Below are positions 1 through 40,127 of a DNA stretch of 40,127 nt, piece after piece; positions within the stretch are counted from its first letter, which is position 1; every line of letters starts with the position of its first letter. The notes below the pieces were generated by a model that was not told the DNA's origin, did not search any database, and saw only the letters and a program-made list of their open reading frames with translations. The DNA lies in IMG/VR virus record IMGVR_UViG_3300045000_000051, positions 1-40,127 of that record; one strand, written 5' to 3'. The stretch is from a virus. Taxonomy: Duplodnaviria; Caudoviricetes. The position numbers were made by a program, and so were the translations under genes.

Positions 1-375
1 TATCTGCGCGGATAGCTTCGCGATGGCCGCTTCCAGACGATCCAGAGAGTCAGCAACTTCAGACGATCCTGACTCGATCGCGGCTTCGACTGCTGCAAGG
101 CGGGCTAGCAGACCCTTGCTCTCCGCTTGGCCTGGAGGCGCGAAGTCGTCAGGCGTGTAGCGACCGTCAGACAGCTCGGCCAGCTTGACCCTGTAGCGCT
201 GCTCCGGATAAGACGGCTTGCCTGGCGCCGTCCACTTGATGACCGTGGTTCGGGCGGCGCCGAGCAAGTCGGCTAAGTCGTCTTTCGAGATGTAGCCCAG
301 GCGCGAGCGCCGCTCCTTCGGAGGCGGGATTCGCCTGCGCACGTCCTCGATGCGCTCCGCTGGCGTCGTTGGCAT
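1..375 (-). CDS. XRE-family HTH immunity repressor (CI-like), 3' end outside the window
   Basis: Not in the ORF track. Manual translation from ATG at 375: MPTTPAERIEDVRRRIPPPKERRSRLGYISKDDLADLLGAARTTVIKWTAPGKPSYPEQRYRVKLAELS..., open to base 1; HTH pattern; divergent from the Cro-like gene. Confidence 0.75.
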   Translation of the reverse strand, partial: MPTTPAERIEDVRRRIPPPKERRSRLGYISKDDLADLLGAARTTVIKWTAPGKPSYPEQRYRVKLAELSDGRYTPDDFAPPGQAESKGLLARLAAVEAAIESGSSEVADSLDRLEAAIAKLSAQI

Positions 376-380
376 GGCTT

Positions 381-470
381 CACGTTCCGACACGTATCGA
401 AGTTTCGCTACGCCGTTGTTCCCTGGTAAGTCTCGCCGCCCTTGACACGTATCGACACGTCTGCTTTAGT
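381..470. promoter_or_regulatory. Divergent immunity switch: rightward -35 TTGACA overlapped by repeated operator-like GACACGT motifs
   Basis: GACACGTATCGA at 389-400 and 444-455; (GA)CACGT repeated with 10-bp period at 381-400 and 444-460; TTGACA at 442-447; -10 uncertain (TTTAGT 465-470). Confidence 0.65.
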
Positions 471-479
471 GCGAGACCT

Positions 480-842
480 ATGAAGACCACGCAATCAACT
501 CGGCGCGTCCCCAAGCACGTCCGAGGGCTACCGCTCAAGGATCGAATGAAGTGGGCGCGCACGTCCGTTGGGCTCTCGCATGACCGCCTGGTGGCGGAGA
601 TGGGCCGAAGCAACCGGGGCCACCTGATCAAGGTCGAGGCTGGCACCCACATCCCTCGCGAGGACCTGCGGAACACATGGGCCGACGCGACCAACGTGCC
701 GCGCGAGCTGTTCGCGTCCGACGACGACGAGGAGTCGCGAGCTATGCCTCTCAGCCGTGACGAGTTCGCCATGCTCGGCGCGTTGATGGCTCGGCTCGGG
801 CCGACGCTCGCACCGACGTTCGGCGAGGAGGTGCAGGCGTGA
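480..842 (+). CDS. Cro-like XRE HTH regulator
   Basis: DRMKWARTSVGLSHDRLVAEMGRSNRGHLIKVEAGTHIP fits an XRE HTH; ATG 480 lies just downstream of TTGACA and is preferred over the track start at 369. Confidence 0.75.
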   Translation: MKTTQSTRRVPKHVRGLPLKDRMKWARTSVGLSHDRLVAEMGRSNRGHLIKVEAGTHIPREDLRNTWADATNVPRELFASDDDEESRAMPLSRDEFAMLGALMARLGPTLAPTFGEEVQA

Positions 843-1096
843 GCGTCTACCGCGACATCACGGTCAGCCGCGAAGACGCCGACCACCTCCTCGAGATCGC
901 CCGGTTCCTGCGGCACCTCTCCAATGCCGCTGACGGCCTCGGCCCGTACGGCTGCTGGGCCGACGACCTCGTCATGGTCGCCCACCGCTACGACCGCGCC
1001 ACCAAGCTCGCCGACCTGCGCACCGAGGTTCTGCAGTTCGAGCGTGCGCGGGTCGGGCGCCCCCTGGTTCTCATCGAAGGAGGAGACGCAGCGTGA
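839..1096 (+). CDS. Hypothetical early protein
   Basis: GTGA overlap with the previous gene; GAGGAGG RBS. Confidence 0.65.
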   Translation: MSVYRDITVSREDADHLLEIARFLRHLSNAADGLGPYGCWADDLVMVAHRYDRATKLADLRTEVLQFERARVGRPLVLIEGGDAA

Positions 1097-1365
1097 GCGT
1101 CGAGACCGAGCAGGAGCCGACCCGGATCGAGGCGCCGCTGAATCCGCTGCTCTCGATCCTCGTCACGCTCGCCGCGCACGGCCAGAAGGTCGACTACTCC
1201 CTCGACGTCTTCAACCTGCCGCGCGACCTCTACGACGAGTTGCCCGGAGAGCGCGAGCACTCTTGGGTGGCACGCGAGACGCGGAACTGGTGCAAGGTCA
1301 CTGAGCTTGCCGACGTGAAGCTCACGCTCTACACGGTCGAGCCGCCCGCCAAGGATGTGGCGTGA
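1093..1365 (+). CDS. Hypothetical early protein
   Basis: GTGA overlap; GGAGG RBS. Confidence 0.65.
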   Translation: MSVETEQEPTRIEAPLNPLLSILVTLAAHGQKVDYSLDVFNLPRDLYDELPGEREHSWVARETRNWCKVTELADVKLTLYTVEPPAKDVA

Positions 1366-1526
1366 GCACCGAGCAGGTCTCTGAGGCACGGGTGGCGCTC
1401 GACCGGGCCTACGCCGCGTGGAAGCTTGCACCAAAGTTTTGGGCTAAGGCGACACCGAAGGTAGACGCCAACGACGCCGCGGCACCGGCTCTCTTCGAGG
1501 GTCTGAACCCCGGTGATGCGTCGTGA
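1362..1526 (+). CDS. Small hypothetical protein (54 aa)
   Basis: Manual ORF MSTEQVSEARVALDRAYAAWKLAPKFWAK...; fills the gap with GTGA overlaps at both ends. Confidence 0.55.
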   Translation: MSTEQVSEARVALDRAYAAWKLAPKFWAKATPKVDANDAAAPALFEGLNPGDAS

Positions 1527-2533
1527 CGGACGGTCAGGTCATCGTGGGCGAGGTCGTGCATGAGCAGGCGCTCGACCAGGCCGAGACCGAAGCCCGGAAC
1601 CTGCCGGCGGTGCGCGCCGCCGAGGCGATGGTCACCCGGGCAGAAGTCACCGTTGAAGAGATCGTTGAGCAACGCAACAAGGTCGTCGCGGTGATGGCGG
1701 CCGTCATGAAGGACAACGTCCACTTCGGCCGCATCCCCGGCGTTCAGAAGCCCACCCTGCTGAAGCCCGGCGCCGAGGTGCTCGCCGTCTCGTTCCGGCT
1801 CGCACCGTTCTACGAGTCCGAACGGATCTGGCATGAGGACGGCCACCTGACGGTCGTGTCGAAGGTTGTGCTGAAACACATTCCGACCGGCTTGACGATC
1901 GCGGAAGGGGAGGGGCTCTGCTCGTCGCGCGAGTCGAAGTACGCGTGGCGGAAAGGCGAGCGGCTGTGCCCGGCGTGCGGGCAGGCGACGATCATCAAGA
2001 GCAAGGCGGAGTACGGCGGCGGCTGGTCATGCTGGAAGAAGAAGGGCGGCTGCGACGCGAAGTACGTCGACGGCGACCACGCGATCGAGGGTCAGAGCGT
2101 CGACAAGGTGCCGAACCCGGACATCGCCGACACCTTTAACACGGTGTTGAAGATGAGCAACAAGCGTGGGTTCGTCGCGGCGATCCTGAACGGGACCGCC
2201 GCGTCGGACGTGTTCACACAGGACATCGAAGACACCGGTGCCGACACCGGCGAGCGCGTCGAGACGGTGGTACTGGCCCCGCAGCGGCTGCCTCTGATCC
2301 GGGACGTTGAGGCGCTACTGGCCCGCGTCGACACGGAGCGCGGCGTCGAGCCGGGCACCACCTGGGACGAGGCCCGCGCGTGGACAGGCGCTGATCTGCC
2401 GGAGATGCCGGAGGCCGACCTGATGAAGCTCGGTCATACGCTCGGCCATTTCTACGTGCTGATGAAGGACGGCATGAACAAGGTCGGGTTCGAGAAGTTC
2501 GCCGCCAACGCCGACATCGAGGTGCCGTTCTGA
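1523..2533 (+). CDS. Putative phage recombination / single-strand annealing protein with a zinc-ribbon insert
   Basis: HFGRIPGVQKPTLLKPGAE and FTQDIED motifs; CPACG...WSCWKKKGGC ribbon; acidic DIEVPF C-terminus resembling SSB-type tails; family assignment is inference. Confidence 0.5.
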   Translation: MTDGQVIVGEVVHEQALDQAETEARNLPAVRAAEAMVTRAEVTVEEIVEQRNKVVAVMAAVMKDNVHFGRIPGVQKPTLLKPGAEVLAVSFRLAPFYESERIWHEDGHLTVVSKVVLKHIPTGLTIAEGEGLCSSRESKYAWRKGERLCPACGQATIIKSKAEYGGGWSCWKKKGGCDAKYVDGDHAIEGQSVDKVPNPDIADTFNTVLKMSNKRGFVAAILNGTAASDVFTQDIEDTGADTGERVETVVLAPQRLPLIRDVEALLARVDTERGVEPGTTWDEARAWTGADLPEMPEADLMKLGHTLGHFYVLMKDGMNKVGFEKFAANADIEVPF

Positions 2534-2700
2534 TGGGCTGGCACGGCGACTACGACCTGCTGCGCGAAGCCCGGGAGGACACCCGCCGCGACATGCCGGA
2601 CGCCCGGCAGTTGGAGCAGGCGGACGGGAAGCTGATGGACGGCGCCCGCGAGCGCGAAGCCTCCCCGGTCGGCACGTGGCTGGCGAGGAAGGCCGCGTGA
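2533..2700 (+). CDS. Small hypothetical protein (55 aa)
   Basis: Manual ORF MGWHGDYDLLREARED...ARKAA with TGATG coupling at both ends. Confidence 0.55.
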   Translation: MGWHGDYDLLREAREDTRRDMPDARQLEQADGKLMDGAREREASPVGTWLARKAA

Positions 2701-3095
2701 TGGCTTTCAACGTGACGCCGCCGTTCCCGAAGCAGCAGCAGCTCGCGCGGGCGAAGCGGCAGGCGAACCCGAAGCGTGACCCGGACGCGCCGCTGAACTT
2801 CAAGACGCGCGTGTGCGCGGAGCCGTGCCTGATCGGCGGCGACTGCGACGGCCCGTTGCAGGCAGCGCACGTCGTCCCGAAACGGGTCTTGAAGCGCCGC
2901 GGTCTGCATCGGCTGCTGTGGGATCCCGCCAACGGCATCGCGCTCTGCTACCGCCATCACCGCCGCCACGACAACGGCACCGAGAAGATCCCGGCCGCCC
3001 TGCTGCCGGCCCGGTGTGTCGCGTGGGCTGAGGCTCATGGGCTGCTGCCGGTTCTGGAACGCCACTGGCCCTACAGCACGAAGCAGGCATCGTGA
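2700..3095 (+). CDS. HNH / His-Me finger nuclease-like protein (NinG-like)
   Basis: C-x5-C...LQAAHVVP...WDPANGIALCYRHHRRHD; TGATG coupled start. Confidence 0.7.
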   Translation: MAFNVTPPFPKQQQLARAKRQANPKRDPDAPLNFKTRVCAEPCLIGGDCDGPLQAAHVVPKRVLKRRGLHRLLWDPANGIALCYRHHRRHDNGTEKIPAALLPARCVAWAEAHGLLPVLERHWPYSTKQAS

Positions 3096-3376
3096 CCTGG
3101 GCTCGCGAGAACGTTGCTGTACTCGAACGTCAGCCGAGGTACGGCGGTCTGCACCTCGTCGGCGTGATCGTGGAGCGGCACTGCGGCTGCCAGGCGCGCC
3201 TCGGCCTCCGGCTCGATCGCAACGAGAAGACGTTCAGCGCTGCCGCGTGCGAGCAGCACGGCGTCCACGTGCACAGGGCGATGGACGCGCTCAAGCACAT
3301 GCCGCCGCAAGACGAGGAGATCTTCGCGCTCTTTGAGCGGCTGGTCGAACGCGAGCTCGAGGCGGTGCCCGCATGA
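3092..3376 (+). CDS. Hypothetical protein
   Basis: Coupled ORF; HCGC and CEQH motifs. Confidence 0.6.
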   Translation: MTWARENVAVLERQPRYGGLHLVGVIVERHCGCQARLGLRLDRNEKTFSAAACEQHGVHVHRAMDALKHMPPQDEEIFALFERLVERELEAVPA

Positions 3377-3465
3377 ACGACCGTCGACTGATCCGGCTCT
3401 CGTTGCTGGCTGTTCTGGTAGCGGTAGGGGTGGCTGCGGCAGCACTCGCAGGGGGACAGCAATGA
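3373..3465 (+). CDS. Small membrane peptide (30 aa)
   Basis: Manual ORF MNDRRLIRLSLLAVLVAVGVAAAALAGGQQ; ATGA overlaps at both ends. Confidence 0.5.
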   Translation: MNDRRLIRLSLLAVLVAVGVAAAALAGGQQ

Positions 3466-4631
3466 GCCCCGGGACGCGCGTGACGTGCGAAGACGTCGCG
3501 ACCGGCGAGAGCGAGTCGAGGGTGATCCGCGACGACTGGGTGATCGTCACCGATGGCCGCGTCGAGGTTGACGCGATCAACGTCTACAGCAACGGCACCG
3601 TCAACGTCACGCTCCTCGGTGCGTCTGTCACGCTCCTCGGTGCGTCTGCTGTCCCTGGGGACGGACGAGAGGAAGAAAAAGAGCATCTTGGAGGCGACGG
3701 GGTCGCCGTGGTAAAGGCGGAAGAGCCGCAACAGATTTCAGATGTCGGCGGGGGAAGGGCGAAGCGCGAGCCTGACCCGGTAAGCCCGATCGGTGCCCGC
3801 GCACACACCCCCTCGAGCGCGACGCGCTGCGACGAGACGGGCAAGCAGGCCGGTCCCAGTGGTAGTGCGCACGAAGCCGCTGGGGCACCAATCTCCGAGC
3901 CTTCGGCGGGGCGTCCCGGAACTGATGCCACAGACACAGTGTCACCCGCATCAGTCGCCGATCAGTTGTCGGTGGGGCGTCCCGAGCGGACATGCCCGTC
4001 GTGCGGCAAGACGCGCCCGCCGACCGGCGGAGCGTTCTGCAACCAAGGCTGTGAGCGGAGCTACGAGCTTTCGGTGGGGCGTCCCGAACCAGCAGAAACA
4101 GCGCGGGCGGTCATCTCGAAGGCCGAGAGCGTGCGGTCAGTTGGGTGGACGTATGACGAATCGCGAGTCCCGTTCACCGAGGCTCTAGCCCGTGACGTGC
4201 TGGCGCTTGTGGCGCGGCTGGACACACTCAGCCAGGAGCGCGACGAGGCGGTAGAGAACGAGACCAAAGCGCTGCGGGCTAGTACGGATCTGACCATCAA
4301 GCTCGGGGCGGCCATCAAGGAGATGCACGGCACACCGGCCCATGACCGCTTTCTACTTCGGCGGGAGTTGGCCGAGGCTCGGGCCGAGCTTGAGCGGGTC
4401 ACCCGGGAACGCGACGAGGCGGTGCAGGAACTCAGCCACTGGAAGGATTGCAACCTCTACCCGTCTACCTACCGCGATGCCGTCGAGTCCCTCCTGGCCG
4501 CCGAGTCTGAGGCGGCGAAGCTCGCACAGGTGCTCCGCGAGGTGGCGGCCGACCTTGACGATTCGTGTCGTCTGAACACCGCGACCGAGGCTGAAGTTCG
4601 TGCGGCTCTTCGCTCTGTGGAGGAGGCGTGA
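3462..4631 (+). CDS. Mosaic hypothetical protein with zinc finger and C-terminal coiled coil
   Basis: ATG 3462 with GGGGGA RBS; CPSC...FCNQGC; ERDEAV coiled-coil repeats; internal SxGRP repeats. Confidence 0.6.
   Translation: MSPGTRVTCEDVATGESESRVIRDDWVIVTDGRVEVDAINVYSNGTVNVTLLGASVTLLGASAVPGDGREEEKEHLGGDGVAVVKAEEPQQISDVGGGRAKREPDPVSPIGARAHTPSSATRCDETGKQAGPSGSAHEAAGAPISEPSAGRPGTDATDTVSPASVADQLSVGRPERTCPSCGKTRPPTGGAFCNQGCERSYELSVGRPEPAETARAVISKAESVRSVGWTYDESRVPFTEALARDVLALVARLDTLSQERDEAVENETKALRASTDLTIKLGAAIKEMHGTPAHDRFLLRRELAEARAELERVTRERDEAVQELSHWKDCNLYPSTYRDAVESLLAAESEAAKLAQVLREVAADLDDSCRLNTATEAEVRAALRSVEEA
3606..3647 (+). repeat. Perfect 21-bp tandem duplication (VTLLGAS x2)
   Basis: GTCACGCTCCTCGGTGCGTCT at 3606-3626 and 3627-3647. 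Confidence 0.9.
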
Positions 4632-4960
4632 CCATGCCGGAATCGCTGAACGATGCCCGTCTGTCGAACGGCGAGACGGTCGCCTCCGCGCTCGAAGTGG
4701 TCGCCTTTTGCAAGGGCCATTACGCCGGAATGCCGGGTTGCGAGAGCTGCCGGGAGCGCGTGCGGCTGATCGCGGAGCGCGAGCAGCAGCTACGCGACGA
4801 AGGTAAGCGCTTCGCCGACTGGATCGACCAGCTGCTGACGGCGCTCGAGTCGATGGTGCTCGAATCGTTGCCGTTGAGCCGCGGCGCGCTGGCGCAGCTC
4901 TCCGGAGCGTACGTCAGGATCGCGGCGTTCCGCGCTGCGTTGGCGGAAGGGCAGTCGTGA
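4628..4960 (+). CDS. Hypothetical protein
   Basis: GGAGGAGG RBS; coupled; C-x2-H...CESC motif. Confidence 0.6.
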   Translation: MTMPESLNDARLSNGETVASALEVVAFCKGHYAGMPGCESCRERVRLIAEREQQLRDEGKRFADWIDQLLTALESMVLESLPLSRGALAQLSGAYVRIAAFRAALAEGQS

Positions 4961-5187
4961 TCCCGGCCGCAGTGAGCGTCGAGATGCGTCTCCGCGAGAA
5001 GGTCGACGCGCTGCGGTTCGAGCTCGACTGTCGCGACGCCCGCATCGAAGACCTCCACGCGCGCCTCGCGCGCGAGAACCCGGCCCTGCCGGCAGGGCGG
5101 TGCGGCTACTGCGGCGACCGGTGTTACGGCCCCGCCTGCGTCCTGCACCGCGACCTGCTCCTCGTTGACACGGAGGTACCCGCGTGA
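4957..5187 (+). CDS. Small coiled-coil / zinc-binding protein
   Basis: Coupled ORF; CGYCGDRC...CVLH. Confidence 0.6.
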   Translation: MIPAAVSVEMRLREKVDALRFELDCRDARIEDLHARLARENPALPAGRCGYCGDRCYGPACVLHRDLLLVDTEVPA

Positions 5188-5393
5188 CGCTCTTCGACGC
5201 TTACGCATCCCTGGCGAGGCCCGGCGAGATCGCTGACCGCCTCCGCGAGTGGGCTGCCGGTCTTGACCTTCGGCTCGACTACGCGCGCGCCGACGCCGTC
5301 CGTGAGATCGCTGCTGAGATTGAGGGCGACGCCGCCTTTGAGCGGATCTGCGAACGCAGGCTTGAGGACGCTGGTCGCGAGGTTGCCTGGTGA
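5184..5393 (+). CDS. Hypothetical protein
   Basis: GGAGG RBS; coupled. Confidence 0.6.
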   Translation: MTLFDAYASLARPGEIADRLREWAAGLDLRLDYARADAVREIAAEIEGDAAFERICERRLEDAGREVAW

Positions 5394-5536
5394 TCCCGGC
5401 CGCGCTCGAGCAGGTCGTCTACATCGTCGGGGCGTTCGTCATCGTCGCCGCGGTCGCGCTCTTCCTCGCGCTGTTGCTGCTGCTCGCGTATGCGGCGGTC
5501 AGGCCGAGGCCGAAGCGTGCCGGGAGGATCGCGTGA
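5390..5536 (+). CDS. Small membrane protein (48 aa)
   Basis: Manual ORF MIPAALEQVVYIVGAFVIVAAVALFLALLLLLAYAAVRPRPKRAGRIA; GTGA overlaps at both ends. Confidence 0.55.
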   Translation: MIPAALEQVVYIVGAFVIVAAVALFLALLLLLAYAAVRPRPKRAGRIA

Positions 5537-6708
5537 CCGCCGCCATCGAGTTGACGCGCACGCGCGAGGACTTGGACTACATCACCGAGGACGTGTTGGA
5601 AGCATTGCCCGCTGGTGAGAGGGTGCGGCTCATGACCATCTCACACGCAGTAGACCTTTGGCTCGGCGAGCTCGAACGGAAGAACCACAGCGAGCGGACC
5701 GTCGACACCTACCGCCGGCTGCTCGACCGGCTCTCGGATGGACGCGAACGGATCGACGTTGAGGACGTTGACGCCCAGACGATCCGCAGGTTCCTGGATG
5801 AGCAGGCCCGCCTGAAGAACGGTGGCCGTAAGAGCGCCGCAACGATCGCTCAGAACGTGTCGATCGTCTGCGGCTTCTTCGACTGGCTGACCAAGGAAGG
5901 CGTCGTTCAGCGGAACCCGACGCAACGAAACGGCGACCGGATCATCAGTCGCCCCCGCCAGGTCGCGCCCGACGAGAACGACAACGTCACCACCGTCGGC
6001 GAGGCCGACGTGCTGCGGCTGCTCAAGACGTCAATCCGCATGGCCGCCGCGAAGCCGACGCACTGGAATCGGATGATCGCCGTTCACGCGCTCGTCTACC
6101 TCGGGCCACGCCGGACAGCGATGTCGAGCACACGGATCAGCGACTACGACCCCGACGAGCGGATGGTGACGTTCCACGAGAAGGGCGGCAAGACGATCCG
6201 CAAGCCCGTCCCGGATGACCTCGCCGTGATCATCGACCAGGCGATCGCCGACGGCCGCTACCCGAACCCCGACGACTACCTGATCCCGTCGGACTACTCG
6301 CCGCGGCGGGAGGGCGACCGTGACTCACGGGTGATATGGAGGCTCGTCAAGGACGTCGCCGGCAAGGCTGGTGTCGAGACGCACGTTCATGCGCTGCGCG
6401 CCGCGTTCGCCGTCAACTACTTGCAGCAGAACCCTGGTCAGGTCGTCGCGCTACAGAAGCTGATGGGGCATCGTCGTATCGAGACGACGATGGTCTACCT
6501 TCGCCGCCTCGATCGGCAGGCTCAGATGGAGTCGGTCAGGACGATGACCTGGGGAGCCTCCGAAAAGCCGCAAATTGCGTCTAAACCTTTGGTGTCCTCC
6601 GCAGTAGCGGAGAAGGAGGGATTCGAACCCTCGTTCAGCGCTAGGCGGGATCGTAGCGGGGCTGGAACCCATAGCGCACCTGATGCACCAGGCAGGGACG
6701 GCTTCTGA
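5533..6708 (+). CDS. int: Tyrosine recombinase / integrase
   Basis: Core-binding region (SERTVDTYRRLL); catalytic set R (LGPRR), K (EKGGK), HxxR (HALRAAF), H (LMGH), Y (TTMVY); GTG start with GGAGG RBS. Confidence 0.92.
   Translation: MTAAIELTRTREDLDYITEDVLEALPAGERVRLMTISHAVDLWLGELERKNHSERTVDTYRRLLDRLSDGRERIDVEDVDAQTIRRFLDEQARLKNGGRKSAATIAQNVSIVCGFFDWLTKEGVVQRNPTQRNGDRIISRPRQVAPDENDNVTTVGEADVLRLLKTSIRMAAAKPTHWNRMIAVHALVYLGPRRTAMSSTRISDYDPDERMVTFHEKGGKTIRKPVPDDLAVIIDQAIADGRYPNPDDYLIPSDYSPRREGDRDSRVIWRLVKDVAGKAGVETHVHALRAAFAVNYLQQNPGQVVALQKLMGHRRIETTMVYLRRLDRQAQMESVRTMTWGASEKPQIASKPLVSSAVAEKEGFEPSFSARRDRSGAGTHSAPDAPGRDGF
6607..6633 (-). other. tRNA-Ser 3'-end fragment, probable attP core, inside int
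   Basis: Minus strand reads CGAGGG-TTCGAAT-CCCTC-CTTCTCC-G-C: T-stem and loop, 3' acceptor strand and G discriminator; no D or anticodon arm upstream. Confidence 0.8.
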
Positions 6709-7223
6709 TGGGCGCCCCGCGGAAGTTCGACCACGACGAGGCCCGGGCTCTGCACGCGGCGGGTGTGCCGGTGAAGGAGATCGCGGCGCGGGTCGGCGTG
6801 ACCGTCACCGCGATCTACCGTCTCGTGACCTCGGGTTGGCTAGAACGCGAGCGCGAGTATGGTCGCCGCTACCAGAAGTCGGCCCTCTGCGCCGACTGCG
6901 GCGGTCCCTGCACGCGGGCTGGGCACCCCTCCCAGGGCGCCCACGGAGTCACTCTCTGCCTCACCTGCGCGAAAAAGCGCGACCGGACACGGTTCGTTGA
7001 GATCGACGGCGAGATGCACGCCAAGTGCTTCACGTGCAGCGAGATGAAGGCGCTGGACGAGTTCGCCGCAGGGAACCGCTACCGAGACGTTCGCCCCAAC
7101 GGCGTACACGCCAGCTGCCGCGACTGCAACACGGCGATGAAGCGCGCCTGGCGGAACGCCAATCGCGAAAAGCAGCGCGCGTACGACCGCGAGCGGAAGC
7201 GTCGGCAGAAGGCTGCTGCCTGA
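6708..7223 (+). CDS. HTH plus multiple zinc-ribbon DNA-binding protein
   Basis: N-terminal HTH (GVPVKEIAARVGVTVTAIYRL); CADC, CLTC, CFTC, CRDC; TGATG coupled to int. Confidence 0.7.
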   Translation: MGAPRKFDHDEARALHAAGVPVKEIAARVGVTVTAIYRLVTSGWLEREREYGRRYQKSALCADCGGPCTRAGHPSQGAHGVTLCLTCAKKRDRTRFVEIDGEMHAKCFTCSEMKALDEFAAGNRYRDVRPNGVHASCRDCNTAMKRAWRNANREKQRAYDRERKRRQKAAA

Positions 7224-7543
7224 TGCGCGGCTATCTCCTTATCGCCGCCGTGACGGTCGCCGCCTGCATGACGGTGATCGCCCTCATCCCTGATCCCAAG
7301 TTCGGTGCCGCCCAACCCACGCACGTCTCCTCCCCTCGTGCAGGGCTGACGGCTGCGGCACCGACGCCATCCCGGGCGGTGACCGACTCCCCGTCCGGTC
7401 ACCCCGGGATGGCACGTCTTCTCGCAGTCCTCACCGCAGCCGGGCTCTTCCTGTGCTGCGCGGCGGACATTCGCACGCCGGGCCACACGCCCGAGGACAC
7501 GCCCCCTCACAAGGAGACGGCTTCATCCGCCGCCACACCATGA
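7223..7543 (+). CDS. Hypothetical membrane protein
   Basis: Hydrophobic segments YLLIAAVTVAACMTVIALI and LLAVLTAAGLFLCC; coupled. Confidence 0.5.
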   Translation: MRGYLLIAAVTVAACMTVIALIPDPKFGAAQPTHVSSPRAGLTAAAPTPSRAVTDSPSGHPGMARLLAVLTAAGLFLCCAADIRTPGHTPEDTPPHKETASSAATP

Positions 7544-7977
7544 ACCTGCTGATCCTCATCTACCTGCTCTTCACCGTCGGCGCGCTCGCCGTCTGGCTGC
7601 CGCGCGCGCTCGCATCCAGCTACCGGCCGATGCCCGCCAACTGGCACGCACCACGGCCGTGGCTCTATGAGGCGTGGTGCCTCCACGACGGCATCAAGCG
7701 CGACGCACGGGGCCGCGAGCTCTACCGCGTCACGCTGCACGGCCGCCCGATGATGGGCGAGGGCGCCTGGAACGCCGCCACCGGCAACGGCTACGAAGGT
7801 GGACTTCAGTTCCTGCTCTCGACGTGGCTGCGCGCCGGCGGGGTCACGGTCGGCGGCCACTGGGCGTCGATCGTCTCGCCGCGGGAGCAGCTGTACCGGA
7901 CCCGGATCATCTGGAACGCCAACGGCGGCTCCTTCGCCGAGTGGGGCGACATGCGCGTCGCGTGTGGCCTCCGATGA
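7540..7977 (+). CDS. Secreted Rpf-like (resuscitation-promoting factor) transglycosylase
   Basis: Signal-peptide-like N-terminus ending ALA; GEGAWNAATGNGYEGGLQFLLSTWLRAGG...SPREQ...W..CG matches the Rpf consensus CESGGNWxxNTGNGYYGGLQFxxxTWxxxGG...SREQQ...WPxCG. Confidence 0.82.
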   Translation: MNLLILIYLLFTVGALAVWLPRALASSYRPMPANWHAPRPWLYEAWCLHDGIKRDARGRELYRVTLHGRPMMGEGAWNAATGNGYEGGLQFLLSTWLRAGGVTVGGHWASIVSPREQLYRTRIIWNANGGSFAEWGDMRVACGLR

Positions 7978-8234
7978 CGACGCTCGACGACCTCTTCGTT
8001 CCGATCGCGCCCACCATCAGCGACGAGCAGCGGTGCTTCTGCGGCGAGTTGTTGACGATCGAGTACGGCGACTACGGCACCGTCTACGGCGCCGAGTGCC
8101 CGCGCTGCGACGTGCTCGAGCCGTGCCCTGGGTGCGGCGGCGAGCGCGACCATCCGGCGCTCCGCTGGTGCCCGCCCTGCCGCCGCCGCGGCGCGGCCGT
8201 CCTCACCGACGGCCGGATGGCGGTGCGGGTGTGA
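7974..8234 (+). CDS. Small zinc-finger protein
   Basis: CFC, CPRC, CPGC, CPPC; ATGA coupled. Confidence 0.6.
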   Translation: MTTLDDLFVPIAPTISDEQRCFCGELLTIEYGDYGTVYGAECPRCDVLEPCPGCGGERDHPALRWCPPCRRRGAAVLTDGRMAVRV

Positions 8235-8680
8235 TCGGCGTCCACCAGACGATCCTTACGAAGGAGGAGGGCGGCAACTGCTTCGCCGCCTGCCTCGCCT
8301 CGATCCTTGAGGTGCCGCTCGTCGCCGTGCCGAACGCGGCTGTGCTGTGGGCGCAGGGCGAGGTCGACGAAGGCTGGTCACTGATCAACGATTGGCTCGC
8401 GTCGCTCGGCCTTCGCATCGGGTCGTTCGACGGGGATCCGGATGGCTGGCTGCCTCACGGCTACTGGATCGCGATCGTTCCGTCGCTCAAGCTGCCGGGA
8501 GAGACGCACGCCGTCGTCTTTCAGGGGCGCGACTTCGTCTGGGATCCGCGCGCAGACGCTGAGCGCGCGCGGACGCTCGACGAGGTCATCGCGGTCGATG
8601 CTCTCTTCTGCCTCGACCCGGCGCTGCTGGCCCGAGCGCTGCCGCTCATCCGCGAGAAGGCCGCGGAGATCGCGGCGTGA
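8231..8680 (+). CDS. Papain-fold (C39-like) cysteine peptidase-like protein
   Basis: Q...GNCFAACLASIL, THAVVF and WDP give the Cys-His-Asp order. Confidence 0.55.
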   Translation: MIGVHQTILTKEEGGNCFAACLASILEVPLVAVPNAAVLWAQGEVDEGWSLINDWLASLGLRIGSFDGDPDGWLPHGYWIAIVPSLKLPGETHAVVFQGRDFVWDPRADAERARTLDEVIAVDALFCLDPALLARALPLIREKAAEIAA

Positions 8681-8982
8681 CGGCCCTCGCGTTGATGGTG
8701 CCGGTCGAGGAGGTGCGGGCGGGCGACACGCTCCAACGCCCCTCCGGCACCGAGCACACGGTGCGCAGCGTCGAGCACTACCCGGCGCGGCAGACGGGCG
8801 AGTACCTGCAGCCGGAGTCGTTCATCGTCGTCTACGTCTCGCACGAGGAGACGTCGTTCGAGAACAAGGCGACGGACAAGTCCGGCTTCAACAGCCGGTC
8901 GTCACGCGGCGGCGTGTTGAAGCAGTGGAAGCCGTTGGCCCCTGGTGAGTTCGTCCCGCTCGCCAGACGGGCCGCAGCGTGA
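8677..8982 (+). CDS. Hypothetical protein
   Basis: Coupled ORF; GGAG RBS. Confidence 0.55.
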   Translation: MTALALMVPVEEVRAGDTLQRPSGTEHTVRSVEHYPARQTGEYLQPESFIVVYVSHEETSFENKATDKSGFNSRSSRGGVLKQWKPLAPGEFVPLARRAAA

Positions 8983-10697
8983 ACGGCCTGACCGCGACCG
9001 ACCAGTTCTGCGGGGCGGGCGGCTCGAGCCTCGGCGCCGCGATCGCGGGCGTCGAGCTCCGCCTGGGCCTGAACCACTCGCAGCTCGCGATCGACACGCA
9101 CAACACGAACTTCCCTGACGCCGACCACGACTGCACCGACATCTCGGCGTGCGACCCGCGCCGCTACCCGTCGACCGACATCCTGATCACGTCGCCCGAG
9201 TGCACGAACCACACGCTCGCGAAGGGCGCCCGCCGTAAGCCGGTGCTGGCGCCGTCGCTGCTCGACGAGGCCCCGTTGAACGACGAGCTCGCGGAGCGGT
9301 CGCGGGCAACGATGTGGGACGTCGTCCGGTTCACGGAGTTCCACGCCTACAAGATCGTGATCGCCGAGAACGTCACGGACGCCTTCTGGTGGGGGCCGCG
9401 CGTGCCGGGCTTCAAGATGGGCAACGGCGAGCTCTTCAACGCGTGGCTGAATGCGATGGACGCGCTTGGCTACCGGCACCGCGTGGTGCTGCTCAACAGC
9501 ATGTTTGCGCCGCCGACGCCGCAGTCCCGGGACCGGATGTACGTCGTCTTCTGGCGGAAGGGTCAGCGCGACCCGAATCTCGACTTCGACGTGACGGCGT
9601 GGTGTCCGCGCTGCGAGCGTGTCGTGCAGGCCCGGCAGTCGTGGAAGACACATCTGCTCAAGAAGAGCGCCGGTCGGCCGTGGGGCTCGTACGGCCGGCA
9701 GTATGTCTACGCGTGCCCTGACTGCCAGGCTCAGGCGTGGCCCGGGGCGTATCCGGCGGGCACCGCGATCGACTGGACGCTCGTCGGGCAACGGATCGGC
9801 GACCGTAAGCGCGCGCTGGCGCGGGACACCCGCGGCCGGATCAGCGGCTACCTACAACGCTACGGCGTGCAGGGCGGAACGTTTCGCCTGCTTCACGACG
9901 GCGGCGCGCGGCCGCTGACGATCCCTCTGATCACTCAGACTGGGCGTCAGGACATCGGCCTGCTGATGCCGGTCGCGGCGAACCGCTCGGAGCGCACGAC
10001 GGGCGCGCGTACGCGGACGACGGATCAGCCGATGACGACCAGGACGGAGACGTCCGACCTGGCGCTCGTGGTGCCTCTTCGGCGTCATGCCGCGGCGCTG
10101 GACACGGCCGGCGAGTCGCTTCCGACGGTGTGCGCGAGCGGGAACCACCACGGCCTCGTGGAGCGGCGAACGGCGGCGGTGTTGTCGAACATGGCCGGGA
10201 ACGCTCCGCGCGACGCTGAGACGGAGCCTTCGCACGTGGTTACGACCGGCGGGAAGCTCGCCGTCGTCGAGCCAGGCGCGGGCGCGTTCGTGATGCGCAA
10301 CAACACTGCGCGCGGCGACTCGGGGCAGATGTCGACTCCGATCGTGGAGCCGCTGCGCACCCTGACCGGGGCCGGTCATCAGTCGCTCGTCGTGCCCTAT
10401 CACCGCACCGGGGAGGCGCAGCCGGTCGAGGAGCCGATCGGCACGCTGACGACGCGTGACCGCTTCGCGCTCGTCGACCTCGAGGAGGTCATCGACGACT
10501 GCACCTTCCGGATGCTGCAGCCGCACGAGATCGCCCGGGCGATGGTCATGCACGAGCACGTCGACGGCTCCCCGTACATCGTGCTCGGCAACAAGCGCGA
10601 CCGCGTCGCGCAGTACGGCAACGCCGTCACGCCGCCCGTGATGCGGATGCTCGTCGAGCGGTGCGCCGCCTCGCTCGAGCCTGGCGGTGTCGCATGA
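8979..10697 (+). CDS. C5-cytosine DNA methyltransferase
   Basis: Motif I DQFCGAGG, catalytic SPEC, ENV, QSRDR, C-terminal YGNAVTPP; internal zinc ribbon. Confidence 0.93.
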   Translation: MNGLTATDQFCGAGGSSLGAAIAGVELRLGLNHSQLAIDTHNTNFPDADHDCTDISACDPRRYPSTDILITSPECTNHTLAKGARRKPVLAPSLLDEAPLNDELAERSRATMWDVVRFTEFHAYKIVIAENVTDAFWWGPRVPGFKMGNGELFNAWLNAMDALGYRHRVVLLNSMFAPPTPQSRDRMYVVFWRKGQRDPNLDFDVTAWCPRCERVVQARQSWKTHLLKKSAGRPWGSYGRQYVYACPDCQAQAWPGAYPAGTAIDWTLVGQRIGDRKRALARDTRGRISGYLQRYGVQGGTFRLLHDGGARPLTIPLITQTGRQDIGLLMPVAANRSERTTGARTRTTDQPMTTRTETSDLALVVPLRRHAAALDTAGESLPTVCASGNHHGLVERRTAAVLSNMAGNAPRDAETEPSHVVTTGGKLAVVEPGAGAFVMRNNTARGDSGQMSTPIVEPLRTLTGAGHQSLVVPYHRTGEAQPVEEPIGTLTTRDRFALVDLEEVIDDCTFRMLQPHEIARAMVMHEHVDGSPYIVLGNKRDRVAQYGNAVTPPVMRMLVERCAASLEPGGVA

Positions 10698-11125
10698 CCG
10701 CCCACGACTCGCTGATCGAGTGCCGCAACTGCTTCGTCGCTTGCGGTGGTTGCCCGAAGACCAGGCCTGTTTCCGTTCGCACGCTGAACGACTACGCCGA
10801 CGAGTGCCACGTCGCGAACGCGAAGTGGTGGCAGCGCGAGGACGGCTCGCGGATCGAGCGCAACAAGGGCGAGCTTCTGATGCTGATCGTGTCCGAGGTC
10901 GCGGAGGCGATGGAGGGCGAGCGGAAGGGCTTGATGGACGACAAGCTGCCACATCGCCTGATGGCCGAGGTCGAGCTTGCCGACGCGCTGATCCGCATCT
11001 TCGACTACGCCGCGGCGTTCGGCTACGACCTGCAAGGCGCGTTCGTCGAGAAGATGGCCTACAACGCGCGGCGCGAAGATCACACGCACGAGGCCCGCGC
11101 CCTCGCCGAGGGCAAGAAGTGGTAG
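10694..11125 (+). CDS. MazG-like nucleotide pyrophosphohydrolase
   Basis: LMLIVSEVAEAMEG...EVELADALIRIFD...EKMAYNARR gives the ExxE...ExxD all-alpha NTP-PPase pattern. Confidence 0.8.
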   Translation: MTAHDSLIECRNCFVACGGCPKTRPVSVRTLNDYADECHVANAKWWQREDGSRIERNKGELLMLIVSEVAEAMEGERKGLMDDKLPHRLMAEVELADALIRIFDYAAAFGYDLQGAFVEKMAYNARREDHTHEARALAEGKKW

Positions 11126-12138
11126 ATCGCGGCACGCCCACCGAGCTCCGCGACTCGCCCGTCACGATCGCCAACGGCCGCGCCTCGGTCACGTTCGACC
11201 GGTACGACCTCGACGCCTACCGGCTCTTCCTCCGCGCGAAACAGCTGCCGGAGAAGGAGATCGCCTACGACTGGGCGACGGACAGCTACACGCTGACCAC
11301 GAGCGCACGGTTCGCCGGGTTCCTGCAGGACGGCGCCGTGGTCACGGCCGGGACCGACGTCGCGCTCGCTGAGCATCTCTTCGACTATCAGGCGTTCATC
11401 GTCCGGCAGGCCCTCGACGCCCGCCGCTACGCGATCTGGGCGGACACCGGTTTGGGGAAGACGGCGATGCTGCTGGAGTGGGCGCGGCAGGTGCGCGACC
11501 TCACCGGCGGCCGCGTGCTGATCCTGGCGCCGACGCATGAGCTGATCGACCAGCACCGCGACGAGTGGGAGCGCTTCTACCCGGGCGAGGTGTCGATCCC
11601 GAAGAACCCGCAGGTGATCGCGCAACGGCAGAAGCTGCACTCGCTGCTGTTCATCACCGGCCGGCGGAACGCCCGCGACCTCGCCCCCGCCGTCAACGAC
11701 TTCCTCCTGATCTTCCAGAAGCCCGGCGAGGCCGAACCCGTGAAGGCGCTCCGCCATGAGGAGAACCCCGCCGGCTGGGTCACGGGTGACGAGTGGATCA
11801 GGTGGGCGCGCGGCACCTGGGACGACATCCGCGAAACCGACGTCCTCGAAGGCTGGAAAGACGTCCGCGACACCGACGACGAAAAGCACGTCTGCCCGCT
11901 CCAGCTCGAGGTGATCCGCCGCTGCGTAAAGCTCTACTCCAGCCCCGGCGACCTCGTCCTCGACCCGTTCATGGGGATCGGCTCCACCGCCTACGTCGCG
12001 CTCGAGCAGGGCCGTCAGGCGGTCGGGTTCGAGCTGAAGGAGTCGTACCACCGGCAGGCCGTGAAGAACGCCGCGCTCGCGCTCGAGCGCGACCCCGAAG
12101 GGCAGACATCGTTGCTTGACCTGCCGGAGGCGGTCTGA
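11119..12138 (+). pseudogene. In-frame chimera: N-terminal SF2 helicase fragment fused to the C-terminal half of a beta-class N6/N4 DNA methyltransferase
   Basis: LFDYQ, DTGLGKT and VLILAP are present but DExx and later helicase motifs are absent; KHVCPLQL and VLDPFMGIGST are present but the catalytic (D/S)PP(Y/F) is absent. Confidence 0.7.
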
Positions 12139-12350
12139 TGGCCGAGAAGTCCTACCGGGGTCTGGTGATCGTGCTCCGCTGCGGGTGTCGGCTCTTTCCG
12201 GCCGACGACTCGCACGTGTCGCTCGCGCTGCGCGCGTTCATGGCTGGCGCCGTCGCCCAACCGCCGGTCGAGCACGCGCGTTGCTTCGTCCACGGCCGCC
12301 AGAGGATGGCCGTTGCAGTTGACGTCGCCAAGGGGGCAAGCATCCTGTGA
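12138..12350 (+). CDS. Small hypothetical protein
   Basis: GGAGG RBS; TGATG coupling; CGC and CFVHG. Confidence 0.55.
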   Translation: MAEKSYRGLVIVLRCGCRLFPADDSHVSLALRAFMAGAVAQPPVEHARCFVHGRQRMAVAVDVAKGASIL

Positions 12351-12790
12351 GCGCCCGCTGCGACTACTGCGGCGCGGTAGCGGTCACGAACGGCGGCGGT
12401 GCCCTCGTCCTTCGCCACGGCGAAGGCTGCGCAGACGCCGCGGTCGTCAAGCTCGCGTCGGCGGTCCGGTCTCACCGCTACCGGTACGCGAACGAAGACG
12501 AGCTGCAGCAGGGTTTGGCCGACGCGCTCACCGATGCTGGCTGGGAGGTGGAGCGCGAGGTGCGGCTCGACCGGTTCAGCCGCATCGACCTCCTGATCGG
12601 AAGGATCGGGATCGAGGTCAAGGTGGCCAGCACGGCGGCGGAGGTTGAGCGGCAGGTTCGCCGCTACCTCGAGACACGCCTTCTCGACGGGATCGTCGTC
12701 GTCACCAGCCGAGTCCGGCACCTCGGTCTTCCGGCGAACATTGACGGCCGCCCGGTCGAAGTCGTCACCCTCGCGGGCGGCGGACTGTGA
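12347..12790 (+). CDS. PD-(D/E)XK nuclease-like protein
   Basis: EDELQ...VEREV...RIDLL...IGIEVKV...QVRRYL. Confidence 0.72.
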   Translation: MSARCDYCGAVAVTNGGGALVLRHGEGCADAAVVKLASAVRSHRYRYANEDELQQGLADALTDAGWEVEREVRLDRFSRIDLLIGRIGIEVKVASTAAEVERQVRRYLETRLLDGIVVVTSRVRHLGLPANIDGRPVEVVTLAGGGL

Positions 12791-12936
12791 GGCTGCGTGT
12801 CCTCGCGCTGTGCCGGACGTACATCGACGCGGCGGAGAAGGCTGCGGCGCTCGCCGACCGGAAGCGTCACCGCCGATTCACCGTGCGGAAGTCGCGCCGC
12901 GGCTGGCAGGTCTTGGAGGTGCGGCGTGGCCGGTAG
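12787..12936 (+). CDS. Small basic hypothetical protein (49 aa)
   Basis: Manual ORF MRLRVLALCRTYIDAAEKAAALADRKRHRRFTVRKSRRGWQVLEVRRGR filling the gap. Confidence 0.4.
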   Translation: MRLRVLALCRTYIDAAEKAAALADRKRHRRFTVRKSRRGWQVLEVRRGR

Positions 12937-14683
12937 GACGAAGACGCACGGAGAGCTTCGCCATGTCCGCCGTCATGTCTACGACGAGCTCCGCCAGGTG
13001 TGGGTCGCCGGCTGGGTGCTGGAGGCGCGGGCGGATGTGATCACGAAGGTGAAGCGGCTGTTCCCGAAGGCGCAGGCGAACCGCCGCGGCTTCGTGACGC
13101 TGACCGACACGCCGGAGCTTGCACGCGACCTCGAATGGATCCTCCAACGGTGGCCGCTCGACCTGAAACCGGCCGACCGGAAGCACCTGAAGGCCCGCGC
13201 TGACCAGCATCGTGAGCGGGAGCAGCTCGTCCACGACATCCTGACCGGCGCCCAGCCGCACGTCGGTTTGGCCGGGTGGCAGGATCCGATCCGGACGCCG
13301 CGCGAGTACCAGCTGACCGCCGCCGACCTCGCCCTCGCCACAGGGCAGCTGCTGATCGCGGACGACCTCGGCCTCGGCAAAACCATGACCGGCCTGCTCG
13401 TCCTGCGGAACCCGGACGCGCTCCCCGCGCTTGTCGTCTGCCCGACGCATCTGCCGAGGCAGTGGGAGCAGGAGATCGCGAAGACCCTCCCGATGCTGAG
13501 GACGCATGTCGTCCGGTCGCTGTCGCCCTATGACCCGGCGAAGCGTCGGGAGATGCGCGGCCACGACCCCGACGTGCTGATCATGGGGTACGCGAAGCTG
13601 CGCGGCTGGGGCAACCATCTGGCGGGCCGGATCCGGACCGTGATCTTCGATGAGGCGCAGGAGCTGCGCCGCACCGACTCCGACAAGTACCTGGCCGCCG
13701 CCCAGATCGCCGACGGCGCCGGCTACCGCGTCGGCCTGACCGCCACCCCCGTCTACAACTACGGCGGCGAGATTCACAACGTCATGTCGGTGCTCTGCCC
13801 GGACGCGCTCGGCTCCCGGGAAGAGTTCGCCCGCGAGTGGTGCAACGGCTTGTGGTCGGACAAGGTCGCCGTTGACGACCCCGCTGGGTTGAGCGTCTAC
13901 CTGCGCGACCAGGGCCTGATGATCCGCCGGACCGTGAAGGACGTCGGCCGCGAGTTGCCGCACGGTGAGGCGGTCAAGATTCCGCACTCGATCGAGAGCG
14001 ACGGCGACGTCTTCGAGCGGCTCGCCGCCGATGCGATCGACCTGGCCCAGATGATCGTTGCGCGCTCCGCCACCAAGCAGGAGCTGTGGCAGGCCCGCGG
14101 CGAGTTCGACTGGAAGCTCCGCCAGGCCACCGGCATCGCGAAGGCACCCTACGTCGCGGAGTTCGTGAAGCTGCTGCTCGACAGCGAACAGAAGGTGATC
14201 CTGTTCGGCTGGCATCGCGCCGTCTACGACATCTGGGCCGACCGGCTGCAGGAGCACGACCCGGTCTTCTACACGGGCGAAGAGTCGCCGGCGCAGAAGC
14301 AGCGCGCGAAGGAGAGGTTCCTCACCGACGACGACTGCCGGATCTTCGTCATGTCGCTCCGCTCCGGCGCTGGCCTCGACGGGCTGCAGCACAACTGCCG
14401 CGTCGGTGTGTTCGGCGAGCTCGACTGGTCACCAGCGATGCACGACCAGTGCATCGGCCGCTACGCCCGCGACGGCCAACTCGAGGAGGCCCTCGCCTAC
14501 TTCCTCGTGAGCGACCACGGCGCCGACCCGGCGATGGCCGAGGTGCTCGAGGCGAAGCGGCAGCAGCAGGATCCGCTCCTCGACCCGGACGCACCGCTGT
14601 TCCAGCAGGCGCCTGATGTCGGCGACCGGGTCGCGTTGCTGGCGGAGCAGATCCTTGCGAAACGCGGAAGGAGGGCTGCGTGA
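12926..14683 (+). CDS. SNF2-family (SF2) helicase
   Basis: REYQ, IADDLGLGKT, LVVCP, IFDEAQ, GLTATP, GAGLDGLQ, DWSP...QCIGR; GTG start after GGAGG. Confidence 0.92.
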   Translation: MAGRTKTHGELRHVRRHVYDELRQVWVAGWVLEARADVITKVKRLFPKAQANRRGFVTLTDTPELARDLEWILQRWPLDLKPADRKHLKARADQHREREQLVHDILTGAQPHVGLAGWQDPIRTPREYQLTAADLALATGQLLIADDLGLGKTMTGLLVLRNPDALPALVVCPTHLPRQWEQEIAKTLPMLRTHVVRSLSPYDPAKRREMRGHDPDVLIMGYAKLRGWGNHLAGRIRTVIFDEAQELRRTDSDKYLAAAQIADGAGYRVGLTATPVYNYGGEIHNVMSVLCPDALGSREEFAREWCNGLWSDKVAVDDPAGLSVYLRDQGLMIRRTVKDVGRELPHGEAVKIPHSIESDGDVFERLAADAIDLAQMIVARSATKQELWQARGEFDWKLRQATGIAKAPYVAEFVKLLLDSEQKVILFGWHRAVYDIWADRLQEHDPVFYTGEESPAQKQRAKERFLTDDDCRIFVMSLRSGAGLDGLQHNCRVGVFGELDWSPAMHDQCIGRYARDGQLEEALAYFLVSDHGADPAMAEVLEAKRQQQDPLLDPDAPLFQQAPDVGDRVALLAEQILAKRGRRAA

Positions 14684-15048
14684 TCGGCCGTGTCTACCTC
14701 GAGCGCGGCGCGCCCGTCGTCGTCCTTGTCCGCTGGGGCAGCGGTGGCGGCCCTCGCAACGTGCTCGTTCAGCGCTCTGACGGAAGCTGCGTCGTCCGGC
14801 CGTTCCGTGGGCTACGTCGGTTCGACGACGAGCGTGACCGGCTCCCCGTAGGGCGCACCCTCGGTCTCTCGACGCTCGATCACCCGGTAGCTCTCGCTGG
14901 GCGAGAAGAGCACGGTCGCGCCGGGCTCGAACCGCACCTGGGGAAGGAAGGACGCGTCACGGACGGGGGCGCCGTCACGGTCGATCAGATGGTGCTTCGT
15001 TCCGGCGGCCATGCGAGGGAGTCTAAGCACGAAAGGCGGGTTAGATGA
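14680..15048 (+). CDS. Hypothetical protein (the N-terminal ~47 aa look genuine; the tail overlaps an antisense ORF)
   Basis: Coupled start; GRVYLERG...GPRNVLVQRSDGSCVVRPFRGLRR. Confidence 0.5.
   Translation: MIGRVYLERGAPVVVLVRWGSGGGPRNVLVQRSDGSCVVRPFRGLRRFDDERDRLPVGRTLGLSTLDHPVALAGREEHGRAGLEPHLGKEGRVTDGGAVTVDQMVLRSGGHARESKHERRVR
14812..15012 (-). CDS. Small counter-oriented hypothetical protein (66 aa), possibly leaderless
   Basis: MAAGTKHHLIDRDGAPVRDASFLPQVRFEPGATVLFSPSESYRVIERRETEGAPYGEPVTLVVEPT; TAGACT (minus, 15025-15020) lies 7 nt before the ATG. Confidence 0.5.
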   Translation of the reverse strand: MAAGTKHHLIDRDGAPVRDASFLPQVRFEPGATVLFSPSESYRVIERRETEGAPYGEPVTLVVEPT

Positions 15049-15545
15049 CGGTGAGACCGCGGTTGGTACCCGTGTCCGCGGACACGACGTACTACGCAGC
15101 GCTACAGGCGCAGATCGATGCGCACCTCGACGCTCTGCACACGATTTTGGAGAGCAACCGGTCGAGGATCGCGGCCGACCTGCTCGTCGTCCGCGGCCTC
15201 GCCGCATCGGTCAGGACGATGCTCGAGCGCGTCGACTGGCAGGTCGTCCGCCACGAAACGATCCTGGCGGCCCTCGACGAGCTGCTCGACCCCGACGCTC
15301 CCGAGGCCCCTGTCGCAGGCTTGCGCGGCCGAGCGATCAGCGAGGCCGCGATCGTTGTGCTTCGCACTGCGGGCGTCGACGGACCGATCAAGTACCGCGA
15401 ATGGTTCCGGCTGTTCGAGCAGGCCGGGCAGCGTGTCTCCGGGCGTGACCCGCTCGCCTCGTTCCTCACTGCGATCAACCGCCACCCGCACGTGGAGCAG
15501 GTCGGCGAACGCTCCGGCCTCTACCGTCTTCTGGAGGACGCGTGA
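15045..15545 (+). CDS. Coiled-coil plus winged-helix DNA-binding protein
   Basis: C-terminal GPIKYREWF...GRDPLASFLTAINRHP...GLYRL resembles a wHTH. Confidence 0.6.
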   Translation: MTVRPRLVPVSADTTYYAALQAQIDAHLDALHTILESNRSRIAADLLVVRGLAASVRTMLERVDWQVVRHETILAALDELLDPDAPEAPVAGLRGRAISEAAIVVLRTAGVDGPIKYREWFRLFEQAGQRVSGRDPLASFLTAINRHPHVEQVGERSGLYRLLEDA

Positions 15546-16318
15546 GCGCGCGCGAGGCACGCCCGGCGGTCAAGCCCGACCGGCCTGAGTCCGACTTCGA
15601 GCGGCAGATGCGCGAGGCCCGGGACGCGCAGCCGATGATCTCCCGCTGTGCTGTTGCTGGCTGCGGCTTTCATGTCGCGGGCACGGCGGGCGAGTGCCGG
15701 GAGGCTGCGCTCGCGCATCGCCGCACCGAGCATCCGCGGCTGCGACGCAACGGCATCAACCCGAAGCCGAAGGCCAAGCCGGCGCATGAGCAGACGGCGA
15801 AGGATCGCAGGATCCTGGCTGACCTTGCGGAGCGTCGCCGCGGTGGACGGATCACGGCGGAGCGGCTCGCGGCGGCGCGCGCCCGCTACGCGTTGGGCGA
15901 GTCGCAGATGGCGATCGCAAGGCTGGTGTTCGCGGAGTGGGGCTACAAAACGGTGGCGGCGTGTCAGGCTGCGATCAGCCGGGAGTTCCGCCGCGTCGGG
16001 GTCGCTCCTCGGGCCGGCCGTCCGCCGGTGGGCACGCCGCGGCGGCGGCGGACGTTGTACGGCCAGCGGCTCACCCCGCCCAGGCTCGACGCTTGCGGTC
16101 GGCTCCTGGACGCGGGCTTCAGCGCGGACGCGATCGCGAAGCTGGCGTGGGAGCTGTTCAGCTACGCGGACAGTAAGTCGGCGGCGGTCGCGATCCGCAG
16201 GTCGCTCGCCGCGCGCGGGGTTGCTGTGAACCGGGGCCGTCGCAAACCGTCGCTGACCGATCGGCAGGCGCGGCAGATCCTGGCCGACGCCGACCCGGGC
16301 TTGCAGGCGGCGGCGTGA
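15542..16318 (+). CDS. Basic DNA-binding protein with zinc finger and duplicated helical repeat
   Basis: CAVAGC...HRRTEH; repeats GESQMAIARLVFAEWGYKT and GFSADAIAKLAWELFSYAD. Confidence 0.6.
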   Translation: MSAREARPAVKPDRPESDFERQMREARDAQPMISRCAVAGCGFHVAGTAGECREAALAHRRTEHPRLRRNGINPKPKAKPAHEQTAKDRRILADLAERRRGGRITAERLAAARARYALGESQMAIARLVFAEWGYKTVAACQAAISREFRRVGVAPRAGRPPVGTPRRRRTLYGQRLTPPRLDACGRLLDAGFSADAIAKLAWELFSYADSKSAAVAIRRSLAARGVAVNRGRRKPSLTDRQARQILADADPGLQAAA

Positions 16319-16461
16319 AGCACGGCACCTGGTACCTCGGCCGCTACGACTGCCCGATCTGCCGGAAGCGGATCCTCGCCCGGCCGGGCGCGGCCGTCAG
16401 CAGGGCGCAGCGGCTGCGCGACCACATCCGTGGAGCCCACGGAATCAGGGTCGCCCACTGA
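16315..16461 (+). CDS. Small C2H2 zinc-finger protein (48 aa)
   Basis: Manual ORF MKHGTWYLGRYDCPICRKRI...LRDHIRGAHGIRVAH; GTGA coupled. Confidence 0.55.
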   Translation: MKHGTWYLGRYDCPICRKRILARPGAAVSRAQRLRDHIRGAHGIRVAH

Positions 16462-16542
16462 TGCTCGAGCCTCGCCCGCCGCCCGGGCTGACGCTGCGTC
16501 CCGCTTCCTGATCCCCCCGTCGTTCCGAGGAGACGTTCCCGC

Positions 16543-17877
16543 TTGCCAGCTGTGCCCGCGGCCCCTGTGCCGCCCCAAAACCTTGAAGCAGAAGAGTCCG
16601 TGCTGGGCGCGATGATGCTCAGCGCGGGCGCGATCGACGCCGTGTCGGAGATCCTCGACCCGGCGGACTTCTACCGGCACACACACGCCGTCATCTACAC
16701 GGCCGCGCTTGCCCTGTACGGCAAAGGTGAGGCGGTCGACGCGATCACGCTCGCCGACGAGCTCGATGAGCGCGGCGAGCTCGACGGGGCGGGCGGCAAG
16801 GAGAAGATCCACGAGCTCGCCGCGGCGATGCCGGCGGCGGCGAACGCCGGGCATTACGCCCGGATCGTGAAAGAGATGGCGCAGCTCCGCGGCCTGATCC
16901 GGCATGGCGGCGAAGCGCAGCGGCTCGGCTTCGACCGGCCTGGCGAGGTGGCGGAGCTGATCGACCGGGTGCAGCAGGACGCCTACGAGCTCACGCCGGG
17001 ACTGCGCGGCTCGGCGACGGAGCACATCTCTGGTGCGGTGCTGGAGGCGTTCCAGCGCGTCGAGATGCTCGCGAAGCGCGGCTCCGAGGTGATCGGTGTC
17101 GCGTCCGGCTTCCGCAGCCTCGACCGGATCACGCTCGGCTTCGAGCCGGGCAACCTGATCATCGTTGCTGCCCGCCCGTCGATGGGGAAGTCGGCGCTCG
17201 CGACGGGGATCACCGCGAACGTCGCGATCCGGCAGGGGATCCCTGTCGGCGTGTTCACGATGGAGATGTCGCGGGCGGAGATCACGCAGCGTCTCCTCGC
17301 CGCCGAGGGCAACATCGACTCGCAACATCTCCGGTCGGGCCGGGGTCTCTCCCCGGACGAATGGTCGCGGCTCGCCGCCGCGAGCGACACCGTCTCGAAG
17401 GCACCGATCTTCGTGGACGACCAGGCGGCCCTGACCCTGACGGAGCTCCGGTCGAAGCTGCGGAAGCTGAAGAGCCGCCAGCCGGTCGGGCTCGTGATCG
17501 TCGACTACCTCGGCCTGATGCGCGTCCCGGACGTGAAGCAGGAGAACCGCACGGTGATCGTCTCGATCATCACCGCCGGCCTGAAGGCGTTGGCCCGCGA
17601 CTTCGAGGTGCCGATCATCGCGCTGTCGCAGCTCAACCGGAACCTCGAGGGCCGCCTCGACAAGCGGCCGACCCTCGCCGACCTCAGGGACTCCGGATCG
17701 GTCGAGCAGGACGCGGACATCGTCGTGTTCCTCTACCGCGACGACTACTACAACAAGGAGTCGGAAACCCCGGGCGTGACCGAGGTCAACATCGCGAAGC
17801 AGCGGAACGGCCCGACCGACACGATCGAGCTGTACTTCAACAAGACGCACAGCAAGTTCACGGAGCTGCAGCGGTGA
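16543..17877 (+). CDS. dnaB: Replicative DNA helicase DnaB
   Basis: PPQNLEAEESVLG, AARPSMGKS, EMS, IVDYL, ALSQLNR, DLRDSGSVEQDAD, KQRNGP. Confidence 0.96.
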   Translation: MPAVPAAPVPPQNLEAEESVLGAMMLSAGAIDAVSEILDPADFYRHTHAVIYTAALALYGKGEAVDAITLADELDERGELDGAGGKEKIHELAAAMPAAANAGHYARIVKEMAQLRGLIRHGGEAQRLGFDRPGEVAELIDRVQQDAYELTPGLRGSATEHISGAVLEAFQRVEMLAKRGSEVIGVASGFRSLDRITLGFEPGNLIIVAARPSMGKSALATGITANVAIRQGIPVGVFTMEMSRAEITQRLLAAEGNIDSQHLRSGRGLSPDEWSRLAAASDTVSKAPIFVDDQAALTLTELRSKLRKLKSRQPVGLVIVDYLGLMRVPDVKQENRTVIVSIITAGLKALARDFEVPIIALSQLNRNLEGRLDKRPTLADLRDSGSVEQDADIVVFLYRDDYYNKESETPGVTEVNIAKQRNGPTDTIELYFNKTHSKFTELQR

Positions 17878-18419
17878 GCGTCGCGTTGCAGCTCCGGCGG
17901 CAGCCGCTCGCCGGCTTCAGCGAGATCGGTCTCGACGAGGCGAACGAGCTGCTCGTCGACTGGGGCCACTACCTCGGCGACTGCGACAGGCCGTTCCGGT
18001 CGGAAGCCTACGCGTACGACGTCGGCGGCCGGATCGTCTCCGTCGCGGTCAGCTCGAGCGCGGTCAACCACGTCACCGACCTCGATGGCCGCACCTGGCA
18101 TCGCAACGAGATCGTCGAGCTCAGCCGGCTCTGCACCCGGCCGGGTGAGGAGTGGGCAACGAGGGTGATGCTGCGCCAGTGGCGCGAGCTCGCCGCCCCC
18201 GCATGGTGCTGCCCGCGCCCGCGGCGAGGGCTGCGGCCGCTCGTCGCGATCGCCTACTCGAAGAACGACCGGCACGACGGCCGCATCTACCGCTTCGACG
18301 GCTGGGAGAAGATCCGCGAGACAGCAGGATCGGGCGGCGGCGGCGCCTGGTCTCGGAAGCAGTACGCCAGTGACGCCGCGCATGGCCGGAAGACGCTCTG
18401 GCTCTGGCGGCTCGCGTGA
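17874..18419 (+). CDS. Mom-like GNAT-fold DNA-modification protein
   Basis: EANELL..WGHYLG, VELSRLC, AIAYS...HDGRIYRFDGW, KTLW match the Mu Mom-like pattern ELxRL...GxIYxAxGW. Confidence 0.65.
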   Translation: MSVALQLRRQPLAGFSEIGLDEANELLVDWGHYLGDCDRPFRSEAYAYDVGGRIVSVAVSSSAVNHVTDLDGRTWHRNEIVELSRLCTRPGEEWATRVMLRQWRELAAPAWCCPRPRRGLRPLVAIAYSKNDRHDGRIYRFDGWEKIRETAGSGGGGAWSRKQYASDAAHGRKTLWLWRLA

Positions 18420-19150
18420 CGGATCAGCGCCGCCGCCAGTACGTCCCGCTGACCAGCCAGGCCGGCCACGATCGGTTCAGCAGCCGAATCAAGGCGAAAT
18501 TTGAACGGGACGGGCTGCTCGTCTGGATGCTCTACCTGGCTGCGTGCAAGCGCGGCACGACGCAAGGCGAGTTCGTCTACGTCAGCGAGAGCGATGGCTG
18601 GGAGAAGCTCGGCCTGCTCGGCGACGAGCCCGAGTTCAGCCTGCGCACCTTCTTCACGTACACCGGCCAGCTGCACTCGACCGCTAGACGAGCCTCAGGC
18701 GAGGTCACAACGATCGTTTGTCGGCACTGGGACGAATGGAACACGGAGTTTCGACGGCAGCAAGACGCTTCACAAAAAGCCTGGAAACGGGCAGAAAATA
18801 CGGCGACAACGCAACGACAAAGCGGAGACGAAGCACCGACATTACGAAGGACTGAAGGTGAATACGAAGGTGAAAGAAAAGAACCACCCCCCTCTACGAG
18901 GAAAGAACCACCCGCCCGGAGCGGCCCAGCGCGGCCCGGACACCCGCTGTGCTGCAACGCACCACCGCCGGAACGGCCGTGCCGCAGCCTCACGTTCCGC
19001 ACCGAGCAGCAGCTGCGCGAGCACTACGACGTCGTCCACTGGCTCGACACGGACACGATCAACGCCCTGCTCGGCACCACCAGCACCCCGGCGCCGGCCC
19101 AGCTCAGCGACGCGCTGACCGCCTCCCTCACCCCAGCCGACGCCGCCTGA
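18416..19150 (+). CDS. Putative replication initiator-like protein
   Basis: N-terminal wHTH-like region ending HWDEWN, A-rich low-complexity linker, C-terminal C2H2-like motif; near dnaB. Confidence 0.45.
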   Translation: MTDQRRRQYVPLTSQAGHDRFSSRIKAKFERDGLLVWMLYLAACKRGTTQGEFVYVSESDGWEKLGLLGDEPEFSLRTFFTYTGQLHSTARRASGEVTTIVCRHWDEWNTEFRRQQDASQKAWKRAENTATTQRQSGDEAPTLRRTEGEYEGERKEPPPSTRKEPPARSGPARPGHPLCCNAPPPERPCRSLTFRTEQQLREHYDVVHWLDTDTINALLGTTSTPAPAQLSDALTASLTPADAA

Positions 19151-19359
19151 TGCCGTCACGTCTCACCCTCGAAGAGTGGACAGTCGCCCAGCAGGTCTGC
19201 ACCAAAGAACAGCTCATTGCCCTCGACTACTGGCGACGCGACGCCGGCTACAAGACCATCGCCATGGCTGTAGGCGTCAGCCGCGACTCAGCCCGAGGAC
19301 GCATCGACAGAGCACTCGACCGCATCACCAGAGAACTCGAACGAAGAGCAGCAGCATGA
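19150..19359 (+). CDS. Sigma-70 region-4-like HTH protein, putative late activator
   Basis: TKEQLIALDYW...GYKTIAMAVGVSRDSARGRIDRALDRI; last early gene. Confidence 0.65.
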   Translation: MPSRLTLEEWTVAQQVCTKEQLIALDYWRRDAGYKTIAMAVGVSRDSARGRIDRALDRITRELERRAAA

Positions 19360-19500
19360 CCCACGTGCACACTCCACAGACCATGCCAACACACCAACAC
19401 CACTCGCAACCCCACTCACCACCCGGGGTACCACCACTAGACCCAACGACACAAGACCGCTGGGTTCAGTCGTTCGCCTTGTGTACGGGTCTGGGACGCT
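19360..19500. other. Probable packaging (cos) region
   Basis: Abrupt switch from A/C-rich to G/T-rich plus strand near 19460; CCCGGGGTACC at 19422-19432; shortly upstream of terS. Confidence 0.45.
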
Positions 19501-19504
19501 TGAC

Positions 19505-19690
19505 ATGAAGGTTTTCCTCGTCCTTGGCGGCGATCCGGGCGACCCGTGCAGCGATGTCATGGGCGCGTTTTCGACCGAGGCCGGTGCGCGCGCCTACGTC
19601 GAAGCTGGTGGTGAAGGCCGCGCTTGGTGGCGCGTCGTCGCGGTCGAGGTCGACAAGCCTGATTCATGGGAGGAGCTAGATGGCCGGTAG
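19505..19690 (+). CDS. Small hypothetical protein
   Basis: MKVFLV...DVMGAFSTEAGARAYVE...VEVD resembles common small phage proteins. Confidence 0.6.
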   Translation: MKVFLVLGGDPGDPCSDVMGAFSTEAGARAYVEAGGEGRAWWRVVAVEVDKPDSWEELDGR

Positions 19691-19844
19691 AGAGCCGTCG
19701 GCGCTGCGACTTCGTGCGGCGCTCGAGCGCGACTGGGCGCCGAGGGACGCCGTTGAGGCGCGCCTTCCGGTGTTCGCTCGGCTCGTCCGTCGTGTTCGAC
19801 TCGCTGACGAGAGGAAAGCGAGGGAGAGTCGCGATGGCCGGTAA
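19680..19844 (+). CDS. Small hypothetical protein (54 aa)
   Basis: Manual ORF MAGREPSALRLRAALERDW...SRDGR; GGAGGAG RBS; 11-bp overlaps with both neighbours. Confidence 0.4.
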   Translation: MAGREPSALRLRAALERDWAPRDAVEARLPVFARLVRRVRLADERKARESRDGR

Positions 19845-20277
19845 AGGCCCTGCGCCGAAGGAGAATCGGCGGCGGCGCAACGTTCCTATGCGCGGCGAGT
19901 GGGAGGATCTGCAGCCGCTCGAGCGGCCGGTTCTGTCGACGCTGCCGAAGGCGTCGCCTCTGGTCGATCACGACGGCGTCGACCACGGGTGGCCGGACAC
20001 GACGCGCGAGCTCTGGAACGCGTGGCGGCGGGATCCCGTGACGGCGCAGTGGTCGCCGGCGGATGTTGCCTACGCGGTCGACACGATCCGGCTGCACGCG
20101 GCCGCGCCGTGGAAGATGGCGAACGAGATCCGGTTGCGGATGGACTCGCTCGGGCTGACGCCGAAGGGGAAGCGTGACCTGCGCTGGCGGATCGCCGCCG
20201 CTGACGACGAGCCGGAAGAGCAGCGGCCGCTCGCGACGGTGCGGCGGCTGCGCGCGGTCGACCCGGCGGCGAGCTGA
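19834..20277 (+). CDS. terS: Terminase small subunit
   Basis: MAGKGPAPK...RRRRN start; EIRLRMDSLGLTPKGKRDLRW; directly before terL. Confidence 0.85.
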   Translation: MAGKGPAPKENRRRRNVPMRGEWEDLQPLERPVLSTLPKASPLVDHDGVDHGWPDTTRELWNAWRRDPVTAQWSPADVAYAVDTIRLHAAAPWKMANEIRLRMDSLGLTPKGKRDLRWRIAAADDEPEEQRPLATVRRLRAVDPAAS

Positions 20278-21911
20278 TGGCGCGAGTGGCGAGACGGCCG
20301 CGAGGCCACGGCGGCTGGCGCGACCCGGAGTACCCTGGAGAGTTCCCGACGCTCGGCTACCAGGTCGCCGACCTGATCGAGGCCAAGTGCGCGATCCCCG
20401 ACGGTGAGCACGCTGGCGAGCCGTACCGCCTGACCGACGAACAGCTGCGGATCCTGCTCTGGCTCTACAGAATCAACCCCGCCGCTGTGTACGACCCCGA
20501 CGCGAACGGCGGTCGCGGAGGCTGGCGCAACGCGTTCATCTACTTCCGGGGCGGCCAGGTCGTCCGCCCGCAGAAGTGGGGCAAGGGGCCGTTCTCGGCC
20601 GCAGTCGTCTGTGCCGAGGCCGACGACGAGGGGCCGGTGCTCTTCGACGGGTGGGACGCGCGCGGCGAGCCGGTCGGGCGGCCGTGGGCGACACCCTGGA
20701 TTCAGATCGCGGCCGTCTCCGAGGATCAGACCGCGAACGTCTGGCGGGCGCTCCAGCCGATGATCGAGCTCGGAGCGATCCACGCCGACATCCCCGACAC
20801 CGGCCAGACGCGCATCAACCTCCCGGGCGGCGGCCGCATCGAGCCGGTCACCTCGTCGGCGCGGTCGAGGCTCGGCCAGCGGATCACGTTCGCCGTGCAG
20901 GACGAGGCGCACTCGTGGCTCGAGCGCAACGGCGGCCGGCTGCTCGCCGACAACCAGCGCCGCAACCTCTCCGGGATGGGCGGACGGTTCCTGGAGACGG
21001 GCAACGCGTGGGATCCCCGCGAAGAGTCGGTCGCGCAGCGCACCGGCGAGTCCGGCGAGCCTGGTGTCTACCGCGATGACGTCGAGCCGGGCGCGGGCTC
21101 CGTCCGCAACAAGCAGGACCGCCGAAAGATGCTCAAGAAGGTGTACGGCGATTCGTGGTGGGTTGACCTCGACCGCATCGACGGAGAGATCCAGGCGCTG
21201 CTCGCGCGCGGCGAGGCGTCGCAGGCCGAACGGTTCTTCCTCAACCGCAAGCTCGCCGGCGAAGACGCCGCATTCCCGCCCGAGCTCGTCGACAAGCTCG
21301 CCAGCCGAAAACACGTGGTGCCGGAGCGTGCACTGATCGTGATCGGCGTCGACGGCGCCCGGTTCGTCGACGCGCTAGCGATCGTCGCGACCGAGATCGC
21401 GACGGGGCATCAGTGGCCGCTCGGGATTTGGGAGCGGCCGAAGGACGCCGGCGACGACTACGAGCATCCCTTCGACGCGGTCGACGGCGCGATGATCGAG
21501 GCGTTCCAGCTGTACGACGTCTGGCGCGTCTACGTCGACCCGCAGTGGATCGACCACCTTCTCGATAAGTGGCAGGCCCGCTGGGGCGAGAAGAAGGTGC
21601 TCGCCTGGCACACGAACCGGCCCCGCCAGATCGCCTGGGCCGTCCGCGGCTTCCGGGACGCCGCGGCCGCGGGCGACGCCAGCGACGACGGCGACGAGAT
21701 CCTCGCCCGCCACACAAAGAACGCCCGCAAGCAGCTGCTGAACGTCTACGACGACGACCACCGGCAGATGCACACGCTCTCGAAAGACCGGCCCGACTCG
21801 CCCCGGAAGATCGACGCGGCGATGGCCCGAGTGTTGTCGTGGGAGTGCCGCGGCGACGCGATCGCCGCCGGCGCCAAGCAGCGCAAGCGGCGCGTCGCCG
21901 GGTTCCACTGA
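20277..21911 (+). CDS. terL: Terminase large subunit
   Basis: LTDEQ, RPQKWGKGP Walker A, AAVSEDQ, VQDEAH Walker B, IGVDG nuclease motif, KIDAAMA. Confidence 0.93.
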   Translation: MARVARRPRGHGGWRDPEYPGEFPTLGYQVADLIEAKCAIPDGEHAGEPYRLTDEQLRILLWLYRINPAAVYDPDANGGRGGWRNAFIYFRGGQVVRPQKWGKGPFSAAVVCAEADDEGPVLFDGWDARGEPVGRPWATPWIQIAAVSEDQTANVWRALQPMIELGAIHADIPDTGQTRINLPGGGRIEPVTSSARSRLGQRITFAVQDEAHSWLERNGGRLLADNQRRNLSGMGGRFLETGNAWDPREESVAQRTGESGEPGVYRDDVEPGAGSVRNKQDRRKMLKKVYGDSWWVDLDRIDGEIQALLARGEASQAERFFLNRKLAGEDAAFPPELVDKLASRKHVVPERALIVIGVDGARFVDALAIVATEIATGHQWPLGIWERPKDAGDDYEHPFDAVDGAMIEAFQLYDVWRVYVDPQWIDHLLDKWQARWGEKKVLAWHTNRPRQIAWAVRGFRDAAAAGDASDDGDEILARHTKNARKQLLNVYDDDHRQMHTLSKDRPDSPRKIDAAMARVLSWECRGDAIAAGAKQRKRRVAGFH

Positions 21912-22252
21912 TGCCCGGGCGCGCCCGTCGTGCGACCCGCGTGTGCTCGACGCCGGGTTGCGCCGACCTGACCGACCATCCCTCCGGCCTCTGCGACGAC
22001 TGCCGCGCCGCCAGATACAAGCAGGCCGACGCGGCCCGGCCGTCGTCGGCTGAGCGCGGCTACGGCCCCGCCCACCAACAGCTGCGCCGCGAGTGGGCGC
22101 CACGCGTCGAGGCGGGCGGCGTGAACTGCACCCGGTGCGGCATCCTGATCGTTCCCGGCACGGCGTGGGATCTCGGCCATGACGACAACGACCGGAGCCG
22201 CTACACCGGGCCTGAGCACCAGGTCTGTAACCGGGCGACGAGGGGCCGGTGA
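21911..22252 (+). CDS. Packaging-associated HNH endonuclease-like protein
   Basis: CSTPGC, RGYG.AHQQLR, CTRCG, WDLGH, GPEHQVCNR; coupled to terL. Confidence 0.78.
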   Translation: MPGRARRATRVCSTPGCADLTDHPSGLCDDCRAARYKQADAARPSSAERGYGPAHQQLRREWAPRVEAGGVNCTRCGILIVPGTAWDLGHDDNDRSRYTGPEHQVCNRATRGR

Positions 22253-22268
22253 TGCCGTCCGCCGACGG

Positions 22269-22277
22269 TGTTACATT
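22269..22277 (+). promoter_or_regulatory. Putative extended -10 late promoter
   Basis: TG-T-TACATT in the low-coding gap upstream of the head genes. Confidence 0.4.
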
Positions 22278-22332
22278 CACCCGGCGAGCGCTGAAAAGCG
22301 CACGCACCCCCCACGTCAGTAGTGCGCCCTCA

Positions 22333-22353
22333 CCCGCGAAAGCGGGCTTTTTT
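22333..22353 (+). terminator. Rho-independent terminator-like hairpin
   Basis: CCCGC-GAAA-GCGGG followed by CTTTTTT. Confidence 0.7.
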
Positions 22354-22656
22354 ATGCCCAAAAACAGCCCAACCAGCCTCGACGAGGCCCGGCTCCTCCC
22401 CCGATTCCGTGACACATCACCGCTGCTCGAACGCCGCCGGATGCTGCGCATCCAGGCCAAGGTGCTCGCCGACGCGATCGCCGCGAACCCCGACAAGCCG
22501 CTGCCGTTGCGGCGCGAGCTGACGAAGCCGGGCGACCCGCGCAGGCTGCGCGGGATTCCGGCGATCGGGCCGAGCGTCGGCGGGGCGATCCCTGGCACCA
22601 ACCCTGAGGCCGCCGCGATCGCCGCCGTCACGCGCGAAGAGCGGCTCGCCGCGTGA
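22354..22656 (+). CDS. Hypothetical protein
   Basis: ATG directly after the hairpin; GTGA coupled to portal; start uncertain. Confidence 0.45.
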   Translation: MPKNSPTSLDEARLLPRFRDTSPLLERRRMLRIQAKVLADAIAANPDKPLPLRRELTKPGDPRRLRGIPAIGPSVGGAIPGTNPEAAAIAAVTREERLAA

Positions 22657-24068
22657 AAACGCCGCCGCCGCCGAAGATCGGGACGCCCGCGTGGTGGCTG
22701 GCGAAGCTCGAGAAGGAGATCGCCGAACGTCAGCCGCAGATCGCGCTGATGAACAGCTACTACCTCGGCGACCATCCGCTGCCGTTCCTGACGAAGGCGC
22801 ACGAGTCGAAGATGCGCAACGAGTTCCGGCGGCTGCTCGACGACAGCCGGACGAACTTCATGCGGCTCGTCGTCGACGCGGTCGAGGAGCGGCTCAAGGT
22901 CGAGGGGTTTCGGCTGAGCGCCGAGAATGACGCGGTCGCCGACAAGGACTCGTGGCGGATCTGGCAGGCGAACCAGATGGACGCCGAATCGCAGACCGCG
23001 CTGCTCGAGGCTCTCGTCAAGGGAGTTTCGTACCTGTCGGTGTGGGCGGGCGACAAGCATCCCGTGATCGCGGTCGAGGACGCGTCGCAAACGATCGTCG
23101 GCTACGAGCCAGGCTCGAACTACCGCCGTCGCGCCGCGGGACTGAAGGTGTGGCGTGACGACTGGACAGGCAAGCGCCGCGGAAACGTGTATCTGCCCGA
23201 CGGCATCTACAAGTTCGAGGCGCCCGAAGCCACCGAGAACCAGGCGGACTCGTCCGAGCCGACGCGTTGGACGGAACTGCCGGACTTGTTCGTCGAGAAC
23301 CCGCTCGGGATCGTGCCGATCGTGCCGCTCCGAAACCGGCCGCGGCTGCTCTGCGAAGGAGAGTCGGAGCTCGCCGACGTCTACCGGGTGCAGAACCAGA
23401 TCAACGGGTTCCTGTTCCTACTCGCCCTGGCCGGCTACTTCGGTGCGCACCGGCAGCGGTGGGCGGTCGGCCTCACGCTCATGGAGGACACCACCACCGG
23501 CAAGCCGGTCGAGCCGTTCGACGTCTCGATCGAGAAGCTCTGGGTGTCCGAGGACGCCACCGACGGCAACGGCGGACAGGTGCGTTTCGGCGAGTTCTCG
23601 CAGACCGACCTGGCCCCGTACGTCAAGGCGATCGAGCAGAAGGTGCTTCACATCGCCGTCACGACACGGACGCCGCGGCACTACCTGATCCAGGAGGGCC
23701 AGTCGCCGTCCGGGGACGCGATCCGGTCGGCGGAGTCGGGGCTCGTGAAGAAGACGGAGCGGAAGCAGCGGCCGTTCGGTGAGGGATTGGAGGAGGCGAT
23801 CCGGCTCGCCCGCAGCTTCGCCGGCGAACCCGACGCCCCGGTCGACTCAGAGATCGTGTGGGCCGACCCGTCCACACCAACGATCGCGGAGACAACCGAC
23901 GCCGTGATCAAGCAGTTCTCAGGCGGCCTGATCCCGTGGGAGGCTGCGTTGGAGACGCTCGGGTACACGCAGACGCAGATCCAGCGGTTCGCGGGGATGC
24001 GCGCCAGCGACGCCCTGATGCAGCAGATCCTCAACCCGCCGCCCGCGCCGAACGGTAACCCCGCATGA
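22653..24068 (+). CDS. Portal protein (SPP1 gp6-like)
   Basis: YYLGDH, NFMRLVVDAVEERL, WQANQMD, PSGDAIRSAESGLVKK, IVWADP; size and position. Confidence 0.92.
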   Translation: MKTPPPPKIGTPAWWLAKLEKEIAERQPQIALMNSYYLGDHPLPFLTKAHESKMRNEFRRLLDDSRTNFMRLVVDAVEERLKVEGFRLSAENDAVADKDSWRIWQANQMDAESQTALLEALVKGVSYLSVWAGDKHPVIAVEDASQTIVGYEPGSNYRRRAAGLKVWRDDWTGKRRGNVYLPDGIYKFEAPEATENQADSSEPTRWTELPDLFVENPLGIVPIVPLRNRPRLLCEGESELADVYRVQNQINGFLFLLALAGYFGAHRQRWAVGLTLMEDTTTGKPVEPFDVSIEKLWVSEDATDGNGGQVRFGEFSQTDLAPYVKAIEQKVLHIAVTTRTPRHYLIQEGQSPSGDAIRSAESGLVKKTERKQRPFGEGLEEAIRLARSFAGEPDAPVDSEIVWADPSTPTIAETTDAVIKQFSGGLIPWEAALETLGYTQTQIQRFAGMRASDALMQQILNPPPAPNGNPA

Positions 24069-24466
24069 GCACGAAGATCGTGAAGGGGTTCCCGCCGAAC
24101 ATCGACGAGCTCCGCGCGAGGTTCAACCCGCCGCCCGGCACGGTGTTCGCGTACGGCGACACGATCTACTCGCCCGCCAACGTCAACCTCTCCGCCGACC
24201 TGATCGCGCACGAGACCACGCACTTCGCCCAGCAGGCCCGGTCAGGCGGCCCCGAGGCGTGGTGGCGCCGCTACATCGACGACCCGCAGTTCCGGCTAGA
24301 GCAGGAGCTCGAGGCGTACCGCGCCCAGTACGCGACCCTCACCACGCTGCCGCGGCCGGAGCGCCGCGCGCTGCTCGCCCACTACTGCAAGTCGCTGGCC
24401 AGCAGCATGTACGGCGGCATCGTCACAAAGGAGCAGGCCCGGAAGCTGATCGCGGGCCCGGCATGA
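24065..24466 (+). CDS. HExxH zinc-metallopeptidase-like protein
   Basis: LIAHETTHFAQQ with a downstream ELEAY third-ligand candidate. Confidence 0.65.
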   Translation: MSTKIVKGFPPNIDELRARFNPPPGTVFAYGDTIYSPANVNLSADLIAHETTHFAQQARSGGPEAWWRRYIDDPQFRLEQELEAYRAQYATLTTLPRPERRALLAHYCKSLASSMYGGIVTKEQARKLIAGPA

Positions 24467-24602
24467 TCTCCCGCCTCGCCCGGCGCCGCCGGTCGCGCAC
24501 CTGCCAGGTGCTGCTCTGGCTACCGCACACCCGCTTGGTCTCTCACGGCCGGCTGGCGGCCGGCCGCAAACCAATGCTGCTGCTGATCCCCGGAAACATC
24601 CT

Positions 24603-25406
24603 GTGACCAGCCAGGCCCAAACCCAGATCGACGCCGCCTACCAGTCGCAGCGCCTCCGCCTCAACGCGACCGTCGTCGCGGCGGCAGCATCAGCGTGGGC
24701 GTCGCAGTACAAGGACAGGCAGCGCGCGATCGCGCACATCGTCAGGCTCGTCACCGCGGGTCAGGCGCACACCGTCAGGCTCGTCGACGCGTACATGACC
24801 GCGAAGGCGATCCAGGCGACCGGCAGCGGCGCTCGCGTCGGACTCGACCCGGCGAAGTACTCGACCGCCGCGCTTCGCGGTGTGGCGGCAGACGTGGTGT
24901 ACGGGCGTCCGTTCGGCGCGTACGGAGCGCTGGTGAAGGACGGCGCCCACCCGGGCGACGCTGTCAAGGCGGCGCAGGCGAGCGTTACGAAGCTTGCCGC
25001 GACGGACTTGCAGCTCGCGCAGACGCACGCAGCGCGCGACTGGATGCAGGCGACGGCAGAGCAGGCGACGGGGGACATTCGGATCGTCGGATACCGGCGC
25101 GTCACCGGCTCGGATCCGTGCGCGCTCTGCGCCGCAGCCGCCACGCGCACCTACCGAATCTCTGATCTGCTTCCGCTCCACGAATCGTGCCAATGCACCG
25201 TGCAAAGCCTGTGGGGCACGGAGCCGGTCGCGTCTATCGGAACCACGGTTCGGGTCGAGATGGATCCGGAACTAGGCCCACGGCTGATGGCCGAGTCTTG
25301 GTCGCCGGTCGGGCCGCGCCTGACCGCATACGAGGAGCCGATCCCGAAGGAGACCATCAGCCTCGGCTCGCTCGACCTCACATCGCTGATCGCGACGCCG
25401 GCGTGA
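24603..25406 (+). CDS. MuF-like minor head / capsid maturation protein
   Basis: VGYRRV...PCALC...PLHESCQC; between portal and scaffold. Confidence 0.75.
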   Translation: MTSQAQTQIDAAYQSQRLRLNATVVAAAASAWASQYKDRQRAIAHIVRLVTAGQAHTVRLVDAYMTAKAIQATGSGARVGLDPAKYSTAALRGVAADVVYGRPFGAYGALVKDGAHPGDAVKAAQASVTKLAATDLQLAQTHAARDWMQATAEQATGDIRIVGYRRVTGSDPCALCAAAATRTYRISDLLPLHESCQCTVQSLWGTEPVASIGTTVRVEMDPELGPRLMAESWSPVGPRLTAYEEPIPKETISLGSLDLTSLIATPA

Positions 25407-25807
25407 CGAAGCGAGAGCGAAAGGCGCTCGAGAAGTACGTGCGGTGGGTAGCCGACGCGATGGAGCTGCGCGACTGGACGATCACGATCGACAACGACCC
25501 CTGCGCCGACGACCTCGAGGGCTCAGCCGTCTGCACGTTCAGCCAGCGGCACGTCACCATCGCGTTCGCGACGAACTTCCGCGATCGCGACCCGGCCGAC
25601 CAGCGCGAGACTGTCGTCCACGAACTGCTTCACGCTCACCATGAGGTGACCTGGAGGATGGTGCAGACCGACCTCGCGGGCGCGCTCGGGAAGCCCGTCT
25701 ACTACGTCTTTTGCGACAGCTACCGACGCGCGATGGAGTACACCGTCGACGCGCTCGCGAAGACGATCGCCAAGGCAATGCCGCTGATCGATTGGGGCGG
25801 CAAGTAA
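25403..25807 (+). CDS. Second HExxH zinc-metallopeptidase-like protein
   Basis: LRDWTITI...QRETVVHELLHAH...MEYTVD; GTGA coupled. Confidence 0.65.
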   Translation: MTKRERKALEKYVRWVADAMELRDWTITIDNDPCADDLEGSAVCTFSQRHVTIAFATNFRDRDPADQRETVVHELLHAHHEVTWRMVQTDLAGALGKPVYYVFCDSYRRAMEYTVDALAKTIAKAMPLIDWGGK

Positions 25808-25864
25808 CGAAGCGCTGACGGCGGGCGCTAGACCGCCGGGCTACTCAACAGAGAGGAACGCACG

Positions 25865-26587
25865 ATGACGCCGACCACGGCAGGAACACTCACGGACCGG
25901 GAGCGCGCCGCGCTCGCCGCCGGACAGGCATACCTCTACCGCGGCCGGATCGTGCCGATCATCAGCGGCGGCGAGGAGACCGAGGAAGAGAAGGCCGCCC
26001 GTGAGACCGCAGAGGCCGCTGCCGCGGCAGCGGCGAAGGACAAGACGTTCACGCAGGCCGACGTCGACCGGATCGTCCAGGAGCGCGTCGCGCGCGCCAA
26101 GGCGACGCCGCCCGAGGACTACGAGGCCCTCAAGGCCTCCGCGGCCGAGCTCGAGCAGATCAAGGAAGCGAACAAGTCCGACCTCGAGAAGGAGAAGGCG
26201 CGCGCCGACAAGGCCGAAGCCGCGGCGAAGGCCGCGACAGAGGCGGCGAAGGAGACGACGCTGCGCTCCGCGATCGTCGCCGAGGCAGCACGCAAGAACA
26301 TCGTCGACCCGGACGCCGCGCTCGCGCTGCTCGACCGCACCACCCTGACGCTGGACGACAGCGGCGCCCCCACCAACCTCGCCGAGGCGATGGACTCACT
26401 CCTGACGGCCAAGCCGTACCTGGCCGGTGGAGGCACACGCACCCCGGGTGCGGCAGACCAGGGAGCTCGCGTCGGCGGCGGTAGCGGCGTCGAGCAGCTC
26501 GCATCGACCGACGGCATGTCGGCCGATCAGATCGCGGCGGCGCTCGCCGAGGGCCGCCTGGACACATACCTGAGCACTCCGAAGTAA
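25865..26587 (+). CDS. Capsid scaffolding protein
   Basis: KTFTQADVDRIVQERVAR, DYEALK, coiled coil, KPYL; precedes the capsid gene. Confidence 0.85.
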   Translation: MTPTTAGTLTDRERAALAAGQAYLYRGRIVPIISGGEETEEEKAARETAEAAAAAAAKDKTFTQADVDRIVQERVARAKATPPEDYEALKASAAELEQIKEANKSDLEKEKARADKAEAAAKAATEAAKETTLRSAIVAEAARKNIVDPDAALALLDRTTLTLDDSGAPTNLAEAMDSLLTAKPYLAGGGTRTPGAADQGARVGGGSGVEQLASTDGMSADQIAAALAEGRLDTYLSTPK

Positions 26588-26609
26588 CCCCTTCCACAAG
26601 GAGCAATGA

Positions 26610-27455
26610 ATGTCTGTCGATACCTTCAAGCCGGAGGTCTGGGCCGCCCAAATCCTCTCTTCGCTCAAGAAGGCGCTCGCCTACGGCGACGTCGTCAACA
26701 GCGACTACGAGGGCGACATCAACGAGTACGGCGACACCGTCACGGTGAACTCCGTCTCGCGGCCCACGATCAACACGTACGTCCCGGGCGTCACGGTGAT
26801 CTCGCCCGAGCAGCAGCAGACGGTGCAGCGGAAGCTGCTCATCGACCAGGCGAAGTTCTTCGCCTTCGAGATCGACGACGTCGACAAGCGGCAGGCGCGC
26901 AGCAGCCTCCTGCCGGAGCTGCTGTCGGAGTCCGCCTATGGGCTGGCCGACAAGGTCGACCAGTTCCTCGCCGGCCTCTACACCGGCGTCATCGCGGCGA
27001 ACGCGCTCGGCATCATCCCGGTCACGGCCGCAACCCCGCTGACGGCGTACGACAACGTCCTCGTGCCGCTGAAGGTCAAGCTCGACGAGGCGAACGTCCC
27101 GACGCAGGGCCGCTGGTGCGTCATCCCGCCGTGGTTCCACGGCCGCATGCTCCGCGACGACCGCTTCATCCGCGCCGACGCGAGCGGCAAGCCGGCCGCG
27201 TCGATCAACGGCAAGGTCGGCGAGGCGGCGGGCTTCGACATCCGCATGTCGAACAACACGCCGTTCCCCGGAGGCGACGACAACATCGTCATCGCCGGCT
27301 ACAAGGGCGCGATCTCGTACGCGCAGCAGATCAACTCGGTCGAGGCGTACCGGCCGCAGGACAGCTTCGGCGACGCCGTCAAGGGCCTCCAGCTGTACGG
27401 CGGCAAGCTGATGCGCCCGGACGGCATCGTGACCTGCCAGGCGTCGCAGACGTAA
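26610..27455 (+). CDS. Major capsid protein
   Basis: FKPEVWAAQIL, DYEGDI..GDTV, IDQAK, GFDIRMSNN, GLQLYG; AAGGAG RBS. Confidence 0.9.
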   Translation: MSVDTFKPEVWAAQILSSLKKALAYGDVVNSDYEGDINEYGDTVTVNSVSRPTINTYVPGVTVISPEQQQTVQRKLLIDQAKFFAFEIDDVDKRQARSSLLPELLSESAYGLADKVDQFLAGLYTGVIAANALGIIPVTAATPLTAYDNVLVPLKVKLDEANVPTQGRWCVIPPWFHGRMLRDDRFIRADASGKPAASINGKVGEAAGFDIRMSNNTPFPGGDDNIVIAGYKGAISYAQQINSVEAYRPQDSFGDAVKGLQLYGGKLMRPDGIVTCQASQT

Positions 27456-27499
27456 CCGTCGGCGATCCGACCTGACCCTCTGAACAAGGAGCCACACGA

Positions 27500-27865
27500 A
27501 TGGCACGCACTCTCCTCACCGTCACGGATCTCGTGGCGAACGCCAGCGTCGCGGAACCGGCCGGCAACGCGGTCGACGTCGCGAACGGCCACTACGTGCC
27601 CGGCAGCGTCCCGCTCGAGGAACTCGTCATCGACGTGAACCAGACGTTCGCCGGCGCGAAGAACATCACGATCAAGGCGGGCGCGAACCCGCCGGCGCTC
27701 GCCGCCGGCCAGGGCGACCTCGTCATCGCGATCAACGCCGCGACCCGGCGCATCGGCCCGTTCACATCCGCGCGGTTCTCGCAGGCCGACGGGTCGCTCT
27801 GGATCGACCTCGAGGCGGGCACCACCGGCACGATCAAGGCCATCCACATGCCGAGGACGGCGTAG
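27500..27865 (+). CDS. Small beta-rich virion protein (decoration-like)
   Basis: AAGGAG RBS; follows the capsid gene; IGPF motif. Confidence 0.6.
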   Translation: MARTLLTVTDLVANASVAEPAGNAVDVANGHYVPGSVPLEELVIDVNQTFAGAKNITIKAGANPPALAAGQGDLVIAINAATRRIGPFTSARFSQADGSLWIDLEAGTTGTIKAIHMPRTA

Positions 27866-27867
27866 CG

Positions 27868-28227
27868 ATGGGCACCATCGTTAAGCTCCGCGGTGAAGGC
27901 AGCGTCGTCTGGGAGTTCGAGCTCCCACTGTCCGAGGTGTTCGCCGACCAGGTGCGCGACCGCAAGCTCGTCCCCGTCGACGACGACTCGTATGCGGCGA
28001 TCGCCGACCTGCTCACCGGCCCCGCCGGCGTGGAGGCGGCCCCGGCCGACGGCGAGCAGGGCGTCGAGCCGCCGGTCGAGAAGCCGCTCGGCGAGATGAA
28101 GCTCACCGAGCTCATCGAGCACGCCGAGCAGATCGGCGTCGATCCGGAGACGCTCGCGTCGCTGCGGAAGAACGGGACGTCGAAGGCGAAGGCCATCGCC
28201 GCGATCACCGCGAAGGCCGCGGAGTAA
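27868..28227 (+). CDS. Hypothetical virion-associated protein with C-terminal helix-extension-helix-like motif
   Basis: LGEMKLTELIEHAEQIGV...SKAKAIAAI. Confidence 0.6.
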   Translation: MGTIVKLRGEGSVVWEFELPLSEVFADQVRDRKLVPVDDDSYAAIADLLTGPAGVEAAPADGEQGVEPPVEKPLGEMKLTELIEHAEQIGVDPETLASLRKNGTSKAKAIAAITAKAAE

Positions 28228-28236
28228 CGGGCGAGG

Positions 28237-28845
28237 GTGGCGCAGTTTGCGACAGCGGCCGAGCTGGGCGACCGGCTCGGCCTCACCCTCACCAACGCAG
28301 AGATCACGCGCGCAAACGCGCTGCTCACGCTCGCATCCGGGCTGATCCAGGACGGGACGAAGCAGACGATCTCTCTCGTCACCGGCGAGGTGTTCACGCG
28401 GAAGGGCGACTACCCGAACCGCATCCGGCTGCCGCAACGGCCCGTCGTCTCCGTCGCGAGCGTCACCCTCGACGGGGTAGCGCTCGTCGCGGGGACAGAC
28501 TTCTATCTCGACGGCGACGAGCTCGTCCGGATGAACGCGCTACCGCAGGCGTCGTTCGGGCTGCCGAACTCCGGCTGGGGCTACCCGTGGAAAGACATTG
28601 TCGTCACGTACACGCACGGATACGCGACGATCGCGATCCCGACCCTCGTGAAGACCGTCTGCATGGAGATGGTCACCCGGGTGTGGGTGAACCCGGGCAG
28701 CGTCATTCAGGAGGCCGTCGCCGGCACCCAGGTCACCTACGCGCCGTACAGCGCGCCGCCGCGCGGGCTTCTGCTCACCAAGGCGGAGAAGGCCGAGCTG
28801 AACGAACTGCTGCGCCGTCGTGCCGGCTCGATCGGGCTTCGATGA
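28237..28845 (+). CDS. Head-to-tail adaptor
   Basis: FATAAEL, LPQRPVVSVASV, VTYTHGY, NPGSVIQE, LLLTKAEKAEL. Confidence 0.8.
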   Translation: MAQFATAAELGDRLGLTLTNAEITRANALLTLASGLIQDGTKQTISLVTGEVFTRKGDYPNRIRLPQRPVVSVASVTLDGVALVAGTDFYLDGDELVRMNALPQASFGLPNSGWGYPWKDIVVTYTHGYATIAIPTLVKTVCMEMVTRVWVNPGSVIQEAVAGTQVTYAPYSAPPRGLLLTKAEKAELNELLRRRAGSIGLR

Positions 28846-29198
28846 GTCTCGTCTCCTCCCGGCTGTCGCTCACCCACCTGGTCACCATCCAGCGGGACGC
28901 GAGCGCAGGCGTCGACGGCGGCTGGGGCAACCCCGACGTGCCGAACTGGCAGCCCTACCTCGTTGGTGTGCCGTGTCGCGCCTGGGCGACCGCCGGCCAC
29001 GAAACCATCAACGAGACCACGAACGTCGTGGTGGAGGAGGTGCGGCTGATCGTTCCGCTCGGCACCGACGTGACGGAGCAGGATCGTCTCGGCGACATCA
29101 CACACCGCGGCGCCGTCTTCCTCGCAGGCCCGACCGGGATTCGGGCGGTGCTCCGCCACGCAGACCACCTCGACCTCGTCCTCGTGAGGATCTCCTGA
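28842..29198 (+). CDS. Head-to-tail stopper / head closure protein
   Basis: MSLVSSRLSLTHLVTIQR...GWGNP...VPCRAW...GTDVTEQDR; synteny. Confidence 0.72.
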   Translation: MSLVSSRLSLTHLVTIQRDASAGVDGGWGNPDVPNWQPYLVGVPCRAWATAGHETINETTNVVVEEVRLIVPLGTDVTEQDRLGDITHRGAVFLAGPTGIRAVLRHADHLDLVLVRIS

Positions 29199-29551
29199 TG
29201 GCGTCGCGCGCCCGGCTCGACTGGGACGGTGAAGGTCTGCTCGCCCGCGTCGCCGAGGCCGCAAGGCTGTCGATCGACGAGACGACGCAGGAGACCGACG
29301 ACGACGCGTCCGTGTCGCATCCGTGGGTCAACCGGGACGGCCGCCTCGAAGCGAACATCGTCACCGCACGCGCGCGCCGCATCGGGAGGAGCCGGCTCGT
29401 CGGCCGGATCGGCTACACGAAGAAGCAGGGCTTCTACGGGCTCTTTCATGACGAAGGGACGACGCACGAGTTCGCGCGCCCGACGCTGCGGCCCGCCGGC
29501 GACAGGAGCTTCCCGACGCTCGCGTCGAAGATCCGGCGGAGACTCTCGTGA
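29198..29551 (+). CDS. HK97 gp10-like tail completion protein
   Basis: RDGRLEANI...YGLFHDEGT...ARPTLRPA. Confidence 0.7.
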   Translation: MASRARLDWDGEGLLARVAEAARLSIDETTQETDDDASVSHPWVNRDGRLEANIVTARARRIGRSRLVGRIGYTKKQGFYGLFHDEGTTHEFARPTLRPAGDRSFPTLASKIRRRLS

Positions 29552-29970
29552 GCGTCGACCCGGTCGAGGCCGTCCGCTTCGTCCTGCGGGCCGACGCGGC
29601 CCTCGCCAAGCGTGTCGCGACACGGATCATGGGCGGCGAGCTGCCGGAGGCAGACACGAAGAACATGCCGAGGGCGTGCATCGTGTTGAAGCCTGCAGGC
29701 GGTCCCGGCGGGCCGGGCGGCGGCTACCAGGACTACGGGAAAACCCGCATAGACGTCATCTGCTACGGCGAGTCCATCCACGAGTCGTGGCTCGTCTACC
29801 TCGCCGCCTACGACGTGCTCAAGGCGATCAGGCGCGTCAAGTCCGCGGGCGTCCTCGTTCACTCGGCTGAGGTGTCGTCGAAGGGCTCGACGGCACGGGA
29901 TCCGGTGAAGCAGTGGCCGGTCACCTACAGCTCGTGGCTCGTGCTGCACTCCGAAGTCGCAGCCGCGTAG
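29548..29970 (+). CDS. Tail terminator-like protein
   Basis: LAKRVATRI, RIDVICYG; synteny. Confidence 0.7.
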   Translation: MSVDPVEAVRFVLRADAALAKRVATRIMGGELPEADTKNMPRACIVLKPAGGPGGPGGGYQDYGKTRIDVICYGESIHESWLVYLAAYDVLKAIRRVKSAGVLVHSAEVSSKGSTARDPVKQWPVTYSSWLVLHSEVAAA

Positions 29971-30012
29971 CGCGGCCCACCCCGCTCTACCCCTCTCCAG
30001 GAAGGAAGCTAG

Positions 30013-30357
30013 ATGGCAACTGTCGTCCTGAACCCGGACGTGGTCACCGAGGCTGCAATTGCCGCCACCTACACCGGCGGCCTCTCCCTCGCGAACACGT
30101 ACAAGTTCCGCAACAACGGCAAGACGATCCTGCACTTCAAAAAGACCGGTGCCGGGATCTGCGCCGTCACCGTCGCAACGGCGCAAGTCGTCCGCGGCCA
30201 CGCGGTCGCGAACGTGCCGTTCAACGTCCCCGCCGCCGTCGGGGACGTGTTCGTCGGCCCGTTCTCCCCCGACCTCTACAACGACGCCAACAACGACGTC
30301 AGCTTCACCCTGTCGGAGATCACCGGCCTGACCGTCGCCGTGGTGCAGCAGCCATGA
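30013..30357 (+). CDS. Small beta-rich virion protein, apparent paralog of 27500..27865
   Basis: AAGGAAG RBS; FRNNGK, FVGPFSPDLYND. Confidence 0.65.
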   Translation: MATVVLNPDVVTEAAIAATYTGGLSLANTYKFRNNGKTILHFKKTGAGICAVTVATAQVVRGHAVANVPFNVPAAVGDVFVGPFSPDLYNDANNDVSFTLSEITGLTVAVVQQP

Positions 30358-30683
30358 CGCGGATCCGGTACGACAGCCCCGGCCTGCTGAAGCTCAGCGA
30401 GACGCTGACCCTCGGCATCGGCAGCGAAGCCGACGTCGACGACGAGCTCGCGCAGCTGCTGCTGGCGAGCCCGGACATCTACGGGATCGTCGCCGTCCTT
30501 GACGAGACGGCCCCGACCTGGCCGACCACCCACGACGCCCTCGACGCGCTCGCGGCCAAGCTCGCGGTCACGTTCCCGCCACCGGCGGCAGGCAAGCAGA
30601 GGCTCAGCGTCGGCGAGAAAGTCGCCGCGCTCGAAGCCGCAGGGCACACGCCCGCGGACATCAACCCGAAGGAGAGCGAGTAA
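30354..30683 (+). CDS. Hypothetical protein
   Basis: ATGA coupled; MTRIRYDSPG... Confidence 0.55.
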   Translation: MTRIRYDSPGLLKLSETLTLGIGSEADVDDELAQLLLASPDIYGIVAVLDETAPTWPTTHDALDALAAKLAVTFPPPAAGKQRLSVGEKVAALEAAGHTPADINPKESE

Positions 30684-30686
30684 GCC

Positions 30687-31253
30687 ATGGCAGCCCCCTA
30701 CGAGATCGTCGCGGCGCCCCTCACGGTGTTCGTCGCCCCCGTCGGTACCGTGTTCCCGCTCGTCAACGCCGCCCCGCCCGGCGCATGGTTCCAGCTGGGC
30801 GCGTCCGGCACGAAGAACTACGGCGAGAAGGGCGTCACCGTCTCGCATCCGCAGCAGATCAACAAGTTCACACCGGCCGGCGGCACCGCCGCCCGGAAGG
30901 CGTGGCGCACCGGCGAGCAGTTCCTGATCGACTTCGAGCTCGCCGACCTGACGATCGAGCAGTACGCCAAGACGCTGAACGACGCCCTCGTCACCACGAC
31001 CGTCGGCCCGCCTGCAACGAAGGACATCAACCTGCTGCAGGGGATCACGGTGAAGAACTACGCGCTCCTCGCCCGCGGTGTCTCCTCGGTCAACGAGGCG
31101 CTGCCGTGCCAGTACCAGGTGCCGATCGTGTTCCAGGCGGCGTCCCCCGCCCCGGTCCACTCCAAGAGCGCGCCGGCGATGCTCGCCTGCCAGTTCGAGG
31201 CGCTCGACGATCTGGCCCTCGGGTTCGGCAAGCTCGTCGTGCAGACGGCGTAA
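30687..31253 (+). CDS. Major tail (tube) protein
   Basis: VFVAPVGT.FP, WFQLG, GVTV; size and position before the chaperones. Confidence 0.82.
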   Translation: MAAPYEIVAAPLTVFVAPVGTVFPLVNAAPPGAWFQLGASGTKNYGEKGVTVSHPQQINKFTPAGGTAARKAWRTGEQFLIDFELADLTIEQYAKTLNDALVTTTVGPPATKDINLLQGITVKNYALLARGVSSVNEALPCQYQVPIVFQAASPAPVHSKSAPAMLACQFEALDDLALGFGKLVVQTA

Positions 31254-31259
31254 CCCGCC

Positions 31260-31463
31260 GTGTCCAGCGACCGCGTCACAGCCGCCCTTCAGGGCACGGC
31301 ACAGACGCTCCAAGTCGCAGCCCGCGCGCACAAGCAGGCCGAGTCCCAGCACCGACGGCAGGCCCGCACCCTCATGCGTCAGCTCGAAGAGCTGCGGCAG
31401 GCGTGCGCGGAGCGCGGCATCCAACTCGAAATCGACACAGAGCCGGGAGGCCCACAGTCATGA
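31260..31463 (+). CDS. Small coiled-coil hypothetical protein
   Basis: Helical composition; ATGA coupled to the chaperone gene. Confidence 0.55.
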   Translation: MSSDRVTAALQGTAQTLQVAARAHKQAESQHRRQARTLMRQLEELRQACAERGIQLEIDTEPGGPQS

Positions 31464-31933
31464 GCGAAGAGATCCTCAACCTGTCCACGATCGTCGAGCG
31501 CTCGACCGTCAACATCACCGCGAAGAGGAACGCGAAGGCGAAGCCGACGGAGAAGCTGTACGAGCTGCGCAACACCGCCGACATCGGCCCGTACGAGTAC
31601 GCGTCGATCCTTCACGGCAGCCAGGAAGTCGAGCGGCTCCGTGCGCTGAAGAAGCTGACGGCGGCCCAGGAGCGGCAGGTGAAGAAGCTCCTCGACGACA
31701 CGGTGAAGCTGGTCTTCATGACGCCGCTCGAGCCGTACGTGCTGGCGGCGCTGACGGAGCAGCAGAAGGAAATGATCGTGTTCACCTGGGCGGCGCATGT
31801 CCGGGGAGCGGCCGAGGGAAACGCGGAGCCGAACCGGCGGAGCCGACGGACTACGGCCGCCTCATCCCGCGGCTCCAAGCGTTCTACGGCGGCGACCCAG
31901 AAGCGTGGTTCCACCTCCCAGCGTGGATCCTGA
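31460..31933 (+). CDS. Tail assembly chaperone (gpG-like)
   Basis: GGGAGG RBS; between major tail and tape measure; contains the G GGA AAC slippery site. Confidence 0.8.
   Translation: MSEEILNLSTIVERSTVNITAKRNAKAKPTEKLYELRNTADIGPYEYASILHGSQEVERLRALKKLTAAQERQVKKLLDDTVKLVFMTPLEPYVLAALTEQQKEMIVFTWAAHVRGAAEGNAEPNRRSRRTTAASSRGSKRSTAATQKRGSTSQRGS
31816..31822 (+). other. Programmed -1 frameshift site
   Basis: G GGA AAC in X XXY YYZ phase; the -1 frame stays open to 32169. Confidence 0.8.
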
Positions 31934-32169
31934 AGGCGTACACGGAGATGCTTCCGCAGCTTCAGGCTGAGCAGCAGGTTCGGTCGATCGAGGCTGCGTC
32001 GGTGCCGCACATGACCAGCGGCGGTCACCGCGAGGTGATGCGGGGCTACCAGCACATCCTTGGCGGCGAAACGAGGGCGGCGCGCGCGTCCAGCGTCGAC
32101 CTGGCCGCAATGGGGATCGCCGTCGAGTACGTGGGCGCTGACGGCCTGCCCGCCAGGGAGGAATCATGA
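31816..32169 (+). CDS. Frameshift extension of the tail assembly chaperone (gpGT-like)
   Basis: -1 frame ...LIPRLQAFYGGDPEAWFHLPAWILKAY...DLAAMGIAVEYV; no independent start. Confidence 0.75.
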   Translation, partial: GKRGAEPAEPTDYGRLIPRLQAFYGGDPEAWFHLPAWILKAYTEMLPQLQAEQQVRSIEAASVPHMTSGGHREVMRGYQHILGGETRAARASSVDLAAMGIAVEYVGADGLPAREES

Positions 32170-32387
32170 ACGTCGGAAGGATCGAGTACGCACCAAACTA
32201 CGGCAGGTACACGCCCTTCGTCCCTAATCGCGTGGGGCCAGTTTCTGGCCAGGCCAAGTGCAGGTGCGCCGCCACGAAGGCGAAGCGCGCAACCAGCCGT
32301 GATCTCGCGGCTATGGGCATCACGGTCGAGTACGTCAACGCAGACGGCGTCCCCGTCGACGCCGACGAGACGGAGGGCAACTCGTGA
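32166..32387 (+). CDS. Small protein whose C-terminus duplicates that of the gpGT-like extension
   Basis: GGAGG RBS; coupled on both sides; DLAAMGITVEYVNADG. Confidence 0.55.
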   Translation: MNVGRIEYAPNYGRYTPFVPNRVGPVSGQAKCRCAATKAKRATSRDLAAMGITVEYVNADGVPVDADETEGNS

Positions 32388-35300
32388 GCGAGTCACTCGG
32401 CAAGGCCGTACTCGACCTGGAAGCGAATCTAGAGCCGCTCGAAACGGGCATGAAGCGTGGCCGCTCAACGGTCAACGAGATGCAGCACTCCCTCGACGCG
32501 CTCGCTGCCGTCTCGAACATGGCGACGGAGCAGCTGCAAAAGATCCGAATGAAGGCGGATCAGGCGGCGGAGACCGCCGGCGTGTCGGACAAGATGAAGC
32601 GGTCGCTTGCCGGGATCAGCGCTGAGGCGGAGCGGGCGCGCGCCGACATTGAGCGGGTGAAGATCGGTGCCGGCCAGGCTGCGGAGTCGACGGCTGCGGG
32701 TGACCGGATCGAGCGGAAGCTGAAGGGGATCACCGGCGAGGCGAACGAGGCGCGCCGGGCGGTCGAATCGGTGCGGCTCGCCGGGATGGGCGCCGGTGGC
32801 GCGGGCGGCGGTGGCGGATTCGTCCCCGGTGGCGGTGGGGGCGGCAACCCGGGCGTCGGTGTCGGCCCGTTCGGATCCGGCTTCGGACGGATCGGTTTGC
32901 TTGGCGCGGCGATCGGCGGCGGGACGCTGCTCGGCCCCGCAGCCGGACCCGGCGCGCTCGGCCTGCTCGCCGCCATCCCCGTGCTCGCCACATCGGGGGC
33001 GGGGGCGCTCGGTACGCTCGCGCTCGCGTTTCAGGGCGTCGGGAAGGCGATCGGCGGCGACAAGAAGGCTTTCGACGACCTCGGCAAGTCGGCGCAGGGG
33101 TTCGTCCTCACCGTGCGGTCGCTGGACGGCTGGTTCGACAAGCTGAAAGAGACCGCCGGGGCATCGATGTTTCCTGGGCTGACGACAGGGTTGAAGTCTG
33201 CGTTGTCGCCGGGGACGCTCGCCGCGATCACGACCGCGGTGCAGCAGTTCGGCCATGCGATCGGCGTCGCGGGCGTCACGTGGGGCCGCTACTTCGGCTC
33301 GGCGGAGTTCCAGTCGATCTTCGGGCCGCTGATGGCGAGCGGCGCACACAACCTCATCCTGATGTCGAGTGCGGCACTGCATCTCACGGATGCGATCGGC
33401 GTCCTCGGCCGTGCCGCGATCCCGCTCACCAGTTGGATGGTGCAGGGCATCGACGCAGGGTCACGCTGGGCCTCCTCCTGGATGCGCGCGAAGGAGGCGA
33501 CCGGCGGGCTCGGGCACGCGATGGACGAAGCGAAGACCTCGCTGCAGCTCGTCGGCGGCCTCCTCGCATCCCTGCTCCACGCCGTCGGTGCGCTCGGCGG
33601 CGCCCTCTACCCGGTCTCGAAGGTCGCCGTCAAGGATCTAACCGACGGGCTCAACGCCCTGGCGGGGATCATCGAGCGGAACAAGCAGACGATCCGTGAC
33701 GTTGTCGGTGGGGCGCTCGCCGCGTTCGTAGCGACCGTGAAGGCCGCCGCCGGTGTGGTGCGGACACTCTGGCCCCTCCTCGCGAAGGTCGCCGATCTGC
33801 TCGGCGGCTGGAAAACCACCTTCGAGATCCTGATCGGGCTGAAGATCGCTTCGCTCGTGAACGGTTGGGCGATGTCGTTCGCGAAGCTCGCCGGGATGGA
33901 GGCGCTCGGCGGCGCATCTCTGCAGTCGGGGACGCTGCTCGCGAACCTCACCAAGTTGAAGCTGCTCGGGCCGATCGCGATCTCGATCGCGATCATGCGG
34001 CAGATCCTTGGGTCGGGCACAGGCTGGGATCTGTCGGAGCCGACCGCGGCCGATGTGGTTCGAGGCGACAACCCGTACCCCGTCGGCAGCTCGCTCGCGG
34101 ATGCATGGGCGGCCGGGCGGTCGGGGAAGAAGACGTTCCAGGGGCATGTGCCGCAGCCGGCCGCAGCGAACGGCGGCGACTTCGGCACCCCACAAGGGTT
34201 GCCGGCGAACCTGCTGGCAGCGTTCCGGGCCGGCGCCGCCGCAGCGAAGAAGACCGGCGGCGGCTCTTCGTCTACGTCCTCAACGTTCACCGGCTCGGTG
34301 CAGGGCGAGTCGTCGACGCTCGTTGCGGCGCTCGAGGGGCTGTCGAAGTACTACGACAGCGCGAAGATCAACGTGATTTCCGGCGCCCGGTCGACGGAGA
34401 AGCAGCAGGCGTTGTGGGATGCGTCGGTGCGGGCCGGTCATCCGGGCCGGATGCCGAACGGGAACCCGATCGCGCGGCCGGGCACATCGCCGCACGAGTC
34501 CGGCAACGCGCTCGACGGCACGATCATGATCAAGGGGAAGGCGGTGCCGCTGAGCTCGTTGCCGCAGTCGGTGCTCGCACGGTTCGGGCTGGAAACCGTC
34601 GCCGGGGATGTCAACCATGTGCAGCTCGCCGCCGGTGCGACGGGCGACACGACGTCGCCGTTCGGCGCCGAGCCGCCGTGGACGAAGAACGTGCCGAAGC
34701 CGAAGAAGATCCCGTGGAAGGGCGCGACCGAGGCGGCGATCATCACCGCCAAGGGACGCGTCGCAGCCATCCTTGAAGCTCTTCCGGATGCCCTCGACGC
34801 GACCGAGCTGAACGCGGTCAGGCACATTGAGGCGCTCCGCGACAAGCTCCACATCCACATGAGCGCCGCCGACCTCGCGAAAGACAAGGTCGAGCTCGCC
34901 AAGTGGGGCAAGGTGCTCCACACGGAGATCCTCGCGAACGCGCGGAAGGCGGCTGAGGCGGCGGCCTACACGAAGGATCTCTTCAACCGCGCTTTGTCTC
35001 TCGACATGTCGCACGTTCTGCGCGACCAGCAGCGCGGGTTCAGGGAGCAGAGCAAAGCCTTCAACACCGAGACCTCACGGCATCTGAAGGACATGCAGAC
35101 GGCGTTCTCGGAGCAGAGCAAAGCCTTCAACACCGAGACGAGCCGGACGATCAAGGACATGCAGGTTGCGTTCGGGATCAAGAGCAAAGCCTTCAACACC
35201 GAGACGAGCCGGACGATCAAGGACATGCAGGTCGCGTTCTCGCGGCAGCTGAAGGAGTTCGATGAGGCAACGAAGCTGGGGCTCGGGAAGCTGGCGGCCC

Positions 35301-36241
35301 CGGCGCAGACGCCGGCTGAGAAGGCGTATGCGGACTTCCTGGCGAAGCGTGCCGCGTCGGACCTCGCGAAGAGCCGCGCCGACCAGCTCGCGAACGCTGC
35401 GACGCCGGAGGAGAAGGCGGCGCTAGCACTGGGGTTCTCGCTCGACGACCAGCAGGTTGCGCTCCAGACGGCCGCGGACGCGTCGCGGGTCGCGGCTGAC
35501 CTTGCCGCGACGGACGCTCAGGCCAGGTATCAGGATCAGCGGGACGCGCTGCGGCAGGCGATGCAGGACAAGCAAACCGATCTGGAGCAGGCCTACCAGG
35601 ATCAGCGCACCACCCAGCTGCAGGCGATGCAGGACTTGGAGACCGACGCGGAGCAGGCCTACCAGGATCAGCGCACCGCCCAGTTGAACGCGTTGGGCGA
35701 GAAGGAAACCGACCTGGAGAACGCCTACACGGATCTTCGCGCCAAGCAGTGGGAGAAGCTCGAGGATCTGAACGTCGACCAGGCTACGAAGCTTCAGGAC
35801 AACCTGAACGACTGGACGGTCTGGATCGGGAGGAAGAAGAAGAAGTATTCGGACTTCCTTGAGTGGGCGGCCGGTCAGGGCATCGACACCGGCTCGCTCG
35901 TTGATCCGGGTCAGGAGACGGCACCGGGCGGCACCGTCTCCACGGGTTTCGACTTCCAGGCGGCCGGCGGCGCCCGGTTCGTCGCGCCGGGCACGGTGGC
36001 TGCGATGGCTGCGGCGGGCCGGCGGATCACGCATCAGCTTCCGAAGCTCGACGTCGGCGGCTACGTCGAGCAGACGGGCGTCGCGGTCGTGCATGAGGGC
36101 GAAACGTGGTCGGGTGTCGGGGCGAACCGGATGACCGGAGAAGACCATGTGCACTTCCACGGCGGCACCTTCATCGGTGGTAACAAGCAGCAGGTCGCGC
36201 GTGAGCTGAAGCCCTATCTCGACAAGGTGCTTGGCGTCTGA
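32384..36241 (+). CDS. Tape measure protein with an internal M15-family peptidoglycan peptidase domain
   Basis: 1285 aa, Ala/Gly-rich and helical; LGKAVLDL start; SGARSTEKQ...PGTSPHESGNALD...NHVQL; C-terminal VVHEGE. Confidence 0.92.
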   Translation: MSESLGKAVLDLEANLEPLETGMKRGRSTVNEMQHSLDALAAVSNMATEQLQKIRMKADQAAETAGVSDKMKRSLAGISAEAERARADIERVKIGAGQAAESTAAGDRIERKLKGITGEANEARRAVESVRLAGMGAGGAGGGGGFVPGGGGGGNPGVGVGPFGSGFGRIGLLGAAIGGGTLLGPAAGPGALGLLAAIPVLATSGAGALGTLALAFQGVGKAIGGDKKAFDDLGKSAQGFVLTVRSLDGWFDKLKETAGASMFPGLTTGLKSALSPGTLAAITTAVQQFGHAIGVAGVTWGRYFGSAEFQSIFGPLMASGAHNLILMSSAALHLTDAIGVLGRAAIPLTSWMVQGIDAGSRWASSWMRAKEATGGLGHAMDEAKTSLQLVGGLLASLLHAVGALGGALYPVSKVAVKDLTDGLNALAGIIERNKQTIRDVVGGALAAFVATVKAAAGVVRTLWPLLAKVADLLGGWKTTFEILIGLKIASLVNGWAMSFAKLAGMEALGGASLQSGTLLANLTKLKLLGPIAISIAIMRQILGSGTGWDLSEPTAADVVRGDNPYPVGSSLADAWAAGRSGKKTFQGHVPQPAAANGGDFGTPQGLPANLLAAFRAGAAAAKKTGGGSSSTSSTFTGSVQGESSTLVAALEGLSKYYDSAKINVISGARSTEKQQALWDASVRAGHPGRMPNGNPIARPGTSPHESGNALDGTIMIKGKAVPLSSLPQSVLARFGLETVAGDVNHVQLAAGATGDTTSPFGAEPPWTKNVPKPKKIPWKGATEAAIITAKGRVAAILEALPDALDATELNAVRHIEALRDKLHIHMSAADLAKDKVELAKWGKVLHTEILANARKAAEAAAYTKDLFNRALSLDMSHVLRDQQRGFREQSKAFNTETSRHLKDMQTAFSEQSKAFNTETSRTIKDMQVAFGIKSKAFNTETSRTIKDMQVAFSRQLKEFDEATKLGLGKLAAPAQTPAEKAYADFLAKRAASDLAKSRADQLANAATPEEKAALALGFSLDDQQVALQTAADASRVAADLAATDAQARYQDQRDALRQAMQDKQTDLEQAYQDQRTTQLQAMQDLETDAEQAYQDQRTAQLNALGEKETDLENAYTDLRAKQWEKLEDLNVDQATKLQDNLNDWTVWIGRKKKKYSDFLEWAAGQGIDTGSLVDPGQETAPGGTVSTGFDFQAAGGARFVAPGTVAAMAAAGRRITHQLPKLDVGGYVEQTGVAVVHEGETWSGVGANRMTGEDHVHFHGGTFIGGNKQQVARELKPYLDKVLGV
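35051..35248 (+). repeat. Three 66-bp (22-aa) tandem repeats in the tape measure gene
   Basis: AGCAAAGCCTTCAACACCGAGAC starts at 35051, 35117 and 35183. Confidence 0.9.
35531..35740 (+). repeat. Second 66-bp-period repeat block in the tape measure gene
   Basis: CAGGATCAGCG at 35531, 35597 and 35663; degenerate copy at 35729. Confidence 0.85.
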
Positions 36242-38607
36242 TGGCCCGCAAGCTCGAGATGGCTTTCAACGAGGCGGTCGCCGGGGTGTTCACCCTCGCC
36301 AGCGCCCTTGACGGGCCCGATGTGCTCTCCGACCTCGGGGGGTTCGCCGGCACCTATGACGACATCTCGGCTGATCTTGTCGGTGAGATCACGGTGAACC
36401 GGGGCAGCGACAGTCTCGCCGGGAGGGTGCAGCCGTCGTCGCTGACCGCGACCGTGTCTCGGCCTGATGCTCCCGGCTACTGGAACGCCAACAACCCGTT
36501 GTCACCGCTCAACAGTGTGTCTCCGGGGTTTGTGCCGATCCGGCCGGGGAGGCTGACTGACATCGGTGACGGGCCGGGCGGCCAGTTCCTAACCAGCGGC
36601 TTTGAGATCACCGACGCATCCCGTGCCGTTGGCGTTGACGGCGACGGCCGGCTGAACGACGGGTCGTTCGGGATCTACGAGCAGCGGCAGAACCTCTGCC
36701 CGAACGGCGGCGTCGAGACGAGCACCGCCGGATGGGATCCGTACGGATCGGGAGCGACGCTGGCTCAGTACGCGGCCGATTTCAAGTTCGGTAGTAAGTG
36801 CCTTCGAGCGACCACGCCGGGCGGCTTCAACTGCGTGTTCAACGGGCCGTCACCGGCCGTCGTCGCAGGCTCGACGTACACCCTCTCGATGTGGATACGG
36901 GCCGCGACCGGCGGCGGAACGGAGTACCTCCGCATTCTCTGGAACGCCGGGGTGGCGACCGAGGTACTCGTGACGGCAAACGCGGCCGGGTGGCAGCGGG
37001 TTTCCGTCACCGGGGTTGCCCCGGTCGGTGCCACCGCCGCAGCCCTCGGACTCATCTATTACAACGGGAGCGCCCAGGACTGGCTGATCGACGGCGTCAT
37101 GTTCAACGCTGGCCCGGTCGCTCTCCCCTACTGCGAGGGCACGATCCCGGCGGGCAGGCTGCAAGGCCCGGCGCCACTGCTGGGCAGCGCCACGCAGTTC
37201 GCTATTGCGATGCGCGTCCGCATCCCCTACGCGTCCAGCGCCCAGCCGAACCCGAACCCCGGCCTGTTCGAGTTGGCCGACAACACAGGCAACTTCATTG
37301 CTGCCTACCTCACGTCGACCGACATTCAACTCGCCCGGAAGTCGACCGCCGCCGGGCAGTACACCTGCGTCAAAGCAGTCACGTTCGCCGCGAACGACCT
37401 GGCGACGATCATCCTCAAGGGGACAGATACGCAGCTTGGCGTGTCGGTCAACGGATCGCCGTTCACGACGCTCGTGACGCCAGCGGGAAGCGCGCCGACG
37501 ATCGCGGCCAGCCTCTTCGACATCGCCCGTCTAGTCACTGGCTTCGTTGGCTTCCCCGGCGACCTTGACGCGCTGTGGGCTGCCACGCTCACCGGCATCC
37601 CCACCAACGCTGACGCCGCGTGGATCCACACGGAGCTCGTCGCGGGTCGTGAGCCGATGCCCGCCGACATCAACGACCGCTCCCCCGCCGCCGTCTGCAC
37701 CGGCGCCAGCCCCTTCAACACCGCCGCCTACACCATCCCGAACGTCAAGTATGGCGTCTTCTACGGGTTCCTTCGCCGCGCCCCCTGGCGTGCGTCGACC
37801 CGCTCCTGCCAGCTCTACTTCGAGGATCTGTTGTTCCGGGCGAGCCGCGTCTTCCCGGTGATCGCGTCGACGGGACCGACGACGACGGGGGCAGCGATCG
37901 GGCTGGTGCTGGATGCGATGGGGTGGACGTGGCCGGAGTGGCGGAGCTTGGCGCGCGGCGACACCCTCGACGACTTCAGAGCCGACGGCAGCCAGTCGGC
38001 GTTGCAGCTGTTCGGGCTGCTCGTGACGGCCGAGCGCGGCACCGTGTTCGTCCGCGGTGACGGCGTGTTCGTCTACGAGTCCCGCGACATGCCGCAAACC
38101 CGCGTGCCGGTCGGGATCCTGTCGACGGTCGTGAACCTGGAGGATCTGGAGTCGAGCATCGACGCCGACTCGATCCTCACCCGTGTCACCGTCACCAAAA
38201 CCGATCCGGTGACGCCGATCGTCAGGGGGCAGGTCGATGCGCTCGCGGAGCAGCGGTTCGGCCGTGGCGACGCGCCAAGCATCTCCTCCCCCTACGTCCC
38301 TGCGAACGGGGTGCAGCTGCTCGCCGACGACATCGTCTACCAGGGCGTCAACGGGAAGCCGCCGGCGACCGCTGAGGTGTTCGCCGTCGACAACGCCACC
38401 ACCAGCCTGATCCTCGGGTCGGCATTGCAAACGGTCTTCACGATCGTTGACCCGCTCGGCGGCACCACCGGGGACTACCTGGTGGCGGGCGCCACCCACA
38501 CCCTTGACACCGGGTCGCACCGTGTCAGCTACACGCTCACCAAGAGGGCTGCGCGCTCGTTCGCGTTGGACAGCGCACTGAACGGCCCCGACGTCTTCCG
38601 CTACTAG
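36241..38607 (+). CDS. Minor tail / baseplate protein with inserted carbohydrate-binding-like beta domains
   Basis: Follows the tape measure; NLCPNGGVE...YTLSMWIR...WQRVSVT...LIDGVMF is a CBM-like jelly roll; C-terminal AERGTVFVRGDGVFVYESR hub-like region. Confidence 0.75.
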   Translation: MARKLEMAFNEAVAGVFTLASALDGPDVLSDLGGFAGTYDDISADLVGEITVNRGSDSLAGRVQPSSLTATVSRPDAPGYWNANNPLSPLNSVSPGFVPIRPGRLTDIGDGPGGQFLTSGFEITDASRAVGVDGDGRLNDGSFGIYEQRQNLCPNGGVETSTAGWDPYGSGATLAQYAADFKFGSKCLRATTPGGFNCVFNGPSPAVVAGSTYTLSMWIRAATGGGTEYLRILWNAGVATEVLVTANAAGWQRVSVTGVAPVGATAAALGLIYYNGSAQDWLIDGVMFNAGPVALPYCEGTIPAGRLQGPAPLLGSATQFAIAMRVRIPYASSAQPNPNPGLFELADNTGNFIAAYLTSTDIQLARKSTAAGQYTCVKAVTFAANDLATIILKGTDTQLGVSVNGSPFTTLVTPAGSAPTIAASLFDIARLVTGFVGFPGDLDALWAATLTGIPTNADAAWIHTELVAGREPMPADINDRSPAAVCTGASPFNTAAYTIPNVKYGVFYGFLRRAPWRASTRSCQLYFEDLLFRASRVFPVIASTGPTTTGAAIGLVLDAMGWTWPEWRSLARGDTLDDFRADGSQSALQLFGLLVTAERGTVFVRGDGVFVYESRDMPQTRVPVGILSTVVNLEDLESSIDADSILTRVTVTKTDPVTPIVRGQVDALAEQRFGRGDAPSISSPYVPANGVQLLADDIVYQGVNGKPPATAEVFAVDNATTSLILGSALQTVFTIVDPLGGTTGDYLVAGATHTLDTGSHRVSYTLTKRAARSFALDSALNGPDVFRY

Positions 38608-38616
38608 GAGGCACCT

Positions 38617-39402
38617 ATGGCAAGGCTTGTCACGCTTGACGTGAAGGCGGCCGGCAACGCCGCGTTCGGACTCACCAACTACAACCAGCTCAAGAACGAC
38701 GTCGACTACCTGATTATCGCCGGCGCCGACCTTGCCTCCGCGGCGACGATCAACCCGACCGCCGAGTTCCACGGCGTCACCGGCACCACCACGATCGACA
38801 ACCTCGTCGACACGCTCGGCGCCATCGCGGGGCAGCAGGTCAGGTTGTGGATCAAGGGCGGCCCGCTGACGATCCGCAACCAGGGCGGCGGCGCCGGCAA
38901 CATCCGGACGGCAATAGGTCTAGACCGCGTCTGCGCACCGAACGAAATCGTCTCGTTCGTCTACGACGGCGCCGTGTGGCGCGAGCAGGGCGCGAAAGGC
39001 AACCGCGAGCTGGCATATGCGACGTACACGGCCACGCTCGCCGTCTCCGCGACGACGGAGGCGGGCGCCAACGCGGTAGTCACGACACCGGCCTACACCT
39101 ACGACGGGGCCACGCGCGTCAAGGTCGAGTTCGATGCTCCGCGTTACGTCATCAACGGGGCGACGGCGGCGGTAGTGGTCATGTTTCGCGACACAACGGC
39201 GATCGGCTGGTGCTTCTACCACGAGGTAACCGCGGCCAGCTCCATCAAGATGAACGGCGAAATCTACGACACCCCGGCTGCGGGTTCCCACACATACACC
39301 GCCAAGATCTTCCAAGGCGCCAGCACCGGCTCCCTGATAGCCGGTGTTGGCGGCCCGGGAAACAACAAGCCGGCGACCCTCCGAGTGGAAAGGGCGGACT
39401 GA
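38617..39402 (+). CDS. Minor tail / fibre-like protein
   Basis: AGGAGG RBS; Thr/Ala/Gly-rich beta composition; YDGAVWRE, TPAAGSHTY. Confidence 0.65.
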   Translation: MARLVTLDVKAAGNAAFGLTNYNQLKNDVDYLIIAGADLASAATINPTAEFHGVTGTTTIDNLVDTLGAIAGQQVRLWIKGGPLTIRNQGGGAGNIRTAIGLDRVCAPNEIVSFVYDGAVWREQGAKGNRELAYATYTATLAVSATTEAGANAVVTTPAYTYDGATRVKVEFDAPRYVINGATAAVVVMFRDTTAIGWCFYHEVTAASSIKMNGEIYDTPAAGSHTYTAKIFQGASTGSLIAGVGGPGNNKPATLRVERAD

Positions 39403-39683
39403 TGATCTGGACAGCAACGTGCCCGTACTGCGGCCGCGCCGAGACTGCCGACGAGCAAACAGACGCCGTCGCGGAGTTCGGAGACCACTTCGCCGTCGAT
39501 CACGCCGGCCTGCCGGCGACGCTCGCTTGGGCACAAGACGGCTCGTTGGACGCGCCCGCGCCGGTGGCCGCCGGGCCGTCAGACCTCGAGCGCGCCGTGC
39601 AGGCCATCTCTTCCGCGCCTGACTTCACCACGGCGAAGGCAAACCTCCTGAAGCTCGTCTCGCAGCCTCGGCGGCCGAAGTGA
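39402..39683 (+). CDS. Small hypothetical protein
   Basis: TGATG coupled; CPYC...HFAVDH. Confidence 0.55.
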   Translation: MIWTATCPYCGRAETADEQTDAVAEFGDHFAVDHAGLPATLAWAQDGSLDAPAPVAAGPSDLERAVQAISSAPDFTTAKANLLKLVSQPRRPK

Positions 39684-39755
39684 GGCCCGCGTCGGTAAAG
39701 ACGACCGCAGCAGCCGACGCGAGGTACTACACGCAGCTACACGCACACCGAGCCG

Positions 39756-40127
39756 ATGCCTGAGACCGTCCACACGCTCGCGACGATCGCGCTCGGCCAG
39801 CTCGTCGCGTTCTGCGCCGCGGCCGCCGCGATCGGCGGCGCGCTCGTCGGCCTGATCTTCCGTGGCGCCGCGACCGCGTGGCGCGAAGAGAAGGACGCCG
39901 CCGTCGCGAAGGCCGACCGGCTCGAGGAGAAGGTCGAAGAGCAGGCCACACAGATCGCGGCGCTCGAGGGCAAGGTCGACACGCTGGAGAAGCGCACCAA
40001 CTACGACGCGTACGCGAAGCGAAGCGCACGCGACCACCGGCAGATCCTCGACTCGCTCGTCGAGCTCACACGCTCGACGCAGGCGAACTCGATCGCCGTC
40101 GAGTTCCTGATCAAGCAGGCGTTCCCG
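39756..40127 (+). CDS. Membrane-anchored coiled-coil protein (probable lysis module), truncated by the window end
   Basis: Not in the ORF track. Manual translation MPETVHTLATIALGQLVAFCAAAAAIGGALVGLIFRGAATAWREEKDAAVAKADRLEEKVEEQ..., open to the end. Confidence 0.6.
   Translation, partial: MPETVHTLATIALGQLVAFCAAAAAIGGALVGLIFRGAATAWREEKDAAVAKADRLEEKVEEQATQIAALEGKVDTLEKRTNYDAYAKRSARDHRQILDSLVELTRSTQANSIAVEFLIKQAFP

What the first reader, a model, noticed from the sequence alone, without database searches (positions are those of the whole stretch)
5533..6710. Probable attP inside the integrase 3' end, mid early operon: a candidate excision-gated lytic switch
Seen: minus-strand 6633-6607 is a tRNA T-arm plus 3' acceptor strand, Ser-like, and encodes AEKEGFEPS in Int just after the catalytic Tyr. 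Phage genes continue on both sides, and int is TGATG-coupled to the next gene. int is co-oriented in the Cro operon about 5 kb from the repressor. Known: tyrosine integrases often target tRNA 3' ends; attP lies within int in Mx8 and SSV1, and within the repressor gene in mycobacteriophage BPs. Inference: integration keeps the catalytic core but replaces the last ~25 aa of Int. It also permutes the genome so that the methylase, helicase, DnaB and late genes are cut off from the Cro promoter until excision rejoins them, enforcing excision before replication.
Basis: partly seen in the sequence, partly recalled or inferred. Interest (0 to 1): 0.85.

Follow-up and report, generated by a model that had tools for sequence, protein, structure and literature searches.

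The report
Phage integration splits its lytic operon
This soil-bacterium phage carries an exact copy of the end of a host serine-tRNA gene inside the tail of its own integrase gene, in the middle of one long run of same-direction genes, and relatives are found split at that spot; inserting into the host would likely unplug the replication genes from their promoter until the phage cuts itself out again, a layout also seen in phage Mx8 and a switch already shown for Tn916 and the virus SNJ2.

Summary
Confirmed. Window 6607-6633 is identical to the 3' end of a Gaiellaceae tRNA-Ser(GCT) and lies in the last 102 nt of a tyrosine integrase gene (5533-6708). It is attP. Relatives occur in integrated form, with int running into an intact tRNA (Ser, Tyr, Glu or Cys). 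A MAG element carries this Ser core at both ends. A related 41.7-kb provirus begins with the post-int genes and ends at int. Integration would swap 24 C-terminal residues for about 9. The layout repressor / cro ... int(attP) ... replication ... terminase is conserved: replication genes were downstream of attP in 13 of the 16 loci where any were detected. Int's stop overlaps the next start more often than controls, and no promoter-like site was found between attP and the replication gene. Excision-gated replication is therefore the likely mechanism (about 0.6), but it is inferred: no RNA data, no excisionase found, and one relative has its initiator upstream. It is not a new principle. Mx8 has the same layout, and gating by circularisation is published for Tn916 and SNJ2. 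Verdict: a clade-wide variant in Gaiellales-type phages.

The parts
1..375 (-). Repressor-like (XRE/HTH) gene, cut by the contig end
   Evidence: Gene call; Atlas lead XRE HTH, score 0.89 and TM 0.64, a lead only; matching leftward genes of relatives hit PHROG repressors
376..479 (.). Divergent control region: three GACACGT operator-like repeats (389, 444, 454) and a promoter-like TTGACA-17-TTTAGT at 442-470
   Evidence: the only 6/6 -35 match found on + between 380 and 19700; function inferred
480..842 (+). Cro-like HTH gene, first gene of the rightward run
   Evidence: PHROG 2328 repressor E 2e-6
839..5536 (+). Early genes upstream of int, nearly all overlapping by 1 or 4 nt (includes an HNH gene; relatives have RecT/Erf/exonuclease here)
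5533..6708 (+). Tyrosine integrase, 391 aa; R194, K217, H286, R289, H313 and Y322 (codon 6496-6498) invariant; folded part ends near W340
   Evidence: Pfam PF00589 and PF02899; alignment A1; AlphaFold pLDDT about 50 after residue 340; Foldseek XerA, XerH, lambda Int
6607..6633 (-). attP common core: 3' end of tRNA-Ser(GCT), T-arm plus acceptor strand, without CCA
   Evidence: Exact match to L026 and L046 tRNA-Ser(GCT); 26-mer found in 120 of 401 genomes of the class of G002; present at both ends of the G002 element
6624..6633 (.). Likely strand-exchange region (inferred)
   Evidence: Identity ends sharply at the equivalent of 6633 in 31 of 31 Ser/Tyr-type sites; relatives L017 and L058, which carry their own whole tRNA-Tyr, keep only the equivalent 10 bp
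6634..6708 (+). attP-only Int tail (24 aa plus stop); would move to the far prophage end and be replaced by about 9 aa read from the antisense tRNA
   Evidence: 10 of 12 held high-GC tRNA-Ser(GCT) records give a 9-aa tail of varied sequence, L026 and its duplicate L118 give MEEFTPITP, L046 gives KEV (11 of 12 are 9 aa); 10 of 120 protein homologues end ...PITP
6708..7223 (+). First post-attP gene (HTH plus HNH-like), TGATG-coupled to int
7540..14683 (+). Transglycosylase, C5 methylase (8979-10697), helicase-methylase (11119-12138), SNF2 helicase (12926-14683)
16543..17877 (+). DnaB-like replicative helicase
   Evidence: Pfam DnaB_C E 4e-96
18416..19150 (+). Probable replication initiator; its A-rich middle with two AAAGAACCACCC copies is a candidate origin (inferred)
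   Evidence: Atlas lead Phage_rep_org_N 0.92; repeats and low-GC island at 18741-18920; no Pfam, PHROG or NCBIfam hit
19150..19359 (+). Small sigma-70-region-4-like HTH, candidate late activator (inferred)
   Evidence: Pfam Sigma70_r4 only E 0.037; its homologue in L014 E 4e-5
20277..21911 (+). Terminase large subunit, start of the virion genes
   Evidence: PHROG E 3e-81

Best explanation
The 27-mer is this phage's attachment site, a copy of the 3' end of a host tRNA-Ser(GCT) placed inside the end of the integrase gene and in the middle of one long same-strand gene run, so integration would cut that run in two and likely leaves the replication genes without their promoter until excision rejoins them. 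Shown by comparison: the site, the target tRNA, integrated relatives with a short Int tail, the permuted order of one provirus, and conserved gene order. Inferred steps: (1) The lysogen reads host - core - orphan 24-aa tail - gene 6708 ... DnaB, initiator, late activator, virion genes ... repressor <- -> cro ... int - restored tRNA - host. (2) When the repressor is inactivated, the promoter at 442-470 can drive only cro through int. (3) The short-tailed Int, with its catalytic domain intact, excises the prophage, probably with a directionality factor not identified here. (4) On the circle, transcription and translational coupling cross attP, and replication and late genes come on. The order would be excision, then replication, then packaging. 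The tail swap (24 aa to about 9) is probably secondary in this phage. Odds: attP about 0.97; continuous operon across attP on the circle about 0.85; replication needs excision about 0.6.
For: Exact tRNA-Ser(GCT) match. After collapsing at 90% identity, 43 of 84 int loci were classed as integrated and 41 as attP-type, and the core lies inside the int frame in 78 of 84. The G002 element has this Ser core at both ends: orphan tail GTGA-coupled to small genes at one end, int then intact tRNA then ProRS at the other. Provirus G727 (portal 67%, capsid 69% identical to the window's) starts with Mom-like, helicase, methylase, O-like initiator (weak, E 2.5e-4) and late-activator-like genes, and ends at int with a tRNA-Glu(TTC)-type tail. 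Replication genes lie downstream of int in 13 of 36 loci examined, upstream in 3, undetected in 20. A PHROG scan of 78 mostly upstream proteins found no further upstream case. Int's stop overlaps a coding start in 14 of 27 attP forms, against 4 of 54 alternative-frame stops, 87 of 355 out-of-frame stops in the int body, and 0 of 32 integrated forms. The core is in frame at 20 of 26 distinct spacings (p 7e-6). A promoter scan hit 0 of 13 attP-to-replication intervals (about 57 kb) but 5 of 12 repressor-cro regions. Precedent for the mechanism: Tn916 (PMC11658703, passages) and SNJ2 (PMC13107129, abstract, section 24 and part of section 29).
Against: No transcript, read or induction data were obtained. 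No complete prophage with both att sites was found: G727 is trimmed at gene boundaries and its Int belongs to the Glu branch (37% identical). The 11 elements with both ends are only 1.2-13.5 kb. Phage locus L015 has a 103-aa initiator-like gene 1.4 kb upstream of int. L010 and L020 have a leftward cassette and a divergent gap just before the initiator, which could hold a rightward promoter. The promoter scan missed 7 of 12 control regions and cannot see phage-activated promoters. A weak site lies at 6858 inside the first post-attP gene (1 found, 1.5 expected). No excisionase was identified among 90 small genes scanned, apart from a weak hit in L072; a separate xis-like hit lies downstream in L003. 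The gene caller is home-made and rewards overlaps; the coupling test was redone without it, but junction counts depend on it.
Confidence: 0.62

Rival explanations
1. The site is attP, but its position has no gating role: the post-attP genes have their own promoter (repressor-controlled, or switched on in trans by an early protein), so the prophage can replicate in place as P22 does.
For: Initiator upstream of int in L015; divergent cassette before the initiator in L010 and L020; limited promoter-scan sensitivity, 5 of 12. P22 replicates before excision (PMC8575938, passages). In SNJ2 the relevant start site lies inside int itself, so promoters can be intragenic.
Against: No operator-like GACACGT cluster and no AT-rich island between attP and the initiator; Int's stop is coupled to the next start above background; replication genes are on the far side of attP in 13 of 16 loci with a detection.
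Confidence: 0.27
2. The main purpose is an Mx8-type switch of integrase activity: the long-tailed Int made from attP favours integration, the short-tailed prophage form is weaker, and gene order is incidental.
For: Mx8 precedent, as reported in PMC6070905 and PMC4701971 (passages). A helical PEPLRRKLxEL-type motif occurs in 25 of 105 tails of 15 aa or more (shuffles 0.9; the pattern was written after seeing the tails). It stays in Int's frame in L097 and L103, where the core is read in another frame.
Against: The window's own tail lacks the motif and is low-confidence in the model. About ten of 120 homologues stop right after the conserved Trp. L010, L017, L058 and L106 keep the mid-operon site outside the int frame. 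Mx8 swaps 112 aa; this phage swaps 24.
Confidence: 0.09
3. The 27-mer is a relic or chance match and is no longer used for integration.
For: The window itself is not seen integrated. Relatives with a broken or missing core exist (L011, a complete circular genome, and L009).
Against: Perfect identity to the host tRNA end, invariant catalytic residues, 0 of 100 shuffles, and integrated-type tails in 10 homologues, four of them 55-58% identical.
Confidence: 0.02

Closest known systems
Myxococcus phage Mx8 (and Mx9): attP inside int
   Same: attP lies in the 3' part of a tyrosine integrase gene and integration changes the C-terminus (PMC6070905, PMC4701971, PMC4383910 passages; primary papers not read). 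The Mx8 record AF396866 also has imm ... xis-int ... replication initiator (p19), DnaC-like (p20) ... terminase, all on one strand, and a T-arm-like stretch read as GLEP in the same frame.
   Different: Integrases not detectably similar by BLASTP (E 0.16). Mx8 replaces 112 aa with 13; this phage replaces 24 with about 9. Mx8 has a recognisable excisionase before int; none was found here. The passages read do not describe gating of Mx8 replication.
Tn916 (circularisation-dependent expression from Porf7)
   Same: Replication and transfer genes are physically separated from the main promoter in the integrated state and are transcribed across the joint only on the circle (PMC11658703 passages).
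   Different: A conjugative element with rolling-circle replication, a mapped insulator terminator and an antiterminator; it integrates at AT-rich sites, not at a tRNA gene. Shown by experiment there, inferred here.
Haloarchaeal pleolipovirus SNJ2
   Same: Excision joins int to replication genes in one compact operon that exists only on the circle (PMC13107129 abstract, section 24, part of section 29; supplementary figures not seen).
   Different: Archaeal, tail-less, probably rolling-circle. The start site is inside int, and attP lies in a new ORF downstream of int. Here the phage is tailed, has DnaB, and the predicted promoter is the cro promoter 6 kb upstream.
Pelagiphages (HTVC019P group)
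   Same: attP lies between int and the downstream RNA polymerase gene and targets tRNA genes, so integration also cuts the early region (10.1101/410191 passages).
   Different: T7-like phages; attP is non-coding and outside int; no gating claim in the passages read.
SSV-type 'suicidal' integrases; mycobacteriophage BPs integration-dependent immunity
   Same: The recombination site lies inside a phage gene (PMC8371274 passages; BPs only from search listings).
   Different: SSV-type integration splits Int into two inactive parts, whereas here all catalytic residues stay together. In BPs the site is in the repressor gene; here the repressor is 6 kb away.

Membership tests
Tyrosine integrase with tRNA 3'-end attP | R-K-H-R-H-Y catalytic set and tyrosine-recombinase fold | tested here: met
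   Invariant R194, K217, H286, R289, H313, Y322 in 66 sequences; Pfam PF00589; Foldseek XerA and lambda Int
Tyrosine integrase with tRNA 3'-end attP | Core identical to the 3' part of a host tRNA, duplicated at both ends of integrated elements | tested here: met
   (G002, same Ser core); 10 further elements with Tyr, Glu or Cys cores
Mx8-type integrase tail switch | attP inside int, downstream of the catalytic Tyr | tested here: met
   Y322 at 6496-6498, core at 6607-6633
Mx8-type integrase tail switch | Integration gives a new short C-terminus | tested here: met
   Integrated relatives end MEEFTPITP*, KEV*, GFEPP*, GFEPVPPP*
Mx8-type integrase tail switch | The two Int forms differ in activity | not testable with these tools
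   Needs assays; this phage's tail is short and low-confidence in the model
Mx8-type integrase tail switch | Sequence kinship with Mx8 Int | tested here: not met
   BLASTP E 0.16; no GenBank phage integrase above 28% identity
Excision-gated operon (Tn916, SNJ2 type) | Replication genes lie across the attachment site from the promoter region, on the same strand | tested here: met
   Window; 13 of 16 loci with a detected replication gene; provirus G727
Excision-gated operon (Tn916, SNJ2 type) | No promoter for those genes inside the integrated element | tested here: inconclusive
   0 of 13 intervals with a consensus hit, but sensitivity only 5 of 12 in control regions; divergent cassettes in L010 and L020
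Excision-gated operon (Tn916, SNJ2 type) | Transcript across the joint only after excision; replication depends on it | not testable with these tools
   No reads or RNA data were available for this phage
SSV-type suicidal integrase | Integration splits Int into inactive N and C parts | tested here: not met
   All catalytic residues lie upstream of the core
BPs-type integration-dependent immunity | attP inside the repressor gene | tested here: not met
   The repressor-like gene is at 1-375 and the single core is in int
tRNA-dependent lysogeny (PMC10865867, abstract) | About 10-bp core that does not rebuild the tRNA, plus a phage-encoded tRNA of the same type | tested here: not met
   The window has a full 3'-restoring core and no tRNA gene; relatives L017 and L058 do fit the pattern

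The most novel reading that the evidence does not exclude
A whole clade of Gaiellales-type tailed phages hard-wires excision before replication by placing attP in the Cro operon, so these prophages cannot replicate or package in place and cannot do lateral transduction. The same recombination event swaps Int's tail for a short peptide read from the antisense host tRNA, usually ending in Pro. Some members then replaced tRNA repair with a phage-borne whole tRNA, leaving a 10-bp core.
Probability: 0.35. Interest if true: 0.68.

Novelty: new variant of a known kind. Interest (0 to 1): 0.47.

Why it matters
Whether a prophage excises before or after it replicates decides whether it can move host DNA by lateral transduction; P22 turned out to replicate first (PMC8575938). 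A tailed phage whose gene order forces excision first would be the opposite design. I found no paper showing such gating for a tailed phage in nine library searches, though most subscription papers, including the primary Mx8 papers, are outside that library. Because Mx8 has the same layout in a culturable host, the idea can be tested now. The work also identifies the likely hosts (Gaiellales) and target tRNAs of an integrase clade with no close GenBank phage relative.

Tried and rejected
Single-protein search of viral contigs with the integrase found no relative; the alignment search did. Rfam gave no tRNA hit at threshold, only a plastid family that shares the T-arm sequence. The built-in promoter scan found 0 sites, missing even 442-470, and terminator hits were at chance level, 8 against 7.7. 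No sequencing run was listed for the stretch, which says nothing either way. My first coupling test (16 of 27 against 6 of 54) leaned on my gene caller and had a biased control; it was replaced. Low-threshold ARAGORN calls (tRNA-Ile in the window; Gln, Gly, Leu, Ala in loci) vanished at default settings where re-run and were dropped. Genomes with two copies of the Ser core, six fetched (G198, G218, G253, G302, G318, plus G005 for Glu), showed tRNA copies on separate contigs and no integrase motif in the stretches taken. Searches for a complete prophage with both att sites gave only small elements and G727: 401 genomes of the order, 14 with the integrase, plus capsid and core scans of viral contigs. 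The core alone does not name the host: most of the 68 viral-contig matches of the Ser 26-mer are lower-GC loci without this integrase. A hairpin upstream of the core as tRNA terminator is not supported in the window (z 0.27), though it is in L030 (z -3.0). An ssrA-like degradation tag on the long Int is not apparent: the window's ends in RDGF, and Ala-rich ends in relatives can be explained by GTGA overlaps (inspection). No complex prediction was sent.

Full report
Observation. The window is a linear IMG/VR virus record of 40,127 bp, 68% G+C, 57% complete by CheckV. It runs from the middle of a leftward repressor-like gene to the gene after the tail genes, and encodes terminase, portal, capsid and tape measure. 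The integrase gene spans 5533-6708 and its stop overlaps the next start as TGATG. Bases 6607-6633 read, on the minus strand, as a tRNA T-arm and 3' acceptor strand, and on the plus strand as AEKEGFEPS. The pattern occurs once in the window and in none of 100 shuffles. The catalytic set is invariant across 66 aligned relatives. The AlphaFold model is confident to about residue 340 and near pLDDT 50 after it, so the core sits in a flexible extension that begins 37 residues after Y322.

It is attP. The 27-mer plus base 6606 is identical to the end of tRNA-Ser(GCT) in a Gaiellaceae MAG (L026) and in L046. The 26-mer occurs in 120 of 401 genomes of that MAG's class. Of the 120 best protein homologues (386 found), 80 read GFEP or GLEP in the tail and 10 end in ...PITP, which is what the antisense of the host tRNA encodes when int is integrated. 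An alignment search gave 116 DNA loci: 24 viral, 12 in MAGs (5 labelled Gaiellaceae, 1 Thermoleophilia, 6 Actinomycetota or Actinomycetes) and 80 metagenomic. With later loci and after collapsing at 90% identity, 84 remained: 43 classed as integrated and 41 as attP-type, with the core inside the int frame in 78 (one 'integrated' call, L017, is really a phage-borne tRNA). Targets are tRNA-Ser(GCT), Tyr(GTA), Glu(CTC), Glu(TTC) and Cys(GCA). G002 holds a 1.8-kb remnant with the same Ser core at both ends: the orphan tail, GTGA-coupled to small genes, at one end; int, the intact tRNA and host ProRS at the other. Ten more elements of 1.2-13.5 kb show both ends with other cores. In a tree of 62 integrases the window groups with Ser-type attP forms; the two integrated Ser loci fall on another branch. 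Integration at Ser(GCT) in the window's own branch therefore rests on protein tails such as P0031, P0035, P0037 and P0047 (55-58% identical).

Host and crossover (inferred). The match lacks an encoded CCA, as in the Gaiellaceae tRNA. Other Thermoleophilia copies fetched mostly encode CCA and are followed at once by tRNA-Arg. Gaiellales is therefore the likely host group. Identity stops at the equivalent of 6633 in all 31 Ser/Tyr-type sites profiled. Two relatives that carry their own whole tRNA-Tyr keep only the last 10 bp of the core (L017, L058). Strand exchange probably lies in 6624-6633, and the rest of the core serves to rebuild the tRNA end. Int would lose residues 368-391 and gain about 9.

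Gene order. From cro-like (480) to 19359 my gene calls form one plus-strand chain, with nearly all junctions overlapping. The three apparent gaps close on inspection with small or low-scoring overlapping ORFs, except 33 nt before dnaB. The one strong promoter-like site lies at 442-470, among three GACACGT repeats. Phage relatives repeat the order: lysis, leftward repressor, cro, recombination genes, int with attP, methylases and nucleases, replication gene, terminase. Replication genes were downstream of int in 13 of 36 loci, upstream in 3 and undetected in 20. The seeds came mostly from downstream genes, so I scanned 78 mostly upstream proteins with PHROGs; this confirmed L015 and L031 and found no other upstream case. 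Of the three upstream cases, L015 is a phage and a true exception; L067 and L031 are integrated elements of unclear type. Provirus G727, whose virion genes are close to the window's, is permuted as predicted: it opens with Mom-like, helicase, methylase, weak O-like initiator and late-activator-like genes and closes with repressor, cro and int ending in a host-tRNA-type tail. Its ends are trimmed to genes, so the far att site is not visible.

Is the operon continuous across attP? Int's stop overlaps a coding start in 14 of 27 attP forms, against 4 of 54 alternative-frame stops, 87 of 355 out-of-frame stops in the int body and 0 of 32 integrated forms. The 25% body figure is the fairer background. 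The core stays in frame at 20 of 26 different spacings. Both results fit selection to keep translation running through attP into the next gene. A consensus-promoter scan hit none of 13 attP-to-replication intervals (about 57 kb) and 5 of 12 repressor-cro regions. Against this, the scan's sensitivity is under half, and L010 and L020 carry a leftward cassette with a divergent gap just before the initiator. A weak site at 6858 is at chance level. No excisionase was found.

Mechanism. Shown: site, target, tail swap in relatives, permutation in one provirus, conserved order. Inferred: one transcript from the cro promoter; silence of the post-attP block in the prophage; excision by the short Int; replication only on the circle. 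I put the gating at about 0.6. The Int tail switch is the weaker half for this phage. Many relatives keep a predicted helix in the attP-only tail (25 of 105 tails, by a pattern written after seeing them), but the window's tail lacks it, and about ten homologues stop before the core.

Comparison with what is known. attP inside int with a new C-terminus is the Mx8 case (PMC6070905, PMC4701971, PMC4383910; passages only, primary papers not read). The Mx8 GenBank record shows the same layout, with a replication initiator and DnaC-like gene downstream of int on the same strand, although the integrases are not detectably similar. Gating by circularisation is published for Tn916 (PMC11658703, passages) and SNJ2 (PMC13107129, abstract, section 24 and the first part of section 29; its co-transcription data are in supplementary figures I did not see). 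Pelagiphages put attP between int and the RNA polymerase gene (10.1101/410191, passages). It is not an SSV-type split (PMC8371274, passages), not BPs-type (search listing only) and not tRNA-dependent lysogeny (PMC10865867, abstract), though some relatives fit the last. Nine searches showed no test of gating in a tailed phage; the library lacks most subscription papers. This scan has noted the same kind of layout in several other genomes; those notes are unchecked leads, not support, but they suggest the layout is common.

Verdict. A real, well-supported attP in a conserved mid-operon position in a clade of Gaiellales-type phages. The excision-first switch is likely but untested, and both halves have precedents. 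New variant of a known kind; interest 0.47.

Noticed in passing
Proteins P0032, P0039, P0042, P0043, P0052, P0053, P0067, P0096 (tRNA-Ser) and P0093 (tRNA-Tyr); loci L017:11290-11372 with remnant at 11710, L058:8045-8127 with remnant at 8235: Some relatives carry a whole tRNA gene, antisense, in or just after the int tail, followed by a core shrunk to about 10 bp. This fits tRNA-dependent lysogeny arising within this clade. The protein cases are read from translations only, without DNA. L024 has a whole tRNA-Tyr but no remnant was found.
   Followed up: partly
G068:C3:1988765-1995263, G202:C9:53001-59193, G405:C2:446585-457652 (tandem), G583:C2:13130-18265, G596, G571, G693, G004: A family of 4.7-6.5 kb integrated elements at tRNA-Glu(CTC) using the same integrase clade, often with a 100-140 aa gene (weakly RHH-like in two) just before int and a conserved PEPLRRKLxEL orphan tail at the far end. 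No replication or virion genes were recognised among those scanned.
   Followed up: partly
Glu-type loci such as L028, L029, L033, L065, just upstream of the core: The int coding strand reads KKPPLSRGF; the opposite strand there is a GC hairpin followed by a T run, placed to terminate the host tRNA transcript inside int (seen). The one folded case, L028, was not significant (z -0.8).
   Followed up: partly
Integrated int forms: Most integrated tails end in Pro before the stop (TP, PP, PPP, RP). C-terminal Pro is recalled to favour ribosome stalling and tmRNA tagging (from memory, no call). It could lower Int in the lysogen, or simply reflect GG-rich tRNA stems; KEV and QASA ends are exceptions.
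   Followed up: no
L010:7629-8948 and L020:8082-9620: Leftward cassettes of small genes ending in an HTH gene, with a TTGACA-type site in the divergent gap, inserted directly before the replication initiator.
   Followed up: partly
L003:4945-7791 and L019:8787-11086: Two integrase genes in tandem; in L003 the second is followed by an excisionase-like gene downstream of attP.
   Followed up: no
L011 (G730, complete 47.3 kb circular genome):10960-11000; L009: Int is intact but the core is broken after the T-loop (L011) or absent (L009); these phages may have lost this integration site.
   Followed up: partly
window 6595-6611 and 6656-6666: An inverted repeat pairs the tRNA 3' end with the bases just beyond it, and a GCGGGGCTGG-like motif about 40 bp after the core start is partly conserved in relatives; candidate accessory binding sites.
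   Followed up: no
window 8979-12138: Two methylases (C5 type and an N6/N4 type fused to a helicase domain) and a pyrophosphatase-like gene lie in the post-attP block.
   Followed up: no
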